IMG/VR virus record: IMGVR_UViG_3300017792_000001 | Coordinates: 40,697 to 104,696 of that record | From: a virus | Lineage: Duplodnaviria > Heunggongvirae > Uroviricota > Caudoviricetes | Length of the DNA stretch: 64,000 nt | Reading direction: 5' to 3' (one strand) | In this document: positions 1 to 64,000 of the stretch, piece after piece | How the letters are laid out: each line of letters opens with the position of its first letter | How positions within the stretch are numbered: the first letter of the stretch is position 1 | Made by a program: the position numbers and the translations under genes | The notes under the pieces: generated by a model | The model's input: the letters and a program-made list of their open reading frames with translations, nothing else | The model's database searches: none | What the model was told of the DNA's origin: nothing

Positions 1-439
1 GCAGTTCAAGAAGGCCAAGCAAGACCGTCTGGCATATGAACACGCCAAGATGGAGCTGCTCGACTTACAAAAGCAGTTGCGCGACGTTGCAGTCGAACAG
101 ATTGGTTTGTGTAGCGATCACGTTCGGATGCTCTATGCTGCACGCCAAGAAGACGTGACGCGCTACGTCAAGGGTACAGACGCCAGCTTGCAACTGGTGA
201 ACGAACTCATGGGGCAGTTCAACTCCATGCTGCAAGTGCTCCCTGAAATCCCAGCGACTGCCTCGATGCACATGCGCAAGATTCAAGGCATCGCTGATGA
301 AATCCGCACGCTGCTCAACGACATCAAGTTTGAGAACCTCGCCGAAGTAATCGCGGCACTGGAACTCAGTGAGCACAATGCGTTGCACAACCACACCCGT
401 CTGGAACAGCAACAGGAGAAACTCAATGAGCCGTCGTGA
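1..439 (+). CDS. hypothetical protein (5' partial, frame open to window edge)
   Basis: ORF 50..439 frame has no stop back to nt 2; stop TGA 437-439 overlaps next start. Confidence 0.5.
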   Translation, partial: QFKKAKQDRLAYEHAKMELLDLQKQLRDVAVEQIGLCSDHVRMLYAARQEDVTRYVKGTDASLQLVNELMGQFNSMLQVLPEIPATASMHMRKIQGIADEIRTLLNDIKFENLAEVIAALELSEHNALHNHTRLEQQQEKLNEPS

Positions 440-755
440 TGCAGACGTTCGCCATACAGTGAACAGCCGAATCACCAGCGCACCTGGTATGGTCAGCGGT
501 CGTGAAGACCTGGCCCAGATGCAGCACAGCGTCAACGCTCGCGTTCAGGAATTCAGCCCGCAGCAAGCACAAGCTACTGCTGGTATGGGCGCCATGAACG
601 GCTACGACAAGATTGAAAACGAGCACGGCCTGACCCAGCTCGGCAGTGAAGAAGCGGCGCTGGCTGCCGTGCGTGCGTACTCTCAGCCCGGTGTGTTTGA
701 CATCGACAAGCTGATCGTCGCGGCTGCTGCATACAAGTTCCACACCCAAAAGTGA
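426..755 (+). CDS. hypothetical protein
   Basis: ATG 426 preceded by AGGAG (414-418); in frame with ORF 369..755; ATGAGCCGTCGTGA overlap with upstream stop. Confidence 0.5.
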   Translation: MSRRDADVRHTVNSRITSAPGMVSGREDLAQMQHSVNARVQEFSPQQAQATAGMGAMNGYDKIENEHGLTQLGSEEAALAAVRAYSQPGVFDIDKLIVAAAAYKFHTQK

Positions 756-836
756 ACATCAAGGCGATGCGGTCTATGGCTTCATCGCCTTTGTTTTATC
801 TCCTGATGTACTACTGATGACAGAAAAGAGGGCACT

Positions 837-1049
837 ATGTCAGTCAGAGCAAAGCTACAGGCAGACCTTGCCTTCTATGACTCGGTACTTGCTGCCATAG
901 ATTCTGCCGCAGCGTTTCGACAGCAACTCACCCACCAGCGTCATTCAATGACCGAGTGTGAATCGAAAGCCCGTGAACAGTTTGAATTGCTGCGCACGGG
1001 TTGTCAGGCTCGGCTTCGTCGTTCCGAAATACTCCCACACAGAGATTGA
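837..1049 (+). CDS. hypothetical small protein
   Basis: ORF with RBS aaagaggg 8 nt upstream; same-strand operon context. Confidence 0.5.
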   Translation: MSVRAKLQADLAFYDSVLAAIDSAAAFRQQLTHQRHSMTECESKAREQFELLRTGCQARLRRSEILPHRD

Positions 1050-1052
1050 ATC

Positions 1053-1568
1053 ATGGCTAAAGACGCAAAGAACTTCAACGCAATGCACTGGTCTGGTGAT
1101 GTCTTCGCCGAAGAACCAAGTCCAGAACTCCAGCTTGAGCACACGGTGAATGAATACGGCTTTGCTGCTGTCTGGGCCTTCAAAATCTTCGAATCTATTG
1201 GCGCGTGCGCAACTCACGCCGATGAAAGCGACATGCACAAGTACCGTGCCTTGGCTTCGATTCTCGGCGCTGGTCGAATCCGTGACAACATGATAACCGA
1301 CTACTGGTTCGAAGGTCGCGAACTCGCCGTGCTGTACACCGCGCTGTGTAACCTGCAAACGGGATTCTTGGACAAGTCGCGCATGAATCTGGAGAAGACG
1401 TTGATGCGCAACGCTCTGGAACAGCCAGACCCAGAGAGCGCGGTCAACAGCCTGCGCTGTGCGATCAAGTCTCAGGCGTCGATCATGGTGACGCAAGTCG
1501 GTGAGTTAATGAGTCTTATTGACGGGGCGCTCAACGACAACCACCGCATCCTCCTGACTGTGGGCTAA
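1053..1568 (+). CDS. hypothetical protein
   Basis: 171-aa ORF, 3-nt gap after previous gene. Confidence 0.55.
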   Translation: MAKDAKNFNAMHWSGDVFAEEPSPELQLEHTVNEYGFAAVWAFKIFESIGACATHADESDMHKYRALASILGAGRIRDNMITDYWFEGRELAVLYTALCNLQTGFLDKSRMNLEKTLMRNALEQPDPESAVNSLRCAIKSQASIMVTQVGELMSLIDGALNDNHRILLTVG

Positions 1569-1578
1569 AGCACCGTAC

Positions 1579-1695
1579 CTATAATCATAACCGTTATCTG
1601 ACTTGCACTACTGATGACAGTCGTGATATAATGACAGTGCAACTCAACATCCCGCGTGATCAATAGTGGTTACGCATATAGGTTAGGAATAAGTC
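1579..1695 (+). promoter_or_regulatory. conserved early promoter module copy 1: -35 TTGCAC (1603-1608), extended -10 TGaTATAAT (1624-1632), palindrome ACTGatgaCAGT (1610-1621) in the spacer, conserved leader catataggttaggaataagtc
   Basis: Near-identical ~120-bp block recurs at 13691-13802; consensus sigma70 hexamers with 18-bp spacing. Confidence 0.6.
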
Positions 1696-2313
1696 ATGAC
1701 TACAGAATCGAAGCAACGCGCCGCCAACATCAAAGCCCGTCGTGAGGCACTCGGCATTAGCTTTGAGGGCTTTTACGACCAACTAGGTATTAGCCAGCGT
1801 CACGGAGAGTTTGTCGAGAACGGTCAATACGGCAAGCTGACTACAGAACACCGCGAACTGGCCGAGAAGTTTCTCGTTCATCTGGAATTGAAGAAAGACG
1901 GTGCGGTAAAAGCAGCGGCACCTATCGACAAGCCGCATGTATCGCTGAACGACAAGACAGCCACACAGAAGCAACTGGAAAAGTTTGCTGACGGCTTGTG
2001 TCAGTCGATCCTGCGCAACGACCAGAACATCATCACCATTCCCTGGGCGCAGTTTTACGAATTGCTGTACGCATCCACTGGGTGTGGTCACTTCGAACTG
2101 ACCTTGTTGGAGTCCATCTTCTCCAACCAGACGTTCTGCAAGTTGCAGTTCATGATCAGTTTTGGCGAGAAGGTGGTGTTCATCTGCAAAGACACAAACT
2201 TTGCACCTGCATCGTTAGACGACTCCGACGATGAAGATGAAGATGCACCAGCTAACTCGGATGACGAGGATGAAGACAACGATCCCGACATCAAACAACC
2301 AACTACCTGGTGA
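1696..2313 (+). CDS. XRE-type helix-turn-helix protein with polyacidic C-terminal tail
   Basis: N-terminus IKARREALGISFEGFYDQLGISQRHGEFVENG fits the Cro/C1 HTH pattern; C-terminus DDSDDEDEDAPANSDDEDEDNDPD; first gene after the promoter. Confidence 0.55.
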   Translation: MTTESKQRAANIKARREALGISFEGFYDQLGISQRHGEFVENGQYGKLTTEHRELAEKFLVHLELKKDGAVKAAAPIDKPHVSLNDKTATQKQLEKFADGLCQSILRNDQNIITIPWAQFYELLYASTGCGHFELTLLESIFSNQTFCKLQFMISFGEKVVFICKDTNFAPASLDDSDDEDEDAPANSDDEDEDNDPDIKQPTTW

Positions 2314-2567
2314 CCGCAATGCTGATTCATCCATTCTTCGTCATTGTCTTGGGTTTGTTTGTCATTGGCTTGATCACTTGGTTGGCGTGCAACAACATCA
2401 AGCTGCGCGGCTTAAACCAGATCATGAAGATTGCCCTTGAGTCTCAGACCCGAGAGCTGGCTGCCCTCAACGACCGCATGGAAGATACCAAGTCGCGCAT
2501 GGACAATCTCACTGACTTGATTCAGCGGGTTGACACCATGGCGACTGAACTCAAGAACGAACGATAA
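2310..2567 (+). CDS. small membrane / coiled-coil protein
   Basis: N-terminal hydrophobic helix FFVIVLGLFVIGLITWLA followed by a heptad-like region; ATGA coupling. Confidence 0.5.
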   Translation: MTAMLIHPFFVIVLGLFVIGLITWLACNNIKLRGLNQIMKIALESQTRELAALNDRMEDTKSRMDNLTDLIQRVDTMATELKNER

Positions 2568-2610
2568 CCAATAAGGCCTGAAAGGGCCCGCACCTATTTG
2601 GAGTACGAAC

Positions 2611-3378
2611 ATGGAAACGAAAGAACAACTTTACGTGACACCTGCTGAACGCTTCCTGAAAGAGGAACGCAGCGCAGTCGAGCGCACCTACAAGGCTGTG
2701 GGTGAAATCACCATTGACGCGCCCGAGCGTGTTGTTGTCAAGCTGCCGCGTTTCGTTTCGTTCTATGATGCCCAGCTCGGCATTCAGAAGCTGGTCAACG
2801 ACGAATGGGTTTACGGCGACCCGACGAAAGAGTCGTGGAAGGATCCAACGTTCAAGATTCGCGGTGGTGAAGTCTGCGGTTATCGCGTGTCGCTCCCTGA
2901 TGTCGGTCAGTACCGATTCACTTGGGAATGGAAGGTCGTACTGACTGATCCGATTGCTAAGCTGCCGGTCCCTGTAGCGCTCAACATTGCAGGTCGTCAC
3001 CCTGCCCTGAAAGCGTTTAACATCGTCGAGCTGGGCCGTGCCCGTCTGTTCGAAAAGTTTGATCCGCAGTGGCTAATGTATGGTCAGTACGAATACCTGG
3101 TGCAGTTGAACGTGCCTGCGCGCTTCGACGACAACATCCACATTCACTTCGGCCAGGAACTTGACATCCTCCTGCGTGACGGCAAGCAAGACAAGAACAC
3201 GTGGCTGAACGTGCTGGCTGATGGTGCAACGTTGCTGGTCTGGGACAAGGCTGCCCTCGACCTGCTTCTGGCAGCGTGCAATAACAGCATCACCTCTGGT
3301 AACACCGACCACCGTGTCGATGCAGACTTCACCGCATTGATTCGCCCGGAGGCTTTCTGGAGTAATGCCCATGAGTGA
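2611..3378 (+). CDS. hypothetical protein
   Basis: 255-aa ORF, RBS ggagtacgaac before ATG. Confidence 0.55.
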   Translation: METKEQLYVTPAERFLKEERSAVERTYKAVGEITIDAPERVVVKLPRFVSFYDAQLGIQKLVNDEWVYGDPTKESWKDPTFKIRGGEVCGYRVSLPDVGQYRFTWEWKVVLTDPIAKLPVPVALNIAGRHPALKAFNIVELGRARLFEKFDPQWLMYGQYEYLVQLNVPARFDDNIHIHFGQELDILLRDGKQDKNTWLNVLADGATLLVWDKAALDLLLAACNNSITSGNTDHRVDADFTALIRPEAFWSNAHE

Positions 3379-3550
3379 TGTTCTCTACGTCGCCGCGCTC
3401 CTGATGATGTTTATCGGACTGTTCAGCGCCATGCGACAGCGCAATAAGTTTCGGGACAAGGCGCACGAGGCTGAGTTCACCGTCAGCCTCCAGAAGATCG
3501 AAATCGCCCACCTGCGTGAGCAACTAGAGGTGAAGAATGCGCAGACGTGA
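3365..3550 (+). CDS. small membrane protein
   Basis: 61 aa, single TM (LYVAALLMMFIGLFSA), overlaps neighbours in the operon. Confidence 0.4.
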   Translation: MPMSDVLYVAALLMMFIGLFSAMRQRNKFRDKAHEAEFTVSLQKIEIAHLREQLEVKNAQT

Positions 3551-3998
3551 ACTGATTCCCCACAAGGTGGAGTTTCTCGCAAACAACTTCGTGGCTGGTC
3601 ATGTAAGCCAAGTCCAGAAAGAAACGCCGAACAGTTATGCGGATCTGATGAACGCGGCGGTGCAGCGTATCGCTCGCGCACAGGCTGTCGATCATTGGTC
3701 GAAACAGTTATACGATTGCATCCAGCGCAACCTTGAAGGTGGCCATCGGTTGCAGATTCAATTCTACGACACGATGGACTTCAATCTGGACGAGGTCGCT
3801 ATTGTCCCGACGAAAGATCGCCACTACTTCAACCGCCAAGACGGTGTGTGCGAGGCCAAGCCTACAGGTTGGAAAGCGTGGGACGAGATTCGCACCAAGG
3901 TCCACCGTCGTCTCAATGGGAAGATCGTAACGTACCTGGACGACGAGTTCCGCATCGTCAAACGTCGCGATCACCTTTTCCTCACCAAGCTGAGTTAA
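3537..3998 (+). CDS. hypothetical protein
   Basis: 153-aa ORF, coupled to neighbours. Confidence 0.5.
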   Translation: MRRRELIPHKVEFLANNFVAGHVSQVQKETPNSYADLMNAAVQRIARAQAVDHWSKQLYDCIQRNLEGGHRLQIQFYDTMDFNLDEVAIVPTKDRHYFNRQDGVCEAKPTGWKAWDEIRTKVHRRLNGKIVTYLDDEFRIVKRRDHLFLTKLS

Positions 3999-4363
3999 TG
4001 ACCATGCCAATCATCAAAGACTTGCTGGACAATCTCGACGTGACCGTCGGTTTCAACGAGAAGCGCTACACCGAACTGTACGACATCCTGAGTGGGTTTA
4101 GCTGCACGGCAGCCGAACTTCACCAGCGCCTGAACTGGGGCGCCGGTCACATCCTGAGCATGTTGACTGTCCTGGAGAAAGTTGCTCTGGTGCGTCACTA
4201 TGAAAGCCGCGGCGCAAATGGGCCGATGGTCGTGTACGAAACCATCCGTGCTGTCGAACTCGACCACATCCGTACAGAACATGCGTTGCGTATCGTCAAG
4301 GCGAAACTGGCCCTACGTGATATGACCATGCTGTACCTCAGCAACTACCTCGTCGATCTTTAA
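3998..4363 (+). CDS. winged-helix-like small protein, paralogue A
   Basis: TAATG overlap start; shares IKxLLxxLD ... LYDxL ... VLEK ... VYETI ... YL with the next gene. Confidence 0.5.
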   Translation: MTMPIIKDLLDNLDVTVGFNEKRYTELYDILSGFSCTAAELHQRLNWGAGHILSMLTVLEKVALVRHYESRGANGPMVVYETIRAVELDHIRTEHALRIVKAKLALRDMTMLYLSNYLVDL

Positions 4364-4372
4364 GGAGCTGCC

Positions 4373-4750
4373 ATGATCGCTGCCCACATCAAAGCACTGC
4401 TCACCGCCCTCGATACCCGCGACGACATGCAAGGTAACATCAACGGCATTGCACCGCATAGCGCACTGTATGACGTGTTGCTCGGCACTCATGCCACGGC
4501 AAACAATCTGGCAAAGATCGTGGAATGGCCGCCGTATGTTGTGCGTGCTGTCCTCGAAAAGCTGATCCACTGCGGCCTGGCATGCTCGCGCAATAGCGTC
4601 TGTGACGAATCGGTTGACGTGTACGAAACCATCCCCGAAGACAAGCTGGAAGTGGATCGCGTCGAAGCCGCAACGCTCATTGTCCAGCAGCACATCGCTT
4701 TGCTTGTAGCGAATGCAGCATACGCCAAGCAGTACCTGCAAAAGGATTAA
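4373..4750 (+). CDS. winged-helix-like small protein, paralogue B
   Basis: Alignable by eye with 3998-4363; RBS aaggagctgcc ATG. Confidence 0.5.
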   Translation: MIAAHIKALLTALDTRDDMQGNINGIAPHSALYDVLLGTHATANNLAKIVEWPPYVVRAVLEKLIHCGLACSRNSVCDESVDVYETIPEDKLEVDRVEAATLIVQQHIALLVANAAYAKQYLQKD

Positions 4751-4752
4751 TC

Positions 4753-5187
4753 ATGCCAGCTCCAATCAGCTTTCGCCCGTCACTGTTCGCAGAGCGGTTC
4801 TTTGATCAGACCAAGCTCGATGGCCGTGACAAGGCGATCTACATCAACATGGCGATTCAGGCTTTGGCGATGGATCACTACGTCAAGACCTACACCCAGA
4901 AGTTGTCGCAGCACATCCAGTTGCGTGCAAACAGCGACGACGATCCTGGCACTCTGTGCTTCTTCCTGCCGGAGTTGATCAACAGCCTCGACACGGAGAC
5001 TTTGATGCACGCCGAGTCGCCTGCGAAGACGATTGATGGCAAGGAATGGAACGGGGTGCGTGAACTCACCGCCCAGATCAACATCATCTTCCACGGTAGC
5101 CAAGTGAATCTCGACAACGGCACCAGCTACAAGCTGCAACGTGTCCGGACCGAAGAGGGCATGGCTCTCGAAATGATCAAGCTCTAA
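4753..5187 (+). CDS. hypothetical protein
   Basis: 144-aa ORF, 2-nt gap. Confidence 0.5.
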   Translation: MPAPISFRPSLFAERFFDQTKLDGRDKAIYINMAIQALAMDHYVKTYTQKLSQHIQLRANSDDDPGTLCFFLPELINSLDTETLMHAESPAKTIDGKEWNGVRELTAQINIIFHGSQVNLDNGTSYKLQRVRTEEGMALEMIKL

Positions 5188-5196
5188 GGAACGAAA

Positions 5197-6192
5197 ATGG
5201 AATTGAAAGATTGCGTCGTCACTCGCCTGCATCAGGCAATGGACGTCAAGAAGATCCCGCACGGTAAGCGCATTGAAGCGCTGGTAGAAGCGTTTGACAA
5301 GACACCTTACCACATCGACAAAACGATGGTCATGCACTGGCTGCTGGGTAAGGCGCGCATCAACGAAATCGTCATGCCGACACTGGCTGCGTTCCTCGAA
5401 GTGAACGAGCGCTGGTTGAAAGAAGGTACAGGCACTCGTTACCCTGAACGTATCAGTCTCGGCAGTAACGAAGTTGACTGGACCGTGGAGCAGCGCAAGC
5501 TGTACAACTTCGACCGCAGTGAAATGCGCGACAAGGCTCTGGCCTGGGTATTGATGCACCAGCATGCGGACCTCGTTGCTGAGTTTTGCAGTGCTGCAAA
5601 CGGTCACGATCCCCGAGCCATGCGTGTTGATATCCGCGTGAACGACGTAGAGCTGCCGGTCAAGAAGTTTGAGGACCTTATCAGCAACTTGTCTGATGCC
5701 ATGCTTGATTACAAGTGGCGCGAACTCGGTCTGGACACTGTGCAGAAGTCAGCTTTCACGCAAGCCGAGTCTGTACTGCGCAAACTTCACGGCGACACCT
5801 ACGACAAGCTGGGTGAAGTCATGAGCCAACTGGACAACATGCGCGACAACATCGGCACGTTGAACGAACTGGCGTGGTCTGCCTACAGTCGTGAAGCACT
5901 GCACAGCATCGGTGCGTTTTCGATCAAACTGCCGGATCACCCTGAGCATCACTTCGACGAAGAAAAGCATGGCAAGTCGAATCGCCAGCACGCAATCGAA
6001 ATGCTTGTACGGATGATCAACGGCGCACGCGCACATTTGCTACGTCACGGCATGCGAGTCTCCGACTTGCCGAAAGACCACGAACGACTCGACGAGCTGG
6101 CGCGGTCTATCTACCACGACCTGACCGAGCAAGAGCAGGTGTACTGCGAACTGCATCTAGCCATGAGCGACTTCAACAAGGAACTGCAATGA
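5197..6192 (+). CDS. hypothetical protein
   Basis: 331-aa ORF, RBS taaggaacgaaa ATG. Confidence 0.55.
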   Translation: MELKDCVVTRLHQAMDVKKIPHGKRIEALVEAFDKTPYHIDKTMVMHWLLGKARINEIVMPTLAAFLEVNERWLKEGTGTRYPERISLGSNEVDWTVEQRKLYNFDRSEMRDKALAWVLMHQHADLVAEFCSAANGHDPRAMRVDIRVNDVELPVKKFEDLISNLSDAMLDYKWRELGLDTVQKSAFTQAESVLRKLHGDTYDKLGEVMSQLDNMRDNIGTLNELAWSAYSREALHSIGAFSIKLPDHPEHHFDEEKHGKSNRQHAIEMLVRMINGARAHLLRHGMRVSDLPKDHERLDELARSIYHDLTEQEQVYCELHLAMSDFNKELQ

Positions 6193-6815
6193 AATTCCTC
6201 GACCTGAACAACCTGCCCGAAACCCTGGCGCTGCTCAAGATCAAAGCCGATATTGACGCGCTGAAAGATCAACTGGTACTGGATCGCATGGTAGACAACT
6301 ACTTCGTGCATTCTCGTTTCTACGGCACTGGCACTGATGGTTCGATGTGCGCCTTCAACCAGAAGGACACGCTGACGATCATCAACCTCGTGTACTCGCA
6401 CAACGATATGAGCTATGGGGTTGCCAAGCAGAACGACAACCCAGGCCGCTTGCGCACCACAGCGAAGGTAGCAGACGTGCATCGGCACTGCGCACCGGAT
6501 CGCCCAGCATATTGGAACCTGATGCGCTGCCGTGATGATCGCCAAGTGATCTTCATGCTGCCGGAAGGTACAGACGTCCGCGAAGTTGAACTGCTCGACG
6601 GTGAATACCACCCTGAAGAAAAGGCGGTAGATTCGAAAGACGTGCGCGGCTTCATCGTCACCGACTTCACCCACTCGACAACGCAGCAAGTGGACAACGT
6701 CGGCCGAGTGCTCATTACCCAGGTAATTCTCAAGGCGTATGACAGCGACAAGCAGTATCAAGCTGTGATCGTCGATCTGGAGAAATGGCTCAAGTCACAA
6801 GGGATCACGCGATGA
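6189..6815 (+). CDS. hypothetical protein
   Basis: 208-aa ORF, ATGA overlap. Confidence 0.5.
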   Translation: MKFLDLNNLPETLALLKIKADIDALKDQLVLDRMVDNYFVHSRFYGTGTDGSMCAFNQKDTLTIINLVYSHNDMSYGVAKQNDNPGRLRTTAKVADVHRHCAPDRPAYWNLMRCRDDRQVIFMLPEGTDVREVELLDGEYHPEEKAVDSKDVRGFIVTDFTHSTTQQVDNVGRVLITQVILKAYDSDKQYQAVIVDLEKWLKSQGITR

Positions 6816-7666
6816 TCAAGCTACCACAAGCAACCGTTACTGACCTGCTCCTCAGTCTCGAAGCTGAATTCGGTGTGCGTATCAAGTATGCAGCCGAAGT
6901 CGGCAGTCGGGCCTGGGGTTACGCAAGCGACACCAGCGACCTCGACATCCAGTTTGTTTACGTGCAACTGCCGTGGGCGAAACGCATCGAAGATCGGCAA
7001 GACACCATCCGTGTTAATCGTGACATCACGTTCATTGTCGATGGTGTTGAACATTCGATGCATCTGGACATCCTGGGCTTTGAAATGCGCAAGGCTATCC
7101 AGAAGTTCACTGCATCGGACCTGACGTACCATGAGTTGCTGGATACTTCACGACTGCTCGGTGCTGATAGTGACGCGATGGATTCTTTGACAGAAGTTGC
7201 GCACCACTACCGCAATGACAGCACTCTGTTTCAGGTCTGCCTTGATTTGTCGAAGCGCAACCTGTACATCGGTGGTGTGAATCGCAAGGGTGACGTAGTG
7301 ACGTCCAAGTCGCTGATCCTGGGTCTGCGCTTCGCACTCATGGCATACACCCTGTCAACGCCAGGTACGCTTGAATGCCGGCTCGACAACCTGATTACGA
7401 TGAATTCGATCCGGGCTCCTTGGGTGAAGGGCACGCTAGATTGGCTGACTGCTAACCGCGATATGACGGCTGATCATCTGCTGTCTGACCCGCGCACGAT
7501 GCAAATCATCCAGTTGTATCACAAGGTCGTTGAACTGCCGCATCCGAAAGGTAAGCGCGACCACGATATGACGTTTGCGAACGAGCACTACCGCCGCATT
7601 GTGCAGGAAACGCTCGCTACCTACCACGTCACCAACGCCTCTGATTTGATCGCAGGAGTATTCTGA
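6812..7666 (+). CDS. predicted nucleotidyltransferase (Pol-beta superfamily, PF10127 / RlaP-like)
   Basis: GSRAWGYASDTSDLDIQFV matches the GS-x9-13-D-x-D NTase signature; start set to ATG 6812 (ATGA overlap, RBS aaggga) rather than ATG 6785. Confidence 0.55.
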   Translation: MIKLPQATVTDLLLSLEAEFGVRIKYAAEVGSRAWGYASDTSDLDIQFVYVQLPWAKRIEDRQDTIRVNRDITFIVDGVEHSMHLDILGFEMRKAIQKFTASDLTYHELLDTSRLLGADSDAMDSLTEVAHHYRNDSTLFQVCLDLSKRNLYIGGVNRKGDVVTSKSLILGLRFALMAYTLSTPGTLECRLDNLITMNSIRAPWVKGTLDWLTANRDMTADHLLSDPRTMQIIQLYHKVVELPHPKGKRDHDMTFANEHYRRIVQETLATYHVTNASDLIAGVF

Positions 7667-8838
7667 TGGAACGCAAACGCACGCGCAACGTCTACCTGTA
7701 CCTGTTCAAGAGCGAAGCCGCTCTGCATAAAGCCATGCGCATGTACAATCTGGAAGAAGACACCTGCACCGATATCTGGGCGCATACCTTCCGGGTGCAG
7801 ATTGGCGAGATACAGACCTACGCGCTGTACACCAGTCGGATCAGCTACTGGCAAAACTATCGCCCGTCGAAGTGGTGGGACATCGGGGCTATCGCAATCT
7901 GGGAAGTCGAACTCGAAGACCTCGACTGTCACAAGAAGACCATCCGGTTCGTGCAAGACTGGCCTGGGCTGCCGACTGGTCAGCGTCTCGAATTGTTCAA
8001 GCTGGTTACCGAACAAGCCGAGCCTGATACAAAATTCTACCGCGGCCGTTGGTTCGAAGACCGTTTCGAACAGCGCGTAGATCGCATGGGTGTCGCTCGC
8101 TTCCTCAAAGAGCACGCCGACTTCAAGATTCTGGGTTCCGAAACAGACCGCGAGGTTGTAGAAGATCTGGCAACGCTGCACAGTGTTGAACTCTCGCACG
8201 AACACATGGGCGCGATACTCGACAGCTTTGGTGCGACAGTCACAGAGATTGCCCGCTACCTGAATGCAACTCGCTTCCCGATGATGAATGATCTGGCAGC
8301 CGGTCGTCACTTCGCTGGCAAGTTTGAGATTCTCGAACAGGTTCCTGATTGGGAGGCCAAGCTCGACGATCCAACCGTGCTGCTGAGCATCAACGATCTG
8401 AATATCAACCCGGGCGAGATTGTGAACTGGGCTATGGGCTGGCGTGATCGTCACTGTGTTGCCTGCCCGCACAGCACTATCCTGTCTCTGGTGAATGCAG
8501 GCATCGACTTGCGCGCTTTGTTTGCTGCACTCGATAACCCAGTGCTCTTTCTACGCGACCAGTGGTACGCACCAGAAATCAAGCAAGCCTACGTCGTACA
8601 AGATCCACACAGTCTTGATTGGTACATCGTCTACATGAACCCGTCTGCGGCTGACGAAAGGACGGTCGAGCGCATGATCTGTTTGGCTGATGGCCACTAC
8701 CAGTACGATCTGCCGTCGCGCAAGGTGATGATCAAGATTCCATTCAACTCGTCGGCCGAGCGTTGCTATGACGAACACGACGCGAAGTACCGTCTCGCCA
8801 AGTGGTACGCTGACCAGCTAAAAGGAGCAAAGAAGTGA
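7666..8838 (+). CDS. hypothetical protein
   Basis: 390-aa ORF, TGATG coupling to the NTase. Confidence 0.55.
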   Translation: MERKRTRNVYLYLFKSEAALHKAMRMYNLEEDTCTDIWAHTFRVQIGEIQTYALYTSRISYWQNYRPSKWWDIGAIAIWEVELEDLDCHKKTIRFVQDWPGLPTGQRLELFKLVTEQAEPDTKFYRGRWFEDRFEQRVDRMGVARFLKEHADFKILGSETDREVVEDLATLHSVELSHEHMGAILDSFGATVTEIARYLNATRFPMMNDLAAGRHFAGKFEILEQVPDWEAKLDDPTVLLSINDLNINPGEIVNWAMGWRDRHCVACPHSTILSLVNAGIDLRALFAALDNPVLFLRDQWYAPEIKQAYVVQDPHSLDWYIVYMNPSAADERTVERMICLADGHYQYDLPSRKVMIKIPFNSSAERCYDEHDAKYRLAKWYADQLKGAKK

Positions 8839-9653
8839 AGTGCCCAAAAGGAAGTTACGCCCAGCTTGAGACTGTCGGCAAGAAGCTGGAAGCCCTGAGC
8901 CATGTGAAGTTTAAGAAGTCGTGGAGCACATTCACCGATCTTCCAGGTCCGACTTCGTTCGGCACGTTCAAGTCGGTTGAAGTTCGCCCGGTTGACTTCG
9001 TTGGCGGCGGTAACGTCATGGTCGACGGCTACGCATATCAAGGCAAGTTCGGCGTGGCGTGCAAAGCGTTCCTGTTCATCTTCAATCCGGAGAGCGAGTT
9101 TGACAACAAGCGGAACGTGCGCTTCACCTTCGATGGTGACGAGGGTTTCGCCATGTCTGCTGAGCGTGACCCGTTCCGTGAGAACATCGAAGACAGCGTT
9201 ATGGAAGCCTTCGACCGTCTCGTTGTGAAGTTGCAGCAAGAAGCCAACTGTCTGGAAGCTGAGAACTCCATTGAGTACCCGTGTACGATTCTCGCCAAGC
9301 AGATTCTGGCGCAGACCACCGAACTCAAGAAAAGCCATCTGCTCAACTACACCATTTCGATGCACAGCGCGATCAAGGATGCAGCCAATCGTCTGCGTGA
9401 CCCGCAGTATCCAGATGATCGTGAAGCGATGTGGACTTTGGCGATCAACGACTCGCCATTGAACCAAGGTCCGACTGCCATCGTCTGCAATATGTACGGC
9501 AAGTACATCGACTGCCTGCGTGCTGCTGTGTGCTTCAAGCAGGTGCACGACCTGATGTTCGCAATCCCACACGGCATCAAGCTGTCGGACCACATCTACT
9601 TGCTGCCAACCGCCACTGCATACCCGAAAGACTTCAAACCGGAGGTCGTATGA
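8835..9653 (+). CDS. hypothetical protein
   Basis: 272-aa ORF, GTGA overlap. Confidence 0.55.
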   Translation: MKCPKGSYAQLETVGKKLEALSHVKFKKSWSTFTDLPGPTSFGTFKSVEVRPVDFVGGGNVMVDGYAYQGKFGVACKAFLFIFNPESEFDNKRNVRFTFDGDEGFAMSAERDPFRENIEDSVMEAFDRLVVKLQQEANCLEAENSIEYPCTILAKQILAQTTELKKSHLLNYTISMHSAIKDAANRLRDPQYPDDREAMWTLAINDSPLNQGPTAIVCNMYGKYIDCLRAAVCFKQVHDLMFAIPHGIKLSDHIYLLPTATAYPKDFKPEVV

Positions 9654-10090
9654 CGAAGCGTGAAATGAAGACAGACCACGTGTTGGTGTTTCACCACCGT
9701 ATTGATCTGGCGCACTACATGGAACACTACATGAACCACGATCAGGTTCAGTCGATGAATGAGTGCGTTCAGGTTCTCGGTTTCGACGGTGTGCTGTACA
9801 AGGTACTAGTCGCCAAGCTGTACCCGTCGTATCCTGGCTGCATCGAAGAAACAGACGGCCCGCTTCTTCCACTTCTGTGGCGCACTAAGCTCGCTGCTGC
9901 ATACCGCGTCGAAGACAACAAGCTGGTTGAGATTCCTGGACCAGAGGCGAATAGCATCTACTTGCGAATCTCCAGCGACAAGAGCGCTGCACTCGGCGAG
10001 TATCTTGCCACGATCGTTCCGCAGTTCAAAGTCTTCTCCGGACGTTTCGGGTTTCAGCTAGGCCGCAAGAACATTGTCAGTACCGAATAG
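9650..10090 (+). CDS. hypothetical protein
   Basis: ATG 9650 after GGAGG; overlaps upstream stop. Confidence 0.5.
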   Translation: MTKREMKTDHVLVFHHRIDLAHYMEHYMNHDQVQSMNECVQVLGFDGVLYKVLVAKLYPSYPGCIEETDGPLLPLLWRTKLAAAYRVEDNKLVEIPGPEANSIYLRISSDKSAALGEYLATIVPQFKVFSGRFGFQLGRKNIVSTE

Positions 10091-10098
10091 AGGTAACC

Positions 10099-10638
10099 AT
10101 GAACACTCAAATGCGTCGCATCACCGTAGTACCAAACGAAGGCTTTCATGTCCGGTTCTATAGCCCAGAGAAAGACAGCGCATACTTCTCTGTGAAGACT
10201 CTCGGTGATAAGGCCGAGAAAGAAGCCATCAAGTGGCGTGACAAGCGCGAAAAGGAAATGGGTATCAGCGCTGATGATTACGGTACCCGCCGGCCCCGTG
10301 CTGTTCACGCCAACAGCAAAGCAGACACTGGTGTGTTTGTCGCAATCGGTACCAAAGGTAAGCGCTTCTATGCCGATGTCATGGGCGTGCTCAACTACAC
10401 TGAGAACGGTAAGTCAAAGCGTAAACAGAAAGCAGTGTCGATCTTGCGCAACGGCTATCACGCTGCCTACATCAAAGCGCTGCAAGAGCGTTGCACTATG
10501 GCGGGTCTGCCCCTGCCAGAGAAAGTCAAAGTACCAAAGCTGACTGACCAGCAGATTGATATACTGGTTGCTCACGGCGCCTCGGTTAAGAGCCTGACCG
10601 AACTCGCTGTCGTTCCATGGACTGGCAAGCTCGCATAA
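10099..10638 (+). CDS. hypothetical protein, possible AP2-like DNA-binding repeats
   Basis: Two segments (HVRFYSPEKDSAYFSV ... AIKWRDKRE and GVFVAIGTKGKRFYADVMGV ... AAYIKALQE) resemble AP2/integrase-type beta-beta-beta-alpha DNA-binding modules; weak. Confidence 0.4.
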   Translation: MNTQMRRITVVPNEGFHVRFYSPEKDSAYFSVKTLGDKAEKEAIKWRDKREKEMGISADDYGTRRPRAVHANSKADTGVFVAIGTKGKRFYADVMGVLNYTENGKSKRKQKAVSILRNGYHAAYIKALQERCTMAGLPLPEKVKVPKLTDQQIDILVAHGASVKSLTELAVVPWTGKLA

Positions 10639-10682
10639 CAATTTATAAGCGAACACGAACATGACATTACGGAGTATCGAAC

Positions 10683-11243
10683 ATGCACCTTGTACTATCG
10701 GCCCAAGTGCCATCGAAAACTTCATGGGTTCAGGGTAATGAAATCAAGCCACTCCTGAAGGCATTAAACATTCCACCTCACGGCATCAAAGAGCTAAGTG
10801 ATGGTGTTGTACCAGATGCGCTGCTCCGCTTCATCAACTGTCGGCGGCTAAAGAAGTTCGGTAGCATCCGGTTGCGTCTCAGTGATCTTGGGGAAGACAC
10901 TGATCGGTACGTGACCATGCACTATCTGGTACGCGAGCGCCAAGAGAATGATCTGCGCGCCGCACTCGAAAGCTGGAAGGAACAAAAGCTGGTTGTCAAA
11001 GTGCGACCAGCAGCCACGGTACGCTCGTTCTGTTTCTGCATTGATCTGGACGAGGAGTGCATGTTCTGGGTAAGTCCACAAGGACGCGCCCTGATTGAAA
11101 GAACGCTGCCTGAATCGGCGCGTATGTTTCGCACTGCCTGCAAACCTGTGAGGCCCACTGCTGTCACACTTGCAGGCATACTGAACGAAGAAACCAAGGT
11201 CGTTGAAGATCATTGGTCTCGAATGGAGAAACAGGATGACTAA
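10683..11243 (+). CDS. hypothetical protein
   Basis: 186-aa ORF with RBS ggagtatcgaac ATG. Confidence 0.5.
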   Translation: MHLVLSAQVPSKTSWVQGNEIKPLLKALNIPPHGIKELSDGVVPDALLRFINCRRLKKFGSIRLRLSDLGEDTDRYVTMHYLVRERQENDLRAALESWKEQKLVVKVRPAATVRSFCFCIDLDEECMFWVSPQGRALIERTLPESARMFRTACKPVRPTAVTLAGILNEETKVVEDHWSRMEKQDD

Positions 11244-12183
11244 CAAGCCAAAAGTCGTAATGCAAGAACGTGACCTGTCGATTGACGACCAGATGTTTAA
11301 GCTGCGTGACTGGCCTTCGGAAGACGGTGATGTAACCGAGCAGATGCTCAGGTCTCTCAACGTGCGCCACAATCCGATGTTGCCGCCAAGTACCATGATA
11401 GTCTGCGCACCAACGAGTCCGGACAAAAGCATATTCAATCGGCATATGCGCAGCGCCTTCCCCGGCCACTTCGTTGTGGATGAAGTACATCAGCCGTACA
11501 AGCCGCTTGACCGTTCTCACTTGCATGAGCACCAAGCGCTCGCTATGAGTTGGCTCGACAATCATCCAGCCATGCGCATCGAACTTGATGCGTGCGGCAA
11601 CACATCTATGGTTATTGACACGGAGTCCTACTTCCGTCAGGGTATAAACGCAGCGCGACTGCCGCTGATGGTTCGCCCTCTGCGAGGCATGGGTTTCGGC
11701 GGTCACATGGATCGCGACCACGCTGATTCGTTACGGATAGAAAATCTCCGCCGACTGCGCAATGGCATTCAAGCCTGGGAAGGTGGAGGCTACCTCGAAT
11801 ACCCGAGCATTGGCGGTCAGTTCAAGCTGTTCAGCGAACACTTCGGTGTCAACATAATCTCGGACGAGTACGTCGCACCTCCGAAACCAGAAGCCAAAGA
11901 CTGGGACAAGAACGCCCGTCATTGGTACAAGGCTGCAATGGGTGGCAAGCCGATGATGAACATGGCATTGGCTATGTATCGCTTGCGTCACAAGGACATA
12001 TACAATCCTGAGTTCGACTGGGAGAACCAGTGGGAAGCGCGTCGCCGTCTTGGGTTCATCAAGCACGTCAACGTCGGTACTGTCGGTCATATCGACTGGG
12101 GCAACAATCGCCTGATTCGTCCACGCCCTCAACATCCAGGTCGTCTGGCAGATGCCATTCGTGCCGTGATCGCAAACTACTAA
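11236..12183 (+). CDS. hypothetical protein
   Basis: ORF-track start 11203 is TTG; first ATG is 11236, preceded by ggagaaacagg. Confidence 0.5.
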   Translation: MTNKPKVVMQERDLSIDDQMFKLRDWPSEDGDVTEQMLRSLNVRHNPMLPPSTMIVCAPTSPDKSIFNRHMRSAFPGHFVVDEVHQPYKPLDRSHLHEHQALAMSWLDNHPAMRIELDACGNTSMVIDTESYFRQGINAARLPLMVRPLRGMGFGGHMDRDHADSLRIENLRRLRNGIQAWEGGGYLEYPSIGGQFKLFSEHFGVNIISDEYVAPPKPEAKDWDKNARHWYKAAMGGKPMMNMALAMYRLRHKDIYNPEFDWENQWEARRRLGFIKHVNVGTVGHIDWGNNRLIRPRPQHPGRLADAIRAVIANY

Positions 12184-12204
12184 CTCAAACATGGAAGCCT
12201 AAAG

Positions 12205-12717
12205 ATGTCTCTGCTCAATGCCTTAATTGCCGTTCTAGTTGCCTATGCAATCTCCTGCGTAACCCAAAACAAACTGCTGTCGATGTACGAACTGTTTAGC
12301 AACGAGAAACTTCTGCTGCAAGCCGTAATCGCATTCCTCTCGGCGCTCATTGTCGTGTATGGCATGGAACAGTGGCGCAAACAGCGCAAGTACATCAAGG
12401 CCGCAATGACCATGCGTCGTGCCTCAGGTCTGCGCAAGCACATGATCGAAGGCGTGCAAGGTGGTTCGTTTGCCTATCTCGCCAAGCAAGTGCAGTACGG
12501 TACCGAAGGTGAAGGTAGCTGGTTGCCGCCGATGGCCGAGGTGTATGTGATCTGCGACATGGACGAAGTCGAACTCGATCCAACCCGTGAGCCGACGATG
12601 CTGGTTGTTCCTGTGTTCAAGAACGTCAGCCTCGAACAGCCGAGCATGGCAGTGCAAGTCCCACGCGCCGATCTGTTCAAGCACATTCCACGCAACATGA
12701 TCCCGGAGCTCCTGTAA
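12205..12717 (+). CDS. membrane protein
   Basis: Two N-terminal TM helices (LLNALIAVLVAYAISCV; LQAVIAFLSALIVVYGM). Confidence 0.5.
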   Translation: MSLLNALIAVLVAYAISCVTQNKLLSMYELFSNEKLLLQAVIAFLSALIVVYGMEQWRKQRKYIKAAMTMRRASGLRKHMIEGVQGGSFAYLAKQVQYGTEGEGSWLPPMAEVYVICDMDEVELDPTREPTMLVVPVFKNVSLEQPSMAVQVPRADLFKHIPRNMIPELL

Positions 12718-13232
12718 TGGACAAGCAAGAATACATTGCCCTAGAAACCCTGTACGTCGAAGACGAACATGGTGAGGCGATTGAGTTACCCTTCGGTACC
12801 ATCCTACTGTTTGCGAAGGGTGATCCTGTACCTCAGGTAATGCAGACTGATCTTGGTGCCTGGGGCGTGCGCGCTGGGCATGTGTTGCCCCGTGCCGATG
12901 TTGACCCACGCAAATACTGGATCATGCCTGACGACTTCGCCAAGATGATCAAGAGTGATGCAGCATGGATGATCATCTGCCGCACCATGATCCAAAAGAA
13001 GAAGCGCAGTTTTGGTCTGGCGAAGAAACAGCCGGACAAAAGCATCAAGCCCTACTTCGACATCCGTGACGGCGTGATCACCAAGGTGGAGTTACTCGAC
13101 CGGAATATGGGTGAGGTGCTGATCACGTTCAAAGACGCGCTCGGCGAGAAGACGTTGAAGACCTGGCGTCCGGTTTCGATACTCGACATGGACGAACAGC
13201 GCCTCGTGCGCCCTTACCTAAAGAGGTCATAA
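12717..13232 (+). CDS. hypothetical protein
   Basis: 171-aa ORF, TAATG overlap. Confidence 0.5.
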   Translation: MDKQEYIALETLYVEDEHGEAIELPFGTILLFAKGDPVPQVMQTDLGAWGVRAGHVLPRADVDPRKYWIMPDDFAKMIKSDAAWMIICRTMIQKKKRSFGLAKKQPDKSIKPYFDIRDGVITKVELLDRNMGEVLITFKDALGEKTLKTWRPVSILDMDEQRLVRPYLKRS

Positions 13233-13684
13233 TGAACAAGACCGAATACCTGAAAGCGAAGTTGACCGACGCTATCAAAGACCAGTTTCTGGAGCAGTGC
13301 GAGTCCTGGGGAATTAGCCCGTCAGACGCACTGCGCGATCTGGCAGAAACATTCATCATCGAGCACACCTGTCCGTACAAGGTCGATTGCGAGGTAATGA
13401 CCAAGGGAAATCCGATACTGGTCATGACTATCTCGGGTGAGCATCCGACGGCGATGATCTTCGAACTACCCAATATTCCTGGTTGGACGATTGAGACGAA
13501 ACCAGAGTACCGAGTGCAGATGTTTGGCGAGTCGCGAAGTGCGGCAGTAGTCAATGGTTACTGGGCTGGCGTTTGCACTCCAGATGATCCGACACTTTCT
13601 ATGGGGCGTGTCATCCACGAGTTCACGACGCGCTTCCATAAGATAGCCGCCAAGATGCACCAACTGGACTCCATGTCTGAATAA
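13232..13684 (+). CDS. hypothetical protein
   Basis: 150-aa ORF, ATAATG overlap. Confidence 0.5.
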   Translation: MNKTEYLKAKLTDAIKDQFLEQCESWGISPSDALRDLAETFIIEHTCPYKVDCEVMTKGNPILVMTISGEHPTAMIFELPNIPGWTIETKPEYRVQMFGESRSAAVVNGYWAGVCTPDDPTLSMGRVIHEFTTRFHKIAAKMHQLDSMSE

Positions 13685-13690
13685 CCGTAT

Positions 13691-13802
13691 CTATAATCAT
13701 CACCGTTATCGCTATTGCACTACTGATTGCAGTTGTGATATAATGACTACGTGATAGCTCCCAGAGAGCACAACGTATTGGTTACGCACATAGGTGATGT
13801 TT
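13691..13802 (+). promoter_or_regulatory. conserved early promoter module copy 2: -35 TTGCAC (13715-13720), TGaTATAAT (13736-13744), palindrome ACTGattgCAGT (13722-13733)
   Basis: Same architecture and near-identical sequence as 1579-1695. Confidence 0.6.
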
Positions 13803-14081
13803 ATGACCACGTTCGATCAAAAGCTGAAACAGCGCCAAGTGATGCTGAAAGCCGCGGAAAAGATTGCCGCGAAGTATGACAGCAAGGATGAGTGTGATCG
13901 TTTACTGATGGTGGGCGAACTCACCCAGTTTTACGAAAACTTCTTCCTGAACTGCCGTCGCACCAACATCGCCTTGCTTGTTAGTCAAGGCACGTTGACG
14001 CAAGACGAGGCAGAAAGTCACTTGGAAGCCCGCGCCATCTTCTGCGAGATTCACGGGTTCGATCCGAAATTGTTTGACTGA
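13803..14081 (+). CDS. hypothetical protein
   Basis: First gene after promoter copy 2; ATG 13803 after aggtga; alternative starts GTG 13794 or ATG 13797. Confidence 0.45.
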   Translation: MTTFDQKLKQRQVMLKAAEKIAAKYDSKDECDRLLMVGELTQFYENFFLNCRRTNIALLVSQGTLTQDEAESHLEARAIFCEIHGFDPKLFD

Positions 14082-14482
14082 TGTACCTGCGGGCAACCGC
14101 GTATAAGCTAGGGGCGAGTATGAAGACCATCGAAATGGATAAAGCTCGCAAGATCGAGGAGGCCACGAAGTGCATGATTGCTTCGCTCGATCCAGAGTTG
14201 GCTAAAAAGCTGGTGCTGAAAGAAGGCGAGGTGCATCCGTACCTTGAACTGCCTGGTTGCTTCTACATTCTGCTGGGTGCGTTTGCCATTCACCGAGTGT
14301 ACTACTACCAAGCAGACAGAAATGTTTACGAGGCGTTCTGCACTCGTACCACGCCAGCCGAGCATTTTAAGGAGCGCCTGACTCCAGCCCAAATGCTTGA
14401 TCACATTGCTGAAACTAAGTATCTCTGGCTGCCGAAAGACAGTCCAGGTTTACGTCCAAGCTCAGAGTGGGACGAAGAATGA
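14081..14482 (+). CDS. hypothetical protein
   Basis: TGATG overlap start; alternative ATG at 14120. Confidence 0.45.
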   Translation: MYLRATAYKLGASMKTIEMDKARKIEEATKCMIASLDPELAKKLVLKEGEVHPYLELPGCFYILLGAFAIHRVYYYQADRNVYEAFCTRTTPAEHFKERLTPAQMLDHIAETKYLWLPKDSPGLRPSSEWDEE

Positions 14483-14904
14483 GAGCGCGCAAACACCTAC
14501 GTGAGACGTTCACCGAACTCGACACGTTCACTGATTGCCCAGAAGCGCGTGCGCGTGCTGACAAGGTGATCGCTCGCTTGATTGCCAAGTACGGCCCGCC
14601 GTTTGACTATGGGCGCAACCGTCTGGTATTCGCGAACGACCGCATCGTGTTCAAGTTCCCGCGCAACTGTGACGGTGAAGCTGACAACTGCTGGGAAGGT
14701 AGTTGCTCTGGCCCGACGAAAGCTCGTGGCAAGCGTCTTGAAATAGACGGCTTCATCTGTGTTATGCAAGAACGCCTGCAGCGTATCTACCAAGACGTAC
14801 CACGTCCGAAGACAGTCCCGAAATGGACTGACAGCGTTGACTGTATGCAGGTAGGTTTCGACCGCCAGGGTAAACTCCGCGTCTACGATTTCGGGACAAG
14901 ATAA
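14479..14904 (+). CDS. hypothetical protein
   Basis: ATGA overlap at 14479; ORF-track start 14467 is GTG. Confidence 0.5.
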   Translation: MRARKHLRETFTELDTFTDCPEARARADKVIARLIAKYGPPFDYGRNRLVFANDRIVFKFPRNCDGEADNCWEGSCSGPTKARGKRLEIDGFICVMQERLQRIYQDVPRPKTVPKWTDSVDCMQVGFDRQGKLRVYDFGTR

Positions 14905-15368
14905 TGCACATCATCCGTTGTGAAACAAAACCCCAGCTGCAAACTCTGATCAAGAAGGCCCTGTTTCGTCCGCACTCCGAAACGCTTGGTGATGTTGACG
15001 AATCGGAGCTGTCGCCTGAGCAAGTTTGCGAAATGCTCGGTATCAACCCTGAGTCGTTGCTGGAAGAACGCACCGGCAAAGAAGACCCAGATTTGTTTGA
15101 CGACAATCTGTCGATGATGGAAGTCGAGACCCATGTGCTAACGTGCGACGGCGTTCCGATGTTGAAAGACTTCAAGCCGGGCGTGCTGGTGTTCCATATC
15201 GAAGATGGTTTCGACCGCATGGGCAGCACTTCGCACCATACGTTCCACTACGTTGCGGACGAAGATATGACCTTCGACGCCTGGATGGCTTGGTACAACG
15301 ACATCCAGAAAGAATACGCCAAGAGCAATGCTCTGCGCGACCGTCAATCGAAAATGAACTGGGACTAA
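14904..15368 (+). CDS. strongly acidic hypothetical protein
   Basis: 154 aa rich in D/E; TAATG overlap. Confidence 0.5.
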   Translation: MHIIRCETKPQLQTLIKKALFRPHSETLGDVDESELSPEQVCEMLGINPESLLEERTGKEDPDLFDDNLSMMEVETHVLTCDGVPMLKDFKPGVLVFHIEDGFDRMGSTSHHTFHYVADEDMTFDAWMAWYNDIQKEYAKSNALRDRQSKMNWD

Positions 15369-15372
15369 CATC

Positions 15373-16155
15373 ATGCAAAGCATCGTACAACAACTCGGCA
15401 CTGTGAACTTTCCATTCTTCAACGGTGATCGCATTCACATGCTGACCATCGACCGTGACAAACCTCTGCCGGAAGTCGCAAAGCGCTGGCAGCAAACGAT
15501 TGACGATATGCTGGTGGGTATCGACCACGATGGTCCCGTGTACCTGATGGTTGACCAGAAAGAAGTCAAGGCGAATCAACTGCATCGTCGTGGCGGTCTG
15601 CACATCGACGGCTTCTGGGTCCCAGGCACAATGATCACAGGCGGCCGCTACCCTGAGCAGTACAGCACAATGCTCGCTGGTCATGTTACCGGTGGCGGTG
15701 GCAGTCATCGTACCGGTGGTGATGGTCCTGGTAGACACAGCACGGGTGATGTAGGTCGTCACCATACAAACGATCTGTATGAGGAAGTCATGGGTCGTGT
15801 TCATCGCAAGCAAAAGATTAACGAGCGGTTGAAACACATTCCGAAGAAACCCGAGCAGAATGCAGGCGGCCAGCACGATACTCACCGGACAAACTCAATC
15901 GACTGGCCGAACGAGACCATCATCCTGGCATCGAACATCCCAGCGTGTCGTGCTCTCGTTGGTGACTGGGGCGGTATCATCGGCGAAGGTGGTGATGTTA
16001 GTCACCTCGACCTCAGCCACATGCGTGAGATTCAGTTGCAAGCCGGTATTGCGTATGCCGGTAACGTCACGTTCGTCCACGAAAGTTTGCCGGTGTTGCA
16101 CGACTGCCAGCGTACTGTCGTTCGTCTCAACGTCCCAGGCCACATACTGCACTAA
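15373..16155 (+). CDS. hypothetical protein with Gly/His-rich loop
   Basis: 260 aa; segment HVTGGGGSHRTGGDGPGRHSTGDVGRHHTN; HxD (LHIDG) and distal His motifs. Confidence 0.5.
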   Translation: MQSIVQQLGTVNFPFFNGDRIHMLTIDRDKPLPEVAKRWQQTIDDMLVGIDHDGPVYLMVDQKEVKANQLHRRGGLHIDGFWVPGTMITGGRYPEQYSTMLAGHVTGGGGSHRTGGDGPGRHSTGDVGRHHTNDLYEEVMGRVHRKQKINERLKHIPKKPEQNAGGQHDTHRTNSIDWPNETIILASNIPACRALVGDWGGIIGEGGDVSHLDLSHMREIQLQAGIAYAGNVTFVHESLPVLHDCQRTVVRLNVPGHILH

Positions 16156-16164
16156 GGAGTCACC

Positions 16165-16569
16165 ATGGAAAAGCCAGTACGCACATTGACCGTCATCCGT
16201 TCCACGAACTGCGTTGATCGTCTTGAACTGCTACGCGAACAAATCAAAGAAAGCCTCGACGAGGACTTCGTGACCATCCTGTACACCAACGGTATGCCGC
16301 AAGATCAGGTGTACAGCGCTACCGAGAACCTGCACGGGGCTGCAATGCGTCTGCACACTCGCAGCGACGTTGATGATGTCTACGGTTTGGCACTCGCGAA
16401 CCGTGACGTCGAAGCGAAGGTCCACATTCTGGTCGGTAAGCCTGTGAGTTACGAGCCGACTGCCAGCAGCGTGAATCTCGGTGGTCTGACCATCCCGTTC
16501 GTGGCGGATGAACGTCTCAGCGCTGCCTTCAAGATCGTTGAACGTGTAACTGTCTGCACCGTCGAATAA
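16165..16569 (+). CDS. hypothetical protein
   Basis: 134-aa ORF, RBS aaggagtcacc ATG. Confidence 0.55.
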   Translation: MEKPVRTLTVIRSTNCVDRLELLREQIKESLDEDFVTILYTNGMPQDQVYSATENLHGAAMRLHTRSDVDDVYGLALANRDVEAKVHILVGKPVSYEPTASSVNLGGLTIPFVADERLSAAFKIVERVTVCTVE

Positions 16570-16579
16570 GGAAATCCCA

Positions 16580-17071
16580 ATGACTCTGTTCCAGATATTT
16601 GCTTCATGGTTTGCACGCCCTAAGGAAGAAGACATGGTGATGAACTTTGTCTGCGCCAAGTTGCAAACTGATCACGCGCACGTTCTGGTAACTGACAAAG
16701 CCATGCACCCTGTGTATGAGCGTCTGGCTCGCGGCCTTGTGCAGACTTTCACGGGTGAACTGATCCCGATTGAAAGCTCACTGGAGAACATCCACGGTCA
16801 CGAAGTGATCCTGGCGCACAGCACGTTCAACGCGAATCTGGTGAATCAGGTCGCACAGCGCAGCAACCACATCATCTTGATCGTGGACCGTCTCGACCCA
16901 ACCGCGCTCTATGCAGAACGCCTTGCCGAGATTTGTCGCGATACTGGTTGTGAGATTGACTTTGCATTCATCCGAGAGGAGCGTGCGCAGCAAGTCGCAT
17001 ATAGTTCAACAGAAGGCCGTTACATTGGGCACTACGTCCGCCGGCTGATACGAAAGAGGTTGCTTCAATGA
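16580..17071 (+). CDS. hypothetical protein
   Basis: 163-aa ORF, RBS aaggaaatcccA ATG. Confidence 0.5.
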   Translation: MTLFQIFASWFARPKEEDMVMNFVCAKLQTDHAHVLVTDKAMHPVYERLARGLVQTFTGELIPIESSLENIHGHEVILAHSTFNANLVNQVAQRSNHIILIVDRLDPTALYAERLAEICRDTGCEIDFAFIREERAQQVAYSSTEGRYIGHYVRRLIRKRLLQ

Positions 17072-17601
17072 ATGACCGATTAGCGGTCCTGCTTGAACCC
17101 ACGAAGAACTTCAAACGCTTCGCGGTCGTTGAGCTGGAGGCCGACGTAAAGAAAGGCAAGGTTCGCCACGTCGTACATGAACGTGACCGTGATTGGTACA
17201 CCAACTACGATGTGGTCGAGCTTGACCAGTTCCTCGAAGTTCCACCGATCTACGACTTCTTCAACCAGATGCGCAAACTCGCCACATTCGGCATTGTGTT
17301 CTCTAGCGAGACACAGAAGTTTGTAGTGAGCAGCTTCCGTTTCGGTAAGCCGTGCCGCATCAGTGTCCCGGTGTTCAAGGGCGGTAAAGTTGTCAGTCAG
17401 CGGTTCGTCACCACGACGAAGCACATCAACATCGTGGCTGATACGTTTGAAGAATGCGCGATCAAGCTGTTCCGCATTTGTGTTTCTGGTACGCTGTACG
17501 GCTACTACGCGCAAGGTCGCTTGGAGCGCTTGTACTGGGACACCGAGTTCAACCAGTTTTCAACGCAGCACGTTAGTCGCGACTCAATCAAAGTAAAGTA
17601 A
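17068..17601 (+). CDS. hypothetical protein
   Basis: 177-aa ORF, ATGA overlap. Confidence 0.5.
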   Translation: MNDRLAVLLEPTKNFKRFAVVELEADVKKGKVRHVVHERDRDWYTNYDVVELDQFLEVPPIYDFFNQMRKLATFGIVFSSETQKFVVSSFRFGKPCRISVPVFKGGKVVSQRFVTTTKHINIVADTFEECAIKLFRICVSGTLYGYYAQGRLERLYWDTEFNQFSTQHVSRDSIKVK

Positions 17602-17633
17602 CCGGTTCACCCGGTATAGGCTAAGGAATAACC

Positions 17634-17957
17634 ATGAGTAAGAAATCAGCACACGTCAACAACAAGATGGACGTTCGCATCAATGTTGGCAGCAGGCAGG
17701 TCGAACACATCACCGTGCATCCGAATATGTTTCAAGTCCCACGAGTTGGCGACCGCTATTCGTTTGTCGCGATGACCCGCAAGATCGAAGCCGACCCAGA
17801 CGACTTCAAGCAAGAAGTTGACGCACAGCACGTAGGCAATGTGATTGCCGTAGAGTTCTCCAACGCTGTCGTGCGTACCAAGACTGGTGGTCGCTACGCA
17901 ACAGAGTTGCTGCAAGGCGTAACGATCACTTTGCAAGATCCGGAGTTGGGCGCATGA
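17634..17957 (+). CDS. hypothetical protein
   Basis: Preceded by conserved leader gtataggctaaggaataacc (17614-17633). Confidence 0.5.
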   Translation: MSKKSAHVNNKMDVRINVGSRQVEHITVHPNMFQVPRVGDRYSFVAMTRKIEADPDDFKQEVDAQHVGNVIAVEFSNAVVRTKTGGRYATELLQGVTITLQDPELGA

Positions 17958-18316
17958 AACTCGACATCGGATTTGCAACAGTACCACCTGACACCTTCCT
18001 TGTCCACGGTAAAGAGGTTAGTTCAGTCTCGATACCAAAAGGTGTGCAGGTAGCCGCATTCGAATCCACCGCTGATATGCAGCCGGCTGGTATTCGTGGC
18101 GACACCATCATCGGTGTTAGCAGTGGGATGTCTACCTCTGTAGGTTGCGACATTGTTTTCAGGGTAGAGCAGGACAAGGAGCTTGTTGAAGCATTGGCAA
18201 GTGACCTGAGGGACAGGTTGAAACAAGCGGGCTTTACGACTCGCATGTGGTTGTTGAACAAAGCAACTGACAAATACACCTATGCCTACATCCGCGCCCT
18301 GGAGCAAACAACATGA
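17954..18316 (+). CDS. hypothetical protein
   Basis: 120-aa ORF, ATGA overlap. Confidence 0.5.
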   Translation: MKLDIGFATVPPDTFLVHGKEVSSVSIPKGVQVAAFESTADMQPAGIRGDTIIGVSSGMSTSVGCDIVFRVEQDKELVEALASDLRDRLKQAGFTTRMWLLNKATDKYTYAYIRALEQTT

Positions 18317-18807
18317 GCAAAGACATCACCTACCCGTTTGCAAGCGCACTGCACATGGAAGGAAAGTTTGACGGGATCGAACTACCAGCTGGCCCGTTCA
18401 TCACGAACGCACTGAGCACTGGCACAAGCAACATGGTGCCGCAGAAGGTTGACATCCAAGGTCGCCTGCACTTCTCGGTGTTCAACGCAGCACACGCACT
18501 GCCGATTAGCGACTTGGTGTTCCGAGTTGACGCACCTTCGGATGATGTTACCTACGCCGAGAACCTGGTCAAGACATTTGTTGAGCAGCTAAAGCCGCGT
18601 CTCGGTGAAGCGCAACACATGCAGGTGAGGCACTTGACTAACCACGTCATTCATTACTACGTGGTTCGGATATTCTTCAACAAGGATTTCAAGTGTACGC
18701 ACCACCCTGAAATGAAACTCGGTGAGCCGACGCGACCGTACTTGTGCCCTGCGTGCGGCACGATGCAAATCTCCGGCTTGCCTCATATCGAGGACACATC
18801 AGAATGA
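18313..18807 (+). CDS. CxxC zinc-finger protein, paralogue A
   Basis: C-terminus RIFFNKDFKCTHHPEMKLGEPTRPYLCPACGTMQISGLPHI. Confidence 0.5.
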   Translation: MSKDITYPFASALHMEGKFDGIELPAGPFITNALSTGTSNMVPQKVDIQGRLHFSVFNAAHALPISDLVFRVDAPSDDVTYAENLVKTFVEQLKPRLGEAQHMQVRHLTNHVIHYYVVRIFFNKDFKCTHHPEMKLGEPTRPYLCPACGTMQISGLPHIEDTSE

Positions 18808-19235
18808 GCTTCATCCAGATAGCGTTTGGAGGCAATACTCGTCTGATTGCCTTCGGTGACTTCAAGCTGCCTGAGTTCCCGTACAAGGTACCGTACGATT
18901 CCTGGGCGACTGTCGCTGCAATGATGCCTGCGAAGTACGAGCGCGGCTCCTTCTTCTACACGCGCAAGCCTGATCCGAAACTCCAGAAGATCCAGGTGGT
19001 TGATTACGTCTGGCAGACTTCGGGTACCGACATTCAAGGGCTCGAAGCTGAGGCCGAAGTGTTGTACTGGATCAACATCGAACTCGCCAGCCTGCTGCGG
19101 ATGTACAACGAACATACGACTGAGAAGATTCAGGCAGACGTTCTGACGTTCTACTCGGACAACCCTGAATATTTACCGAACACGGTGCCGCGAGTGGTTG
19201 TTTGTCGTCTCTCGCGCCCTGCTGATCTTGCATAA
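18804..19235 (+). CDS. hypothetical protein
   Basis: ATG 18804 with ATGA overlap; ORF-track 18744 start is an upstream alternative. Confidence 0.5.
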   Translation: MSFIQIAFGGNTRLIAFGDFKLPEFPYKVPYDSWATVAAMMPAKYERGSFFYTRKPDPKLQKIQVVDYVWQTSGTDIQGLEAEAEVLYWINIELASLLRMYNEHTTEKIQADVLTFYSDNPEYLPNTVPRVVVCRLSRPADLA

Positions 19236-19247
19236 GGAAATACGAAC

Positions 19248-19787
19248 ATGAACCAAGCAAACGTAACCGAGTGGATGGGCGTACAGGTACTGCCGCTCGT
19301 CTACAACATCAACATGACGTTCGAGGCGAAGATCGCCCGTGCCAACGTCGTGCCGTTTCAAGACATCGAAGACGGTGTGAAGTTTAAGACCTACGCCGAT
19401 CCGAGTCTCGACAAAGAGTGCCTCGATCTGGTCTGGCAAATCACTGGTGACACTGCTGAGTCCCAGTTTGCATTCAAGATGTTGGCGGATCATGCGAACC
19501 AGATCATCGCGACGATGAATGCCAACTTGGTACACTACGCTACCCAGTACATTCGGTCGATGCATCCGCTGTATCGCAATGCAGAACTCGGTACGCCAGG
19601 TACGCCGCGTTACTTCTTGCTGCGCGTCTATCTGAACCACGAGTTCGACTGCACTGAGCACCCGGAAATGTTTCTCGGGTCTCCGCTCGGCATGTATCAC
19701 TGCAAAGTCTGCGGCGATATGCAGGTAGCTGGTCTGCCGCACATCAGCGAGAAGATGGTCGAAGAATTCCACGCGCAGGAGAAGTGA
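19248..19787 (+). CDS. CxxC zinc-finger protein, paralogue B
   Basis: C-terminus RVYLNHEFDCTEHPEMFLGSPLGMYHCKVCGDMQVAGLPHI parallels 18313-18807. Confidence 0.5.
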   Translation: MNQANVTEWMGVQVLPLVYNINMTFEAKIARANVVPFQDIEDGVKFKTYADPSLDKECLDLVWQITGDTAESQFAFKMLADHANQIIATMNANLVHYATQYIRSMHPLYRNAELGTPGTPRYFLLRVYLNHEFDCTEHPEMFLGSPLGMYHCKVCGDMQVAGLPHISEKMVEEFHAQEK

Positions 19788-20491
19788 CCATGGCTCGCAA
19801 GAAAAAGTTGACAGGCTACTTCATCGAAGACCACGCAGACATCATGGAGCGGCTCGCTGCTGGTACTGCCACGGCCGACGATCAGAAGAAGGCTGCAGCC
19901 GCGTTGAATGAAGCCGATCTGTACGAAGACGTGTACCAGAACTGCACCAACAAGATCGAGCCGTATGTCGAACGTGCTGGGCAAGCTGGTGATCTGCCTG
20001 CCTCGTTGTGCGACAGCGTTGACATCCTGCTTGAGTTCTGGCTTGCCAACAAAGACAACCCTGCGTGTCAGCCAGAAACAATGGCAGATGTTCGCAAAGC
20101 GCTCTCTGTGGGAGTCAAGTACAGTCTCGTACCTTGCATAGATGCACTCGCCAAACTTGACGCCGTAACGCCCCAGACGGTCATCCAGCGTGCTGCCAGG
20201 GCCGCTCCGAAGTCATACTTTTTAGCCCCAGGGTTTCCTTCACGTTTGATCAAATGGCGTGAATATGCTGGTTTGACCCAGGAAGAACTGGCGCGCAAGT
20301 GCGTACTGCCAGTGACCGCAGTGCAGGGTTATGAGAACGGTACCAAGAACCCGCAGCCCCGCACTGTGCGCAGAATTGTAAACGTCCTGAATGTCCCACT
20401 GTCGAAGCTGGTTGACGGTGAGAACGAACAACAAATCCCTATTGGTGTATCGAGTGCAACGAAGCGCTCGGTAGACGAGGAAACAGAATGA
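19784..20491 (+). CDS. XRE-type HTH transcriptional regulator (C-terminal HTH)
   Basis: LIKWREYAGLTQEELARKCVLPVTAVQGYENGTKNPQPRTVRRIVNVLNV is a classic Cro/C1 HTH. Confidence 0.6.
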   Translation: MTMARKKKLTGYFIEDHADIMERLAAGTATADDQKKAAAALNEADLYEDVYQNCTNKIEPYVERAGQAGDLPASLCDSVDILLEFWLANKDNPACQPETMADVRKALSVGVKYSLVPCIDALAKLDAVTPQTVIQRAARAAPKSYFLAPGFPSRLIKWREYAGLTQEELARKCVLPVTAVQGYENGTKNPQPRTVRRIVNVLNVPLSKLVDGENEQQIPIGVSSATKRSVDEETE

Positions 20492-21273
20492 ACGACCAAA
20501 ACCGCAAAGACCTGAAAAAGTTTCTGCTGATCAAAGAACTGATGTGCGTCGAGTTGAAGACCGACCCTGAAGCACCAATGCAATACTGGCATTTTGTCGG
20601 TACTTACGACGGCAGCGCAGCCCGTGCAGCCTCTGTCGCGCGCAAGGAAGAAGTCGCCGGAATGTTTGAAGCGTTCATCGCCAAGCATATCCCGGAAGCG
20701 TTTGACGTTGCATCGAACTGGGGCCCAATGAGTGGCTTCGGCATCGACGGCATCATCTTCGAAGCCGAGAATGCGTTGCGCACCGACAAGCGCTTCATTC
20801 AACCGATGCAAGAAGTCCCAGGGTACGCAGAAGGCAAAAGCTGCTACATGGGCAGACCAAACATCGCTACCAAGGAAGGGCTTGAACTGTCTGACCTTCT
20901 GGAGAAGTTGCTGGCCGACGTGCAAGGTCCAATCGAGTTCTCGGACTTCGTGCTTGATGGTTTCGGCATGCACAAAGCGGTCGGCAGCAACGTCATCAAC
21001 GGCAAGCGTGTGATGATTCCACCGCGTGTGTTTGATACGCCGATCGGCCTGTTCTTCTGTGTACCGAAAGAACGTCTATACGAAATGCCTGCTGGGTTTG
21101 AAGTTGTCGCCCAGTCAGTTGTTGCGCTGTCGCAGGACGTCATGGCTCACTTCGCACTGGAAGATGCCGAAGAAGCGGTGTTCAAGGCAGTCGATGCCGA
21201 GGACGATGAAGAGGGTTTCGACGAAGACCCTGCGACCATGTACGACACCCTGAACGCAAGGAAGAACCTATGA
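20488..21273 (+). CDS. hypothetical protein
   Basis: 261-aa ORF, ATGA overlap. Confidence 0.5.
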   Translation: MNDQNRKDLKKFLLIKELMCVELKTDPEAPMQYWHFVGTYDGSAARAASVARKEEVAGMFEAFIAKHIPEAFDVASNWGPMSGFGIDGIIFEAENALRTDKRFIQPMQEVPGYAEGKSCYMGRPNIATKEGLELSDLLEKLLADVQGPIEFSDFVLDGFGMHKAVGSNVINGKRVMIPPRVFDTPIGLFFCVPKERLYEMPAGFEVVAQSVVALSQDVMAHFALEDAEEAVFKAVDAEDDEEGFDEDPATMYDTLNARKNL

Positions 21274-22001
21274 GAAAAGGTGCCCGAGCGATTCGCTTTC
21301 GTCCCAATCAAGCCTTCTACATCAACGTAGACGGCAAGGTTGAGAGCTACAAGTTTGTGCGGGCAACCTACACCTACAACGGTAGCGTGGGGATTGTTGC
21401 AAAGCCTGCCAAGAGCGATCTGCTGATCACGTTGATTGCCGAGCGTGGTTACATCCGGCGTGAGTTCAAGAAGACAGAGAAGGGCGGCACCTACGGCAAT
21501 TGCTGCATCTTCTCTGCATTCGACAGGCACCAGAACATCGTTCACTGGTGTGGCATTTACTTCTCTCGCCGCACTGCGAAGAAAGGTATCTCGACTCGCG
21601 ACCTCTGGAAGCAAGACTACCGAGAGATTCATGCCGATTCGATGTCGAAGGCCAGTGCTGACATTGAAGCCATGATGTCAATGGTGCGTGTCATCACCGA
21701 AGGTCCGATTGACGCAATGCTGATCGACGACCTGACGGGCAAGCGTGAGCGTGTTGTGTTTCAACCGTCGCACAAGATGAAGGACTTCCTGAATATGGCA
21801 GTCACGGCATCGCAGAATACAAACACGACAGGCTCTACGCATCCGGACGCGAAGGTGCCGACGTATGCAGACCTCAAGGCAATGGCTGATCAGTTGAAGG
21901 AGGTCGAGTTCGTTCGGCCAGATCCAAAAGATCCCATGTTTTGGCCTGACTTCCAGATTCGGAACAGTAACGCAATCATCAACATCAAGGGTGGCGTGTA
22001 A
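21270..22001 (+). CDS. hypothetical protein
   Basis: 243-aa ORF, ATGA overlap. Confidence 0.5.
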   Translation: MRKGARAIRFRPNQAFYINVDGKVESYKFVRATYTYNGSVGIVAKPAKSDLLITLIAERGYIRREFKKTEKGGTYGNCCIFSAFDRHQNIVHWCGIYFSRRTAKKGISTRDLWKQDYREIHADSMSKASADIEAMMSMVRVITEGPIDAMLIDDLTGKRERVVFQPSHKMKDFLNMAVTASQNTNTTGSTHPDAKVPTYADLKAMADQLKEVEFVRPDPKDPMFWPDFQIRNSNAIINIKGGV

Positions 22002-22003
22002 GC

Positions 22004-22138
22004 ATGGAACACAAGAAAATCCTGGAAGAATGGTTCAAGGCTATCAAGCAGCCTGCACCGATTAACTCGAAAGAGCGGCAGGCGTTCAAGTCGCCTGTAT
22101 TCGGCATGCGCTACGGTACTGATCAAAAGATCAAGTAA
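22004..22138 (+). CDS. small hypothetical protein (44 aa)
   Basis: ATG 22004 two nt after the upstream TAA; [44 protein letters not shown]; below the ORF-track size cutoff. Confidence 0.35.
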
Positions 22139-22181
22139 CTGTAAACGTCAATTGAACCCATATAAGCTAAGGAAGACCCGC

Positions 22182-22484
22182 ATGCACTCGCAATACTCCA
22201 GCCGCACCGCCGACAAATTCGTTGTACGCCTGCCTGATGGTATGCGTGAACGTGTAGCAGAAGTGGCAAAGGAAAATCACCGCAGCATGAACTCCGAAAT
22301 CATTTCCCGCCTCGAACAAAGTTTGCTCGCTGATGCACCGAATGACGGTACGCTTGGGTTGCGTATCGACAGCCCGGAAGTCAGCAAGCAGGAACAAGAA
22401 CTGCTCAAGCACTTCCGTCAGTTGGCCAAGCGCCAGCAGAACGCAATGCTCGCGCTGATCACCGTAGATGTGGAGGCTCCATGA
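22182..22484 (+). CDS. Arc/Mnt-family ribbon-helix-helix transcriptional repressor
   Basis: [35 protein letters not shown] parallels P22 Arc (FNLRWPREVLDLVRKVAEENGRSVNSEIYQRVMES); ATG 22182 after taaggaag; ORF-track start 22152 is TTG. Confidence 0.8.
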
Positions 22485-22996
22485 GCACGCCAATTCGCAA
22501 GGCCTATCCGGTTGAAAAGTTGCTGCCAGTTGAGAACATCATTCTCGGCAACGGCAAGATCCCGCGCTTCAACGGCGGCAAGCTGACTGTCGCACTGCTC
22601 AACATCATGAAGCAGCAGATCGCGGAGCAGGACGGTAACACCATCTACGTGCTCGCTACCCTGATGCCGGAGAAGGAATTCATCCGTGATTACGTCGAGG
22701 GCTACACGATGCCTCGTCACGTCTACCTGTGTCACCCTGATCTGGCGTTCGAGATTGTCCAGAACGTGATCGCGAACCCAGCGATTCAAGGCGACGAAAC
22801 CAAGCCGCGCAAGTTTGTGCGTCTGTTCATCGACTTGGTGGAATACACTGACCTGTGCTTGCTGCCTGATGGTAAGTCGCACAGCCTGCAATTTTCCCAC
22901 CGTCTCCTGAATCAAGCGGCGCACTACGTCGATACGATCAGCGCCACGGTCGATATGAACATTCGAGGTGGCAATGGCCCTATTCAGCAAGCCTGA
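22481..22996 (+). CDS. hypothetical protein
   Basis: 171-aa ORF, ATGA overlap. Confidence 0.5.
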
Positions 22997-23186
22997 ATTG
23001 AAGGTACGCTTGAAAGAGGAGGTCGGGTTTGCGGGCCCGATCTTCTACACGATTCAAGTGAAGGGTGGCGACTATAGCCGCTTCTTCTGGACGCGACTCC
23101 CAGGCTTTGATGAAATGCAAACTTCCGAAGCCTACGAAGTCGCTACTAACTGGTGTATCAAAAATAAGGCGCGGTTCATCCCATGA
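22974..23186 (+). CDS. hypothetical small protein
   Basis: ATG 22974 after gaggtgg; ORF-track start 22968 is GTG. Confidence 0.45.
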   Translation: MALFSKPELKVRLKEEVGFAGPIFYTIQVKGGDYSRFFWTRLPGFDEMQTSEAYEVATNWCIKNKARFIP

Positions 23187-23401
23187 ACATCAGAAAGTTG
23201 TTCAGGCTGAAACAGCCACCTCAGGTAACAACGGCTTACGATATGGGTCAGGGACTGTTCGTTGTCAAAGCGCGCGGTGGCCCTCACGGTTATGACTGGG
23301 AGCAGATCACCATCAACGGTCGTTACTCCCGTTCAGAACTCGCGCACATTCGTGCCAAAGAATACGCAAAAGAAATCGGAGCGAAAGTAAAATGCGGATG
23401 A
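23183..23401 (+). CDS. hypothetical small protein
   Basis: 72-aa ORF, ATGA overlap. Confidence 0.45.
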   Translation: MNIRKLFRLKQPPQVTTAYDMGQGLFVVKARGGPHGYDWEQITINGRYSRSELAHIRAKEYAKEIGAKVKCG

Positions 23402-23730
23402 AATACATTATGGTCGAGTTCGACCACGAACATGCGGGCAAGCAGATCACCCCGATCCTGTTTCCAGAAGCCGTCGTCCACAAAGATATGCTGGAGTCGA
23501 TGCAGCGTCGCCCGTATCGCGCTGACCTGGTGAGTGCAGGCTTCGTGGACATCTACGTCGAAGACGGCCGCCAGATCGTTAGCTGCTACGGCGAGAGCGA
23601 GTCCATCGGTTGCAAGTCGCGCGGCTCTGACGATGCGTTCATCATCAAGCACATGCAGAAAGGCTGGACGTACTCCAGTCCTGAGTGGCTTGAGAAACAA
23701 AAAGCACACGAGGCTCAGTACGGAGCATGA
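23392..23730 (+). CDS. hypothetical protein
   Basis: 112-aa ORF in operon. Confidence 0.5.
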   Translation: MRMKYIMVEFDHEHAGKQITPILFPEAVVHKDMLESMQRRPYRADLVSAGFVDIYVEDGRQIVSCYGESESIGCKSRGSDDAFIIKHMQKGWTYSSPEWLEKQKAHEAQYGA

Positions 23731-24119
23731 TGACTGCCCTTTATGTCGCTGCCTCTATCTGGTTGCTGCGCGCTCTGATCTACGCGACGATGTACAAGAT
23801 TGTCGTGGAGCTGACGGTGCTGGAGGATGTGCGCGAGCGTGAGCTAAACATTACCCCGCGTGACATCCGCCTGCCTTATGTCTTCTTCTTTCTGGAAGTG
23901 TTGCGCAATATCCTCTTTCCCTTCTGGGTACCACGTCGTTTCGGTGATGGTAGTTGCGCACTGCACGCAGGCTTGATTGCACCTGTGATCCGGCTTGCGA
24001 CTCCTGATATGCCATATCAAGTGCTGCTGGTGAAGGTGCGCGACAAAGCAGTAGAACATGGCGGTCGCTACCTGATGCGCTACGAAAGTGAACTGCGAAT
24101 TGTGGAGGCTAGACGATGA
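23727..24119 (+). CDS. membrane protein
   Basis: Hydrophobic helices LYVAASIWLLRALIYATMY and LPYVFFFLEVLRNILFPFWV. Confidence 0.5.
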   Translation: MMTALYVAASIWLLRALIYATMYKIVVELTVLEDVRERELNITPRDIRLPYVFFFLEVLRNILFPFWVPRRFGDGSCALHAGLIAPVIRLATPDMPYQVLLVKVRDKAVEHGGRYLMRYESELRIVEARR

Positions 24120-24739
24120 AACTGGATCAATACGCCTACGTGGTCACGTTGACTCACGCGAATGTCGAATACCCAGTGCGCGTTATCGCTGACACGCACG
24201 ACGGAATGTTTGTCGAAAGCGAAGACATCTGGGCTGCACTCGGCACAGGTCAGTATGCCTTCATGAACGACGCACTGGCCGACAAGAAAGCCAGCGAGTC
24301 GATCAATCAGGGAATGCGCAGCCGCTTCCCAGGTTTCTCCGGTCTGGAAGTTCGAATCAGTACCAGGCCGACGTTCAACGGTGCTCATGCCCAGATTCAC
24401 ATGAAGATGAAGGGCAAGGACAAGATGCACCGGATGTACTTCACTTGGGCCAACACGTTGCTGCGACGCCTGCCAGAGGAACATCTGGTCGAGTTCAACG
24501 ACATCGTGCGGCACATCGGCACTGCGTTTCCCCACGAGTTCAACTGGGATGACGAAGCCGATTACCAAGGCAAGCACAATACCCTGCCGATCACAGTCTT
24601 TGCACGCGGTGCTCAGATGGGTATCTGCAAGGTCCACGTCGATATGCCCGACAAGCCGCAGAAAGTTTTCCGTGGCAGTGCAGACCGTTTCGTGGACCTG
24701 ATCATTCAAGCGAAGGCGCACATCGAGGAGAACTCATGA
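24116..24739 (+). CDS. hypothetical protein
   Basis: 207-aa ORF, ATGA overlap. Confidence 0.5.
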   Translation: MKLDQYAYVVTLTHANVEYPVRVIADTHDGMFVESEDIWAALGTGQYAFMNDALADKKASESINQGMRSRFPGFSGLEVRISTRPTFNGAHAQIHMKMKGKDKMHRMYFTWANTLLRRLPEEHLVEFNDIVRHIGTAFPHEFNWDDEADYQGKHNTLPITVFARGAQMGICKVHVDMPDKPQKVFRGSADRFVDLIIQAKAHIEENS

Positions 24740-25698
24740 GCCAGTTAGAAAGAACCGATGCAGAGCGTATTGCCGAGCATCACTGCCGGGCTTTGGCGCA
24801 GAAGTACCTCGAACGACTGGAAGGTCACTTCCCCCGTCGCAAGTTCGTGCTCGCCATGCGTCAACTCACGCTGACCATTCAGTGCGTAGGTGCGTACACC
24901 AACATCCGCTTTCACGGTGAACGCAGCGTCATGGTTTGCATGGGTGAGTACCAGGCCAAGGTAACTCAGCAAGTGGTGTTCGACGTGCTCTCCCGTGCTT
25001 TCGAGCTAGAGACCAAGCTGCGTAAAAAGCAGTCGCACCAGCGCCAGCAGATCAACGCTTGGGTGCAACGCCTGCAAGCAACTGAAATGCTGGAAACGCC
25101 GCAGCTTGTGCTGTCGATCACACCCAGCACTGATGATCCGAAGTTTGCGCCGTCTGCGTTCTGGCATTGGGTTGGACTGCCGGATGATCCGGTGATCGAA
25201 GTGCGCTTCATGCTGTATCGCAACAAGTGGAACGGGCACGACAACTTCCGGGTTTACTTCGGCGACCGCATCCAAACGTTCAACGTGATTTCCGAAGTCG
25301 AGTCCTTCTTCAACGGCAATGACGTGTTCAAGGATCTGGATCAGTCTATCGGCAAAGAGAACTTCCAGTTCATCACACCGACTGCGACCGAAGCCGAAAT
25401 CAGTTGGCCAAAAGTCGAAGGCCCGTACGTGATCATCCCGCGTAAGCGTCTGGTTCAGTCAACGCCGCACCTGTTGTTGATGCAAGCCCACAACCCTGAG
25501 ATTCTTCAGGCGCGGGTAACACCGACAGTCTGGTATGCGCAAGAGCGCGTGCAGAAAGCCATGCAGCACTTCCAGGACAAGGCAAAGACTGTGGACTTCG
25601 TGAAGTTCCCATGTCACCCTGAATTGCAGTGGGACTTCCACTATGCAGGGCTCAACCTCGAACCTGAGTTTGGCGACGACGAAAGCGACGAAATCTAA
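24736..25698 (+). CDS. hypothetical protein
   Basis: 320-aa ORF, ATGA overlap. Confidence 0.55.
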   Translation: MSQLERTDAERIAEHHCRALAQKYLERLEGHFPRRKFVLAMRQLTLTIQCVGAYTNIRFHGERSVMVCMGEYQAKVTQQVVFDVLSRAFELETKLRKKQSHQRQQINAWVQRLQATEMLETPQLVLSITPSTDDPKFAPSAFWHWVGLPDDPVIEVRFMLYRNKWNGHDNFRVYFGDRIQTFNVISEVESFFNGNDVFKDLDQSIGKENFQFITPTATEAEISWPKVEGPYVIIPRKRLVQSTPHLLLMQAHNPEILQARVTPTVWYAQERVQKAMQHFQDKAKTVDFVKFPCHPELQWDFHYAGLNLEPEFGDDESDEI

Positions 25699-25715
25699 CT
25701 AGCCGAGGATCCGTT

Positions 25716-25913
25716 ATGAACCATCCAATGTCTGCGCAGCAGTGGCACCAATGGCGTGAGCGTTATTACGCCAAACGTCCGAAGTTACCAGCAATGGGTA
25801 AAACGTTTGTACGGGAACACGCAAAAGATTCAGAACGGCACGCTGAGTTGATCAACGCGCCGAGTGACAAAGCTGCCGAACAATACATCGAAGAACGTTT
25901 CGTTCAATTCTAG
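25716..25913 (+). CDS. hypothetical small protein
   Basis: 65 aa, RBS gaggatccgtt ATG. Confidence 0.45.
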   Translation: MNHPMSAQQWHQWRERYYAKRPKLPAMGKTFVREHAKDSERHAELINAPSDKAAEQYIEERFVQF

Positions 25914-25925
25914 GAAAGTAAGAAC

Positions 25926-26660
25926 ATGCCGAAGCTCAAGCCGTTCCATCTGCTGGTCAACGACACCCTGCGTCAGGTCACTGTCATTGGCGATGGCAAG
26001 GACACCCAGGAATTCGACCTGATGCCTCTGGTTGCTAAACTCGACGTGATTCCCGACACTCTCGTTGGGATTCGTCGTTTCTTGGCACAGGCCGATACGA
26101 AGCTCGACACTACCAGCGATGAACATATCGCCAAGTTCCTCTATCACGACCTGTTTGTGTTGTCGAAGTGGATTTACCTGACCCGTACTTACCGCGTGAT
26201 CTTCAATGCTCATGTTCGCGACGCGCGTGGGGATCACGGCGGTGAGTTTTACGGACACCCATTCGATGACGGTCTGCCAAGCCCTGACTTGCGTGAATAC
26301 CAGATCAGCGCTATTTACGGCTATGACAGCAAGTGGTTGCGCCTGCACCTTGGGCACCTGCTCGACGACAACTGCCCAGACTTCGCCAAGCCAACGCGCT
26401 ATGACCGTTTGAACGGCGTCCTGTTTGAAGTGATGCAGGACATCGAAGACGGTCGGCCAGAAGTCACGTTCAGTGAAGCATTGGCACTCGCGAAATGCGG
26501 TGCTGTGATTCGCTCTGTCGGCTGGTCCGAACATCATCGTATCACTCGCGTCGGTGAAGCATTGCAGCACCAATTCCGCAATGTTGAAGATGAATGGCGT
26601 GAGTCAAGCGGTGACTTGACCGTAGCCGACGTGTCGAACAAGTGGCACGTAACTCTGTAA
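25926..26660 (+). CDS. hypothetical protein
   Basis: 244-aa ORF, RBS aggaaagtaagaac ATG. Confidence 0.55.
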   Translation: MPKLKPFHLLVNDTLRQVTVIGDGKDTQEFDLMPLVAKLDVIPDTLVGIRRFLAQADTKLDTTSDEHIAKFLYHDLFVLSKWIYLTRTYRVIFNAHVRDARGDHGGEFYGHPFDDGLPSPDLREYQISAIYGYDSKWLRLHLGHLLDDNCPDFAKPTRYDRLNGVLFEVMQDIEDGRPEVTFSEALALAKCGAVIRSVGWSEHHRITRVGEALQHQFRNVEDEWRESSGDLTVADVSNKWHVTL

Positions 26661-26685
26661 ACAGCATTTAGAATAGGAGAGGAAC

Positions 26686-27654
26686 ATGGGCGATTACATC
26701 TACATGCAAGGCACGGCGAAGATCCGTCCGATGCACCGCAAAGTGCTGCAAAAATTCTTCAACAGTCGGCATGACGACGCTGACTACGAACTCAACTGGC
26801 CGAAGCTGGTTGAAGATGATCCGACCATCATCGTCTACAGCGGCTACAAAGTCCTGAAGATGGCGCACGGCATGGGAGCAGAAAGCATCCCGTTCGGTAT
26901 GTCGAATCCCACCGGCTGGCCTGATTCGTTTGACGAACTGCCCCGCGAAGAAGGCGACGAGTACGGCATCGGTGAATGCGAACTGGACGACGAGGGCAAC
27001 CTGACGTTCAAGTGCAGCAGTCGTAACCGCAACCGCGTCATGGAAGCATTCATCAGTCTGGTGTTCTACTGGGCTGAGGACTACAAGATTGAAATGGACA
27101 CCCGTGAATGGGCGTTCGATATGTTCGGCGGGCAAGACCACGTCGCTGTCTACACACCCGGCAACGAAGCTGGGTTCGACGCGATCATGGAGATTGTCGG
27201 GAATCAACTCCAGGAAATGGAGCGCAAGGCTGAACTCTGGCGTCTCGCTCCAATCACAGTCGATGAAAAGGAGAAGCTGCGTGCGCTCGGCCTCAGTGAA
27301 TCTTTCCTCGCAAGCCTCGACGGCCCGAGCAAGAACATCGTTGACGTGCCGAGTGAACCAAATCTCTCGACTGAATGGTCGAAGCTGGTGAACAAGAAGT
27401 TGGAGCAGATGGGCATTCCGCTTGAACTGTTCACGTCGTCGAACCCACGACCGCATGAATCGTTTGCTGACTACGTGGTACGTCTGGGCATGACCCGTGT
27501 GTACAAGCCAGATGAACGTGTGCAGTCGCTCAACAGTCCGAAGCTCGGGCAGTGGAACAGCACGCTCGAACACATCGAAGCCCACAAGCGTTTCGCTCGC
27601 GGCAAGAAGGGTGTGCGTCAGGTGAGACGTAAGCAACGCCGTGCGATGAAGTAA
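26686..27654 (+). CDS. hypothetical protein
   Basis: 322-aa ORF with strong RBS ataggagaggaac ATG; the mirror antisense ORF is rejected. Confidence 0.55.
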   Translation: MGDYIYMQGTAKIRPMHRKVLQKFFNSRHDDADYELNWPKLVEDDPTIIVYSGYKVLKMAHGMGAESIPFGMSNPTGWPDSFDELPREEGDEYGIGECELDDEGNLTFKCSSRNRNRVMEAFISLVFYWAEDYKIEMDTREWAFDMFGGQDHVAVYTPGNEAGFDAIMEIVGNQLQEMERKAELWRLAPITVDEKEKLRALGLSESFLASLDGPSKNIVDVPSEPNLSTEWSKLVNKKLEQMGIPLELFTSSNPRPHESFADYVVRLGMTRVYKPDERVQSLNSPKLGQWNSTLEHIEAHKRFARGKKGVRQVRRKQRRAMK

Positions 27655-27911
27655 TGGCTCGCAAGGACGTCACGGATCTGATGGTACTCGAAGCCATCAA
27701 AGAGCGGGCTATCACTGGTGAATCACTGCTGCGCATACTGATGGTGCGTACCAATGAACCCGAGAAAGTTTGCTGGCGTGCAATGGAGCGAACTCTACGC
27801 CGCAACTACATCGACTACGGCACAAGTATGCGAACCTCTTGGATCACACCAGAAGGTCACGCGTACCTTGAGCTTTTGAACAAGGGACAAGAAGATGCTG
27901 TATCTGGTTGA
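27654..27911 (+). CDS. hypothetical small protein
   Basis: 85 aa, TAATG overlap. Confidence 0.5.
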   Translation: MARKDVTDLMVLEAIKERAITGESLLRILMVRTNEPEKVCWRAMERTLRRNYIDYGTSMRTSWITPEGHAYLELLNKGQEDAVSG

Positions 27912-28302
27912 ACGTGACCGTGAGGGCGTAGAAACCCTCACCCAGATCAAGTCCGGTATGAAGCTCGACAAGGCGCAGCCGGAAGTTTACAAGGCAATGC
28001 ACAAGGTAATGATGGCAGGTGCAAAGACCATCGCTACTCGCTTGCTGCAAACAGGCGACCTGCTCAAGCAGAACTACATCGACCTGTGCGAAACCACCAA
28101 CCCAATGGTCGATGCGATTCTCGCGGACAAGTTGCGTGGCTCAATGTACGGCTGCAAGTTTCGCTACGTGCGCAGCCGCAACAATGAGGAAGACGTGGCA
28201 CTAGGTCGGCAAGTGTTGCAGTTCGGTATTAACAGCGGCAGACGTGATGGCTATTACGTCGAGTTTGCCTACATCTTCACTCCACGGGAGACAGCGCAAT
28301 GA
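27895..28302 (+). CDS. hypothetical protein
   Basis: 135-aa ORF. Confidence 0.5.
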   Translation: MLYLVERDREGVETLTQIKSGMKLDKAQPEVYKAMHKVMMAGAKTIATRLLQTGDLLKQNYIDLCETTNPMVDAILADKLRGSMYGCKFRYVRSRNNEEDVALGRQVLQFGINSGRRDGYYVEFAYIFTPRETAQ

Positions 28303-29033
28303 TCGGAACAACTCAATACGCTTCATGGAACCTCGATGCCATGAATATGTTTCCGAGTATCAAGGACTTGGAACCGCAGCGCGTCCAGATCGACGCACAC
28401 CTCAATGAGCGTTTCCCGTCGAACGCTGAGCACAGCATCCTGGAAGCAATCTTCGGTGCAGACGAACACGTCACGCTGGCGCTGAGCGTTGCAATGGCTG
28501 CTGGTATGCTTGCGATCCAAACGCAGGCAAAGTTTGAACCGAAGGACGATGACCAGAAGGAGGCCCAGGACGAACTGGTGCGTCAACTCTGGAACAGCCA
28601 GAAGGACTTCATCAAGAAGGAGCTGTACAACCATCTGCAACTCGGTATCGCGCAGTGGTGGGACAAATCCGAAGACCACTTCATGCGGGTTGACTGCGAC
28701 GACACCATGAACCCGCCATCTGTCCTGGAAGAAGGCAAGCTGGTCGCTGTAGTGACACTGGCAAGTGGACTCAAGAAGTCCCAGCTCACCATGTTCCACT
28801 TCGTGTTCGACCGTTACTCGACTGTCGAGGCGTTGTTGAAGAACGGCATCAACGCATACCTGAAAGACTTGGCAGCGGCTCGTCCTGCAATGTACGAAGT
28901 GATCTGCGACCGCACCAACAACAGCGACGAAGACATCGCCAACAACGTCCTGAACGTTGATATTTCGTCCAGCGATCCTGACGTGATCAGAGCGTGGCAA
29001 GAAGCAGGCATTGAACTCAAGCCCAAGGAGTAA
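28299..29033 (+). CDS. hypothetical acidic protein
   Basis: 244 aa, ATGA overlap. Confidence 0.5.
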   Translation: MIGTTQYASWNLDAMNMFPSIKDLEPQRVQIDAHLNERFPSNAEHSILEAIFGADEHVTLALSVAMAAGMLAIQTQAKFEPKDDDQKEAQDELVRQLWNSQKDFIKKELYNHLQLGIAQWWDKSEDHFMRVDCDDTMNPPSVLEEGKLVAVVTLASGLKKSQLTMFHFVFDRYSTVEALLKNGINAYLKDLAAARPAMYEVICDRTNNSDEDIANNVLNVDISSSDPDVIRAWQEAGIELKPKE

Positions 29034-29035
29034 CA

Positions 29036-29413
29036 ATGCTCTTTGGTGCAGTGAAGCGAATCGGTACCCTGCACCTCGTCAACAAGCACAAGCGCACCAA
29101 GTCACCGGTTAATCCCTTACGCCCTGCAACTGTCGATGTGTTTATTGGTCGCCCGTCTTGTCTCGGCAATCAGTACCACATCGGCACGCACGGTGATCGT
29201 GACGAGGTGTGCGACTGCTATGACGTCTGGTTGCGCAAGAAGGTAAAACGCAAAGACCCTGTGATCATGGCAGAGTTGCAGCGGATCAGCGATCTATTGG
29301 ATACCGGGCATGACGTGTGTTTGGTCTGCTTCTGTCACCCACAGCGCTGTCACGGTCTGAGCGTTATCAAACAAATCAAACGCCTACGTGGCGGAAAGAA
29401 GGTGAGACCATGA
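29036..29413 (+). CDS. DUF4326-like protein
   Basis: VDVFIGRPSCLGNQYHIG ... VCLVCFCHPQRCHGLSV resembles the GRP-x-GNP / CxC-x-P-x-x-CH pattern of DUF4326 family members as I recall them. Confidence 0.5.
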   Translation: MLFGAVKRIGTLHLVNKHKRTKSPVNPLRPATVDVFIGRPSCLGNQYHIGTHGDRDEVCDCYDVWLRKKVKRKDPVIMAELQRISDLLDTGHDVCLVCFCHPQRCHGLSVIKQIKRLRGGKKVRP

Positions 29414-30189
29414 GCGAATCTCCGTTGAAGCAGCACCACGAACGCAGCACGCCGCAACAACGTCTGATCGAAGCTGCGTTTGGGATATACAAGCGCAAGT
29501 GCGAGGAACTCCGCTACCCAATGAGTCTCGACGCGCCGATACGTCAAGGTGACGACCTGGTATTTCAAGGCGGTCGTCTCGGTGCTCACGTTGGCTTCTC
29601 TGTTTGGGAACTGGCTGAGTTCATGCAGTACATGGCGAAGACGCATCGTCTGTTTGAACAAGGTAAGACCCGCTTCCTTATTCGCTTGAACGACAACGAC
29701 TGGGAGGCGTTTCAGGACGACACTATGGACGGGTGCATTAAGCGCGTCGATGACCACTACACGGCAGAACGTGCGGCATACGAAGCCAGTCCCAAGTACG
29801 TCGAAGACATGGCGCAAGCCGCGGCCGACGAAGCTGCAAACTTCACACGCTGCAACCACGTAGCCCACAAGCTCGACATCGGGTTTGATCGTTACGACGT
29901 AGCCAGTTGGGTCCAAACGTTTGTTGAAGTCAGCCAAGGTCGTGGTGCACTCATGGCAACTGACGCGCAAATGATCTTCAACCGCTTCCAGATCATGGGT
30001 TACGAAGTGAGCGAAGGTGTTGGCACTGATCCGAAGACCTTCGAGGAGCGTGTGCGCTACATCGTCGGCCAGGTCATGAGCTACTGCCAGAAGGGTTGGC
30101 CTCCACATCCAATGCTTGCTGACTTCGCAAAGACTGCAATCAAAGATCATCTGGAGCCTGCGAATGAGCAACCTGCCAGCGAATCGTGA
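29410..30189 (+). CDS. hypothetical protein
   Basis: ATG 29410 after aaggtga; ATGA overlap. Confidence 0.5.
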   Translation: MSESPLKQHHERSTPQQRLIEAAFGIYKRKCEELRYPMSLDAPIRQGDDLVFQGGRLGAHVGFSVWELAEFMQYMAKTHRLFEQGKTRFLIRLNDNDWEAFQDDTMDGCIKRVDDHYTAERAAYEASPKYVEDMAQAAADEAANFTRCNHVAHKLDIGFDRYDVASWVQTFVEVSQGRGALMATDAQMIFNRFQIMGYEVSEGVGTDPKTFEERVRYIVGQVMSYCQKGWPPHPMLADFAKTAIKDHLEPANEQPASES

Positions 30190-30889
30190 TCAACTACCTG
30201 CACGTCAAGGTCATGTTATTCCCTCAGTGGAGAATGTGCTCCAGGAAATGATGCTGGCAGGTCAGACTGACGGGTTGCTCGAAGAAATCCTGCTGCAACT
30301 CAAGACCTTCACCCAGTTGGTCTGGTGTGTGACTTACGGTAGCGACATCAGTGTCGGCGTAACGATGCACAGTGTCCCTATGGAATATTTTGGCAGAACG
30401 TGGCATCAACCAGCGCGTCCACCTGAGCTTGACATCCGCATGTCGATCTTCCAGTATGAAGACGGCAAGACCCTGAACGAGTTGCTGCTAAAGGCAATGT
30501 ATGCCGAACCGTACGGGGCGATCATGTCACTCGAAAGCGGTGTGGAAATGCAGAGTCACAACGGCACCGGCACAGTCAAGATCGACTTGACGATTCCTGG
30601 TGGCAACCCGTACGGTGAACGTTGGCACAATCTTGTTTTGATTATGTTTAACGGCACCCAGGAAATGAAGGACAAGGTGGATTACATCGCGAGCCTCAAG
30701 ATCGAACGCAAGACCGATCTGGAAGAAGCGCTGTATCGGGTTTGCTGCGCACTGTCTGCATTTTACGACTGGGCAATGCGTACTCGCCATCACCAATGGT
30801 ATCGCAATCCCTTCGGTGCTCAGGGTCCACAGGGCGCACAAGGTCCGCAAGGTGCAATCTCATACGAACCACGATTGGGGAAATTCTGA
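30164..30889 (+). CDS. hypothetical protein with short collagen-like GPQGAQGPQG motif
   Basis: ATG 30164 after ggag; ORF-track 30116 is TTG. Confidence 0.45.
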   Translation: MSNLPANRDQLPARQGHVIPSVENVLQEMMLAGQTDGLLEEILLQLKTFTQLVWCVTYGSDISVGVTMHSVPMEYFGRTWHQPARPPELDIRMSIFQYEDGKTLNELLLKAMYAEPYGAIMSLESGVEMQSHNGTGTVKIDLTIPGGNPYGERWHNLVLIMFNGTQEMKDKVDYIASLKIERKTDLEEALYRVCCALSAFYDWAMRTRHHQWYRNPFGAQGPQGAQGPQGAISYEPRLGKF

Positions 30890-31566
30890 TGAACCGTGAA
30901 CGAGGCCTCAACTTCGGCGCAAGCACGTACCACAAACCAAACGATCCGAGCGAGTATCAGTTCGCTTACCTGTTTGTCTGGACTGCCAGCTTTATCGAGA
31001 AGCTCGGTCGCATCGGGCTGCCGTTCGAACCGTACATGGTGAACAGCGGCGAGTGGTACGTGATCAGCGCCAACGAAATCAACGAGAAGCTGACTGACTT
31101 GGCTGACGTGATTTTAAATGTAAAGGATCGTGTAGTCGAGAAGTGCGGTGTTGAAGTCGGCGGCAAGAGCAAAGGCAACGTCGAATACTCCGACGTGTTC
31201 CTGTCTCTGGTGTGTAGCGGCATCGGGCATGTTCCACCAGACCTGCAATCTGCACGTCGCATGGCGCAGGAGCTTTACTTCGTCGAGCAAGACATGATCA
31301 AGCGACTGGGTGACGACTTCGGTATCGAACGATTCCCTACAACACCGATCAACATGGTCACCCTCTCTGGTGTATGGGACACTGCGAATCGGTTGCAGTC
31401 CCGTATCTTTGAACTGAAGGGTCTGCTCAAGCGCTGCGAAGATACGTCTGACGACAAGAAGGGCGCAGCGATCACCAAAGCCTTCATCGAAAATGTGGAC
31501 CTGAAGAATCCACCTAACCCGGATCGCAGAATGCAAATCAACCGCGAACCGAAGCAAATCAACTAA
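30889..31566 (+). CDS. hypothetical protein
   Basis: ATG 30889 with TGATG overlap. Confidence 0.5.
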   Translation: MNRERGLNFGASTYHKPNDPSEYQFAYLFVWTASFIEKLGRIGLPFEPYMVNSGEWYVISANEINEKLTDLADVILNVKDRVVEKCGVEVGGKSKGNVEYSDVFLSLVCSGIGHVPPDLQSARRMAQELYFVEQDMIKRLGDDFGIERFPTTPINMVTLSGVWDTANRLQSRIFELKGLLKRCEDTSDDKKGAAITKAFIENVDLKNPPNPDRRMQINREPKQIN

Positions 31567-31574
31567 GGAAGTAA

Positions 31575-32429
31575 ATGAACATGAAGAAACAACGTGGCAG
31601 TGCAGTTGCTGGTTTGATTGCGGCAGTCGCAGTCATTGCAGTAATCGGTTACGTGCTGTGCTGGGTATTTCTCAAGCACTCCATCGTAGCAGAGAACGGC
31701 GTCGAAGTCGTCATCGTGGACAAGCCGTACTTCTGGGGCCACGAAGGTGTGCGCAAAGAAACCCTGAAGCCTGGCTCTCGCTCTGTCGAATGGCGCACTA
31801 CTGACGGCATTGAAGTACCGATCACACCGTTGACCGTACAGATGCAGTTTGAAGACCTGCCGACTTCGGACAACGTGCTGCTCGACTTCTCCACTTCGTT
31901 GCAGGTTCAAGTAACCGATGCTCGCGAGCTGATCGTAACGAAAGGCGCGAACTGGTTTGCGAACAACCTGCAACAGCCGTGGTCGTCTGAGTTCCGTGAT
32001 CAGACCAAAGCGCACACCATGAAAGAAATCATGACAGATCCGAAGGTCGCTGCTCTCATGGAGAAGAATCTCTTGGAAGCACTGACCAAACGTGCTGCTA
32101 CTGACGGCATCGCGGTTCGCATCACTGACTTCAACATGGGCCGCGGTAAGCCTAACCCAGCAGTACAAGAAAAGCTGGACGCAACGGCGGCTGAGCAGCA
32201 GCGTTCGACTACTCTGGATGCCACGATCGTTGCAGAAGGCAAGCGTGCAACCTCAGAAGCAGCGCGTGCTCTGGCCGACAAAGCCTACGCTGATGCCATG
32301 AACTACAGCCCTGAACAGGTTGTGCAACTCGCGGCGATCAATGCGTATGCAGAAGCGTGCAAGAAAGAAGGCACCAACTGCGTCATCATGGCGCCGGGTG
32401 CTAATCCCGTAATCGGCGTAGGTAAGTAA
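31575..32429 (+). CDS. SPFH / band-7 (prohibitin-HflK/C-like) membrane protein
   Basis: N-terminal TM AVAGLIAAVAVIAVIGYVLCWVFL, then an SPFH-like core (ITPLTVQMQFEDLPTSDNVLLDFSTSLQVQVTD ... IAVRITDFNMGRGKPNPAVQEKLDATAAEQQR) and an Ala/Glu-rich coiled tail. Confidence 0.65.
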   Translation: MNMKKQRGSAVAGLIAAVAVIAVIGYVLCWVFLKHSIVAENGVEVVIVDKPYFWGHEGVRKETLKPGSRSVEWRTTDGIEVPITPLTVQMQFEDLPTSDNVLLDFSTSLQVQVTDARELIVTKGANWFANNLQQPWSSEFRDQTKAHTMKEIMTDPKVAALMEKNLLEALTKRAATDGIAVRITDFNMGRGKPNPAVQEKLDATAAEQQRSTTLDATIVAEGKRATSEAARALADKAYADAMNYSPEQVVQLAAINAYAEACKKEGTNCVIMAPGANPVIGVGK

Positions 32430-32431
32430 CC

Positions 32432-32755
32432 ATGAGTGATGACCTCTTCAAAGGCGAAGACCCGTACATCGTTGTGAACCGTATCGAAGCATTCAAAATG
32501 TTTGCTACGGCGTTCTTTCACGATCCAGAGTTCGGCTTGACCGAGGATATGATTCGACAAGCTGGGCACGCTCTCGCCAAGTGCGACAAAAGCATGGGGA
32601 ATTGGATCAACGGCGACGCAGAAGATCCGATCACTGGCTGGCATCCGTGTACGGTACTCGCCGCAGAAATGTTTGAGCTACCAGAAGAAAAGCTGAATGG
32701 GCCTCAGAAAGCCTATGCGAAGCTGATCTACGCTCGGTGCAAAGCTGCGAAGTAG
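32432..32755 (+). CDS. hypothetical protein
   Basis: 107-aa ORF 2 nt after the SPFH gene. Confidence 0.5.
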   Translation: MSDDLFKGEDPYIVVNRIEAFKMFATAFFHDPEFGLTEDMIRQAGHALAKCDKSMGNWINGDAEDPITGWHPCTVLAAEMFELPEEKLNGPQKAYAKLIYARCKAAK

Positions 32756-32778
32756 TCATCACTCTGCTCCAACATCAG

Positions 32779-32803
32779 GGACCTTCGGGTCCCTTTTGTC
32801 AGT
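32779..32803 (+). terminator. rho-independent terminator GGGACC-TTCG-GGTCCC + TTTTGT
   Basis: 6-bp GC stem, tetraloop, T-run immediately after the 32755 stop. Confidence 0.6.
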
Positions 32804-32815
32804 AGGAGAGCCAAC

Positions 32816-33130
32816 ATGAAACGAGAGCGCACGGTTGTAGGTAGTCTTGTAGAGACAGAGCACGGCAAGACGTTCAATCGCCCTGTGACTGTCTGTCCGG
32901 GTTATGGCATCATTTGCTATGGGCTTGGCGTAACGAACGGTAGCATCGCTATCTGCGCTGGGCAAATCAAAAAGATGTTCTGGAATCTCGAACGAGCAAG
33001 AAAAGAGAGTGGAGACCCGAAGCTGGAGTTTGTCTTCACTCTCGAAGATGAAGTGCTGGATATTCCCAGCATGTCCTTAGAGGCGCTGTTTCAGCGTCTA
33101 TTGGCAGTGTACGAAAAGTACGGAGAGTAA
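32816..33130 (+). CDS. hypothetical protein
   Basis: RBS taggagagccaac ATG. Confidence 0.5.
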   Translation: MKRERTVVGSLVETEHGKTFNRPVTVCPGYGIICYGLGVTNGSIAICAGQIKKMFWNLERARKESGDPKLEFVFTLEDEVLDIPSMSLEALFQRLLAVYEKYGE

Positions 33131-33133
33131 AAA

Positions 33134-33694
33134 GTGGACAACGACATTATCCAACTAAGCGCCGGTACTACCGTTGATCTGTCGGTATGCAAGCTGACCC
33201 CACACCAAATTGAATGGTTGCAGAAGCTCGCTTCGCATCCTTCGTTCAATGGTCTGCTTGAACCCGACTTCGACCAAACTCGCGCTTCTGGTTCTTTCGT
33301 TTGCACCTGGTTGTCTGGTACACGTCGTCATCAAGCATTGGTCGGTCGCTATCGCACCATGCCTTGGCCTCAACGTGGGCAGCTTGCGCAACTGCAAGCC
33401 AAGACCATGTCGCACAACTGGAAGCCGCAACTGTTCAAAGCAGTCGGCACGTACAGCTTCAAAGACCGCCCGAACGACTTCCCTTCGCTGCGTGAAGACT
33501 TCGAAACACGCTGGCAGGAGTTGATGACTGCGTGGGACAATCGCACCGATATGACTGTCGAGTTTGCCTTCCCACACAAGTGCTTGGCACTGGCGAAGGA
33601 TATGATCATCCTCGGCAACCTGGCCTTCGCACAAGAACTCACCAATCGTTACGATGCCCTCTCCGAAGAAATGAGGGCCAGTCATGAGTCGTAA
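33134..33694 (+). CDS. hypothetical protein (GTG start)
   Basis: GTG 33134 after ggaga; no in-frame ATG nearby. Confidence 0.45.
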   Translation: MDNDIIQLSAGTTVDLSVCKLTPHQIEWLQKLASHPSFNGLLEPDFDQTRASGSFVCTWLSGTRRHQALVGRYRTMPWPQRGQLAQLQAKTMSHNWKPQLFKAVGTYSFKDRPNDFPSLREDFETRWQELMTAWDNRTDMTVEFAFPHKCLALAKDMIILGNLAFAQELTNRYDALSEEMRASHES

Positions 33695-34283
33695 CCAGTA
33701 TGAAGATGCCCGAGGGTCGCTCAACTTTCTGGTACGTCAGGTGCAGTTACTTGAGTACCAGTCCGAGTTGATGCTGTGCAAGTTCGGAGAGTTTCGACCA
33801 GAACCTCCGATCGGGCGTTCGATGTACCGTGCAGATGCTTTGCGGGCATTGTACGAAACGTACCAGCGTATCGAAGCACGCAGCACCATCATGCAGTCCA
33901 AGATTGCCAGTGAGTTTGCTTCGATGCTGCTCCAACCTGTGTACAAGAGCGCACTCGACCTCCTGAAACATGTGGTGCTGGAAGGTGATTGCTACTGGGC
34001 AGGGCGAGAGCATGAGACTGACCCGAAAGACTGGGTGCTGATGTTTGCTCGCGGCACTCCAGACTGCCCAGAAGATTTGCGTTTCTGCCAGATGTTCCCT
34101 GCGTTGCAATGGACTGGCAAGATCAACGAACGCGGTGACATCATCGGTCAGCCATTGAAGCTAGTCTGGAAAGCAGACGCTGGCTCTATCGAGGGCTGGA
34201 GTCTCGAACCGAATCAGCGTCTGCGCATCGTCACGCAGAAACGTAAAGACTTGATGGAGCGCCGCAGTGCCGAACATTCCTGA
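33684..34283 (+). CDS. hypothetical protein
   Basis: 199-aa ORF. Confidence 0.5.
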   Translation: MSRNQYEDARGSLNFLVRQVQLLEYQSELMLCKFGEFRPEPPIGRSMYRADALRALYETYQRIEARSTIMQSKIASEFASMLLQPVYKSALDLLKHVVLEGDCYWAGREHETDPKDWVLMFARGTPDCPEDLRFCQMFPALQWTGKINERGDIIGQPLKLVWKADAGSIEGWSLEPNQRLRIVTQKRKDLMERRSAEHS

Positions 34284-34542
34284 TAATCTTCCTGCGTATG
34301 TGCAAGCTGTGATTGATGCTGCACCGAAAGACTACTTCAACCACGTGCGCGCAGTCAACACAACGGAGCATCGCTACATTTTGAATGGGGATCACCACGA
34401 AGTGCGATTGAATACACGCTACGGTATCATCGTGCGTCGAAACCCTACCCAGTTGATGTTGCGCTACGCTGTGCATCACTCGCATGCCAATGTAATTGCC
34501 CAACTGCGATCCGACCTGCAATTGAACAAGGTACTGTCATGA
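34267..34542 (+). CDS. hypothetical small protein
   Basis: 91 aa, ATGA overlap with kptA. Confidence 0.45.
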   Translation: MPNIPDNLPAYVQAVIDAAPKDYFNHVRAVNTTEHRYILNGDHHEVRLNTRYGIIVRRNPTQLMLRYAVHHSHANVIAQLRSDLQLNKVLS

Positions 34543-35087
34543 ACGAGAAGCAAATCACCAAGGCCAGCAAGTTCCTGAGCTTCGTGCTCCGCCATGAACC
34601 ACAGGCTATTGGGCTCACGCTCGACAGCGACGGCTGGGCAGACATCGACGAACTGATCGCGTGTGCCACGAAGCACGACCACTTCATGAACCGTGACCTG
34701 CTGCAGGTAGTCGTCACCACGAACGAGAAGAAACGGTTCACTGTCGAAGGCAACAAGATCCGCGCAGCCCAAGGTCACAGCGCAAAGACTGTGGCGATGA
34801 AGCATGAGCCAATGATTCCACCGAAGGTTCTGTATCACGGCACGGCAACGCGCTTCATGGAGTCGATCAGCAAGACTGGTCTGACCAAGCAGCAACGTCA
34901 CCACGTGCATCTGTGCGAAGACAAGGCTACGGGCATCGCAGTCGGCAAGCGCTACGGTAAAGTGGTGTTGTTGAAAGTTGATGCAGACGCGATGTTCCAA
35001 ACCGGGCATGTGTTTTATCAGGCAGACAACGGTGTCTGGTTGACCGACAGCGTACCGCCGCAATATCTGGAGATTGACAATGGCTAA
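34539..35087 (+). CDS. kptA: RNA 2'-phosphotransferase KptA/Tpt1
   Basis: Near-collinear with E. coli KptA: SKFLSFVLRHEPQAIGLTLDSDGWADIDELI ... KKRF ... IRAAQGHS ... LYHGTATRF ... RHHVHL ... NGVWLT. Confidence 0.88.
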   Translation: MNEKQITKASKFLSFVLRHEPQAIGLTLDSDGWADIDELIACATKHDHFMNRDLLQVVVTTNEKKRFTVEGNKIRAAQGHSAKTVAMKHEPMIPPKVLYHGTATRFMESISKTGLTKQQRHHVHLCEDKATGIAVGKRYGKVVLLKVDADAMFQTGHVFYQADNGVWLTDSVPPQYLEIDNG

Positions 35088-35682
35088 GCCCACATCCGAA
35101 TACGGTTTCGCGTACATCTTCCACATGCAGCGTGCAGCGTTCAACGATCTGGTGGGCCACTTCACTGGCATCGAAATGACGGTGACTGAGGAGCGCGAGA
35201 ACATCCAGATTGTCCACTTCTCCGACTACAAGACGAACATCGTCCAGTATGCAACCTACGTGTTTGAGCTGTGGACTGGACAAGTGCATAAGTCGCGCTT
35301 GACCGATTCGCAGGACATCGAGATTGTCTTGGCTATGGATGAGGCGCTGAGAGACATTGATCAGGCAAGTGCTTTCGGTGCGCTGCGCTTCCAAGTCATG
35401 AACCATATTCACTGGAAGCGTGAACAGTGCGAACGTCTGCTCCAGGAATGTTTCAACCACGGGTTTCAGTTGCCGCCAGTACCAAACTCCGCGTGCGCTA
35501 TCTGGAAAGGCGTCGAGACACCAAACCTCACTGGGCTGTTGCTTGACGAAGTGGTCGAATACTTCAATATGGCGCACTGCAAGAAACAGGCGCTGATCGA
35601 CCGTAACCGTAATGAAGCGGTTCGCGATCTTGGACGTATGCTGCGACCTACAAGATCACCTGTGGCTCATACGCACAGCTAA
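35080..35682 (+). CDS. hypothetical protein
   Basis: ATG 35080 after ggag; ORF-track 35074 is TTG. Confidence 0.5.
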   Translation: MAKPTSEYGFAYIFHMQRAAFNDLVGHFTGIEMTVTEERENIQIVHFSDYKTNIVQYATYVFELWTGQVHKSRLTDSQDIEIVLAMDEALRDIDQASAFGALRFQVMNHIHWKREQCERLLQECFNHGFQLPPVPNSACAIWKGVETPNLTGLLLDEVVEYFNMAHCKKQALIDRNRNEAVRDLGRMLRPTRSPVAHTHS

Positions 35683-35753
35683 TCTGTAAAGAATTTGTGA
35701 GGCAATTCAGTCTCACAACTATCCGGGCCCCATGAGGCTCAAAAGGAAATGCA

Positions 35754-36521
35754 ATGACTGACGTACAAGCTGGTACTAACCTCCGTGTGTTCCACTACCT
35801 GAGCGACCTCGCGGTTAAAGGCGAGACGACCACTTACCAAGATATGGCGATTGCTCTCAATCTGCCAGCTCAAGGTAACAACATGAGCAAGGTGTTGAGT
35901 CCCATTCTCTACAACGTGTTTATGTTTTGCGTGTTGCAGAAACTTCCACACCTCACCTCGATCGTGGTGCGTAAGTCTGGCAATGAGCAAGGTCTGCCGG
36001 GTATGGGATTCTGGAAAGTGATTGAGCGTACCCAAGGCGGTGCGATCTACCACGAAATCGCGGCTGGTAGCAAGGCACGCAAGACTGCGCTGAGCAACCG
36101 CTTCAAGCAAGAAGTGTTTACGAACTGGGGTGACCCACTGTTCCTTCAATTGACCCTGCCTACTCTCGACTATCCAATGCTTGACATGGCTGAGCAAGAG
36201 GAAGAAGGGTTCCTGGAGAACCTCTGGTTCGAACGTCAAGGTGCCAAGCTGGAGCGTCTGAAACCAACGAGTCGTGCAGACCACGAAACTGCCACGTTGA
36301 GTTATGAGCAGACGAACGCGATCCTGGAGGAAATGCGCCAGAAGATTGCCAAGGAGTTTGGTGTGACGTTGCAGGATGATCCTAATGGTGCATGGGGTCA
36401 AGCTGGGCAACGCTACCTGACGCTGCGCTTTGGTGATTCGGAAGTGAGCATGACCATCAACACGGTCGCCAGTCACAAAGCAGATGCGGAACACAATGCC
36501 TTCTTGAACGAAGACAAGTAA
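35754..36521 (+). CDS. hypothetical protein
   Basis: 255 aa, RBS aaaaggaaatgca ATG; followed by a terminator. Confidence 0.55.
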   Translation: MTDVQAGTNLRVFHYLSDLAVKGETTTYQDMAIALNLPAQGNNMSKVLSPILYNVFMFCVLQKLPHLTSIVVRKSGNEQGLPGMGFWKVIERTQGGAIYHEIAAGSKARKTALSNRFKQEVFTNWGDPLFLQLTLPTLDYPMLDMAEQEEEGFLENLWFERQGAKLERLKPTSRADHETATLSYEQTNAILEEMRQKIAKEFGVTLQDDPNGAWGQAGQRYLTLRFGDSEVSMTINTVASHKADAEHNAFLNEDK

Positions 36522-36523
36522 CG

Positions 36524-36561
36524 AAAAAGCCCTGCCTAGAGAAATCTAAGCGGGGCTTTTT
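36524..36561 (+). terminator. rho-independent terminator (GCCCTGC ... GCGGGGC + TTTTT)
   Basis: Hairpin with A-tract before and T-tract after, 3 nt beyond the 36521 stop. Confidence 0.55.
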
Positions 36562-36729
36562 ATGGCGTCCAATAAGCTGTTCATAATTTCTTGATGCGGG
36601 TGAGAATTACTTGCCCTTGCAGCAGGAGGTGATCCCCTATCTCCGAGATACCACGACTCAGTTATCAAAGAGTGGTAGGCGAGCTGTACGCCGAACCCAT
36701 CGCGGGTTTCTACCTACAAGGACCTTCCC

Positions 36730-37008
36730 ATGACGCCCCAAGACCGCATCGTTTTGTCTGGGCTGTTGGAGCGAGCGAAGCTGCTTGATCACCATCAGAC
36801 CCACGACCGTTTCATTTACTTCATCCGAAAGTGCATTGAAGAAGCCAAGAAGCGCGGCAGTTCGTCGTTCGCTGACCGGTTCACCGATATGTACGCTGCA
36901 CACCAGTTGTCGTTCCGTGCGTTCGATCAGCGGCGCCAGATGGTTGGTAAGCTTGCAGCTACTGGGCATGCCGTCGTCTCTTGGTTCTTCCCGAGGGCTG
37001 TGGCATGA
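36730..37008 (+). CDS. hypothetical protein
   Basis: 92-aa ORF after a 170-bp gap. Confidence 0.45.
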   Translation: MTPQDRIVLSGLLERAKLLDHHQTHDRFIYFIRKCIEEAKKRGSSSFADRFTDMYAAHQLSFRAFDQRRQMVGKLAATGHAVVSWFFPRAVA

Positions 37009-37373
37009 AGATCAGCTTTCCATTGCGGTCGACTGTAGCGGTAGCTGGCACTGATGTTGTGTTCCCCGAGTACGCGCATAAGATCCTGATGTCGCTCGGC
37101 GTGACTACTCTGGAAGGCTGGAAAGTTTCAGTATCACCGGGTAGTTTGAAGTTCAGCCACAGTTCCGATACATGGGGCGGTGGTGACTTCGTACTGCGTT
37201 TGATTGCGCAGACGCTGCGTCGTAACTTCGAAAAACAACCGAAGACCCTTGATGATTACGACAAAACCAAGCGTTGGGATTTGGTTATCGACGACCGCAT
37301 GGTGATTATCGACCTGCGTATCTCGACTGGCTGCAAGGAACGCGCGTACTTTACCACTATTACGATCAGTTGA
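37005..37373 (+). CDS. hypothetical protein
   Basis: ATG 37005, ATGA overlap. Confidence 0.5.
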   Translation: MKISFPLRSTVAVAGTDVVFPEYAHKILMSLGVTTLEGWKVSVSPGSLKFSHSSDTWGGGDFVLRLIAQTLRRNFEKQPKTLDDYDKTKRWDLVIDDRMVIIDLRISTGCKERAYFTTITIS

Positions 37374-37381
37374 GAACGATC

Positions 37382-37762
37382 ATGCCGAGACTAGCAAAGA
37401 AGAAAGAAGCTGCACATTGGTTCCACAGTAAATCACCTGCTGCGCAGAAAGCCTACATCGCTGCGCATCCGAATTCCATTTACGCAAAGAAAGGCGCCAC
37501 GAAGGCCAAGATCAGTAAGACCGCAGAGACTCGCGGTGCTGGCTTGCGCGCTGCCCGTGAAGCTCGTCGTGCATCGACTGAGACTGTCGCACCAAAGAAC
37601 CGCGTGAATCGTGTACGCAAAGCTGCACTACCTGCTCATGAAAACTGGGATGGTTGGGATCCAGAACCGACAGCAACGCCCAAGGGAGCACGTAAAGGCT
37701 TGATCAAGAAATCGTCGGGGTCTGGGGCTGCACCAAAAGTCCGCAAGGGTATCCGCAGATAA
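37382..37762 (+). CDS. basic protein with WF ... QKAYIAAHPNSIYAKK motif, paralogue A
   Basis: ATG 37382; K/R-rich; shares a ~25-aa motif with the convergent gene 37808-38212. Confidence 0.5.
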   Translation: MPRLAKKKEAAHWFHSKSPAAQKAYIAAHPNSIYAKKGATKAKISKTAETRGAGLRAAREARRASTETVAPKNRVNRVRKAALPAHENWDGWDPEPTATPKGARKGLIKKSSGSGAAPKVRKGIRR

Positions 37763-37805
37763 CAAAAAGGCCACTGCCCGGTTAAGAGCGAGTGGCCTTT
37801 TTTAG
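37762..37805. terminator. bidirectional rho-independent terminator (AAAAA-GGCCACT ... AGTGGCC-TTTTTT) at the early/late convergence point
   Basis: 7-bp GC-rich stem flanked by an A-run and a T-run, between convergent genes. Confidence 0.65.
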
Positions 37806-37807
37806 GT

Positions 37808-38212
37808 CTATCGAAGGCGCTTGATGCGATCCTCAAAGACTTTGATCTTCATTTTGAGTTCCTGGTTCTCACGGCTGTACTCCCACGATTGCTTCTCGTC
37901 GGGCATACGCTTGCGTGCCTTCTTCCCTTCGCCCAAGAGCTTGGAGATACGTTCCTTGTTCTGATCAATCTTGCGCTGCAACCGAGCAATAGCCATTTTG
38001 TAGGCTTTGATCCGTGCAGTGTTGTCTTCTTTCACCGTGGTCTTGGTGACTGTCTTGCGCTTCTCCGCGTAGATCGAGTGCGGATGTTCCTTGACGTATT
38101 GCGCTTGCTTCGGCTTGGTCAACTTGCTGAACCAGTTGCCGATGTTGAGTGCTTCTGCCTTGTTACGTGCGCGTCTCTTTCCGGGCTTGACCCGCTTCAT
38201 TACAGCAGCCAT
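37808..38212 (-). CDS. basic coiled-coil protein with NWF ... QAQYVKEHPHSIYAEK motif, paralogue B
   Basis: RBS GGAG 6 nt upstream; last gene of the minus-strand late block. Confidence 0.5.
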   Translation of the reverse strand: MAAVMKRVKPGKRRARNKAEALNIGNWFSKLTKPKQAQYVKEHPHSIYAEKRKTVTKTTVKEDNTARIKAYKMAIARLQRKIDQNKERISKLLGEGKKARKRMPDEKQSWEYSRENQELKMKIKVFEDRIKRLR

Positions 38213-38221
38213 ACAATCTCC

Positions 38222-38635
38222 TCAGACCTCTGTTGATGTGCCCCAAGCCTGGATCATTACCTTGGTGTTTGGTGCGATTCGGTGCGATACGACTGTACCG
38301 CCGATGACGATGTTGACACTTGCACCACGAAGCGTATAACCAGTACCACCTTTAGCAGTCCATGGGCTGATCAGGTTTGCTGTCACCCGATCATGAACTG
38401 CGGATGTTGCTGGCGCTACAGCAGTCGCTATGACGTTAACGGGCGGGGCCGAAAACTTCGCTGCACTCCAATCAACTGAAAAGACACCAAGGGCGTCACT
38501 GGTTGCTTCACCGATCCAGCAACGCATATTGGTGGCTGTTACCCTTCCTTGCGCGTTGTAAAGCGAAATACTGGAGGTCAGGCGTTCCTTCTCCTTGACC
38601 TCGTTTCGTGCCATCACTTTCCCATTGACGTCCAT
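38222..38635 (-). CDS. hypothetical protein
   Basis: 137 aa, RBS GAGGA 7 nt upstream. Confidence 0.5.
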   Translation of the reverse strand: MDVNGKVMARNEVKEKERLTSSISLYNAQGRVTATNMRCWIGEATSDALGVFSVDWSAAKFSAPPVNVIATAVAPATSAVHDRVTANLISPWTAKGGTGYTLRGASVNIVIGGTVVSHRIAPNTKVMIQAWGTSTEV

Positions 38636-38653
38636 AGCGTCATCCTCTCTGGT

Positions 38654-39364
38654 TTATAAATCTCCCGATAAGAAACGACCGATGATACGGCTGACGTGAC
38701 CCACTACCTGACCCAGGCTTGAGTGCCTGAAGTGCCCAGCCTCTTGGCCGCCGCGCACGTAGTCATAGTGGATTGTGAGTTTCTGGATCTGCGGATGCTG
38801 GCACCAGTCTTCAATACGCATAGCGAGAGTGTCGTCGCCCTTCTTCATTTCCAGAGTCACGGTGTCTTCGTCGTCAACCTCCACCTCACCGAAATGCTCA
38901 GCGATCAGAGGTGTATCACGTAGCATCTGGGCAACCTGCTGCATTGCAGAGGTGGCGGACAGAGCCAACATCTTCGACTGCACCAACTCATCCAGAAAAG
39001 GCTTGAGGATCTTCGGTACCTTCTTGCGTGCGTCTTTCAACGGGAACCACTTGCGCTTGCGCAGACCCTTCTCAGGCCAGTCAGGCGTGTCGTTCTTGTA
39101 AAGCATACCGTACATCACGACGCTCTGGTCGCGCCCTTGCTTACGGTACTTGTACGTGCCAAGGGTGGAGAGAATCTGACCAGCTACGCCAGCTTCCTCG
39201 TAAACTTCTTTTGCTGCGCTCTCACGACTCGACAGGTTCTTTTCGACACCGCCTTTCGGGTAGACCCAGTCCTTGCCGTCGCTCGACTTGACCAGCAGAA
39301 TCTCATACTCGAAATTGCGGTTGTAGCGAAAGACCACGCAGCCACTTTGTTTGCGTTCACTCAT
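38654..39364 (-). CDS. NUDIX hydrolase
   Basis: GCVVFR ... ILLVKSSDGKDWVYPKGGVEKNLSSRESAAKEVYEEAGV: Nudix-box-like KEVYEEAGV (R to K variant) after the GG-x-E loop; ATGA coupling. Confidence 0.6.
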   Translation of the reverse strand: MSERKQSGCVVFRYNRNFEYEILLVKSSDGKDWVYPKGGVEKNLSSRESAAKEVYEEAGVAGQILSTLGTYKYRKQGRDQSVVMYGMLYKNDTPDWPEKGLRKRKWFPLKDARKKVPKILKPFLDELVQSKMLALSATSAMQQVAQMLRDTPLIAEHFGEVEVDDEDTVTLEMKKGDDTLAMRIEDWCQHPQIQKLTIHYDYVRGGQEAGHFRHSSLGQVVGHVSRIIGRFLSGDL

Positions 39365-39957
39365 GGCTTATTTCCTATGTGCATCGTAATGCGGTTCTTG
39401 CGACCTGACAGCCCGTTGAGTATCGCACACGAGCAGAAGAACCCGTAACGACGGCATGCTTCGGCTGCAACAGGTGCTTCGGTGATTTCATTCAACGGCT
39501 CTGGCGCTTCGTTCGGGTCGATCCAGCGGCTGTAACGATCAACCCAGACCATGTGATCTGGAATCACTTCACCGTTCTGGAATATGGAATTCGCACGCAT
39601 TTCGGCTTGACGTGCTCGCCATGCAGCCTGCTCTGCTTCGATGCGGACGTTGCGTGCTTCCTCTACTGCAATCTCCTCGGCCGTGGTGACAAAGGTGCTG
39701 TCAACGTCCTTGATGGTGATCGCATCATAGAAGTACAGACGGTTCTCGCCGTCGTTGACTTGAATTGCCAGATCATACGTGACCTTGGAATTCGAGAACT
39801 GCACCTTTTCAATACGTGCCTTGAAGGCTTTGTACATATTGTCTTTGGTGAGCAGCCAGGTGTTCGGATGAAACAACACCTCTGAACCAATCTCGAAGCG
39901 AGAGGAGAATGCACCCGAGTCAGCGACCTTCAACTTCATACTCAGTGAGATAATCAT
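39361..39957 (-). CDS. hypothetical protein
   Basis: 198 aa, ATGA overlaps on both sides. Confidence 0.5.
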   Translation of the reverse strand: MIISLSMKLKVADSGAFSSRFEIGSEVLFHPNTWLLTKDNMYKAFKARIEKVQFSNSKVTYDLAIQVNDGENRLYFYDAITIKDVDSTFVTTAEEIAVEEARNVRIEAEQAAWRARQAEMRANSIFQNGEVIPDHMVWVDRYSRWIDPNEAPEPLNEITEAPVAAEACRRYGFFCSCAILNGLSGRKNRITMHIGNKP

Positions 39958-40418
39958 TCGTGGATCACTCGCTTCTGGTTGTTCTTGGTGAGCGACACCG
40001 AAATCCAGTGCGTCTTGTCCTGGAGGGTGTCGAATTCAGGCAGTGTCTGGATGAACTCAAACAGGCCTTTGTTGTTGCGCGACCGGAGTGTCACTGCGCA
40101 GCATGACTGGTGTTGCTTCTGTTCCAGATACGTGCGCCACGATTCAGGGCGAATATGCAGGCGGTTCGCAATGCACCACTGGACGTAAGCGTTGCGGCTG
40201 TAGTCCTTCTCAAGCGCTTCACTGCGATACCAGGAAGTGATGTGGTACTGGAAGCCAGCTTCGATCAATGGCTCCAGAATACCGAGGGCTAGCGCACGGG
40301 CATTATCAACCAGCGCGTTGCTATCCACTTCGTTGTTGATGTTGAGGCGTACTGCCTGTTCGTTGTACTGGACATCGTACAGGGTGAAGTTGTCACTGAT
40401 CCGGATTCGATTGTCCAT
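39954..40418 (-). CDS. peptidase M15-like protein, putative endolysin (catalytic motif not evident)
   Basis: ISDNFTLYDV ... ALALGILEPLIEAGFQYHITSWYRS matches the N-terminal half of Peptidase_M15_3; the SxHxxGxAxD motif is not recognisable; directly upstream of the spanin and holin. Confidence 0.35.
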   Translation of the reverse strand: MDNRIRISDNFTLYDVQYNEQAVRLNINNEVDSNALVDNARALALGILEPLIEAGFQYHITSWYRSEALEKDYSRNAYVQWCIANRLHIRPESWRTYLEQKQHQSCCAVTLRSRNNKGLFEFIQTLPEFDTLQDKTHWISVSLTKNNQKRVIHE

Positions 40419-40882
40419 TAAAGCACCAATAAAATACCCATGAACACGATCATGGTCTTGTGAATGAGGAGCTCGGTTGAGAACTCTTGGTACTGCTGCC
40501 GACGTGCGTTCTCTGTCTCAGCATACTTCTGCTGGAAGAAGTTGGCACGGTCTTCCTCAAGGGTGAGAGTTTGCAGCATGACATTGCGCTGATCAACCAA
40601 GCCATTGTGTGCTGTGATCAACAACTGGAGCGCTTCGGTGTTTTGCTTGGCTGCAGCCTCGAAGGCCGATAGCTTCTGCACACCAACGCTGTTCAGCACA
40701 GCATACGAAGTCCCGTCGATTTGCTTGATCTGGAGCTTGTCCGTCTGCGGCAGTTCTGCGGCGACAGCGTTCAGCTTCTCAGTCGGGACTAGCTTGGAAT
40801 AACGGTCGCTTGGCTCGACCGGTACTTGTTGCGTGCCGCACCCTGTAAGGAATACGGCTAAGACCAGCGCAATGTACTTCAT
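40418..40882 (-). CDS. unimolecular spanin (u-spanin)
   Basis: N-terminal lipoprotein signal MKYIALVLAVFLTGC (lipobox LTGC) plus C-terminal TM LLIHKTMIVFMGILLVL with a periplasmic coiled region; TAATG and ATGA coupling to neighbours. Confidence 0.6.
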   Translation of the reverse strand: MKYIALVLAVFLTGCGTQQVPVEPSDRYSKLVPTEKLNAVAAELPQTDKLQIKQIDGTSYAVLNSVGVQKLSAFEAAAKQNTEALQLLITAHNGLVDQRNVMLQTLTLEEDRANFFQQKYAETENARRQQYQEFSTELLIHKTMIVFMGILLVL

Positions 40883-41268
40883 GCGGTAGTACCACCTGTT
40901 TGGGTAAGTTCCTTCATTTTCTGCTCTTGCACGGCGATGGCAGCTTCCTGCTTGGCGATGATGTCACCAGCAGTTCCACCGACGGGTGCTTTATTGAGCA
41001 GGTTATCACAGGCGAATCCTATCGCCATGTATGCCAGCTTGCCTGACTCTGGGTCAGTGATGATCGTGAACAGGAATGCCGAGAACGTACCCAGCAGTGC
41101 AGTCTGCGTGCGACCCGGATATTGCTTCCAGTATGCACCCAGGCTGATTTCCAATTCACGGCTACGCTTTGCCCAGTTGATTGCGACACCGATACACACG
41201 CACATGAAATACGTGAGTGCTATATGCGGCTCCACTCCCAGCAACTCCTTCACTGCGTCTAAAAACAT
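40879..41268 (-). CDS. holin candidate (3 TM segments)
   Basis: 129 aa with hydrophobic helices (IALTYFMCVCIGVAINW; ALLGTFSAFLFTII; LAYMAIGFACDNLL) and a charged C-terminus; adjacent to the spanin. Confidence 0.5.
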   Translation of the reverse strand: MFLDAVKELLGVEPHIALTYFMCVCIGVAINWAKRSRELEISLGAYWKQYPGRTQTALLGTFSAFLFTIITDPESGKLAYMAIGFACDNLLNKAPVGGTAGDIIAKQEAAIAVQEQKMKELTQTGGTTA

Positions 41269-41280
41269 GGTGTTCGCTCC

Positions 41281-41586
41281 TTACTGCTTGCCCTTGTTGT
41301 ACGAGTTGACTGCATCTTCCAAGGACATATCTGGTTGAATAACCACGGGCTTCGGCTTCAATGCCGTTTCGATGGTTTTGTGTTGGTCGGCAAGTACGAC
41401 TTGCTCTTTTTCGAGTTGCTTGGCGTTGTTGTCGGCCTGAGACATATCAGGACTTTTCGCAACGGGTTCATTCGCTGGGTTAGCTGGTGACTTACGCATG
41501 ACGACAGCTACGGCGAGACCAATAGCAGCCGGAATTCCCAAGACTAACCAAGCTTTGATCTTCGATAACCATTCCATACGTTTCAC
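41281..41586 (-). CDS. type-II single-pass membrane protein (antiholin / holin-partner candidate)
   Basis: N-terminal TM WLVLGIPAAIGLAVAVV, Pro/Lys-rich periplasmic tail; sits in the lysis cassette. Confidence 0.4.
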   Translation of the reverse strand: MKRMEWLSKIKAWLVLGIPAAIGLAVAVVMRKSPANPANEPVAKSPDMSQADNNAKQLEKEQVVLADQHKTIETALKPKPVVIQPDMSLEDAVNSYNKGKQ

Positions 41587-41592
41587 CTCTTA

Positions 41593-42606
41593 CTACGCTG
41601 ATACTGCGGGACAGATACAGAGAATTGCTTTACTGAACGTGACTTGCTTCACGAACGGTTCGTTCCAGTTCTTGGAGGCGCCTATACTACCAGAAACCCC
41701 ACCAATGAAACAGCGTTCTTCGGTAGCAGTGATGCAGTTTGCGGGTTGTGAACCGACAGCAGCAACGATGTTTGCGGCATTACCGCCTGCTACGACTGGG
41801 GTGAATGTGTCCTTTGTCAAGGCGAGTGCGATTGCAGAGCCGCCAGCGATCTGGTTGCTACCGCCGCACATTGCCCAGACACCACGAGTCTTGTCATAGA
41901 ACACATCGTTCCAGACTCGGCTATCCCCACCGCCAAAGTAGTTCATTACCAGGCTGCCGGTGTATACACCAGTGCTCAGTTTTGTGGCTTGTCCAACCGC
42001 ACCGACGATACCGTCTTCGTTGACAGTCCCGCCGTAAACCCCATAGTACGAACTACCAAAGCCTGCGGCGGCTAGACGAACAAGCACACCATCTTTGTGC
42101 TGCGGTGTGCGTACTACCATAGCAGAACGGTAGTCACCGATGTGCGTGAACACAAACACACCTTTCGCTGCACCTGAACTCCAACCGATAGTACCAGGTG
42201 TTGCATATGGGCAGTCGATGCTAGTCCACGTAACGCCATTGATCGACCAGAACAAACGGTTTGCGGATGTGTTGCCTCGTGCATAGAAGCAGAACACACC
42301 GTCGCTGTACTCAATGGCATTGATGCCGAAGGTGGTTGGTGAAGGTGTAGCAACCCACGTCTTGCCGTCGTCATGTGAAAGAAGGATCTTGCCGCCTTCA
42401 CCAACAGCTACCCAGACATCACTACCGAAAGCAACGCTGTTCAGTTGGGTCGTGATGCCACTGACGACTACTTCCCAGGTATCTCCCGAATCTTCGGTAC
42501 GGGCGATTAAGCCGCCTGCCCCTACCGCCACGAGCAGACCTGGATCATCGCCGAGTGAAGGTCTAGGTCCCGGCCAGGGTGAACGAGATGGGACCAGGGT
42601 CAACAT
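41593..42606 (-). CDS. BNR-repeat beta-propeller protein, putative receptor-binding or glycosidase tail protein
   Basis: Canonical BNR/Asp-boxes TEDSGDTW and SHDDGKTW; N-terminus MLTLVPSRSPWP shared with two downstream fibre genes. Confidence 0.55.
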   Translation of the reverse strand: MLTLVPSRSPWPGPRPSLGDDPGLLVAVGAGGLIARTEDSGDTWEVVVSGITTQLNSVAFGSDVWVAVGEGGKILLSHDDGKTWVATPSPTTFGINAIEYSDGVFCFYARGNTSANRLFWSINGVTWTSIDCPYATPGTIGWSSGAAKGVFVFTHIGDYRSAMVVRTPQHKDGVLVRLAAAGFGSSYYGVYGGTVNEDGIVGAVGQATKLSTGVYTGSLVMNYFGGGDSRVWNDVFYDKTRGVWAMCGGSNQIAGGSAIALALTKDTFTPVVAGGNAANIVAAVGSQPANCITATEERCFIGGVSGSIGASKNWNEPFVKQVTFSKAILCICPAVSA

Positions 42607-42720
42607 TACGTCTGCACCTCACGATAGTGATCGCCTTCTGCCTTGCGCCGTGCAGTCTTCAACAACTTGCGGGCAAGACGGCCTTGGATAGCACGCATAT
42701 CGGATTCAGGTCCTACGCGT

Positions 42721-43401
42721 TTATCCTTCTGTTGCTTCGACTTCTTCGTCGGCAGGGATTCTTGGGTAGGTGCCCCAAGTTCCGCTTGCTGTCGGAGTAT
42801 CAGTTGCATTTCCATTGGGTTCAGTCCAGTCGATTAATGCAGGTGCAAACTCGGCAAACTTGCTGAAAGCCACGCGATAGCTGTCACCTGTGAATGTACC
42901 GATGACGTTGCGTGTCATGCAGTTCTCGGTGTCAATCACAAGGAACAACACCCATTCGCGCTCGCCCAGACCCAACTCACCAAGCTGGTCGAAGCCGAGA
43001 CAGACGTAGTGGTTGTGATAGACCTGGAACGTGGCTTGCATCGGGAACTTCTGAGTGTCAGGCAGTTCAATGCGATTCCAGTTTGCACCATTCGCTTGCA
43101 GGATGTTGTTGAGTTCGAGTGCGACCTCAGACTCCAGAAGCTTGGTGTAGTTGATGTAGTTCTCAAACAGCTTGCCAGTGAGTTGCGCCGTGTTGTCTGA
43201 GGGTGCCACACCTGCCTGATCAAGCATCATCTGGATGAAGTTGACGGCTTTGTCTTCGAGTCGATCACCAGCACGCATACTGTGGACGATACCCGTGTTA
43301 CGCAGCATTGCCATGAGTGCAGCAGCATCGCCGAGTACGACAGGTTGTCCGTAAGAGAGACTGGTGTACTTCTCCTTGTTGAAAAACAGTTTGAGCTTCA
43401 T
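42721..43401 (-). CDS. hypothetical protein (possible fibre chaperone or assembly factor)
   Basis: 226 aa, RBS GAGGG 6 nt upstream; sits between receptor-binding-protein genes. Confidence 0.45.
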   Translation of the reverse strand: MKLKLFFNKEKYTSLSYGQPVVLGDAAALMAMLRNTGIVHSMRAGDRLEDKAVNFIQMMLDQAGVAPSDNTAQLTGKLFENYINYTKLLESEVALELNNILQANGANWNRIELPDTQKFPMQATFQVYHNHYVCLGFDQLGELGLGEREWVLFLVIDTENCMTRNVIGTFTGDSYRVAFSKFAEFAPALIDWTEPNGNATDTPTASGTWGTYPRIPADEEVEATEG

Positions 43402-43472
43402 TGCATGCCCTCATTTGGATAGGCATAAATTACAGACCTGAAGACGGGCCCTATACAAGCGGCCCGAATGCG

Positions 43473-46400
43473 TTACAGGTTGGCGCGTGAAGCACGCACG
43501 ATGCGGAAGTTTTTGAGCGTCATATCCGAGTTCCAGATGACACCACCGCTTGCACCGATACGTCGCCCAATCAGGAACTGAGTATTGGTATCGAGCTGGA
43601 TGTCGTCTGTGAATGCAGACTCGCCGATCTTCACGTTGTCTACCCAGAAGGACAGCATGCCGCTAGAACGGGTGACTTGCACCTTGTACATGGTGTTCAG
43701 GGCGAAGTTGGCAGGGAAGATGCGATACTGCGCAGAGCTTTCATTACCGACGGAGAAGCCGAGATTACCAGTGCCGAAGTTGTAGTTCACCTCATAGTTC
43801 ATCGGGCTTCCAGGTGTTGCAACGTTACCCCAGAAGACCAATGCTACAAGTGAACCGTTCGCTCCAGAAGGCTGTGAGCTTTGCAGACTGAATTCCATGT
43901 CAATCGTGAAGTCACCAGAACCGAGAACAAGCGCTTGGCTTGGTGGAATGGTGATGTACGACCCAGGCGTGATACGCACACCGTCAGCAACTACCGAAGT
44001 ACCAACACCAGAGCCAAGGGCGAGTGACCCTTTGTCGATGATCGTGGTACCTGCCATCTTGATTCGCGGCAGTGTCGATGCTGGCGTAATCTTGCCGTTG
44101 TACATCGCACGTTTGGCAATGCGGATGTTCGTCACTTGCAAGGTATTCGCTGTACCCGAGGTGTTGTCCCACAGGTTACGCAGTGGTCGCAGAGCCGCAC
44201 GGTTGATGAACGGGATTGGTGCACTGCCCTCAGCAACCTTCACACCATCGAAGTACATGGTGATCGTGGAGCCGACCTTCTCGACGACAACGTGGCAGTC
44301 AGAGTTGAGCGGCAGTGGAACACTCGCTTGAATGTTGCGTGCAGAACCAGCACTGTCTACCCAGTAGAAGATCACACCACGACTGCCGCTAGTCCACATC
44401 AACCAGTTACAGTTTGCATCGAAGGCATTACCGTACTGACCCATGATGCCAGATTCAGCAGTCGCTGGGTTTACAGGCATCCGCACCTTGCACTCAATCG
44501 TGAAGTCAGCAGCACCGAAATACGCACACGGTGCAGAGAAACGCGACGTGGCTTGCGGCTGGATGTTCAAGCGACCATACGCAACGGTTGCAGTACCGAG
44601 CAGAGTGATGTTCTCACCAGTCGCTTCGTTTACCAGAGAGTTCTGGCGCATGCAGGACTGGAACACGATGTCAGCAGCAACCGCTTCGTCGTACACCGCA
44701 GGCGTAATCGTTGGCAGAATCGTTGGTGGTGTGAACGGTCCGTTGTATGCAGACTTACCGCGGAAGATCCGCATGTTCCAACGCTTACCGATTGCACCGT
44801 TGCGAATGTTCAGGAACTCTGTACTTCTGAATGTCGCAGTAGCGTTCGGCCCTGAGTAGATCGGCACACCGTTGAGATAGATCGTCAACACACCAGCGAC
44901 ACGTCCAACGGCCAAGTGATGATCAGCGTTCAGCGTGAAGCCTGCAGCAGGCACAGTGATGCGCCCGGTGTTCGGGCTTGCACCATTATCGTTCACGATT
45001 GCAATTACGGTACCGTTGGCTTGTGCGCCCAGAAAGAAGGCAAAGTCAGTGGAACCCGACGGTGCGTACATCGACAGAGCTGCAGCCGCATCAGGAATCG
45101 AAGACATATTCAGCCAGCCTTCAATGCTGAAATCCTCAGCAGCCGACAGGTACAGCGGCATTGCCATATCCATCGGCTTGTCAGTTGACGCCGTATTCAC
45201 CAGCTTGTTACCTGTGATCGTGGCGTTCGATAGCAGCACAGGTGCTTGAGTAACATCGTCTATCGCCAGATTGTCACGGAAGCTGAACTGCGACCAGAGA
45301 GTTGTATCGAACACCATGGAAGGTGCCACGCCTGAATTCAGGATCATGACGCGATGCGTCGTGTCAGCCGTATTTTGAGGTGCGAACGTACCGATGATCG
45401 CGACCGTGCTGTCATCAATGTTGTGCAGCATACTGTCGTAGGTCTGCTTGGACAAACTCAGACCCAGTAGCTTGCTGTTTGCAGACGCATTGACCGCGTT
45501 GGTTGCCGGATCATAACGGAACACGTACACACGCAAATCAGTGGACATCCGTGCCACAATATCTGGCGTGTTAATCAAGTTTGAAGACAGAGCAGCGGGT
45601 GGATTACCAACACCTGCAATGACGATGAACGTGGTCTGATCGACCCAGATTGCATCTTCCATTGTCAACGTGGCGAAGTCAATTCCAGACGCAGTGCTCG
45701 ACAAAGCCGTGATGCCTTGAATATAACCATTCGAAGCACTTCGCGTGAATTGAGAAACTACAACCTGAGCACCGTTGAAGTTGACAAACTTGTCTCCTTC
45801 AATCGGGACAATGTTCCGAGTATACGAAGGTGCAGACGTAGCATAATAGGCATTACGTCCATCGTCAAAGCTGCCTGTGCTGAAATCCAGATAGAAAGCA
45901 GCAGTCTCAGCAGCAACCAGAGACCAGACTTTACCCTTACGATCAACGCGATGTCCCGAATACAGCGGCGCCATACTTGTGGCTTGGTAGTTCGCACTAC
46001 CTCGCGCTTTCTCCGCAACAATCGTATCACCAGACATAGTGATCTTGAACATCATCTGGTAGTCTTTGGCTGCACCTTGTCCTCGACTACCACTCGTTGT
46101 GCCGTTGTACCACGCAATCCCATTACCTGCACTTAGCAGCAGTGGAAGTTGAGGTTGCAAACTGTCAGATGCAGTTGCCGTGGTTGTTGCGGCAGTACGA
46201 CTGACCAACGATACGCTATCATCCGAGTTCACGTTGAGCAGCGCGAACGAGTGGACGGTTGCCAACCCGTTCTTGACGTTGACGTTCTCTGGGATGCTGA
46301 GCACTAATCGTGAGTCAGTAATCTTGGTGATGCGCATCATTGGATGCTGCACCGCCGAGTTACCATTCATGTTCGCGATGAAGCTCGGTGCTTTGAACAC

Positions 46401-46655
46401 CGGCTTCTTGTCCACGAAGTTTACGATCTGGACGTAATACTTGTTCACACCCGCTTGCACACCAGCGAAGACCAAAGCGATCTTGGTCTTGCTGATCGGG
46501 CACCAACTAAGCGCCCGCGTAGACACTGCCATAGCAATGTCAGACGCAGGTGTTGGGATTGTGTTGGACTCGGTTGTGAGGTTCCCGTTGTACCAATCAG
46601 TAGGCAGCGCACGCACAAAAGGCCACGGCGATCTAGCAGGTATTAATGCGAGCAT
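43473..46655 (-). CDS. large tail fibre / receptor-binding protein with tandem LamG/ConA-like jelly-roll domains
   Basis: 1060 aa; repeated ...DFT-I-E... and ...LT-I-Y-x-N/D-G-V... motifs typical of LamG/pentraxin folds; N-terminus MLALIPARSPWP. Confidence 0.6.
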   Translation of the reverse strand: MLALIPARSPWPFVRALPTDWYNGNLTTESNTIPTPASDIAMAVSTRALSWCPISKTKIALVFAGVQAGVNKYYVQIVNFVDKKPVFKAPSFIANMNGNSAVQHPMMRITKITDSRLVLSIPENVNVKNGLATVHSFALLNVNSDDSVSLVSRTAATTTATASDSLQPQLPLLLSAGNGIAWYNGTTSGSRGQGAAKDYQMMFKITMSGDTIVAEKARGSANYQATSMAPLYSGHRVDRKGKVWSLVAAETAAFYLDFSTGSFDDGRNAYYATSAPSYTRNIVPIEGDKFVNFNGAQVVVSQFTRSASNGYIQGITALSSTASGIDFATLTMEDAIWVDQTTFIVIAGVGNPPAALSSNLINTPDIVARMSTDLRVYVFRYDPATNAVNASANSKLLGLSLSKQTYDSMLHNIDDSTVAIIGTFAPQNTADTTHRVMILNSGVAPSMVFDTTLWSQFSFRDNLAIDDVTQAPVLLSNATITGNKLVNTASTDKPMDMAMPLYLSAAEDFSIEGWLNMSSIPDAAAALSMYAPSGSTDFAFFLGAQANGTVIAIVNDNGASPNTGRITVPAAGFTLNADHHLAVGRVAGVLTIYLNGVPIYSGPNATATFRSTEFLNIRNGAIGKRWNMRIFRGKSAYNGPFTPPTILPTITPAVYDEAVAADIVFQSCMRQNSLVNEATGENITLLGTATVAYGRLNIQPQATSRFSAPCAYFGAADFTIECKVRMPVNPATAESGIMGQYGNAFDANCNWLMWTSGSRGVIFYWVDSAGSARNIQASVPLPLNSDCHVVVEKVGSTITMYFDGVKVAEGSAPIPFINRAALRPLRNLWDNTSGTANTLQVTNIRIAKRAMYNGKITPASTLPRIKMAGTTIIDKGSLALGSGVGTSVVADGVRITPGSYITIPPSQALVLGSGDFTIDMEFSLQSSQPSGANGSLVALVFWGNVATPGSPMNYEVNYNFGTGNLGFSVGNESSAQYRIFPANFALNTMYKVQVTRSSGMLSFWVDNVKIGESAFTDDIQLDTNTQFLIGRRIGASGGVIWNSDMTLKNFRIVRASRANL

Positions 46656-46663
46656 ATAGAGCC

Positions 46664-49600
46664 TCAGACAAATTCGAAGGCGATCTCTCGACCCTCAGCG
46701 AGAGGATTCATTGCAGTCACACCGGACCAATAACCGGATTGCGCACCAAGCGGCGAAACAAAGCCACTGGTAGGTTGTTGGTTGTAGACGAATGTAACCC
46801 CGTTGATGATCAAGGTATTAGTCCAAGCGGGCATATCGCTCGTTGGAGTCAGTGTTGTGTCCTCCCAGCCCAGGATTAAGAACGAGCCACGGTCCATGAA
46901 CAGACCTTTCAGGCGACGTACAATCGTTGTGCTCCCAGAGGTATAACGGAACAACTTGTGCGTGCAAGAACCAAGACTGATGTAGGCACCGCCGCCGCTT
47001 GATACGCTGTACGACGAATTCTCCATGTAACCGTAGATCGTACCGACATCACCAGAGAAGAAACCCATGGTGAGCGAAGGTTTGATCGTGTTCAGCCGCT
47101 TATACTGCGGGAACTTCGGTACGGTGCCTTTGTACTGACTTGTCTTCGAGATACGCACATCACGCACGGACAGACCGCCGCTGCCGATATCACCACGTTG
47201 AATCGGCAATGTCGTTGCAGGCAGTGCACCAGAGAATGTACCACTGGCTTTTGCGACACCATCAAAGTACAGAGTTATGGTTGTACCTACGCGCTCAGCA
47301 ACCACGTAGTATTCTTGGTTCAGCACAAGGGCTTCTGGGTTCGTGATGACCACCAAGCCTGTGAGTGCAGCACCCGTCGAACTGAGTACAAGCCCGATCT
47401 TACCGTCCATGAGACGGAACTGCCACGAGTTGTTGCTCGCGCTATTCAGGAACTGACCGATCAACGACACAGGGTTACCTGAGATAGACGACACCACTAG
47501 GCGCGCTTCAATCGTGAAGTCACCAGCACTGAATGCAGGTGTCAAACCAGCCCATGCAAACCCACCGTTGGTGCTGATACGACTGGACAGAACCGAACCG
47601 TTTGCAGCAGGTACCGTAATCAGCGTACCGAGCTTATCGTCACGTGGCGAGCGAGACACCGTGGCTTGAGTAACGACGTTCGCCTCTTCCGCTGTCGTGT
47701 ACTTGTTGTCAGGGAAACCAGGAAAGGTTGCAGCAACATCGACTACGCCATTGTACATGGCTTTGTCAGCGATGCGAATGTCCCAGATCCAACCAGTGCC
47801 GCTATAGTTACCTGTACCCGGACTGTAGTTGCGAACGAAGCGTGGAGCTTCACCGCGAATCGGGAACGTGCAAGGGGCAGACAGCTTGTCAACCTGAACG
47901 CCAGTGTGGGCATCCAGAATATACAGCGTCAGTACACCAGCAACACGCTCAACGATCACGCGGTAGTCGATGTTCAATGCCAGAGCAACGGTCGAATACA
48001 GCGAGACTGCATCAGTGCCGACAGTCGAACGGTTCATCTGGAAGTAGGCTTTGCGGTCCGCAGCGATCAGCAATGCCCAGCGGTTCAAGTCGTTAGTGGC
48101 AGAACCCAACCACCACTCGCTCAGTAGCAAGAAGCCAGCAGTAGCGCCAGCAACCGACATATTGAAACTGCACTCGATGGTGAAGTCACCTGCACCGAAC
48201 GGGTCTGCGAGTAGCATGAACCCGTTGGTTGAGGCTTGAGTGCCTGTGAACTTCATGCGACCTTGTTGTACGACTTGGTTCGCACCGCCGGTGTTGACAA
48301 CAACTCGGTCGTTGGCTTCATCAATCACTGCATCGCGACGGAATCCAACCTGTGCACGAATTGCCTTGGCATCATCAACACTATACAGCGGGCGCACGTA
48401 TGTCTGCACCGAAGTATCTGGTGTGAAGCTCTCGGTGTGACGGCAGATGCCTTTGTCGATATACAGACCACGACGTGTGCCACGGAACGCATACGAGTTG
48501 GAGTTTGTGCCGAAGCCAATACCACGTGCGCTTGCAGGTTGCGGACCAATACCGCCGTTGTTGACAGTGCTGAGAGTCTGCTTGACGCCGTTCATGAACA
48601 CATAGAACTGACCACCTTTGCGGCTAAACTCAATGTGCAAATCGGCACCTGCAGCCACAACAACGTCTTGCCCAGGTACGAGCGCGATAAACGCACCTGC
48701 CACCTTCACGTAGAAGAGAAACTTGTTGAAGTTCTTGCCGTAGAGAATGTAGAACGTACCAGCAGTATCGCCTGGTACATCACACGAACCAGCGATCAAC
48801 AGGTCTGTGGTAATTGCGGCAGCGGACAGAGTGTTCAACGGTGTGATCGTCAGACCAATCGTGAAGTCCTCGTTATCCTTGAACAGCAACGTGTCCTTGA
48901 TGCGCATCGACGAGGCGGCAGTTGTGGTAGTGACTTTATTGTCCGCAATTGAAATGCCGGAACCTGCAAGGATACCGAACTTCTCGGTAACATCGTCGAT
49001 GTGCTCGTTGGTTGCGAACGAGAAATGCCTCCAGCGGTTGAAGTCGCTGAGCGTGAGCTGGCGTACGGTGATGCTCGATACAACGGAGCGTGCCGTGTAG
49101 GTCAGATTCCAGTTTGCCCAATCAGCACTGTACCAGATCTTCTCGTCGCCGATGATCAGGCTGTTCGAACCAGCAGCATAGATGTCACGCAGCGCTTGGT
49201 TTGCACCGAACATCGTGTTCATGGTTGCAGCAGGAATTTGTTCCCATGCAGTACCAGCAACACCCTTGTACATCAGCGATTGACCAGTGGCAGAGTCTGC
49301 GTTACCGATCTGGAATACAGTGTCAGTTGAGACTTGCGTTGCACTGCCGCCACTGTACAAGGCGTTGCTTGCAGCGCTTGCACGGGTAGCGGTCCAGCTC
49401 GTATCAGATGGTTTGCGACGATAAGCGCCAGCACCTTGGCGAACAGCAACAAGGTACTCTTTACTTTCAGTGATCGAACCAATAACGATGTACTGCGAAC
49501 CTGAAGTCACGTTATCGGTGGTGACAGTGTAGCCGTTGCCGTTCCAAGTGAACACATGGAAACCACGCAGAGCATCACCGACACCTGGTTGATATATCGC

Positions 49601-50059
49601 ACCAGTGGAAAGACGCTTCGCTTTACCGCCACGGAAACCTGTTTGAGTAGGCGCAGTGTAAGTGCCGCGAGTCCACGTTGCACCGTTGTCAGTCGTGAAG
49701 AAGTAGGACGAGTTGCTGCCCAGAACAAGGAAGCGCCCACTGTCGAAGACGATGGAACCCTGATCGAGCGGAGTGCCTGAGACGATAGCAGCCGGAATCG
49801 TGAGCTTCTCCCACGTAACGCCGTCGTCAATAGAACGCAAGATCGTGCAGTTCGTACCACACGCCATCCACTGCCCGTTGCCGTATGCAGCTTGGTGCAG
49901 ATTCGCTGTGGTCAATCCCGTAGCCATTTCGGCCCACGAAGTTCCGTCTATTGAGCGTGCAATGAGACCAGATGCTCCTACCGCGACTGCGGTTATTCCT
50001 TTACTAGCCACTTGCCTCACAAACGGCCACAAGGCGAACTTGGGGATTAGACTGAGCAT
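46664..50059 (-). CDS. large tail fibre / receptor-binding protein (BNR propeller + LamG-like domains)
   Basis: Start set to internal ATG (MLSLIPKFALWP; RBS AGGA) at 50059; BNR boxes SIDGTSW, SIDDGVTW, TTDNGATW, then LamG-like repeats (GDFTIE ... TLYFDG). Confidence 0.55.
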   Translation of the reverse strand: MLSLIPKFALWPFVRQVASKGITAVAVGASGLIARSIDGTSWAEMATGLTTANLHQAAYGNGQWMACGTNCTILRSIDDGVTWEKLTIPAAIVSGTPLDQGSIVFDSGRFLVLGSNSSYFFTTDNGATWTRGTYTAPTQTGFRGGKAKRLSTGAIYQPGVGDALRGFHVFTWNGNGYTVTTDNVTSGSQYIVIGSITESKEYLVAVRQGAGAYRRKPSDTSWTATRASAASNALYSGGSATQVSTDTVFQIGNADSATGQSLMYKGVAGTAWEQIPAATMNTMFGANQALRDIYAAGSNSLIIGDEKIWYSADWANWNLTYTARSVVSSITVRQLTLSDFNRWRHFSFATNEHIDDVTEKFGILAGSGISIADNKVTTTTAASSMRIKDTLLFKDNEDFTIGLTITPLNTLSAAAITTDLLIAGSCDVPGDTAGTFYILYGKNFNKFLFYVKVAGAFIALVPGQDVVVAAGADLHIEFSRKGGQFYVFMNGVKQTLSTVNNGGIGPQPASARGIGFGTNSNSYAFRGTRRGLYIDKGICRHTESFTPDTSVQTYVRPLYSVDDAKAIRAQVGFRRDAVIDEANDRVVVNTGGANQVVQQGRMKFTGTQASTNGFMLLADPFGAGDFTIECSFNMSVAGATAGFLLLSEWWLGSATNDLNRWALLIAADRKAYFQMNRSTVGTDAVSLYSTVALALNIDYRVIVERVAGVLTLYILDAHTGVQVDKLSAPCTFPIRGEAPRFVRNYSPGTGNYSGTGWIWDIRIADKAMYNGVVDVAATFPGFPDNKYTTAEEANVVTQATVSRSPRDDKLGTLITVPAANGSVLSSRISTNGGFAWAGLTPAFSAGDFTIEARLVVSSISGNPVSLIGQFLNSASNNSWQFRLMDGKIGLVLSSTGAALTGLVVITNPEALVLNQEYYVVAERVGTTITLYFDGVAKASGTFSGALPATTLPIQRGDIGSGGLSVRDVRISKTSQYKGTVPKFPQYKRLNTIKPSLTMGFFSGDVGTIYGYMENSSYSVSSGGGAYISLGSCTHKLFRYTSGSTTIVRRLKGLFMDRGSFLILGWEDTTLTPTSDMPAWTNTLIINGVTFVYNQQPTSGFVSPLGAQSGYWSGVTAMNPLAEGREIAFEFV

Positions 50060-50169
50060 ATTGATTCCTGCATGAGTTCGGTGTTGGCTATTAGAAAATG
50101 AAGATCCGTCTGAAATAGTCCTTGGAAAATAAAAGGGCCGCACACCAAGAAGATGAACGACCCTTGGGC

Positions 50170-50706
50170 TTAGATCGAGGTCACTCGCACACACGCTGGT
50201 TCAGTTACCTGACCATACGCATTCACCAGACGGTAGGCAAAGGACTCTTGCCCACTGTTACCTTGAGAGACGTAGGCAATGTGCTGACCGTCATTCGATA
50301 CTCGCGCCACACCCTTTTCAGGTTGACTGAGGATCTGAGGCCAGAACGGAATGCTCGCCTTGAACATGCTGTCACCCTCGCCCTGTACAAGGGCTTTGCC
50401 AAGGTTGATCACATGATCTTCAAAAGGTGCGATGGCTTTGAACACCCGAATTTGATACTCTCCGGGCGTGCGAGTTACGAGAAAGCCGCCCTCGAACCAG
50501 TAGTCAGGTTGAAACCCTTCTGCACGGTTCAAAGACACGCCGTCACTGGTTCGAATCACGTCAAACAGACCGCGATTGATCGGATCCATTTCGAGCCGAT
50601 CAGTGAAGACTTCTTCGGTGAACTCCACAGAAGCCTTGGGTAAGAACTTCTGTAGATCGTTGATGGAAGGTTTGGCATAACGAAACACTGGACTTGACGC
50701 AAGCAT
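50170..50706 (-). CDS. hypothetical structural protein
   Basis: ATG 50706 overlaps the upstream TAA (TAATG); the ORF track extends further to an alternative start. Confidence 0.45.
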   Translation of the reverse strand: MLASSPVFRYAKPSINDLQKFLPKASVEFTEEVFTDRLEMDPINRGLFDVIRTSDGVSLNRAEGFQPDYWFEGGFLVTRTPGEYQIRVFKAIAPFEDHVINLGKALVQGEGDSMFKASIPFWPQILSQPEKGVARVSNDGQHIAYVSQGNSGQESFAYRLVNAYGQVTEPACVRVTSI

Positions 50707-53669
50707 TAGCCACCTCCCACATAGCCGTAACGTTTTTGTTGCTCCGGCGGCTTGATGATAATGCCACACGTAGCGTTCTCAGCGAGAGGCTTCGCAACGA
50801 AGATCCACTTGCCGTTGATCTGGAAGAACTCGGTGCGTTGCGCTTCAACCTCAGCAGCGTATGCCTGAGCCTGTGCTTGCGAACCAAATCCAGATTGTTC
50901 CTCTGGCAGGAAGAAGTCCTGGCTTGCGACAGCGTACATCGGAGTTGCTTTCGCGACCTCGACAGCCGTTGGTGCGTGACGCTCATACACCATGTCGAAG
51001 CTACTTGCCTCGTTGACTTGATTCCAGTAGTACGCTGCATCAATCTTGCGACTGACAACTTGGTTCCACTGGTACGCCGCAGAGATAAGCTGGAACTTCT
51101 CAACGTCAGGTCGGAACCATTCGAACGGTCCGATTTCTTCACGGTGATACAGTTGATAACCCTGAACCACAATATCCGCGAAGTGACGATTCAGCAACGT
51201 GCGTGGTTCTGCCGTGATGTCCTGGTACTCGACGTGTCGCAGCGTGTGTGCAAGCCATTCCGTACCAATGCGCTCAACGTGACGCAGAGTGTAGGTGTTC
51301 CAGCTTGTGCCGATCTTCTCGACGTGCTGCAATGCGTACTTGCCGAACAGTGCGTTGATCTTCTCGATGTGTTGCACCATGGCCTTGGACCACTTCGCAT
51401 CAATCGGGTAGATTTTATTGCGCTGCCAACGATTCCACAACTGACCGTCCCAAGTACGGAACAGAGTGTCACGCAATGCTGGATCTGCTTGTACTGTCCA
51501 GTAATGCGACGGTACGTTGCGCACAGCTTCGATAACGGGGATGTACGCCCAGTAACCACCGAAATGGTTAATGGTTTGCTGCATCGCGTCAAACGGTGCC
51601 ATGGTGCCTTGCAACTGCTTGACCGCCTCGATGTTCCGGTCGAGTGACATCACAGTCGTATAGTCGCGAACTGCTCCAGGAACTGCTGCTCCAGTGCGTC
51701 GTACACTACCGTGGGTAATGCGGAGCGCAGTAGGAACGGCCATGTTTGGCAGACGTGATGTGTTACGCAGCTTTGTCGCAGTCAGTCCACGATCCAGTTC
51801 AACCAGCGTGCCTTGCAGCATATGCTCGCCAACCAGTGCCGTTTGCTTCTTGACGCTTTGACCACCACCGATCATGCCATCATAGCGATTGCGCAGGTCA
51901 GTCTTCTCTTGGCGTCGTTCGACACCATTGAGTACCATAGGCAGCAGCGTGATGGAGAACACCACGTTGTCGTCAGCGGCATGAGTGTCGTGCGTGTTGC
52001 GCACCGGACGCAGGTTCTGGAGAACGGAGCGAACCTGAATCACGTCACCATTCTTGATCGTACCGCTGTAGCCAAACTCACCACCGTTGATCGAGAACGA
52101 AACCTCTGACTCGCCCACGTTCGATGTCACGTCAGCAGTGAAGCCTTCGGTGATACCTGCAACAACGTAGGTCGGAGACAGGTACTCGTACTTCGGTACC
52201 GCGTTGTTGATCTGCGGCAACGACTTCGGATTTGGGAACAACTTCGGCTGAGTACGCAGCATGATCGACGTAGGACGACGGCCCATCAGGGTTACCCAAC
52301 GGTCGTAGTACCAATCGGTCGAAGCAGGCATGGTGATCACCAGCTTGTCACCGAAACGCAGATACCCGCCAGTCCAATCGACACCGTTCAGCTTGACTGT
52401 GGCACCTGGGCTAGTTGCGAGCTTCACGTATTCAGCGCGAGGCCATGCGCAAGTCCAGGTATAGCTGATCGCTTTGTTCCAGGTGAAGTCAGCAGGTTGC
52501 ACCAGCACTGGAGACACAGCAGGCTCAAGCGTTGTTACCGCAGCAGCGTCGCTATACAGGTCAGTCACCACGTAGTCCGCAAGGTAAGTAGCACCGTACG
52601 TTTTGGTGGTTGTGATGTCTGCACGCCCAGTGAAGTCGAGGGCGAACGTTGCGGTTACCGTTGTGTCAAAGAAGCCGACATATACGGTGGTGTCCTTGAC
52701 AGTGATCGAGCGCGGCACGTCGTTGAAGTACGTGAGCTTGTAGGTGTTGTCCGCCAGCAGGAGTTTCATTGCACAGCGGTTTGCACCATCGACCACATAC
52801 AGGTCAGTTGCGTTGCTGTCTGCCGCAATGTATGTACCATTGAGCGGGACAAGCACTGTGGTGACGTAGCTGCCACTAACCAGCGCAGTCTTCTTGATCC
52901 CGCCGTTGCCGAAGGTGATATACGAGTTGTCGTACAGCACATACAGGCCGTGCAGTGCGTCCAGTTCCGCGTTAGTGGTCGTGGTGAGCACAGCACTGGT
53001 AGCAGGACTCCAGCGAACGAGACTGCTGGCATAAGCGAACACCAAGTTGCCGTCAACATCACCAGAGGCAGCAACAACGCCGTCAGTAATGGAGAACGTG
53101 GCATCAATGGCGAACGCGGTGGTCAGCCGAATGATTTGCGACTTGGTGACAATGAAGGGAACAGTCTGCACGCCGTCTGCCAATGCCCAACGTGGAGCAT
53201 AGATGACAGCAACAGGCACTGTGGTGAGCGTGAGCTTCTTGACAGCATTCGCCGCGTTGAAGAACCACACTTCTTTCTTTACAAAATCAATGGAAGCGAC
53301 CGCGTCCCCTGCAGTGAACGTGCCGGTGTCCGTGTAAGGGACTTGAGCACCTGAAGGGTAGTGGGTTAGCTTGCCATATGTGCTACCAGTCAGTCGCTGA
53401 TACGCCAAGTCACTGATGTAGCGCAGAGTCTTGGGTAGATCGACAAACCAGTAGTATTGCTTGCCACCGAGCTGAACGCTGATTTCGGCATACGCAGTCA
53501 CGGTCGTACTCAACCGAACCACATCACCTTGCTTAACCGGAATCGTAACTCCCGGCTGATAGGTGGTGCCCTTATAGATGACGCTACACGCGGCGATCAG
53601 ATCACCGGAGAGCGGCACTGTGCAATCAACTGTCGTCGCGCCGGAGGCCAAACTAACTGGAATGTACAT
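50706..53669 (-). CDS. large virion protein (baseplate or host-specificity candidate)
   Basis: 987-aa ORF in the tail gene block; RBS ggag upstream; beta-rich composition. Confidence 0.5.
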   Translation of the reverse strand: MYIPVSLASGATTVDCTVPLSGDLIAACSVIYKGTTYQPGVTIPVKQGDVVRLSTTVTAYAEISVQLGGKQYYWFVDLPKTLRYISDLAYQRLTGSTYGKLTHYPSGAQVPYTDTGTFTAGDAVASIDFVKKEVWFFNAANAVKKLTLTTVPVAVIYAPRWALADGVQTVPFIVTKSQIIRLTTAFAIDATFSITDGVVAASGDVDGNLVFAYASSLVRWSPATSAVLTTTTNAELDALHGLYVLYDNSYITFGNGGIKKTALVSGSYVTTVLVPLNGTYIAADSNATDLYVVDGANRCAMKLLLADNTYKLTYFNDVPRSITVKDTTVYVGFFDTTVTATFALDFTGRADITTTKTYGATYLADYVVTDLYSDAAAVTTLEPAVSPVLVQPADFTWNKAISYTWTCAWPRAEYVKLATSPGATVKLNGVDWTGGYLRFGDKLVITMPASTDWYYDRWVTLMGRRPTSIMLRTQPKLFPNPKSLPQINNAVPKYEYLSPTYVVAGITEGFTADVTSNVGESEVSFSINGGEFGYSGTIKNGDVIQVRSVLQNLRPVRNTHDTHAADDNVVFSITLLPMVLNGVERRQEKTDLRNRYDGMIGGGQSVKKQTALVGEHMLQGTLVELDRGLTATKLRNTSRLPNMAVPTALRITHGSVRRTGAAVPGAVRDYTTVMSLDRNIEAVKQLQGTMAPFDAMQQTINHFGGYWAYIPVIEAVRNVPSHYWTVQADPALRDTLFRTWDGQLWNRWQRNKIYPIDAKWSKAMVQHIEKINALFGKYALQHVEKIGTSWNTYTLRHVERIGTEWLAHTLRHVEYQDITAEPRTLLNRHFADIVVQGYQLYHREEIGPFEWFRPDVEKFQLISAAYQWNQVVSRKIDAAYYWNQVNEASSFDMVYERHAPTAVEVAKATPMYAVASQDFFLPEEQSGFGSQAQAQAYAAEVEAQRTEFFQINGKWIFVAKPLAENATCGIIIKPPEQQKRYGYVGGG

Positions 53670-53688
53670 AGGCGGCTCCAGAGAAACA

Positions 53689-53722
53689 AGAAAGGGGACT
53701 AAAGAAGTAGTCCTTTAGTCCC
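53689..53722 (-). terminator. hairpin terminator/attenuator (perfect 12-bp stem AGGGGACTAAAG / CTTTAGTCCCCT, then TTCTTGTTTCTCT on the minus strand)
   Basis: Lies immediately downstream of the 53743 stop on the minus strand. Confidence 0.55.
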
Positions 53723-53742
53723 CTCTGTGGTGTGTCTACTAC

Positions 53743-54747
53743 TTACGCAGCAGGTACGCCACCGCCGTCGATCAGGAACAGCAGGCGCATTTTGGTGTTG
53801 TTCGCACCGTTGGCTTTCAGTGCGCGATACAGACGTGGGGTCTGCTCGTTGTACACGGTGACCGGGATTTCCGATTCTTCGGCGATCACGTCAGCACTGG
53901 TATATGCGATCATATCCAGTTCTTCGGTGTACGCGTAGCGGTCGGTGTTCAGACGGTTCGGGAAGGTGATCAGGTACTTGTTGCCCTTGGCAATAGCAAC
54001 CTGGTCCTTACCATTCAGAATCGCGGCGCTGTTCACGGTGTCGATTTCGGCAGATACCGACTTCGTTGGACGGAACACGTCGCTTTCCGATACGACGAAC
54101 TTCTGAGCTTCTTGCGAGTCGCAGGAGTACACGCAGAAGATCGGGCTGTTGTCGGTTTTCAGGACAGCACCAGTCGACTTGTCGACAGGAGCCTGGATCA
54201 GGAACCAGCTGTTGGACGGCGAAACGTCCGAAGCATCTTCCCACACTTGCAGCGCCAGGCCACGATCGGTAGCGACCATGTAGTAGCTGTAGGTGGTACC
54301 GGCGTCGTACACGACGTTCAGCAGGTTGCGAGTGATGAACACGTCGCCCAGTGCTTGGCCTTGGGTTTTCGACCAGGCATTACCCAGTTGACCCATGACG
54401 CGGTCGCCGTACTGCTGACCGGTGTTGTTACCTGGGAACTGAGTGGTGCTGCCGTCCGCTGGGATCTGCTGTGGGTTAGCCACGGCAATCTTCAGGGTAC
54501 CGGTGCCAGGGTTCTGGGTAGTCGAAGCAACGTCAACCAGCAAGCGCCACGGTTGGGTAGCGTTCATCGGGTTGATGGCAGCGTGCGAGTCGAACACGAA
54601 CTTGCCCGAACCGGCGGTCAGCGCAAACGGAGTGCTCGAAGCTGGAAGGATCTGAGTCAGACCAACAGCCTTGAGGTCGGTGAACAGAGCCAGAGCAACA
54701 GCGCCCAGGCCTTGCAGTTTGGATTTGGTATATACTTTACCAGCCAT
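53743..54747 (-). CDS. abundant virion structural protein (major tail or tube/capsid-associated candidate)
   Basis: Start at ATG 54747 with strong RBS GGAGA (7-nt spacing); highly biased codon usage; followed by an attenuator hairpin. Confidence 0.5.
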   Translation of the reverse strand: MAGKVYTKSKLQGLGAVALALFTDLKAVGLTQILPASSTPFALTAGSGKFVFDSHAAINPMNATQPWRLLVDVASTTQNPGTGTLKIAVANPQQIPADGSTTQFPGNNTGQQYGDRVMGQLGNAWSKTQGQALGDVFITRNLLNVVYDAGTTYSYYMVATDRGLALQVWEDASDVSPSNSWFLIQAPVDKSTGAVLKTDNSPIFCVYSCDSQEAQKFVVSESDVFRPTKSVSAEIDTVNSAAILNGKDQVAIAKGNKYLITFPNRLNTDRYAYTEELDMIAYTSADVIAEESEIPVTVYNEQTPRLYRALKANGANNTKMRLLFLIDGGGVPAA

Positions 54748-54761
54748 TGATGTGTCTCCGG

Positions 54762-55328
54762 TTATACAGAAATAAACCCACAAAGGGTGATCGAGATGTC
54801 GGCCAACGCTGGGTCGGTCGTTTGAGGCGCAAACACAACAATCGTTTCCCCACGTTTAATGAGGATGTCATCCATGGAGTTCGATTGGAATTCAGCAGTG
54901 TCATTCCCATCCGAAAACACAATGTTTCCGATGAAGTTGGCAGAGCCGTCTTCTGGTGTATGCACAATCGAGAACTCTTGCGTGCTTGTCGAAGGCTGTA
55001 GCGCTTTTGCAATCGCTCCTGCGAAGCCGCCCTGAATTACAAACGAGCGGGGTGCAACGAACAGCATTACGCGCTGGTTAGCTTCCGGGCTGCCGAAGAC
55101 AGTACCCGACAAGTCATAAGACAGCAGGCTGTATTGCGGCGAGCGCAAAGTCCAGACGTTACGAGTGAACTCGTAGATGCCAGGACCTTGATTACCAGCG
55201 GCTTGAGTGAGTTCCCACAGAGCACCGTCAGTTGGAACTTGCGGGAATTGGGTTCCCCGGCGAGCTTCATCCAACATCTCAATGCCAAGACCAGAACCTG
55301 CGGCGATAGTTAGACCATCAGTCAGCAT
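54762..55328 (-). CDS. hypothetical structural protein
   Basis: Start set to ATG 55328 (RBS AGGAG, 7-nt spacing); ORF-track start 55367 is GTG. Confidence 0.45.
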   Translation of the reverse strand: MLTDGLTIAAGSGLGIEMLDEARRGTQFPQVPTDGALWELTQAAGNQGPGIYEFTRNVWTLRSPQYSLLSYDLSGTVFGSPEANQRVMLFVAPRSFVIQGGFAGAIAKALQPSTSTQEFSIVHTPEDGSANFIGNIVFSDGNDTAEFQSNSMDDILIKRGETIVVFAPQTTDPALADISITLCGFISV

Positions 55329-55536
55329 CAGACTACTCCTGCTTTGCCCGATCGTGGGACTGACCACTCAATGTGGAGCTCCATGTCAGAGACGACAACT
55401 ACTGCTTTGGGCAGCATCTTGTTGATCTTGCCGTCTACTTCAATGAAAGCGTCCACTACTGGGGCTCGTGTGTATAAATTATGCCGAACAACCCAAAGAC
55501 TGCTCGGTTCGGTTTGGACGTGCTGATAACGGTCTG

Positions 55537-56136
55537 TCATACGCACCGCGCTCGCCCGGTCATCGGGCTGGTAAACGTTGCGGTGGCCTGGGTCATTGCG
55601 TCATTATGCACGATTGACGTGGGCTGGATTTCCATGTTGCCAGCGAAGCAACGGACGAGCGGCAGGTAACCAAGATTGTGGTTGATCACCCAGATCTGCT
55701 CGTTGTTGAACACTTGCTCGTAAGCAACTTGTGGACGAGGGATACCCTCGGTGCTGCCCATGATCAGAATGGCACGACCGGCTTGTGGCTCAGAGAACCG
55801 GATCGTCGCATGGTTGAACGAGAACTCAACCTCGTCCTCCATGATCGCTTTGTTGTCACCCGAAAGAACTTGCACGATACAACCTGCGGTTTGCAGCTTG
55901 TGGTCGATTTCCCAGACTGACGATGCCACGAACTGGTCGTGGATGTGAGTCTGGAGTTCATTGCTCATGGGCAACCAGACCGGGACACCATCTTGAATCT
56001 CCAGGCAGATGAAAATGCGACTGCCTTTGAAGATGAAGGTGCCCGGCTTGGGTTCAAGCGGCCATTGATCAACGGGTTCGAGCGCGAAGTTCTTCAGGGT
56101 ATTACCCAGAAGGTCGAGGTCGCCATTGATCTGCAT
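55537..56136 (-). CDS. hypothetical structural protein
   Basis: 199-aa ORF directly downstream of the tail fibre gene. Confidence 0.5.
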   Translation of the reverse strand: MQINGDLDLLGNTLKNFALEPVDQWPLEPKPGTFIFKGSRIFICLEIQDGVPVWLPMSNELQTHIHDQFVASSVWEIDHKLQTAGCIVQVLSGDNKAIMEDEVEFSFNHATIRFSEPQAGRAILIMGSTEGIPRPQVAYEQVFNNEQIWVINHNLGYLPLVRCFAGNMEIQPTSIVHNDAMTQATATFTSPMTGRARCV

Positions 56137-56149
56137 GTAGCCTCCGGGA

Positions 56150-57856
56150 TTATGCTGCTACTTTCTTACCGCTGACAACCACGAAGATTTTCTGCGCAAC
56201 AGCCAGGGTGACGGTGACGGTGTTGGCGTCAGTCAGCTTGACCGAATCAGGCAGTAGCTGGTTGAACGCTTCGTCGTACACGGCAACAGTCGCGAAACGG
56301 TTGTTCATGTTGTGCGTGACAACGTAGCTATCGGCAGCAGCACCGGTAGTACCGTCGAACACGAACTGGTTCGCGTCCAGCTTGGCACCCAGATCAGTGA
56401 TGGTCTGAGTAACGGTGGTCACTGCGTCGGTCACAGTCTTGCGGTTCGCGATGCTGGTGTCAGCAGTCGGAGCAGGAACAGCGATCTGGCCAGTCAGGGT
56501 TGCAGTCGCAGCGTCCAGCTTCAGGTACGAAGCCGAGATATCACCGATTGCAACACCGTCGGTGGTAACAGTGACAGTGCCGTCGGCAGCTTTGACAGCG
56601 AGCGCAGTACCTGCACCGCCTTGGAGGCCGTTACCAACAACGTCAGCAGCCAGGTTGGCAGCTTTCACGCCTTCGCTTGCGATGCGAACGCCGGTAGCGT
56701 CAACGGCGAGGCCGCCAGTGTCTTTCAGCAGAACAGCCAGCACGGAATCAGCAGCGGTAGAAGCATCGCCAGTGATCGGGTCGACCAGACGCAGACCGCC
56801 AGTGGTGCCGACGTCGAGACCGATTTCACCGGTAGGTAGGTTAGCAACACCAGCACCGAACTTGACGCTCAGAACGTTGCCGTTCTTTTCCAGACCAGCG
56901 GATACAGTGACGCCGCTCAGGCCGCCTTGTTCCGACCAGTTGGTGCCGTCAAACTTCTTGTACTTGCCTTCTGCGCGATCCCAGACCAGGACGCCAGGAC
57001 CACGAACGCTCACGTCGTAGATCACAACGTAGTCGTCGCCTTTCTTCTGGATGATGTCGCCATCTTCCAGGCCGTCGATAGTACCGAACTCAGCGTTCAG
57101 GGTATCGGCGTCGGTAACGATGTAGCGGTTCTCGTTGTCAGGAACGACAGACAGAGTAGGCGTCAGGGTACCGTCAACCTGGGTTGCGATCACGTCGGCT
57201 TGGAAGTCGAGCGAGGCTTTCAGGTTGTCGATGTCGATCAGACGCACAGGGCTGGTCGGATCGGTTGGCGCAGACAGGTTCAGCAGCGTGTGAGTGCCGC
57301 CGAAGTTCAGGTCGCCGGTCAGTGCATCGCCAGCTTTGTTTACCGGAACGTAGCCCAGGTCGTCTTGCTTGAGTTCGATCTGGGTCTGGATGTTGTCGGT
57401 AACGCCATCCAGGTGGTTCAGTTCGGTAACGCTGATCAGTGCGGAACCACTGATCTTGCCATCAGCATCAGTAACTGCAACCACGGACGGAGCCAGGTCG
57501 AGAGTAGTGATGGTAGTAGCGGCACCAGTGATCTTGTCCTGCTTGGCTTCACCAGCAGTTTCGATTGCAGCGGTGAGCTGGCCGACAGTAGCGGCTTCGA
57601 GGGCTTGAACGCCGTCAGCAGCGAGGATCAGCGGACCGGTGAGCGTGCCACCTTCTTTCGACAGGTAAGCATCGAGGCTACCACCAGTTGCGATGGTCAG
57701 CACTTCGGTACCGTTGTACCAGCGCAGTGCTTTGTCGGTGGTGTTGACCCACGTCAGACCCTGAACAAGATCAGCGCCGGATGGATCAGCCGCGAGACGA
57801 CCAGGCTTCAGGCCCTGAATCTCGCCGACTACTTGAATATTGCCGTTATAGCGCAT
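56150..57856 (-). CDS. tail fibre protein
   Basis: N-terminus NGNIQVVGEIQGLKPGRLAADPSGADLVQGLTWVNTTDKALRWYNGT typical of a fibre N-domain; phage-fibre repeat GGTLTGPLIL; long Gly/Thr/Ala-rich beta repeats. Confidence 0.7.
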   Translation of the reverse strand: MRYNGNIQVVGEIQGLKPGRLAADPSGADLVQGLTWVNTTDKALRWYNGTEVLTIATGGSLDAYLSKEGGTLTGPLILAADGVQALEAATVGQLTAAIETAGEAKQDKITGAATTITTLDLAPSVVAVTDADGKISGSALISVTELNHLDGVTDNIQTQIELKQDDLGYVPVNKAGDALTGDLNFGGTHTLLNLSAPTDPTSPVRLIDIDNLKASLDFQADVIATQVDGTLTPTLSVVPDNENRYIVTDADTLNAEFGTIDGLEDGDIIQKKGDDYVVIYDVSVRGPGVLVWDRAEGKYKKFDGTNWSEQGGLSGVTVSAGLEKNGNVLSVKFGAGVANLPTGEIGLDVGTTGGLRLVDPITGDASTAADSVLAVLLKDTGGLAVDATGVRIASEGVKAANLAADVVGNGLQGGAGTALAVKAADGTVTVTTDGVAIGDISASYLKLDAATATLTGQIAVPAPTADTSIANRKTVTDAVTTVTQTITDLGAKLDANQFVFDGTTGAAADSYVVTHNMNNRFATVAVYDEAFNQLLPDSVKLTDANTVTVTLAVAQKIFVVVSGKKVAA

Positions 57857-57871
57857 TTGAGTGCTCCAGGA

Positions 57872-58663
57872 TCAGGAAGTGATTTCAACGATTTTGATGC
57901 GGGGGTTTTCTTGAAGATCAGTTAACATGCGGGCAAGTGGTGACTCGCCGACGATGACTCCATTCTTCAATTCGAGCGTATCTTCCGTGTAGTTCTTCAC
58001 CTTCACTGGGATCACGATATCCGGCAGCACCACGTGTGCGAGGTAGTGCTCTAGCCTGTGCTTCGTGATAAAACTCCCTGTCTCGCGGTAGTCGCGAAGA
58101 TCATCCCGTCCAATGTACGTGATGATGTTGTCCGGCTGTGATTCGTTTGTCGTTACTTTTTGTTCGACCAGATTCGACCCGAGTAGACAGTCGATTTCGT
58201 ACAATTCGTACAGGGTGCGCTGCAATGCAGCCACCAAAGCATCAATGATGAGGGGGTACGCTTCCAGTTGCGATACACCAATGCTTTCTCTCACGCGCCG
58301 TTTGAACGACTGAGGTATGTGCTTGTGGACAGAGGCAAACACCTTCAGGTAGTCAGGCAAGAACACGTCACTGTGGATGGCGAAGATTTGCTTGTTCGAC
58401 TCAACAACCTCGCCGAAGCGTTGGAAGATAATCTTGATGTCGGACTCATCCACAGTATTGCGATTGAGAAGCAGGCTTTCTACTTTGCTCGCCCAGTCGC
58501 TGTACGTGTTGAAGAACAGCAACTGGATTTCTCGGGCGACCTGGCTAAACTGCTTTCGCTCGTCGATCAGCTCATTCAGAATGAAGGACTTGGAGTTGTA
58601 GTACCTTTCCAATGCCTTAGAACTGACGGAGCGAAACCGTATGTTATTCAGCACATAGGCCAT
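57872..58663 (-). CDS. moron gene A: cytoplasmic N/I/K-rich protein of unknown function
   Basis: 263 aa; A/T-shifted codon usage relative to its neighbours; no recognisable domain. Confidence 0.5.
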   Translation of the reverse strand: MAYVLNNIRFRSVSSKALERYYNSKSFILNELIDERKQFSQVAREIQLLFFNTYSDWASKVESLLLNRNTVDESDIKIIFQRFGEVVESNKQIFAIHSDVFLPDYLKVFASVHKHIPQSFKRRVRESIGVSQLEAYPLIIDALVAALQRTLYELYEIDCLLGSNLVEQKVTTNESQPDNIITYIGRDDLRDYRETGSFITKHRLEHYLAHVVLPDIVIPVKVKNYTEDTLELKNGVIVGESPLARMLTDLQENPRIKIVEITS

Positions 58664-58673
58664 AGTGAACTTC

Positions 58674-59225
58674 CTACAAGCCTCTATTCATGGTCTTCGC
58701 GATAGACATACCCGTGAGCACACCGGCTACCTGGCTTTGCTTGTCGCTGATGTCCGAAACTTGACGGGCCAGCGATTCCAAAAGGCGGGTTAGTCGTTCT
58801 ACTTCACGTTGCACGTCACTGCGACCCTGTTTAGAGTGGTCAGAGGCGGTATCGAGCACTTCACTCAGCTTGTCCAGAGATTCTCGGACTTCAAGGAACA
58901 TGCGTTCCATAACGCCAGTTAGTGCGGTTGATTGTTGTTCCACTGCGGACTTGAGAGCACCAACGATCGTCACAAGATCATTAACGTTCTGTTGGCTTTG
59001 CAGACTGGTCGCCAGCTCTTGCATAAATTTCTGGACGTTAGCCTTTTGCAATTCAAACTCGTCACCCAATTTACGTTGCAGATCCGAGTTTTGTTCGCGC
59101 AGTGTTTTCACTTCTTCGAGAAGGGGAATCACGAAAAAGTAGTAGCCAGCCAAACATGCAGCAGTTATGACGACACATACTGCAATCGGCAGTGGGCTAC
59201 TGAGAATGGTTTGCATGAAGTCCAT
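58674..59225 (-). CDS. moron gene B: N-terminal TM + coiled-coil membrane protein
   Basis: TM PLPIAVCVVITAACLAGYYFFVIPLL, then heptad-rich segment. Confidence 0.5.
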   Translation of the reverse strand: MDFMQTILSSPLPIAVCVVITAACLAGYYFFVIPLLEEVKTLREQNSDLQRKLGDEFELQKANVQKFMQELATSLQSQQNVNDLVTIVGALKSAVEQQSTALTGVMERMFLEVRESLDKLSEVLDTASDHSKQGRSDVQREVERLTRLLESLARQVSDISDKQSQVAGVLTGMSIAKTMNRGL

Positions 59226-59234
59226 TGAGTAGCC

Positions 59235-59516
59235 TCATTGGCATCGGTCATCGCTCGGTATAACTCTTATGTTCCGGATATTGGGATTGATCGCATCGGA
59301 CTCGATCAGCACTTCCGAGATTCTCGGTTCCGACACATTGCAAACATCGCCTGTAGCCTTGTTTACGACACAAACGCTTTGCACGCACTCCAGCGTCGAG
59401 TAACGGACAGATTCCCTGTCAGGCTTACCGGAGGAGAACTGAATTGCGATGTAGGCAACGAATGCCAGCAGCGCAAGAATAATCCCTCTGGAGACTTTCG
59501 TTTGGGTACTAGCCAT
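59235..59516 (-). CDS. moron gene C: small single-TM Cys-containing exported protein
   Basis: 93 aa; TM IILALLAFVAYIAIQF; five Cys in the periplasmic part. Confidence 0.45.
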   Translation of the reverse strand: MASTQTKVSRGIILALLAFVAYIAIQFSSGKPDRESVRYSTLECVQSVCVVNKATGDVCNVSEPRISEVLIESDAINPNIRNIRVIPSDDRCQ

Positions 59517-60368
59517 CTATCCACCGCCTTCGACTATATCAAACTTTCCAATTGAAGCACGGTAGACTGGAAGCCACTTGGCTTTCACACGCTTCAGGTT
59601 GGCACAAGAGCTAATGTGCGGCTTAGATGGTTGGTCGTAAGCGGCCATTGCCAGAATTGCGGCCTCACCAGGAGTGGGGCCTAAAGCAAAGGTCGTTTTA
59701 AACCCTGTGCGACAAATACCAACGTCTAAATGTCGTGAGTTCGCAGTCACAAAGAGCTTTTCAATCTCCGTGTAACCGACATTCGCATTCCATTCGTCAA
59801 CAAGGGTGAAGACATTGAGCACGATTGTGCCCTTTGGCTCACCCTGAAGTTTCTGCACCAGCTTGCGGAACTCCAACACCGTATCGACATCAAACACTTC
59901 TGGCGTATTATCGCCCAGCTGCTTCTTGAGGTCAGCTAGACGCAATGCCGCGAGAGCGGACTTGTCCGTGATGATGTAGATCGCTTTCTCTTTGGGGTTG
60001 TAAGCACCGAGGGCGGTAGCAGCTACCATATTGAACGTTTCCCCACCAAACAACACCGAGCTGTATTTGGTAGAGAACCCAATATTAAGGGCAGGTTCAC
60101 CCAGGAACACGACTAAGTCCGGCTTCCGCTTTTCGACCCAAGCTTTGACCACGTTTGTGAGGCTATCACGCGAGTAAGCAGAGTTGTCATGCGAGAATTC
60201 CCGAACGTTGAGGACGTCAATCATGTGATCGTCCTCATTCGCCAGCATTTTCTGGATGATTGTGTTTCCATACAAGTCGTGAATGGTTGCGGACTGCACA
60301 ACCGAAAGACTTTGGGCATTTACCGTTGAGCATAAAATTAGCGAGGCTACTACCAATACCCAATTCAT
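59517..60368 (-). CDS. moron gene D: secreted/periplasmic protein with cleavable signal peptide (possible periplasmic-binding-protein-like fold)
   Basis: Signal peptide MNWVLVVASLILCSTVNAQS; stop TAG abuts the next ATG. Confidence 0.5.
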   Translation of the reverse strand: MNWVLVVASLILCSTVNAQSLSVVQSATIHDLYGNTIIQKMLANEDDHMIDVLNVREFSHDNSAYSRDSLTNVVKAWVEKRKPDLVVFLGEPALNIGFSTKYSSVLFGGETFNMVAATALGAYNPKEKAIYIITDKSALAALRLADLKKQLGDNTPEVFDVDTVLEFRKLVQKLQGEPKGTIVLNVFTLVDEWNANVGYTEIEKLFVTANSRHLDVGICRTGFKTTFALGPTPGEAAILAMAAYDQPSKPHISSCANLKRVKAKWLPVYRASIGKFDIVEGGG

Positions 60369-60375
60369 AACGGTA

Positions 60376-61218
60376 TTACCTGAGGCCTACCAGGACTGCG
60401 GTCCCTGCACGGGCTTTTGCGAACGTGACTTTGAACGTGTTCACATCAAGGGGTTCCATCGTTTCTGGCATTACAAACTCGCCAGTCTCTAGGTAAACTT
60501 GGGCAAGGATTGCCTCAGTTCCCAGGTTGTGCTCGATACGCCACTCAAGCGCAGCTTCGGCCTGTTCGAATTTCTTCGAGGGAATCGAACCACCAGGGCC
60601 CGTCGGTGTTTCTTCCAGCGTTTTGATACGGGCTTCGGTGCTTGTCACACGGTTGCGGATCGAAGTGATCTGCGAACGAACGGATGCCATCTGCTGATAC
60701 ACGGACGCAGCGACTGCTTGCGCAGCATCCGTGAGCTTCTTCGTCAAGGTCTTCGGAATGGCTTCCTGATCGGCAAAGTTGTCAATCGAGGTATCAGTGC
60801 GGAGCAACAACGGGCCGAGCATCTTGCCGCCAGTCGTTTGATTGACCGCGTCGATGTCCGCAGTTTCCAGGAAGAACGGGTTACCCACGTTGCGGTTCAA
60901 CTCTTTGAAGGGCTGATCCGTGGGCATCGGTTCGTCCCAGATCTGCGGCGTCCAGAAGTTGGCTTCTGTGGCATCAGTCCAGGTGTGCGTGTAGGCTTGT
61001 GAGCTTGCGCGACTTACCCGACGCAGTGTGGTATTACTGGTCGGGTTAATCCAGAGTAGATCAAGCGGTGCAACAACGTTCGTAGGCTCTGTGAAGCTGA
61101 CGATGATGTTTACCCGTTGCTTGGCTACACCTCCGTCTGTAGAGAGCAGAATCGGTGCAGACTGACCTAGACCTCTGGCCTGGGCCGCCGCAACGAGTCT
61201 GGCGATTGGTAGGGACAT
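60376..61218 (-). CDS. short tail fibre protein
   Basis: Phage-fibre repeat GGKMLGPLLL; central coiled coil (QITSIRNRVTSTEARIKTLEE). Confidence 0.5.
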   Translation of the reverse strand: MSLPIARLVAAAQARGLGQSAPILLSTDGGVAKQRVNIIVSFTEPTNVVAPLDLLWINPTSNTTLRRVSRASSQAYTHTWTDATEANFWTPQIWDEPMPTDQPFKELNRNVGNPFFLETADIDAVNQTTGGKMLGPLLLRTDTSIDNFADQEAIPKTLTKKLTDAAQAVAASVYQQMASVRSQITSIRNRVTSTEARIKTLEETPTGPGGSIPSKKFEQAEAALEWRIEHNLGTEAILAQVYLETGEFVMPETMEPLDVNTFKVTFAKARAGTAVLVGLR

Positions 61219-61249
61219 GGCTTACACCTCGATGTACGATGCTTGTAAA

Positions 61250-61705
61250 TTAGCCTAGATGCAAGCCAACCAAGTGTTCGGAGATAGCTTCGGCCACTTT
61301 CAGGGCGTCGTCTCTCGTCATCGCTTCGAGCTTCGTACCGCTAGGTGAATGGATAATTGCACGGACTTTGGAACTTCCTGCCGCAAGATCCATCATCATC
61401 GGACTGAGCGCGATTGGTTCAAGTGCATAGCAGATGCCATCGACAACCAACCCGCCAATGATCGCTGACGCAACGTCAACGGTCTGGCGTTCGATCTGGT
61501 CTTCTGGAACATTGTTGACAAGGGTGAGCTTGCCGTCTACAACACGCCAGCGACTTGGATCAGTCTGAATCTCGGCGTGGTTCTCGACGCTGACAGTGAG
61601 CAGCGGACTTACGTCAGGCTTACCGCGCATCGGGTTGTGAAAAGACAGGACTTCGCCCGTCTCCTCATCGTAGTTCATTAGCCAGTACTTCGGTGGAAGA
61701 TTCAT
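61250..61705 (-). CDS. hypothetical protein (possible fibre assembly or chaperone)
   Basis: 151-aa ORF between fibre genes. Confidence 0.4.
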   Translation of the reverse strand: MNLPPKYWLMNYDEETGEVLSFHNPMRGKPDVSPLLTVSVENHAEIQTDPSRWRVVDGKLTLVNNVPEDQIERQTVDVASAIIGGLVVDGICYALEPIALSPMMMDLAAGSSKVRAIIHSPSGTKLEAMTRDDALKVAEAISEHLVGLHLG

Positions 61706-61714
61706 GCCAGCTCC

Positions 61715-62524
61715 TTATGCTTTGGCGTCACTGCCGATAACGAACCAGTAGAAGTCCCAGCCCAGTGCAGCGGCTGCTTTCGTTCCGCCCGCACCATCAG
61801 GTACTTGAGGCAGCAGCGCAGTGTTCACGCTGAGCTCCATGTTGCCCTTGTTGATCTTGTCAATGCGCACGGCGTGCTTCACCGCAGACGTTGGATCAAT
61901 GAACTGGATGAATGCAGTGCGAGTCGTCTCTTGGGTAAACGCTTCTGGGAACACGACGCGCTGGAAGATGGCAGCACTGTTACTGGTGAAACGTCCCCAG
62001 CATTTCAGCGTGCTGTCTTCGTACAGTTCGTACCCGCCAGTTTCCCCGACACCAAAGAGAGGCATCTTGCCGTCTTTACCTGCGGGACCCGTTGGACCAG
62101 TCGGTCCGGTTGGGCCAGTCGCACCGAGAGTACCGGGGCCACCGGGAGGGCCAGCAGGTCCAGTGTTACCGGCAGGACCTGGATCACCTTTCGGGCCGAC
62201 GCAACCAGTATCGCCGCGACGACCGTCTTTACCGTTTCGACCATTGACGCCCTGGCTACCTTGCGGGCCAGTGGGACCCGTAGGCCCCACGCCGATACTC
62301 GACTTGGTGAGCAGACCGCGAATCAGTACAACGGAACGGTCTGCTTTTGTCAGTGTGAGCGTGCCGGTCTCAGTGTCATATTGACCCGAGACGACCTGCG
62401 TATCACTGTTATTCTCATCCTGATCTTGGAGCTCCAGGTCCTCGCCGTTGAACAGAACAACGTCGTTGGCGGAACCCTTACCCGGTTCGATCAGTTGCAG
62501 CGGGATCTTCGTTAATCCACTCAT
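61715..62524 (-). CDS. collagen-like (G-X-Y repeat) tail fibre protein
   Basis: ~75-aa uninterrupted Gly-X-Y tract ([73 protein letters not shown]). Confidence 0.65.
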
Positions 62525-62531
62525 AGCGTGC

Positions 62532-62702
62532 TCACTTCACTGTCAACCATTTGGTATTGTCGGAGGAACGCACCCGAGTATTCCCCGGGTGCATTTGGAT
62601 CCAAGCGCTATTTGCGGCATTGCGCACCTTCCAGCCCAGCTTATCGAAGTTCTCGATCCACGGGCTGGCTGCTGTCTGACGTACACGGAGTCTGACTGCC
62701 AT
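62532..62702 (-). CDS. small coupled ORF (56 aa)
   Basis: [56 protein letters not shown]; TAATG overlap with upstream gene stop; below the ORF-track cutoff. Confidence 0.3.
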
Positions 62703-64000
62703 TATTCAATCTCCCCAATCGAGTTCGCTTGTCCTTTCCAGTCTGCTGCACGGGTCACGTACACAAGCTGGTTGTTCAAACGCACCGAGAAACACGCATA
62801 CCCCGGCGTACAATCCGGGACGTTCAGGTAACGAAGGATGATGTTGCGCTTCCCTTTCGCTACAGTCACTGTGGTTACCTTGTCGCCAATTGGACCAGAC
62901 GCAACCAACTTGCAGTCGATGTACATTTCAAAGTCATCGTCATTGCGGTTGTAAAACACGTACTGACCACTAGCAGGGAAATCAATGAAGGCTTGCATCA
63001 GGTACTTCGTGTTGCCACGTGCGCAGTTCAGGTTTGGTTGCACGTACAAACCGTAGCTGCCATCTGGACCTCCAGCAAACTCATTCACTGGGTCTGTTGG
63101 ACGTTGACGACACAAGGCGCTGTCATCGTCTTGGATCGTACCAGTACCTTCTGCGGTATTGATCGTACCCTTCGTCGCGTTGCTGATGGTCATGATGATC
63201 GTCCGATCCCCATCAACCGTGTCGTTACCAATCAACGGCACACAGACTTGCTTGCTGCTTTCACCCGGAGCGAATGTCACAGTCCCAGAAGTAGGAATGT
63301 AATCAGGACGCTTCTCGGTGAGTTTGATTGCACCTTCACTACCACCAGCTGGCAGCTTCTCGCAGTGCAGCCCGTTCCAAGCCTGGTGATCACCGTTGCG
63401 ATTGATCATATCCCGCACAGAGACTGGGTTGCGGTCAACGCTACCATAAAACTCAATGCCGAACTGGTTCGCAAGTTGGTTAGCGCCCGACTGGAACACA
63501 TAGTGGTCCGTGATCACAATCAACCCACCACCGTTCTTCACGTACTGACCGAAGTTGGTGACAGATGCAGGCTTGAAGACACCTTCGCTTGCAGCACCAG
63601 TCGCAGTCACACGACTACCAATGAAGATGATCACGTCGTATTGTTGGAGGTCAGCCAGCGGGATAACCCCGACGCTGTTCCATGCGTACACGTCTTTGAC
63701 TTCAGGTGTGAACCCAGCAGCGGTGATCGTCAACGGAATACCGGTTGCGAAACCAGTAGCTTGTGCATCGAGCCCGTAGTTACCGCCAGCAGCAACGTCA
63801 CCCGTGAGCAGCACTTTGCGACTCGCACCAGGACTGCGTGCAGACCATTGAATCAGGTTCTTCAGGTACGTGAACGCTGGTGCAAGACCAATACCACCGC
63901 TAGCGATGTTCGAGAACGAAGCGTTGGCCTGGGACTGTGCGCAGAGACCATAGAAGGACTTCTGGGCAAACATCTCAAGTCCGGCACCGTTCAGGTTCAC
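62702..64000 (-). CDS. Calx-beta domain virion protein (5' end beyond window; partial)
   Basis: TVTFAPGESSKQVCVPLIGNDTVDGDRTIIMTISNATKGTINTAEGTGTIQDDD is a textbook Calx-beta motif; frame still open at nt 64000. Confidence 0.55.
   Translation of the reverse strand: MNLNGAGLEMFAQKSFYGLCAQSQANASFSNIASGGIGLAPAFTYLKNLIQWSARSPGASRKVLLTGDVAAGGNYGLDAQATGFATGIPLTITAAGFTPEVKDVYAWNSVGVIPLADLQQYDVIIFIGSRVTATGAASEGVFKPASVTNFGQYVKNGGGLIVITDHYVFQSGANQLANQFGIEFYGSVDRNPVSVRDMINRNGDHQAWNGLHCEKLPAGGSEGAIKLTEKRPDYIPTSGTVTFAPGESSKQVCVPLIGNDTVDGDRTIIMTISNATKGTINTAEGTGTIQDDDSALCRQRPTDPVNEFAGGPDGSYGLYVQPNLNCARGNTKYLMQAFIDFPASGQYVFYNRNDDDFEMYIDCKLVASGPIGDKVTTVTVAKGKRNIILRYLNVPDCTPGYACFSVRLNNQLVYVTRAADWKGQANSIGEIE

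Follow-up and report, generated by a model that had tools for sequence, protein, structure and literature searches.

Putative promoter cassettes with an operator-like element form a conserved family in PaBG-like jumbo phages

Promoter-early stem-loop (PeSL) elements are regulatory cassettes of T4-like phages (PMC2839356, PMC4122927). They appear to be the closest described objects to the repeated intergenic cassettes reported here. Two further arrangements resemble parts of these cassettes: at the Pant promoter of phage P22, the Arc operator is a dyad located between the -35 and -10 elements, and the LexA SOS box has the sequence TACTG-N10-CAGTA. In four genes of T4 (e, soc, 49, and I-TevI), a helix conceals the ribosome binding site (RBS) of read-through transcripts, and the 5' arm of that helix is missing from the transcripts that start at an internal promoter (PMC3014915).

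The window (the whole stretch of DNA that was analysed, 64,000 nucleotides) is part of a 277,619-bp metagenomic contig from a jumbo phage that is a relative of Pseudomonas phage PaBG. PaBG, a Baikalvirus with a genome of 258 kb, is the closest relative of the window phage and matches it in its proteins and gene arrangement: the virion protein encoded at positions 56150 to 57856 is 64% identical to its PaBG homologue, and the two genomes are syntenic in reverse orientation. At the DNA level, no relatives were identified among deposited phages (megablast with 8 kb), and a distant blastn search with the module returned chance matches only, in Lak phages. The window begins with a single array of tightly packed + strand genes (position 1 to ~37,000), which is followed by structural genes on the - strand, and scans of the window for Rfam families and tRNAs gave no match. 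A Pseudomonas host is suggested by the Arc-like protein encoded at 22152 to 22484, which is closely homologous to AmrZ of Pseudomonas. Relatives of the locus were gathered by pattern scans and by look-ups of homologues of the protein encoded at 1696 to 2313; a locus search using one protein or a two-sequence alignment returned PaBG alone, and a 14-base pattern scan of IMG/VR gave mostly chance matches inside coding sequence. The collected set comprises close relatives (L140 to L148, L174, L179, and L180), PaBG loci (L001 to L006), and the 266-kb metagenomic phage Ga0302347_1000050, which is also represented by IMG/VR contigs L009 to L020, L049, and L175 to L183.

The initial annotation had described two repeated blocks in the + strand array, and both of them, with all of their described parts, are present in the sequence. 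The features of the two blocks and of a third, related site are as follows.

763 to 798, + strand: terminator-like hairpin GGCGATG..CATCGCC followed by TTTGTTTTA, directly upstream of w3 (read from the sequence)
807 to 824, + strand: orphan site w3, TGTACTACTGATGACAGA, consisting of TGTACT and ACTGATGACAGA, without a -10 element and ending 12 nt before the ATG at 837
1569 to 1695, + strand: cassette copy 1 (w1), which fills the intergenic region from the stop codon at 1566 to 1568 to the ATG at 1696
1572 to 1597, + strand: upstream element of copy 1, with U1 (ACCG..ACCTATA, 1572 to 1583) and U2 (TAACCGTTAT, 1588 to 1597)
1604 to 1609, + strand: -35-like hexamer TGCACT of copy 1, matching TTGACA at 3 of 6 positions and separated from the -10 by 17 nt
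1610 to 1621, + strand: dyad of copy 1, ACTGATGACAGT, at about -29 to -18
1624 to 1632, + strand: extended -10 element TGaTATAAT of copy 1 (TG at 1624 to 1625, TATAAT at 1627 to 1632)
1663 to 1695, + strand: leader of copy 1, with D2 (ATAGTGGTTA, 1663 to 1672), D1 (TATAGGT, 1677 to 1683), and the Shine-Dalgarno sequence AGGA (1685 to 1688)
1696 to 2313, + strand: first gene after copy 1, predicted to encode an N-terminal XRE-type helix-turn-helix (HTH) fold and a conserved C-terminal domain of unknown function
13685 to 13802, + strand: cassette copy 2 (w2), between the stop codon at 13682 to 13684 and the ATG at 13803
13716 to 13744, + strand: core of copy 2, with TGCACT (13716 to 13721), the dyad ACTGATTGCAGT (13722 to 13733), and TGaTATAAT (TG at 13736 to 13737, TATAAT at 13739 to 13744)
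13776 to 13802, + strand: leader of copy 2, with D2 (TATTGGTTA, 13776 to 13784) and D1 plus the Shine-Dalgarno sequence (ATAGGTG, 13790 to 13796)

The modules sit in the two widest intergenic gaps of the + strand array and share a direct repeat of 71 nt (1565 to 1635 and 13677 to 13747; 83% identity), which is the longest repeat in the window. The perfect inverted repeat that had been noted inside the spacers is found in both copies (ACTGATGACAGT and ACTGATTGCAGT), and in the window lineage the copy 1 dyad widens to CAC-n-ACTG-N4-CAGT-n-GTG (1606 to 1625). Genome-wide enrichment of the palindrome, which had been expected of a regulatory site, is seen in PaBG, where 14 dyads occur versus ~3.7 expected (our analytic calculation from base composition), but not in the window, where the bare ACTG-N4-CAGT pattern occurs twice versus 1.7 expected. 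What makes the repeat significant is the longer context that the copies share, together with the evidence of the relatives. The upstream 27-mer ACCGTAyCTATAATCATmACCGTTATC occurs twice in the window (0.00 expected), as do the leader 17-mer TGGTTACGCAyATAGGT (0.18 expected) and TGNTATAAT (0.38 expected in 64 kb, both occurrences inside the modules), and the 18-mer core has three matches with at most 3 mismatches (0.07 expected).

TTGCAC with an 18-nt spacer had been proposed as the -35 element of both blocks. This assignment is less likely, as homology with the relatives gives TGCACT and a 17-nt spacer: the counterparts of this hexamer are TTGACT (5 of 6 matches to the consensus), TAGACT (4 of 6), and TGTACT. 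The window hexamer was not called by a simple sigma-70 consensus scan, and such a scan of the + strand from 1 to 20 kb gave no further convincing site. The extended -10 assignment was borne out, with TGATATAAT in both copies (1624 to 1632 and 13736 to 13744) showing sigma-70-type extended -10 anatomy. At the matching offset, the relatives have GATAAT, TAAACT, or TATACT, and TG is present at the extended -10 offset in all 12 full cassettes recovered by a dyad search that asked for neither TG nor a -10 element; the IMG/VR pair L009 and L010, found with a pattern specifying TG, is not counted here. The upstream TATAAT (1580 to 1585, inside U1, and at 13692) was considered as a second -10 element of a tandem promoter and rejected, because the hexamer is not conserved and lacks both a -35 element and TG; the columns equivalent to ctataat read CTAAAC, CTACAA, CTATCA, or CTATTC in the other copies of the class. 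Each of the four TATAAT hexamers in the window falls within a module, and depletion of TATAAT in the genome was not supported (4 found versus 5.5 expected). Sigma-54, extracytoplasmic function (ECF) sigma factor, Pho-box, and LexA readings of the motif were rejected, since the spacing or the invariant bases do not fit the consensus sequences.

From this anatomy, the cassettes are regarded as putative host sigma-70 promoters, and transcription from copy 1 is predicted to start near position 1639. The PaBG genome paper reports an encoded sigma-70-like factor and does not describe a phage RNA polymerase (PMC7412058), from which we infer that the host holoenzyme should serve early transcription. 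The cassettes are probably early, because they stand at the head of arrays of small ORFan genes.

A dyad-independent search identified 15 distinct cassettes, 7 of them in PaBG; the class is also present in the 266-kb metagenomic phage, with at least 5 copies. All of the collected relatives carry this cassette with its parts in one order. An upstream element, in which two ACC..TA repeats are spaced ~18 nt apart, is followed by a -35-like T(G/T)nAC(T/G) and, across a 17-nt spacer, by TGn(T/G)A(T/A)A(A/C)T with G as the next base; beyond a variable stretch come the block (A/T)(G/T)TGGTTAYG, TAGnTnAGGT, and the start codon. Positional orthologues were assigned for w1 (PaBG 4454 and L020:2629 of the 266-kb phage), w2 (PaBG 255138, with none identified in the 266-kb phage), and w3 (PaBG 5178 and L020:2173 of the 266-kb phage). 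The DNA of w1 is 84 to 85% identical to the orthologous cassettes of L142 and L144, versus 51 to 76% for the flanking genes, and that of w2 is 90% identical to its L142 orthologue, versus 67 to 77% for the flanking genes. Stronger purifying selection on the cassettes than on the adjoining genes is thus supported (84 to 90% versus 51 to 77% DNA identity). The genes downstream of the cassettes are often unrelated between lineages, and those adjoining the sites differ between the window, L140 to L145, and PaBG. Insertions and deletions of whole genes adjoin the sites: a 70-amino-acid gene after w3 is absent from L141, L144, and L145, and a 150-amino-acid gene before w2 is absent from L142. We looked for published work on promoters of the PaBG group and found none. 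The cassettes form a real, conserved, and previously undescribed family that has an operator-like element aboard.

The resemblance to PeSLs extends to several traits. Both are repeated intergenic cassettes that combine an upstream element, a sigma-70-like (here predicted) early promoter, and, at the 3' end, a Shine-Dalgarno sequence plus start codon; both are found amid small, variable genes, adjoin whole-gene insertions and deletions, and have half cassettes that retain the -35 element. However, the present cassettes belong to PaBG-like jumbo phages and not to T4-like myoviruses. Copies 1 and 2 have no hairpin between the upstream stop codon and the promoter, and only w3 follows one. Furthermore, the window-type spacer dyad is found in a subset of the cassettes, and the conserved 55- to 60-nt leader is complementary to the upstream element. 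With a short inverted repeat in some copies that resembles a repressor binding site, the cassette adds a further example to a known type of phage regulatory module and does not amount to a novel mechanism.

The dyad was compared over 27 sites with 25 unique sequences. The arm bases ACTG and CAG are invariant in all 25, the last arm base is T in 21, and positions 3 and 4 of the centre vary freely. The left flank T..ACT and the first centre bases AT, which no search pattern required, are kept in 22 to 24 of the 25 unique sites, so that the full motif is T(G/T)nACTACTGATnnCAGT, an asymmetric sequence whose right flank is not conserved. Nearly all sites (25 of 27) are oriented along the genes, and in PaBG 8 of the 14 dyads lie between annotated genes, on the gene strand. 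Among the 15 cassettes found without use of the dyad, the match to the arms is bimodal, with at least 7 of the 8 arm bases in 10 cassettes, at most 4 of 8 in the other 5, and no intermediates. The cassettes without the dyad (PaBG 12787, 98444, 102147, and 108847 and L010:8502) have unrelated spacers, and in PaBG 3 of the 7 cassettes (4454, 20625, and 255138) carry the dyad. Dyad-carrying cassettes always have the -35-like hexamer, and the orphan sites keep it too, without a -10 element. The dyad is thus separable from the promoter, occurring as stand-alone copies without a -10 element and being absent from other cassettes. In the literature searched, we found no mention of the ACTG-N4-CAGT dyad, and an exact scan of the bacterial genomes of the species collection returned no copy of the dyad-bearing promoter.

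With moderate confidence, we interpret these elements as conserved host-type promoter cassettes of PaBG-like jumbo phages that would serve early genes, with the dyad as the operator of a DNA-binding regulator. Each cassette would be a sigma-70-type promoter whose extended -10 element TGnTATAAT compensates for the weak -35 element, and, equipped with its own leader and RBS, it would drive small and presumably early genes arranged in a long array on one strand. The 12-bp dyad ACTG-N4-CAGT, which lies within the 18-mer T(G/T)nACTACTGATnnCAGT, is a separable cis-element, placed in the spacer of some cassettes or alone before some genes. A regulator bound to the spacer dyad could then shut off a sub-regulon, and the stand-alone copies 0.4 to 1.1 kb away could be auxiliary sites.

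An operator within the spacer had been suggested previously. Its position, the conservation of the arms, and its separability favor this suggestion, while the asymmetry of the motif and our failure to find a binding protein count against it. With the dyad at about -29 to -18, RNA polymerase would be blocked by a protein bound there. The P22 Arc operator at Pant is likewise a short dyad in the spacer, and a dimer or tetramer on such a site would block or stall the polymerase. The present dyad differs in its 4-bp arms and its asymmetric motif, and the Arc-family protein of the window is AmrZ-like, with predicted GGC half-sites (PMC3325190). The LexA SOS box shares the half-site letters (T)ACTG and CAGT(A) with the dyad, but the spacing here is N4 and not N10, and the LexA geometry therefore does not fit. 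Among the points against an operator are also the arm length of just 4 bp, the strand orientation of the motif, the -35-like hexamer kept at orphan sites that lack a -10 element, the closeness of several orphan sites to a start codon (12 to 14 nt, in very short gaps), and the match of the window -35 element at just 3 of 6 positions. The orientation of 25 of the 27 sites in the gene direction, together with the asymmetry, fits a strand-specific function, in the promoter or in RNA, better than a site for a symmetric dimer.

The degenerate third copy that had been noted upstream of the gene at 837 is real (w3; 2 mismatches over 18 nt), although its right arm is imperfect (CAGA), and the same imperfection is present in all close relatives. 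The site is kept at the orthologous position in L141, L142, L143, L144, L145, PaBG (5178), and the 266-kb phage (L020:2173). In L141 to L145 and at PaBG 5178 it also follows a hairpin as it does in the window, whereas L020:2173 is preceded only by a T-rich stretch in the sequence seen. Other orphan sites lie directly after a stop codon (L148:8001 and PaBG 5765), and further copies are present in a 1.5-kb non-coding region of PaBG. Several orphan sites are situated 12 to 14 nt from an ATG in very short intergenic gaps, abutting the Shine-Dalgarno sequence. A role of the orphan sites as sigma-70 or phage-sigma promoters was rejected, as the -10 offset has no conserved bases.

Orphan sites of this kind could also be half-cassettes, in which case the dyad would have no function of its own and would be a -35-proximal piece of spacer inherited through duplication and recombination of cassettes. 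The promoter sequence of T4-type PeSLs is conserved, and degraded copies keep the -35 element alone or the -35 element with the stem-loop (PMC4122927), the 70- and 150-amino-acid genes that are gained or lost next to w3 and w2 are whole-gene indels adjoining the sites, and a -35-like hexamer always accompanies the dyad. However, the arms are invariant across lineages with 30 to 65% protein identity while the -35 element, the centre, and the -10 element vary. The orphan sites occupy orthologous positions in three lineages, whose proteins are 30 to 65% identical, which is unexpected for decaying scars, and spacers have either an intact dyad or an unrelated sequence, with no intermediates. We consider a dyad without function to be quite unlikely.

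No cognate protein that co-occurs with the dyad was found among the DNA-binding candidates of the window, each of which either lacks a PaBG homologue or is predicted to read another sequence. The HTH_3 protein encoded at 19784 to 20491 has no PaBG homologue, and the weak RelB-like ORF at 13232 to 13684 has no PaBG match and no counterpart at that position in L142. The Arc-like protein is 57% identical to its PaBG counterpart. It matches AmrZ (3QOQ) with an E value of 1e-20 and has the identical DNA-reading strand ADKFVVRLP. AmrZ recognises GGC-N5-GCC (PMC3325190), and from its AmrZ-like reading residues the Arc-like protein is predicted to recognise the same sequence; it was tentatively rejected as the dyad binder.

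The remaining candidate is the product of the first gene after copy 1, which had been put forward as an autoregulator. This protein had no match in Pfam or PHROG. In an AlphaFold2 model, residues 1 to 67 have pLDDT values of ~77 to 91, and Foldseek searches with the N terminus matched C.BclI, HipB, C.AhdI, and 434 Cro with probabilities of 0.97 to 0.99 and target TM-scores of 0.55 to 0.72, at E values of just 0.04 to 0.6. The model thus upholds the HTH part of the proposal, with a five-helix XRE-type fold whose best structural matches include restriction-modification controller proteins. Such controller proteins bind compact palindromes with 4-bp arms. The family has 12 members, 3 of which give weak HTH_31 matches (best E value, 0.001), and the gene comes first after a w1-type cassette in the window lineage, as does its homologue after the equivalent cassette of the 266-kb phage (BLASTP E value, 2e-6). 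On these grounds, the protein might bind the dyad, autoregulate copy 1, and control copy 2 and the site at 807 to 824. Against this, profile searches, also when run with --max, detected no family member in PaBG, and none was seen among 50,697 deposited phage genomes, whereas PaBG keeps the dyad, with eight intergenic copies; the window protein itself lacks a Pfam HTH match, and the link between gene and site is adjacency alone. The autoregulator proposal is therefore improbable in our judgement.

The upstream element and the leader of the cassettes are complementary to each other. In copy 1, U2 (TAACCGTTAT, 1588 to 1597) is complementary to D2 (ATAGTGGTTA, 1663 to 1672), and ACCTATA (1577 to 1583) is complementary to TATAGGT (1677 to 1683); at PaBG 255138, AACCAATAGCAC is complementary to GTGCTATTGGTT. 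In an alignment of 19 cassettes, a two-helix structure of 23 pairs was paired in 76.9% of 437 cells versus 25 to 38% when the partners were slid, and the complementarity of the flanks is a fact. Duplex energies between the arms ranged from -13 to -38 kcal/mol, with z-scores of -0.8 to -6.8 relative to shuffles. Of 17 folded cassettes, 15 had the long-range pairing in the minimum-energy fold of the read-through RNA, often with the dyad as a small apical hairpin. The covariation was weak (score of 0.116 versus 0.091, reached by 16 of 500 shuffles), two-sided changes at nine pairs were reached by 132 of 500 shuffles, and the mismatch types were similar overall (27 G-U versus 23 A-C). A conserved local hairpin in the leader was also considered and dropped, as single-sequence folds were inconsistent between cassettes; pairing of the leader with the upstream element is therefore preferred. 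The sequence CTATAATCATAACCGTTATC resembles a Fur box at 15 of 19 positions of the consensus, a likeness that is probably coincidental because the U1 and U2 arms explain the same bases and the relatives match less well.

RNA reading through from upstream might fold across the promoter and mask the RBS as in T4 gene e or form an RNase III-type processing site. As in the gene e type, the promoter is preceded by the 5' arm (U1/U2), so that only RNA derived from upstream could pair, and the 3' arm (D2/D1) lies in the leader, with AGGT next to or within the Shine-Dalgarno sequence. The T4 cases, however, are single late genes, whereas here a whole class of cassettes is concerned, for which the helix is predicted and the covariation is weak. 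Over the 17 cassettes, the predicted mean unpaired probability of the Shine-Dalgarno sequence was 0.41 in read-through RNA and 0.51 in promoter-initiated RNA; the effect was clear in PaBG (0.19 versus 0.43, for example) and nil in the window copies (0.46 versus 0.48).

The dyad itself could act in RNA, as a small hairpin or as single-stranded ACUACUGAU that an RNA-binding protein or a nuclease would read; within the cassettes, its place would be the apex of the larger fold between upstream element and leader. Since all sites are in the sense orientation of a transcription unit, read-through RNA contains them. The gene orientation of 25 of the 27 sites and the asymmetry of the motif are consistent with this idea, and so are the orphan sites that abut Shine-Dalgarno sequences 12 to 14 nt from an ATG, the flank complementarity (76.9% versus 25 to 38%), and the predicted folds (long-range pairing in 15 of 17, often with the dyad as an apical hairpin). 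However, a 4-bp stem with a 4-nt loop would be only marginally stable (about -1 kcal/mol by our estimate), and the orphan site of the window lineage has a mismatch in the closing pair (CAGA) that leaves 3 bp. The dyad also lies outside the transcripts begun at the cassette's own promoter, and the long-range helix has weak covariation (16 of 500 shuffles) and nearly as many A-C as G-U mismatches (23 and 27). An action of the dyad in RNA thus appears unlikely to us.

The reading of the dyad as a DNA operator may be joined with the flank complementarity in a broader proposal, which we put forward as speculative and rather doubtful. The cassette would be a composite, with a host-type promoter in the loop of a long-range RNA helix, interchangeable spacer dyads, and a shared regulator, and would be a general control point of PaBG-like phages. 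The helix of U1/U2 with D2/D1 would fold and mask or process RNA arriving from upstream, and RNA started at the cassette would be free. The spacer dyads would mark separately switched regulons, ACTG-N4-CAGT in the ORFan-rich block and a CCGCCGG-type motif before the PaBG replication genes. The occurrence of the same ACTG-N4-CAGT spacer in the repeated promoters of RaK2- and 121Q-type jumbo phages would then point to a shared regulator, possibly encoded by the host.

How jumbo phages without an RNA polymerase of their own schedule their genes is poorly known. The cassettes offer a map of candidate early promoters, including seven in the cultivable phage PaBG, three of which carry the dyad. Should neither the operator nor the RNA role hold, they would still provide a clean annotation of a conserved promoter family. 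If the flank complementarity works as RNA, the principle of T4 gene e would be extended from single genes to a promoter class. Even for T4, how early promoters are shut off is still reported to be incompletely understood (PMC3014915), and here the 18-mer TTGACTACTGATTGCAGT could be used as bait for a regulator that may shut off the dyad-bearing promoters.

The two flanks of the cassette, the repeated intergenic promoter module, are complementary to each other, and in both copies in the window the upstream and leader blocks are reverse complements:

1572-1597 with 1663-1688: upstream block and leader block of copy 1
13684-13709 with 13776-13796: upstream block and leader block of copy 2

The same pairing scheme, upstream element U1 with leader element D1 and U2 with D2, was seen in all of the cassettes compared (19/19), and 77% of the cells in their U/D helices were paired, versus 25 to 38% when the partners were slid. 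Judged from these sequences, RNA reading through the promoter could fold across it, with ACCU pairing to the AGGU that adjoins the Shine-Dalgarno sequence.

The cassettes are also bordered by whole-gene indels, because two neighboring genes are absent from close relatives of the phage. The 70-amino-acid gene (positions 837 to 1049) that follows the stand-alone site at 807-824 is absent from L141, L144, and L145, in which the site lies directly 5' of the 171-amino-acid gene, and the 150-amino-acid gene preceding copy 2 (13232 to 13684) is absent from L142. Whole-gene indels are likewise found at the borders of the promoter-early stem-loop cassettes of T4, as at the PaBG-like cassettes described here.

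A fourth ACTG-N4-CAGT dyad of this genome, ACTGCAATCAGT, is located outside the window, ~315 nt before its first position (L148:7990-8001), immediately 3' of a stop codon and with the next ATG 12 nt on; it has a conserved flank on the opposite strand and an orthologue at PaBG position 5765. Two PaBG cassettes ahead of the replication-gene block lack this dyad and carry another spacer motif:

PaBG 98444 (L002:48444), - strand: dyad-less cassette
PaBG 102147 (L003:2147), - strand: dyad-less cassette

The motif that they have in common, CCGCCGGT(r)TG, forms TACCG-C-CGGTA in the former and may represent a second operator class. Elsewhere in PaBG (116538-116680), TTTGACTACTGATTGCAGTA is present twice as a perfect copy, with a distance of 118 bp between the two (L003:16538-16562 and 16656-16680). 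Both are near the tRNA genes, in a 1.5-kb region that has no annotated genes and in which gene orientation switches; neither copy (0/2) is followed by a -10 element.

Unrelated jumbo phages of RaK2 and 121Q size also have repeated promoters, which follow the pattern TTGACA-ACTG(N4)CAGT-ACTG(c)-yATAAT:

L012:2874; L151:7589 and 10995: Klebsiella phage RaK2, which has such promoters in at least five places
L016:599: a 348,532-bp contig

Their arms are identical and their centers differ (ATTT, GTTT, and CATC). This occurrence could reflect either chance among numerous promoters or an element in common.

Many start codons in the window and its relatives (PaBG and the IMG/VR cassettes) are preceded by the string ACGAACATG, for example, as GGAGTACGAACATG and GGTTACGAACATG; in the window, such strings stand before start codons at 2598-2610 and 10668-10682. 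PaBG cassette 20625 has a longer leader (- strand); in it, at ~20520-20540, a minimal start-stop ORF, ATGTAA, is followed by a second Shine-Dalgarno sequence, AAGGAG, and then by gp038.

GC-rich terminator-like hairpins, several of them followed by T runs, are spaced through the + strand gene array:

2574-2589; 17601-17615; 32785-32804; 36527-36560; 37766-37800: terminator-like hairpins

The last marks the convergence point of the + and - strand gene blocks. Two adjoining large paralogous structural genes share 26-nt internal repeats (repeat family D1 of the window repeat search):

43473-46655 and 46664-50194, - strand: PHROG 3545

Candidate DNA-binding proteins encoded in the window include the following:

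13232-13684, + strand: possible DNA-binding protein, weak RelB-like (ribbon-helix-helix) N terminus (E = 0.002)
19784-20491, + strand: possible DNA-binding protein, C-terminal HTH_3 (E = 7e-13)
22152-22484, + strand: Arc-domain protein (Pfam E = 8e-23)

No PaBG homologue was found for either of the first two. The Arc-domain protein is 57% identical to PaBG gp184 and close to Pseudomonas AmrZ (PDB 3QOQ; E = 1e-20), with an identical DNA-reading strand, ADKFVVRLP. The phage protein may be a copy of a host regulator that acts globally on motility and alginate, and it hints at a Pseudomonas host.

Follow-up and report, generated by a model that had tools for sequence, protein, structure and literature searches.

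The window, meaning the whole 64,000-nucleotide stretch of DNA that was analysed, represents positions 141004..205003 of the 277,619-bp metagenomic jumbo-phage contig ena:ERZ27252475:k141_3623464 and is collinear with Pseudomonas phage PaBG. It encodes a member of the KptA/Tpt1 family, a bacterial enzyme that consumes NAD+ and strips 2'-phosphates off RNA. The original prediction had assigned this function to the span 34267-35682; KptA does lie within it, although the span comprises three co-directional overlapping ORFs and not one gene. These and the other features discussed here are listed in Table 1.

Table 1. Genes of the window considered in the analysis; positions refer to the window.
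Feature	Position	Strand	Remarks
RlaP (RNA-ligase-associated Pol-beta) nucleotidyltransferase	6785..7666	+	PF10127 E=3.3e-16; PHROG 14344 E=1.2e-22
DUF4326 protein, 125 aa	29036..29413	+	PF14216 E=1.4e-15; conserved backbone
199-aa ORF, no assigned function	33684..34283	+	lineage-specific like KptA, without PaBG homologue
91-aa ORF, no assigned function	34267..34542	+	stop overlaps KptA start (ATGA)
KptA/Tpt1 NAD+-dependent RNA 2'-phosphotransferase (predicted), 182 aa	34539..35087	+	PF01885, NF002014, PDB 7kw8, catalytic tetrad
200-aa ORF, no assigned function	35080..35682	+	ATG 8 nt inside KptA 3' end
Nudix hydrolase, 236 aa	38654..39364	-	PF00293 E=2e-13; PHROG 10313 E=1.9e-51

The claim that the phage encodes a KptA is borne out by profiles, solved structures, catalytic residues and a structural model, all of which agree. 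The search against PF01885 that was proposed with the original prediction gave a match far beyond chance (E=1.7e-47; 162.2 bits, cut-off 26) that spans positions 3-176 of the 177 in the profile. PHROG 5470 is matched with E=9e-67, and the score against the NCBIfam equivalog NF002014 (250.6 bits) is above its cut-off of 239. Runella slithyformis Tpt1 (7kw8) is the top match in the PDB, with E=1e-46 and 47% identity. All five sequence motifs on which the prediction had drawn are found in the product (VLRH at residue 16, AAQGHS at 76, HGT at 100, HVHL at 122 and NGVWLT at 164). Loss of the catalytic Arg and His residues on alignment had been named as an outcome that would overturn the assignment. 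The Arg-His-Arg-Arg tetrad, the residues of which are essential in Tpt1 (PMC6097658), is instead complete: R18, H19, R66 and R120 align with Runella R16, H17, R64 and R119 (numbering checked on Runella Tpt1), the E. coli KptA counterparts are R21, H22, R69 and R125, and the tetrad is invariant across alignments of 16 and 36 sequences.

An AF2 model of the protein (mean pLDDT 87) displays a two-lobe fold, in which a winged-helix RNA lobe at the N terminus is followed by an ADP-ribosyltransferase-like NAD+ lobe at the C terminus. Foldseek superposed the model on Clostridium thermocellum Tpt1 (6E3A) with a TM score of 0.81 and an rmsd of 2.6 A over 178 columns, and every one of its top 21 matches was a Tpt1/KptA protein. 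At the level of sequence and predicted structure, the gene is confirmed as a full-length KptA/Tpt1 family member with the two-lobe architecture and all four catalytic residues. Length, lobes and tetrad are those of bacterial enzymes such as E. coli KptA, Runella Tpt1 and the chromosomal KptAs of Pseudomonas, Achromobacter and Methylocaldum. Unlike these, the window KptA resides in a jumbo phage, in a co-directional array of small genes where its start and stop overlap phage-specific ORFs.

The window protein is 55-62% identical to chromosomal KptAs from Pseudomonas, Achromobacter, Methylocaldum and Stenotrophomonas, versus at most 44% to the KptAs of 98 GenBank phage records. In a neighbour-joining tree the KptAs of this phage group come together in a single clade that lies within the bacterial sequences. 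The nearest relatives beyond the group are chromosomal proteobacterial KptAs and not those of earlier-sequenced jumbo phages. KptAs of other large phages (Erwinia phage Ea35-70 gp082, Klebsiella phage FBKp24 gp259, Clostridioides difficile phage phiCD211, Bacillus phage G gp280) belong to the same family, PHROG 5470, and likewise stand alone among hypothetical genes, without an adjacent ligase. Since the window KptA, nested among proteobacterial KptAs, is only 40-45% identical to these proteins, it represents a separate acquisition. PaBG has been placed in subgroup 2.2 and KptA reported in a ‘few group 1 and 3’ phages (PMC7824862), from which the PaBG-like lineage of the window differs. The donor would have been a proteobacterial host lineage resembling Pseudomonas, from which the gene passed a single time into a sublineage of PaBG-like jumbo phages. 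Its GC3 (71.6%, against 62.7 +/- 7.4 for its gene arm) does not make it a significant compositional outlier within that arm, and a search of its flanks for repeats and signatures of mobile elements returned only short matches at chance level.

A megablast of 33000..37000 against GenBank phages gave no match, and a peptide-pattern scan of IMG/VR for KptA relatives gave none; the relatives were recovered via a protein collection. Related contigs include logan:ERR15948647_4812 (170 kb), logan:SRR8244356_826 (126 kb) and jgi:3300061541 Ga0540615_0000293. KptA occupies the same slot in five related metagenomic phages (L004, L005, L014, L015/16) and is absent from PaBG and from the close relative L013, where the 91-aa and 200-aa ORFs have homologues that directly adjoin, with KptA missing between them. 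The surrounding arm is hypervariable, most of its genes having no homologue even in PaBG. In this variable arm of small genes KptA makes up an accessory cassette of one gene, dispensable in the close relatives PaBG and L013. PaBG gp149 (121 aa) carries the label ‘putative RNA 2'-phosphotransferase’, but it has no Pfam hit and a tblastn search of PaBG with the window KptA came back empty; the label is probably a misannotation.

Dispensability and the hypervariable surroundings could be taken to mean that KptA is a neutral, host-derived passenger with no selected role in the phage. This is very improbable in light of its retention by five or more related but diverged genomes, at 58-78% amino-acid identity and with all catalytic residues invariant, and of its independent recurrence in other jumbo-phage groups. 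The dN/dS values are 0.08-0.27 (0.076 for the sole unsaturated pair), well below 1, in keeping with purifying selection. The gene is also mosaic by lobe: relative to one relative, the N-terminal RNA lobe is 45% and the C-terminal NAD lobe 84% identical, and the pattern is reversed against other relatives.

The adjoining ORFs offer few functional clues. Pfam, PHROG, NCBIfam and PADLOC scans of those flanking KptA (33134..36521) yielded nothing usable, and the 91-aa ORF, whose homologues occur in L004, L005, L014 and L013 and are missing from L015/L016, had no Pfam, PHROG or PADLOC match. The ATG of the 200-aa ORF is preceded by a GGAG Shine-Dalgarno sequence. Its family has only 7-8 clusters in collections of 5.8 and 1.84 billion proteins, every one of them from this PaBG-like phage group, and a homologue occurs in the KptA-less L013; a profile search of the 1.84 billion representatives recovered 8 members, none tied to an annotated family. 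Its AF2 model, built from only 7 sequences, is poor (pLDDT 52). HFT and HKS motifs had made it a candidate 2H phosphoesterase, which was rejected because an alignment of the family shows conservation of neither. No tRNA genes or Rfam families were found in the 64-kb window.

The original prediction further suggested that KptA, the DUF4326 protein and the NUDIX hydrolase form a coordinated NAD/ADP-ribose module. Both companion genes are real, as the PF14216 and PF00293 matches attest, and all three lie inside 10.3 kb. A published prediction has DUF4326 proteins processing the ribose-linked terminal phosphates on derivatives of ADP-ribose, and Nudix enzymes cleaving ADP-ribose (PMC9503650). The three genes are nonetheless neither adjacent nor on one strand. 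The DUF4326 gene ends 5,125 nt before KptA starts, with nine ORFs between, and the Nudix gene, 3.6 kb downstream of KptA, runs in the reverse orientation at the far end of a minus-strand late (structural/tail fibre/lysis) transcription unit, a spacing and orientation that do not amount to adjacency or co-transcription. Presence or absence of KptA, which acts as an independent single-gene indel, does not co-vary with the other two: both are retained, at 52-78% identity, by the KptA-less PaBG (DUF4326 52%, in an unannotated stretch, and Nudix 67%, to gp207) and L013 (62% and 78%). The closest solved relatives of the Nudix protein are diphosphoinositol-polyphosphate (DIPP), Ap4A and Ap6A hydrolases, none of them an ADP-ribose or NAD pyrophosphatase, and its NCBIfam matches, to RppH and MutT1, are weak and all far below cut-offs; by sequence it resembles a DIPP/ApnA/RppH-type hydrolase and not an ADP-ribose pyrophosphatase. 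Pfam scans of the 97 window ORFs detected no macro, NADAR, 2H or SLOG domain. Because the genes are non-adjacent, DUF4326 and Nudix are retained without KptA, the Nudix resembles another type and none of those domains was found in the window, the module is unsupported, and we regard it as highly unlikely.

The absence of a visible RNA ligase or kinase, also noted in the original prediction, holds for the window, whereas RlaP was overlooked. The RlaP ORF bears a GSxxxG...DxD motif and is a homologue of PaBG gp003 (28% identity). It shares the gene arm of KptA, 27 kb further upstream, and apart from these two no RNA-repair gene is recognisable in the window. RlaP extends damaged RNA 3' ends by 1-2 nucleotides, and its gene in Pseudomonas is located inside the rtcB-rtcA operon (PMC12776372). 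No RNA ligase, polynucleotide kinase, Trl1/AtRNL-type ligase or 2H cyclic phosphodiesterase was detected by Pfam among the 97 ORFs, nor among the precomputed Pfam hits of the 9 kb upstream of the window, and no convincing ligase motif I (KxDG) turned up in the 390-aa ORF adjoining RlaP or in any other window ORF. In PaBG, the closest isolate and here a proxy genome, no RNA ligase or polynucleotide kinase is annotated, and the 2H protein called ‘LigT’ has its best score with Acb1, an anti-CBASS protein. Counting against an RNA-repair role are the lack of a 2'-phosphate-making enzyme and of a ligase or kinase in the window and the 9 kb upstream, the distance between KptA and RlaP, and the dispensability of KptA in close relatives.

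Removal of an internal 2'-phosphate is performed by every Tpt1 enzyme tested, and a subset also carries out a one-step ADP-ribosylation of 5'-phosphates (PMC6182162). KptA might accordingly act mainly as a nucleic-acid ADP-ribosyltransferase that caps 5'-phosphate ends of host or phage RNA or DNA to protect, block or mark them, with no removal of 2'-phosphates. The Foldseek matches include solved KptA complexes with 5'-p-ADPR-DNA, and a source of 2'-phosphates was not found in the window, both of which fit such an activity. In the original survey, however, the three archaeal enzymes stood apart by yielding the extra capped product, while the window KptA is closest to Runella Tpt1 and proteobacterial KptAs. 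Macro, ARH and PARG erasers were not found in the window either, and the physiological relevance of phosphate-end ADP-ribosylation has been described as unclear (PMC11833690). A primary role in capping seems unlikely.

The presence of RlaP in the same arm raises another option, in which KptA serves as a terminal phosphomonoesterase that frees the 3' ends of cleaved or chemically blocked tRNAs from a 2'- or 3'-phosphate, for use by RlaP, CCA-adding or ligating enzymes and with no ligase-made junction involved. Some Tpt1 enzymes do turn terminal 2'-PO4 and 3'-PO4 ends into OH (PMC6573784), RlaP requires a 3'-OH end, and a ligase was not detected in the window. Yet the closest relative to have been characterised, Runella Tpt1, does not act effectively on terminal phosphates (PMC6573784), the two genes are physically unlinked, and PaBG has RlaP and no KptA. 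We consider this option quite improbable.

Among known systems, the fungal and plant pairs of Trl1 (or AtRNL) and Tpt1 employ an enzyme of the same family and presumably the same chemistry, transfer of the 2'-PO4 to NAD+, but in the window and its 9-kb flank KptA was found unaccompanied by a ligase of the Trl1 type, a kinase or a cyclic phosphodiesterase. A possible functional analogue is the deployment of Pnkp and Rnl1 by phage T4 against anticodon nucleases, in which RNA ends are healed in the face of RNA-cleaving host defences. In T4, the 2',3'-cyclic phosphate is taken off by Pnkp through hydrolysis, with no need for NAD+ or Tpt1. The T4 repair of tRNA uses other enzymes and another chemistry, and Pnkp/Rnl homologues were not detected in the window. 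T4 also encodes an RlaP, NrdC.11 (PMC12776372).

The reading we favour, with only slightly better than even confidence, is that KptA was acquired once from a host lineage, is maintained by selection and acts as an RNA-repair accessory independent of the DUF4326 and Nudix genes. During infection it would clear 2'-phosphates from damaged or re-joined RNAs, the most plausible substrates being tRNAs cut by metal-independent host nucleases. The ligase partner may be host RtcB or a phage enzyme encoded outside the window, and KptA would function as an optional RNA-repair or counter-defence accessory beside the phage RlaP. Literature searches turned up no experiment on any phage KptA. A role of jumbo-phage KptA in the repair of RNA (tRNA) has already been proposed (PMC7824862, PMC9503650), and the original prediction, where it suggests that the phage repairs tRNA or ADP-ribosylates nucleic-acid ends, repeats that published hypothesis.

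PaBG-like phages may possibly lack any RNA ligase. KptA could then be a ligase-independent counter-defence enzyme, using NAD+ to unblock or ADP-ribosyl-cap the phosphorylated tRNA ends made by a particular host defence and passing them to phage RlaP and host RtcB. We view this as a long shot. Were it true, it would provide a physiological substrate for the long-obscure bacterial-type Tpt1, and the lobe mosaic of KptA might record an arms race over an RNA substrate or a host inhibitor.

With a KptA in phages and a suggested role in tRNA repair both already published, the annotation is correct but unsurprising. KptA is a stand-alone add-on and not part of an NAD/ADP-ribose module, and no new system is defined. 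The physiological role of Tpt1/KptA in organisms lacking a fungal-type tRNA ligase has been called obscure (PMC6573784). The KptA-plus and KptA-minus members of this otherwise syntenic group of phages would offer a convenient natural system in which to find the host defence or RNA lesion that selects for the gene.

The interval 34267..35682 contains three overlapping ORFs, all read in the same direction from the plus strand, and recognisable homology is confined to the middle one (see the table; the boundaries of the 200-aa ORF are those of the gene call of the source contig). Its product matches the Pfam family PF01885 (Tpt1/KptA) over nearly the full length (E=1.7e-47; 162 bits, gathering score 26; profile positions 3-176 of 177), PHROG 5470 'RNA 2'-phosphotransferase' (E=9e-67), and the NCBIfam equivalog NF002014 (250.6 bits; cut-off 239). 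The top solved-structure match is Runella slithyformis Tpt1 (7kw8; E=1e-46), in which R16, H17, R64, and R119 are essential by mutagenesis (PMC6097658). These correspond to R18, H19, R66 (within the KKRF motif), and R120 of the window protein, which are invariant in alignments of 16 and of 36 homologues. Its AlphaFold model (mean pLDDT 87) superposes on the C. thermocellum Tpt1 6E3A with a TM of 0.81 and an rmsd of 2.6 A, and the best 21 matches of a structural search are all Tpt1/KptA. Profile matches, catalytic residues, and model superposition together confirm the original prediction of a KptA, whose named motifs all occur in this protein (at residues 16, 76, 100, 122, and 164), and the product is almost certainly a KptA/Tpt1 enzyme. 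The annotation is correct but ordinary.

Positions of KptA, its neighbours, and its candidate partners in the window
Feature	Position	Strand	Remarks
Small-gene arm	1..37762	+	~68 tightly packed small genes
RlaP nucleotidyltransferase	6785..7666	+	PF10127, E=3.3e-16; PHROG 14344; GSRAWGYASDTSDLD motif
DUF4326 protein	29036..29413	+	real gene; conserved in PaBG and L013
91-aa ORF	34267..34542	+	first of three overlapping ORFs
KptA, 182-aa ORF	34539..35087	+	middle of three overlapping ORFs
200-aa ORF	35080..35682	+	last of three overlapping ORFs
Late unit	37808..64000	-	convergent; tail-fibre/adhesin, baseplate-like, and lysis genes
Nudix hydrolase	38654..39364	-	real gene; distal end of late unit, beside endolysin and lipoprotein homologues

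A 277,619-bp metagenome contig in ENA encodes an identical KptA protein, and the window represents positions 141004..205003 of this contig. A megablast of 33000..37000 gave no nucleotide-level match to GenBank phages. At the protein level, the window is collinear, in inverted orientation, with the closest isolate, the Pseudomonas jumbo phage PaBG (Baikalvirus, 258 kb), whose counterpart region comprises 201.7-258.1 kb plus 1-5.5 kb and whose structural proteins are 48-82% identical. KptA lies in the variable arm, where the majority of genes have no Pfam match and many have no PaBG homologue. Long antisense ORFs run all along this arm (e.g. 34476..35204 (-), 242 aa, opposite KptA); they arise from the high GC content of third codon positions (GC3 ~63%) and are not genes. 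Other arm genes include an Arc-like repressor (22152..22484, +; 58% identical to PaBG gp184), a Band_7/HflK-like protein (31575..32429, +; 59% identical to PaBG gp199, 'putative FtsH protease regulator'), and one more ORF matching helix-turn-helix (HTH_3) models.

The late unit contains three very large ORFs (43473..53669, -; 1060, 1176, and 987 aa), all homologous to PaBG proteins (27-48% identity), the first two to the 'adhesins' gp215/gp216. In a batch Pfam scan, two minus-strand ORFs match Laminin_G_3, which related contigs place on the 1060-aa ORF, and the collagen-repeat and Calx-beta models have one matching ORF each. The three large proteins are probably involved in host recognition. 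Another slot of the unit is filled by carbohydrate-active or beta-propeller-like genes that differ between relatives: weak BNR/sortilin-like repeats in the window (41593..42606, -), an Alginate_lyase2 in the related locus L004 (17055-17744), and a Cellulase in L005 (17170-18981), with no PaBG homologue. Its occupants have the appearance of depolymerase or host-range genes that have been exchanged.

Homologue searches recovered a few related jumbo phages from metagenomes, and in L004, L005, L014, and L015/L016 KptA occupies the identical slot. The locus L013 (JGI 3300061541) has no KptA, although homologues of the flanking genes stand in the same order. In the window, the 91-aa ORF ends and KptA begins within one ATGA; downstream, the KptA stop lies within the overlap with the 200-aa ORF, whose start is preceded by a GGAG Shine-Dalgarno. 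In L013, the 91-aa homologue stops at 7999 and the 200-aa homologue begins at 8001, their ACAATGGCTAA junction being that found after KptA in the window; the AACAATGGCTAA that closes the upstream ORF, overlapping the start of the 200-aa homologue, also closes the window KptA. Compared with window 34267..35682, L013:7745-8597 displays a precise absence of KptA. PaBG lacks KptA and its 199-, 91-, and 200-aa neighbours, and retains the anchors around the region (33134..33694, matching gp202; 35754..36521, matching gp205), while L015/L016 encode KptA without the 91-aa ORF. Given this pattern, KptA is a single-gene accessory cassette, and neither flanking ORF is its obligate partner. The family of the 200-aa ORF is tiny and its structure model poor.

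The nearest KptAs outside this phage group are encoded on the chromosomes of Pseudomonas, Achromobacter, Stenotrophomonas, and Methylocaldum (55-62% identity). The KptAs of 98 GenBank phage records, from Erwinia, Dickeya, Klebsiella, and Serratia jumbo phages, C. difficile phiCD211-like phages, and Bacillus phage G, belong to the same family but are at most 44% identical to the window protein. In a neighbour-joining tree (no bootstrap support), the KptAs of the group form one clade among proteobacterial sequences. Identities and tree placement point to a single transfer out of a host-like lineage, separate from the origins of other jumbo-phage KptAs. The GC3 of the gene is no significant outlier. 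That KptA is a neutral passenger is most improbable, as pairwise dN/dS values of 0.08-0.27 (most dS saturated; 0.076 for the sole unsaturated pair) indicate purifying selection rather than decay. Relatedness also seems to change within the gene, at the boundary between the lobes, as in an intragenic mosaic: the L005 protein (L005:10001-10576) shares 45% identity with the window KptA in the N-lobe (1-84) and 84% in the C-lobe (85-182), compared to 77-85% and 65-73%, respectively, for proteins P0002-P0005. Genes flanking KptA in L005 are 92-96% identical to those of the window, whereas KptA itself is only 63% identical overall.

The original prediction also placed KptA, tentatively, with DUF4326 and Nudix proteins in an NAD/ADP-ribose module. 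Both genes are present as claimed, and a link of DUF4326 to ADP-ribose phosphate processing exists as a published prediction only (PMC9503650). However, DUF4326 ends 5.1 kb upstream of KptA, with nine ORFs in between, and Nudix lies 3.6 kb downstream on the opposite strand. Both persist in the KptA-less PaBG and L013 (62% identity for DUF4326 and 78% for Nudix in the latter); the PaBG DUF4326 homologue (L011, 241379..241732; 52% identical) has no matching annotated CDS. The closest solved structures to the Nudix protein are diphosphoinositol-polyphosphate, Ap4A, and Ap6A hydrolases, and its weak NCBIfam matches are MutT1 and RppH, with no ADP-ribose or NAD pyrophosphatase among them. No macro, NADAR, 2H, or SLOG domain was detected in the 64-kb window. 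Spacing and strand, conservation without KptA, Nudix type, and the missing domains argue against a functional unit, and the three-gene module is very unlikely.

The window has no recognisable RNA ligase or kinase, as originally stated, and the 9 kb of contig upstream add none. An overlooked gene encodes RlaP, whose start and stop overlap 208-aa and 390-aa ORFs of unassigned function without PaBG homologues. RlaP extends damaged RNAs at the 3'-OH by one or two nucleotides, and its Pseudomonas gene lies between rtcB and rtcA (PMC12776372); in jumbo phages, its distribution reportedly mirrors RNA ligases (PMC7824862). With RlaP, the phage demonstrably invests in RNA repair, which does not prove a KptA-RlaP system. 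Joint healing of terminal-phosphate ends by both enzymes is highly doubtful, since the genes are 27 kb apart, RlaP occurs in the KptA-less PaBG, and the most closely related enzyme that has been characterised, Runella Tpt1, is ineffective on such phosphates (PMC6573784). In PaBG, taken as proxy for the remainder of the source genome, none of the annotated genes is an RNA ligase, RtcB, PNK, or macro gene; the phage does have a NADAR protein, several Nudix and phosphoesterase genes, five tRNAs, and an NAD-dependent DNA ligase. Two PaBG product names look misleading: gp258 (L010:32632-33165, +), 'RNA ligase LigT', is a 2H protein scoring best against anti-CBASS Acb1 (PF23474, E=1.9e-14), and gp149 (L009:8086-8451, -; 121 aa), 'putative RNA 2'-phosphotransferase', has no Pfam match and does not resemble the window KptA.

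Among GenBank phage genomes, ~100 have an annotated KptA, and a PHROG exists for the family. Earlier papers describe KptA in jumbo phages, a proposed NAD+-dependent tRNA-repair role, and 2H, macro, NADAR, Nudix, and DUF4326 proteins as proposed processors of ADP-ribose products (PMC7824862; PMC9503650), and the interpretation in the original prediction essentially restates these papers. No experimental study of a phage KptA appeared in the literature searched. Modest novelties are the KptA of the PaBG-like lineage, its apparently independent, host-like origin, its clean single-gene presence/absence polymorphism among syntenic relatives, and its putative lobe-wise mosaic.

Tpt1 enzymes work through an attack of the RNA 2'-phosphate on C1'' of NAD+, by which nicotinamide is expelled. 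Every Tpt1 tested transfers the 2'-phosphate to NAD+, while only subsets ADP-ribosylate 5'-phosphates or remove terminal 2'/3'-phosphates (PMC6182162; PMC6573784). An ADP-ribosyl capping enzyme acting on 5'-phosphates, as known from such a subset (PMC6182162), is unlikely here. Considering the universality of the canonical reaction, the restriction of additional activities to subsets, and the ineffectiveness of the Runella enzyme on terminal phosphates, removal of the 2'-phosphate from RNA is most likely the chemistry of the window KptA. The enzyme would take the 2'-phosphate off RNA with NAD+ as acceptor, ligation being left to host RtcB or to a phage ligase encoded outside the window. Tentatively, and with a chance approaching even, these phages may use KptA as an optional RNA-repair or counter-defence function.

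What the first reader, a model, noticed from the sequence alone, without database searches (positions are those of the whole stretch)
41593..50059. Three consecutive receptor-binding-type genes share an N-terminal MLxL(V/I)PxRSPWP module but carry different distal domains
The products start MLTLVPSRSPWPGP (41593-42606), MLALIPARSPWPFV (43473-46655) and MLSLIPKFALWPFV (46664-50059, after start correction). Downstream they diverge into BNR propellers, tandem LamG-like jelly rolls or both. A shared short N-terminal adaptor on otherwise unrelated fibres is the signature of a common docking site on the baseplate. It suggests a multi-receptor-binding-protein, branched-fibre phage with modular exchange of receptor-binding domains. 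Together with a collagen-like fibre, two fibres carrying the phage-fibre repeat and a Calx-beta protein, this is an unusually rich adsorption apparatus.
Basis: seen in the sequence. Interest (0 to 1): 0.6.

Follow-up and report, generated by a model that had tools for sequence, protein, structure and literature searches.

The report
Shared N-terminal tag on phage adhesins
Three large sugar-binding-type proteins of a PaBG-like giant phage all start with the same 15-residue peptide, which is kept at the extreme N-terminus across related phages while the domains behind it are swapped or inserted, so it is most likely a plug that fastens interchangeable host-recognition proteins to the virus particle.

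Summary
On the minus strand, g1131 (46664-50059), g1060 (43473-46655) and g337 (41593-42606) begin M-L-x-L-(I/V)-P-x-x-(S/A)-(P/L)-W-P-x-x-R. The motif occurs nowhere else in the six frames of the window.

The window is a jumbo phage related to Pseudomonas phage PaBG. PaBG and at least five metagenomic relatives carry the same tag at the first residue of genes in the same hypervariable cassette. That cassette lies between a conserved gp224/gp223-like pair and the lysis genes.

Natural variants show that the tag is an independent module. Relatives have tag plus LamG body directly. In the window a BNR propeller (g1131) or a 400-residue domain (g1060) is inserted between tag and body. That 400-residue domain is a stand-alone gene elsewhere.

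Codons of the conserved residues differ between the paralogues, so selection acts on the peptide. AlphaFold leaves the tag unstructured ahead of the propeller.

A docking or address peptide is the best explanation. It parallels the "conserved peptides" of secondary receptor-binding proteins in K1-5, G7C and KP32-type phages. Docking, the partner and the baseplate location are inferred, not shown. No T4gp10-like branching domain was found.

Corrections to the finding: the genes are not strictly consecutive, and their bodies are homologous mosaics, not unrelated.

The parts
50015..50059 (-). N-terminal tag of g1131 (residues 1-15, MLSLIPKFALWPFVR)
   Evidence: Identical 15 residues in orthologue L019_1129.
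46664..50059 (-). g1131: tag, BNR/Ycf48-like propeller (about residues 17-330; nt about 49070-50011), LamG-type body (about 335-975), C-terminal domain (about 976-1131)
   Evidence: Pfam Laminin_G_3 34.9 bits; Sortilin/BNR sub-threshold. PHROG 3545. Residues 335-1131 align at 48% with L023_814 residues 18-814, which has the tag directly on the body. Residues 1-148 align at 35% with g337.
46611..46655 (-). N-terminal tag of g1060 (MLALIPARSPWPFVR)
   Evidence: No alternative upstream start.
43473..46655 (-). g1060: tag, short linker resembling the L023 115-aa mini-protein (PTDW), inserted 400-residue all-new domain (residues about 41-441; nt about 45333-46535), three LamG domains (residues 453-1060)
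   Evidence: Laminin_G_3 98.3 bits, 3 stretches. Residues 453-1060 align at 57% with L023_633 residues 23-630. Residues 41-441 align at 32% with stand-alone L023_418, and also with L023_409 and L019_416/410. N-terminal alignment.
42562..42606 (-). N-terminal tag of g337 (MLTLVPSRSPWPGPR)
   Evidence: Orthologue P0003/L019_338 starts MLAMVPSRSPWPGPR.
41593..42606 (-). g337: tag plus Ycf48/BNR-like beta-propeller
   Evidence: AF2: residues 1-18 have pLDDT below 50, and the propeller is confident from about residue 21. Foldseek best hits are Ycf48 at E 1e-8. Homologues carry PF14870/PF02012/PF15902.
42721..43401 (-). g226, homologue of PaBG gp214 (PaBG_00272); conserved cassette companion without tag; function unknown
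   Evidence: 28% identity to gp214, E 2e-22. Present in L019, L023, L024 and L027; absent in L005.
42606..42815 (-). Conserved 69-aa ORF overlapping the 3' end of g226; its stop overlaps the ATG of g337
   Evidence: Homologues of 67-77 aa in L026, L027 and L005.
50170..50706 (-). gp223-family protein (178 aa), N-terminus MLASSPVFRYAKP is a relative of the tag; a candidate further client of the same attachment system (the partner role is assigned to g987)
   Evidence: 57% identity to PaBG gp223. PaBG_00263 is a Coomassie-visible virion band of 18.9 kDa (PMC7412058 Table 1; numbering). Extended-motif scan.
50706..53669 (-). g987, gp224 family: N-terminal beta domains, 7-bladed WD40-type propeller, 15-residue tandem repeats (residues about 760-850), invariant C-terminal GYxGGG; candidate scaffold for the tagged proteins

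Best explanation
The 15-residue N-terminal peptide (consensus M-L-S-L-I-P-x-x-S/A-P/L-W-P-x-x-R) is a lineage-specific docking or address tag. It is followed by a short Pro/Gly-rich linker.

It fastens interchangeable carbohydrate-binding adhesin proteins to one common kind of socket on the virion of PaBG-like jumbo phages. These proteins carry LamG arrays, BNR propellers, a fibrinogen-like domain and others.

The tag only has to stay at the free N-terminus. Recombination can therefore replace the body, or insert whole domains between tag and body, without losing incorporation. This yields a hypervariable host-recognition cassette.

The socket is most likely supplied by the conserved proteins encoded immediately upstream. 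These are g987/gp224 (WD40-type propeller plus a repeat shaft) and possibly gp223.

Shown:
- The tag's position, its conservation and its protein-level selection.
- Its restriction to this cassette.
- The domain insertions behind it.
- Its lack of structure in the monomer model.

Inferred: physical docking, the identity of the socket, the location on the tail, and a role in receptor binding.
For: 1. Specificity in the window: 3 of 3 hits are at residue 1 of these genes and there are none elsewhere in six frames.

2. Conservation across the lineage at residue 1 of cassette genes:
- PaBG gp215, gp216 and gp217.
- L005/L006 proteins of 484, 1124 and 862/865 aa.
- L002 663 aa.
- L019 1129, 869 and 338 aa.
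- L023 115, 814 and 633 aa.
- L027 484 aa.
M1, W11 and P12 are invariant; L2, P6 and R15 are nearly so.

3. True N-terminus: in most cases no start codon is possible upstream, and independent gene calls agree.

4. Selection on the peptide, not the DNA: between the window paralogues 4 of 5 to 8 of 8 identical multi-codon residues use different codons, and nucleotide identity is only 21-26 of 48.

5. Module independence:
- L023_814 and L023_633 carry the tag directly on the LamG body.
- g1131 has a 315-residue propeller inserted after the tag, and g1060 a 400-residue domain.
- That 400-residue domain exists as stand-alone, untagged genes in L019 and L023.
- The homologous LamG adhesin of PA5oct, annotated ESI-MS/MS, has an unrelated N-terminus.

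6. Restriction to the lineage:
- The degenerate DNA pattern over IMG/VR hit only PaBG and the L005-type contigs, 2-3 sites per genome, plus one out-of-frame chance hit.
- A profile over 1.84 billion representatives gave 5 lineage members and 2 low-complexity artefacts.

7. Structure: the tag (residues 1-18) has pLDDT below 50 and lies outside the propeller.

8. Context:
- The cassette ends the baseplate/fibre gene block, which runs from PAAR through the wedge and fibre genes to gp224, gp223, the cassette and then lysis.
- PaBG homologues of the neighbours (PaBG_00257, 00261, 00263) are abundant virion proteins.
- g987 contains a WD40-type propeller. From general knowledge, this fold commonly binds short linear peptides.

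9. Precedent: N-terminal 'conserved peptides' of 7-29 residues dock secondary RBPs in K1-5, G7C and KP32. Deleting 29 residues abolishes incorporation of KP32 RBP2 (PMC6872550, PMC13352976).
Against: - There is no direct evidence that any tagged protein is in a virion. The PaBG band list does not include PaBG_00269-271.
- No T4gp10-like branching domain, the known socket type, was seen in g987 or by Pfam in the window's structural genes.
- L026 keeps gp224 and gp223 but has no canonical tagged gene in the cassette. Scaffold and clients are therefore not strictly co-inherited.
- The proteins lack hallmarks of trimeric fibres.
- Complex prediction could not be run.
- The profile search is only sensitive to close variants of the tag, so 'lineage-restricted' holds only at that sensitivity.
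Confidence: 0.6

Rival explanations
1. Hetero-oligomerisation tag. The identical N-terminal peptides of the three tagged proteins associate with each other, for example as a three-stranded bundle. This would make one mixed complex of two long adhesins plus one short one, and that complex would be mounted by other contacts.
For: Five different phages have exactly three canonical tagged genes, always two long LamG proteins plus one short one. The short ones are 337 aa in the window, 338 in L019, 115 in L023, 223 in PaBG and 484 in L005. The tag is hydrophobic and aromatic with two prolines, so an extended conformation is plausible.
Against: L027 has one canonical tag and L002 shows only one so far. 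Tag relatives also occur on gp223 and on small proteins in other numbers. Fifteen residues with two prolines would make a weak oligomerisation core.
Confidence: 0.15
2. Assembly-factor or chaperone recognition tag. The peptide would be bound transiently by a dedicated folding or assembly protein, for example the g226/gp214 family, or used for intracellular targeting. It would not form the final contact in the virion and might be removed.
For: g226/gp214 co-occurs with tagged genes in the window, PaBG, L019, L023 and L027. The PaBG authors report that some virion proteins are proteolytically processed.
Against: L005 has three tagged genes but no g226 homologue. L024 has g226 without canonical tags. 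No protease-site pattern follows the tag.
Confidence: 0.1
3. Evolutionary leftover or recombination handle. The shared 5' end would persist only because the genes are paralogues, or because it serves as a DNA homology patch for cassette exchange. The peptide itself would have no function.
For: The LamG bodies and the propellers are paralogous. The cassette is clearly a recombination hotspot.
Against: Nucleotide identity in the tag is only 21-26 of 48, with near-saturated synonymous differences, while the residues are kept. The bodies have diverged to 26-35% identity while the tag keeps invariant M1, W11 and P12. The tag is found on non-homologous bodies such as fibrinogen-like, 484-aa and 115-aa proteins. 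Insertions always leave it at residue 1.
Confidence: 0.05

Closest known systems
N-terminal 'conserved peptides' of secondary receptor-binding proteins in branched RBP systems (K1-5/SP6 gp46/gp47, G7C gp63.1, Klebsiella KP32 gp38 and KP34 gp57, PhiK64-1 group)
   Same: A short peptide of 7-29 residues at the extreme N-terminus is conserved within a phage group while the rest of the RBP varies. It lets several RBPs share one virion and lets bodies be exchanged (PMC6872550, PMC13352976).
   Different: The sequence is unrelated. The clients here are LamG, BNR and fibrinogen-type lectin-like proteins rather than beta-helical depolymerase tailspikes. Three or more proteins carry the same tag, whereas K1-5 uses different peptides for different sites. 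No T4gp10-like socket was detected, and the neighbouring conserved protein has a WD40-type propeller instead. Docking is untested here.
Pseudomonas phage PaBG (Baikalvirus) PaBG_00269-00271, annotated 'fibrinogen domain-like protein' and 'putative adhesin'
   Same: They are direct homologues or analogues in the same cassette and carry the same tag: MFKIPSISPWPGDRP and MLSLIPRLAPWPL(V/P)R.
   Different: The domain content behind the tag differs. PaBG has fibrinogen-like instead of BNR, a different 400-residue N-domain in gp216, and an extra LamG array in gp215. PaBG also has five additional untagged or variant-tagged genes (gp222-218). The tag is not mentioned in the main text of the PaBG paper that was searched.
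LamG 'putative adhesin' of Pseudomonas phage PA5oct (EST35_0309) and PHROG 3545
   Same: The LamG body is homologous (PHROG 3545). The PA5oct protein is annotated as detected by ESI-MS/MS in the GenBank record, so such bodies are known structural components.
   Different: The N-terminus is MKLGKFIHNGNL..., without the tag. It belongs to a different phage family.

Membership tests
Branched multi-RBP system with N-terminal conserved docking peptide (K1-5/G7C/KP32 type) | Short N-terminal peptide conserved among RBPs or related phages while the remainder diverges | tested here: met
Branched multi-RBP system with N-terminal conserved docking peptide (K1-5/G7C/KP32 type) | T4gp10-like branching domain in an adaptor or primary RBP that receives the peptide | tested here: inconclusive
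Branched multi-RBP system with N-terminal conserved docking peptide (K1-5/G7C/KP32 type) | Peptide is required for incorporation of the RBP into the virion and binds the socket | not testable with these tools
   Needs deletion mutants, pull-downs, cryo-EM or multimer prediction.
Branched multi-RBP system with N-terminal conserved docking peptide (K1-5/G7C/KP32 type) | Tagged proteins are virion components | not testable with these tools
   The PaBG band list contains the neighbours PaBG_00257, 00261 and 00263 but not 00269-271. The PA5oct LamG homologue is annotated ESI-MS/MS.
Laminin_G_3 / concanavalin A-like lectin domain (PF13385) | Score above the Pfam gathering threshold | tested here: met
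   g1060 98.3 bits and g1131 34.9 bits, against a cut-off of 27.6
BNR/Asp-box, Ycf48-like beta-propeller | Score above the Pfam gathering threshold for PF02012, PF14870 or PF15902 | tested here: not met
   g337 scores 18.2-18.6 bits and g1131 16.7-25.9 bits, all below the cut-offs of 27-33.
BNR/Asp-box, Ycf48-like beta-propeller | Beta-propeller fold resembling Ycf48 | tested here: met
   AF2 pTM 0.73 with confident blades. Foldseek top hits are Ycf48 at E 1e-8, with TM only about 0.42-0.45 because residues 205-271 are poorly modelled. Homologues carry the Pfam families.
Classical trimeric phage tail fibre or tailspike | Fibre or spike hallmarks: tail-fibre families, beta-helix, coiled coil, C-terminal intramolecular chaperone | tested here: not met
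   No such Pfam or PHROG families in g1131, g1060 or g337. The only 'tail' hit is phrog_13163 on a LamG stretch. No PDB sequence relatives.

The most novel reading that the evidence does not exclude
The tag is a short linear motif that plugs into the WD40-type propeller of the gp224-family protein. It may instead bind that protein's 15-residue-repeat shaft.

This would define a self-contained, sometimes duplicated accessory adsorption organelle built from gp225, gp224, gp223 and tagged clients. Its socket chemistry would be unrelated to the T4gp10-type branching used by all characterised multi-RBP phages.

It would have a fixed stoichiometry of two long adhesins plus one short one. Relatives of the tag on gp223 and on small adaptor proteins would use the same address code.
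Probability: 0.2. Interest if true: 0.65.

Novelty: new variant of a known kind. Interest (0 to 1): 0.45.

Why it matters
If the peptide is the plug, it marks the exact boundary for engineering or predicting host range in an almost unstudied jumbo-phage lineage. PaBG is the only isolate found; everything else is metagenomic.

It would extend the 'conserved docking peptide' principle in two directions. One is from depolymerase tailspikes of podophages and Vi-like phages to lectin-type adhesins of giant myophages. The other is possibly to a new socket type.

The natural series of variants is a ready-made set of constructs for testing how much cargo such a plug tolerates. The series runs from tag plus body, through tag plus inserted propeller plus body, to the inserted domain as a separate gene.

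Tried and rejected
- A megablast of the region against 50,697 phage records found no match. Only protein-level searches found PaBG.
- A tblastn with g987 found PaBG only.
- Phage NCTB, whose virion protein is 40% identical, lacks the whole gp225-gp214 module and the tag. It was therefore no use for comparison.
- The 44-residue profile in the word-indexed 5.8-billion database returned a single gp217-like fragment. That route is insensitive for short motifs.
- One IMG/VR pattern hit (L013) is an out-of-frame chance match and was discarded.
- PDB sequence searches with the gp225 homologue, g987 and g1060 gave nothing.
- I considered that the tag could be the 'velcro' strand closing the propeller. 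I rejected this because the tag also precedes LamG, fibrinogen-like and other bodies, and AF2 leaves it outside the propeller.
- I considered a signal peptide or lipobox and rejected it on inspection of the sequence: there is no charged n-region or long hydrophobic h-region, and prolines sit at positions 6 and 12.
- I considered a DNA-level element (recombination site or translational signal) and rejected it because of the synonymous divergence.
- The RefSeq/PHROG label 'tail sheath' for the gp225 family is not supported by anything found here. In the PaBG paper's band table the sheath bands are gp213 and gp76, and gp261 is listed as 'Unknown'.

Full report
**What is there**

The finding lies on the minus strand.
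- g1131 (46664-50059) starts MLSLIPKFALWPFVRQ.
- g1060 (43473-46655) starts MLALIPARSPWPFVRA.
- g337 (41593-42606) starts MLTLVPSRSPWPGPRP.

A regular expression for the shared pattern hits exactly these three sites in all six frames of the 64 kb. Each hit lies directly after the initiator Met. My own residue-frequency estimate gives about 1e-5 chance hits.

The starts are sound.
- g1060 and g337 have no possible start codon upstream of this ATG within the ORF.
- The g1131 ORF extends to a GTG at 50194, which overlaps the preceding gene. Its orthologues in L019 and L005 have stops 4 and 2 codons upstream of the same Met.
- Independent gene calls on the source contig give the same three products. 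That contig is ENA ERZ27252475 k141_3623464, 277,619 bp.

Two details of the finding need correcting.
- g226 (42721-43401) and a conserved 69-aa ORF (42606-42815) separate g1060 from g337.
- The bodies are homologous mosaics rather than unrelated. The LamG regions share 26-28% identity and the propellers 35%.

**Domains**

- Laminin_G_3 is above threshold in g1060 (three copies) and in g1131.
- BNR/Ycf48/Sortilin hits are below threshold in both g337 and g1131.
- The AF2 model of g337 is a propeller whose best PDB matches are Ycf48.

**Whose genome**

There is no nucleotide match to any isolated phage. At protein level the closest isolate is the jumbo Pseudomonas phage PaBG (Baikalvirus). The virion protein at 56150-57856 is 64% identical to its PaBG homologue.

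Synteny is clear. In PaBG RefSeq numbering the order is gp229, gp225, gp224 (g987), gp223, a variable cassette, gp214 (g226), gp213, holin, spanin, endolysin and Nudix. In PaBG this block follows the PAAR, wedge and tail-fibre genes.

**The tag is a lineage feature**

PaBG gp217, gp216 and gp215 start MFKIPSISPWPGDRP, MLSLIPRLAPWPLVR and MLSLIPRLAPWPLPR. Metagenomic relatives were found through the gp223 and gp224 families. They carry the tag at residue 1 of cassette genes:
- L005/L006: 484, 1124 and 862/865 aa.
- L002: 663 aa.
- L019: 1129, 869 and 338 aa.
- L023: 115, 814 and 633 aa.
- L027: 484 aa.

M1, W11 and P12 are invariant. L2, P6 and R15 are nearly so.

Five phages have exactly three canonical tagged genes, always two long LamG proteins and one short protein.

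Variant tags also occur:
- ...APGG on some cassette proteins.
- ...A(P/R)V on 106-133-aa proteins.
- ...FAPF on 401/408-aa proteins.
- MLASSPVFRYAKP on the gp223 family itself.

An extended regex hits 16 such N-termini and one spurious site in about 390 kb of six-frame translation. My rough residue-frequency estimate is about 0.7 chance hits.

**Restriction to the lineage**

A degenerate DNA pattern scanned over IMG/VR hit only PaBG and L005-type jumbo contigs, plus one out-of-frame chance site. It gave 2-3 sites per genome and none elsewhere in those genomes.

An exhaustive profile search of 1.84 billion representative proteins returned five lineage members and two low-complexity artefacts. 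The profile is short, so distant variants could be missed.

No paper in the searchable library mentions the motif. The main text of the PaBG paper that was searched does not discuss it.

**The tag is an independent, N-terminally constrained module**

This is the strongest result.
- L023_814 residues 18-814 match g1131 residues 335-1131 at 48% identity. The BNR propeller of g1131 is therefore an insertion between tag and body.
- L023_633 residues 23-630 match g1060 residues 453-1060 at 57% identity.
- g1060 residues 41-441 match proteins that are stand-alone and untagged in L023 (418 and 409 aa) and in L019 (416 and 410 aa).
- The first 35 residues of g1060 resemble the tagged 115-aa mini-protein that precedes those genes in L023. 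Both share PTDW after the tag.
- g1060 therefore looks like a fusion of three neighbouring genes, with the tag still at residue 1.
- The LamG adhesin of PA5oct is a homologous body annotated as detected by ESI-MS/MS. It has an unrelated N-terminus.

Between the three window paralogues, the codons of conserved residues are almost all different. Nucleotide identity is 21-26 of 48. Selection therefore acts on the peptide.

AF2 gives residues 1-18 of g337 a pLDDT below 50, ahead of a confident propeller.

**Likely mechanism**

By analogy, the tag is a docking or address peptide. Conserved N-terminal peptides of 7-29 residues dock secondary RBPs in K1-5, G7C and KP32/KP34. The KP32 peptide has been shown to be essential for incorporation and to be transferable (PMC6872550, PMC13352976).

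The socket is unknown. The candidates are the conserved proteins just upstream.
- In PaBG, the homologues of the 56150-57856 protein, of the gp225-like protein and of gp223 are Coomassie-visible virion bands (PMC7412058 Table 1; numbering resolved).
- The rest of g987 is low-confidence. It carries 15-residue tandem repeats and ends in an invariant GYxGGG.
- No T4gp10-like domain was seen.
- In L028-L030 the gp225/gp224 unit is duplicated, which suggests a self-contained module.

Against strict coupling, L026 keeps gp224 and gp223 without canonical tagged cassette genes.

**Rivals**

- Hetero-oligomerisation tag. The 2 long plus 1 short regularity favours it. Other copy numbers argue against it.
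- Chaperone or assembly-factor tag. g226 co-occurs only partly with tagged genes.
- Non-functional leftover or recombination handle. This is contradicted by the synonymous divergence, by the presence of the tag on non-homologous bodies, and by the insertions that preserve residue-1 placement.

**Verdict**

A modular N-terminal tag and domain exchange are shown. Docking, the baseplate location and 'branched fibre' are inferred.

This is a new variant of a known kind, with moderate interest.

Noticed in passing
window 50706-53669 (-), residues about 760-850 of g987: There are tandem 15-residue repeats (xLxHVExIGxxWxxx at residues 767, 782, 797, 812 and onward). A lag of 15 or 30 is the best self-match in most of the 23 homologues. 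The region is low-confidence in AF2, as expected for an obligate-oligomer fibrous shaft. The 15-residue period recalls fibre-shaft repeats, but this was not tested.
   Followed up: partly
window 50706-50730 (-) and 59517-59540 (-): Two structural-module proteins end in GGG-COOH. g987 ends ...RYGYVGGG, and GYxGGG is invariant in 23 homologues. The 283-aa protein at 59517-60368 has a signal-peptide-like N-terminus and ends ...DIVEGGG. The meaning is unknown.
   Followed up: partly
window 50170-50706 (-): The gp223-family protein (178 aa) starts MLASSPVFRYAKP, a relative of the tag. Its PaBG homologue PaBG_00263 is an abundant virion band. It may be another client of the same socket rather than the socket itself.
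   Followed up: partly
window 42606-42815 (-): A conserved 69-aa basic ORF (MEMQLILRQQAELGAP...) overlaps the 3' end of g226, and its stop overlaps the ATG of g337. It was not called on the source contig. Homologues of 67-77 aa are present in L026, L027 and L005 in front of the gp213-like gene.
   Followed up: partly
L019 11390-12931; L026 14107-15762; L023 21681-22370: Relatives carry untagged glycan-degrading enzymes at the cassette/lysis boundary. L019 has a PF00150 cellulase-family protein of 513 aa, L026 has a 551-aa homologue with a long TP-repeat linker, and L023 has a PF08787 alginate lyase. The window has none at this position.
   Followed up: no
L028 21420-22934; L029 21004-23060; L030 18164-23024: In more distant relatives the gp225-like gene is duplicated, and a second gp224-like gene follows. 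L030's second copy matches L002's. The gp225/gp224/gp223/cassette unit can therefore exist twice in one genome.
   Followed up: partly
window 53743-54783 (-): The gp225-family protein is labelled 'tail sheath' in RefSeq and in PHROG 12249. It is only 334-346 aa and has no PDB sequence relative. In the PaBG paper's band table the sheath bands are gp213 and gp76, and gp261 is listed as 'Unknown'. The label looks like annotation drift. Its PaBG homologue PaBG_00261 is an abundant 35-kDa virion band.
   Followed up: partly
L020 10724-11083; L024 22136-23000; L026 19449-19700: Further tag-variant genes lie downstream of the lysis genes in relatives: MLSLIPRIAPGGIP..., MLTFIPNKSPGGIP... and MLSSIPRYAPQL.... 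Tagged genes are therefore not confined to the cassette upstream of lysis. No equivalent occurs in the window.
   Followed up: no
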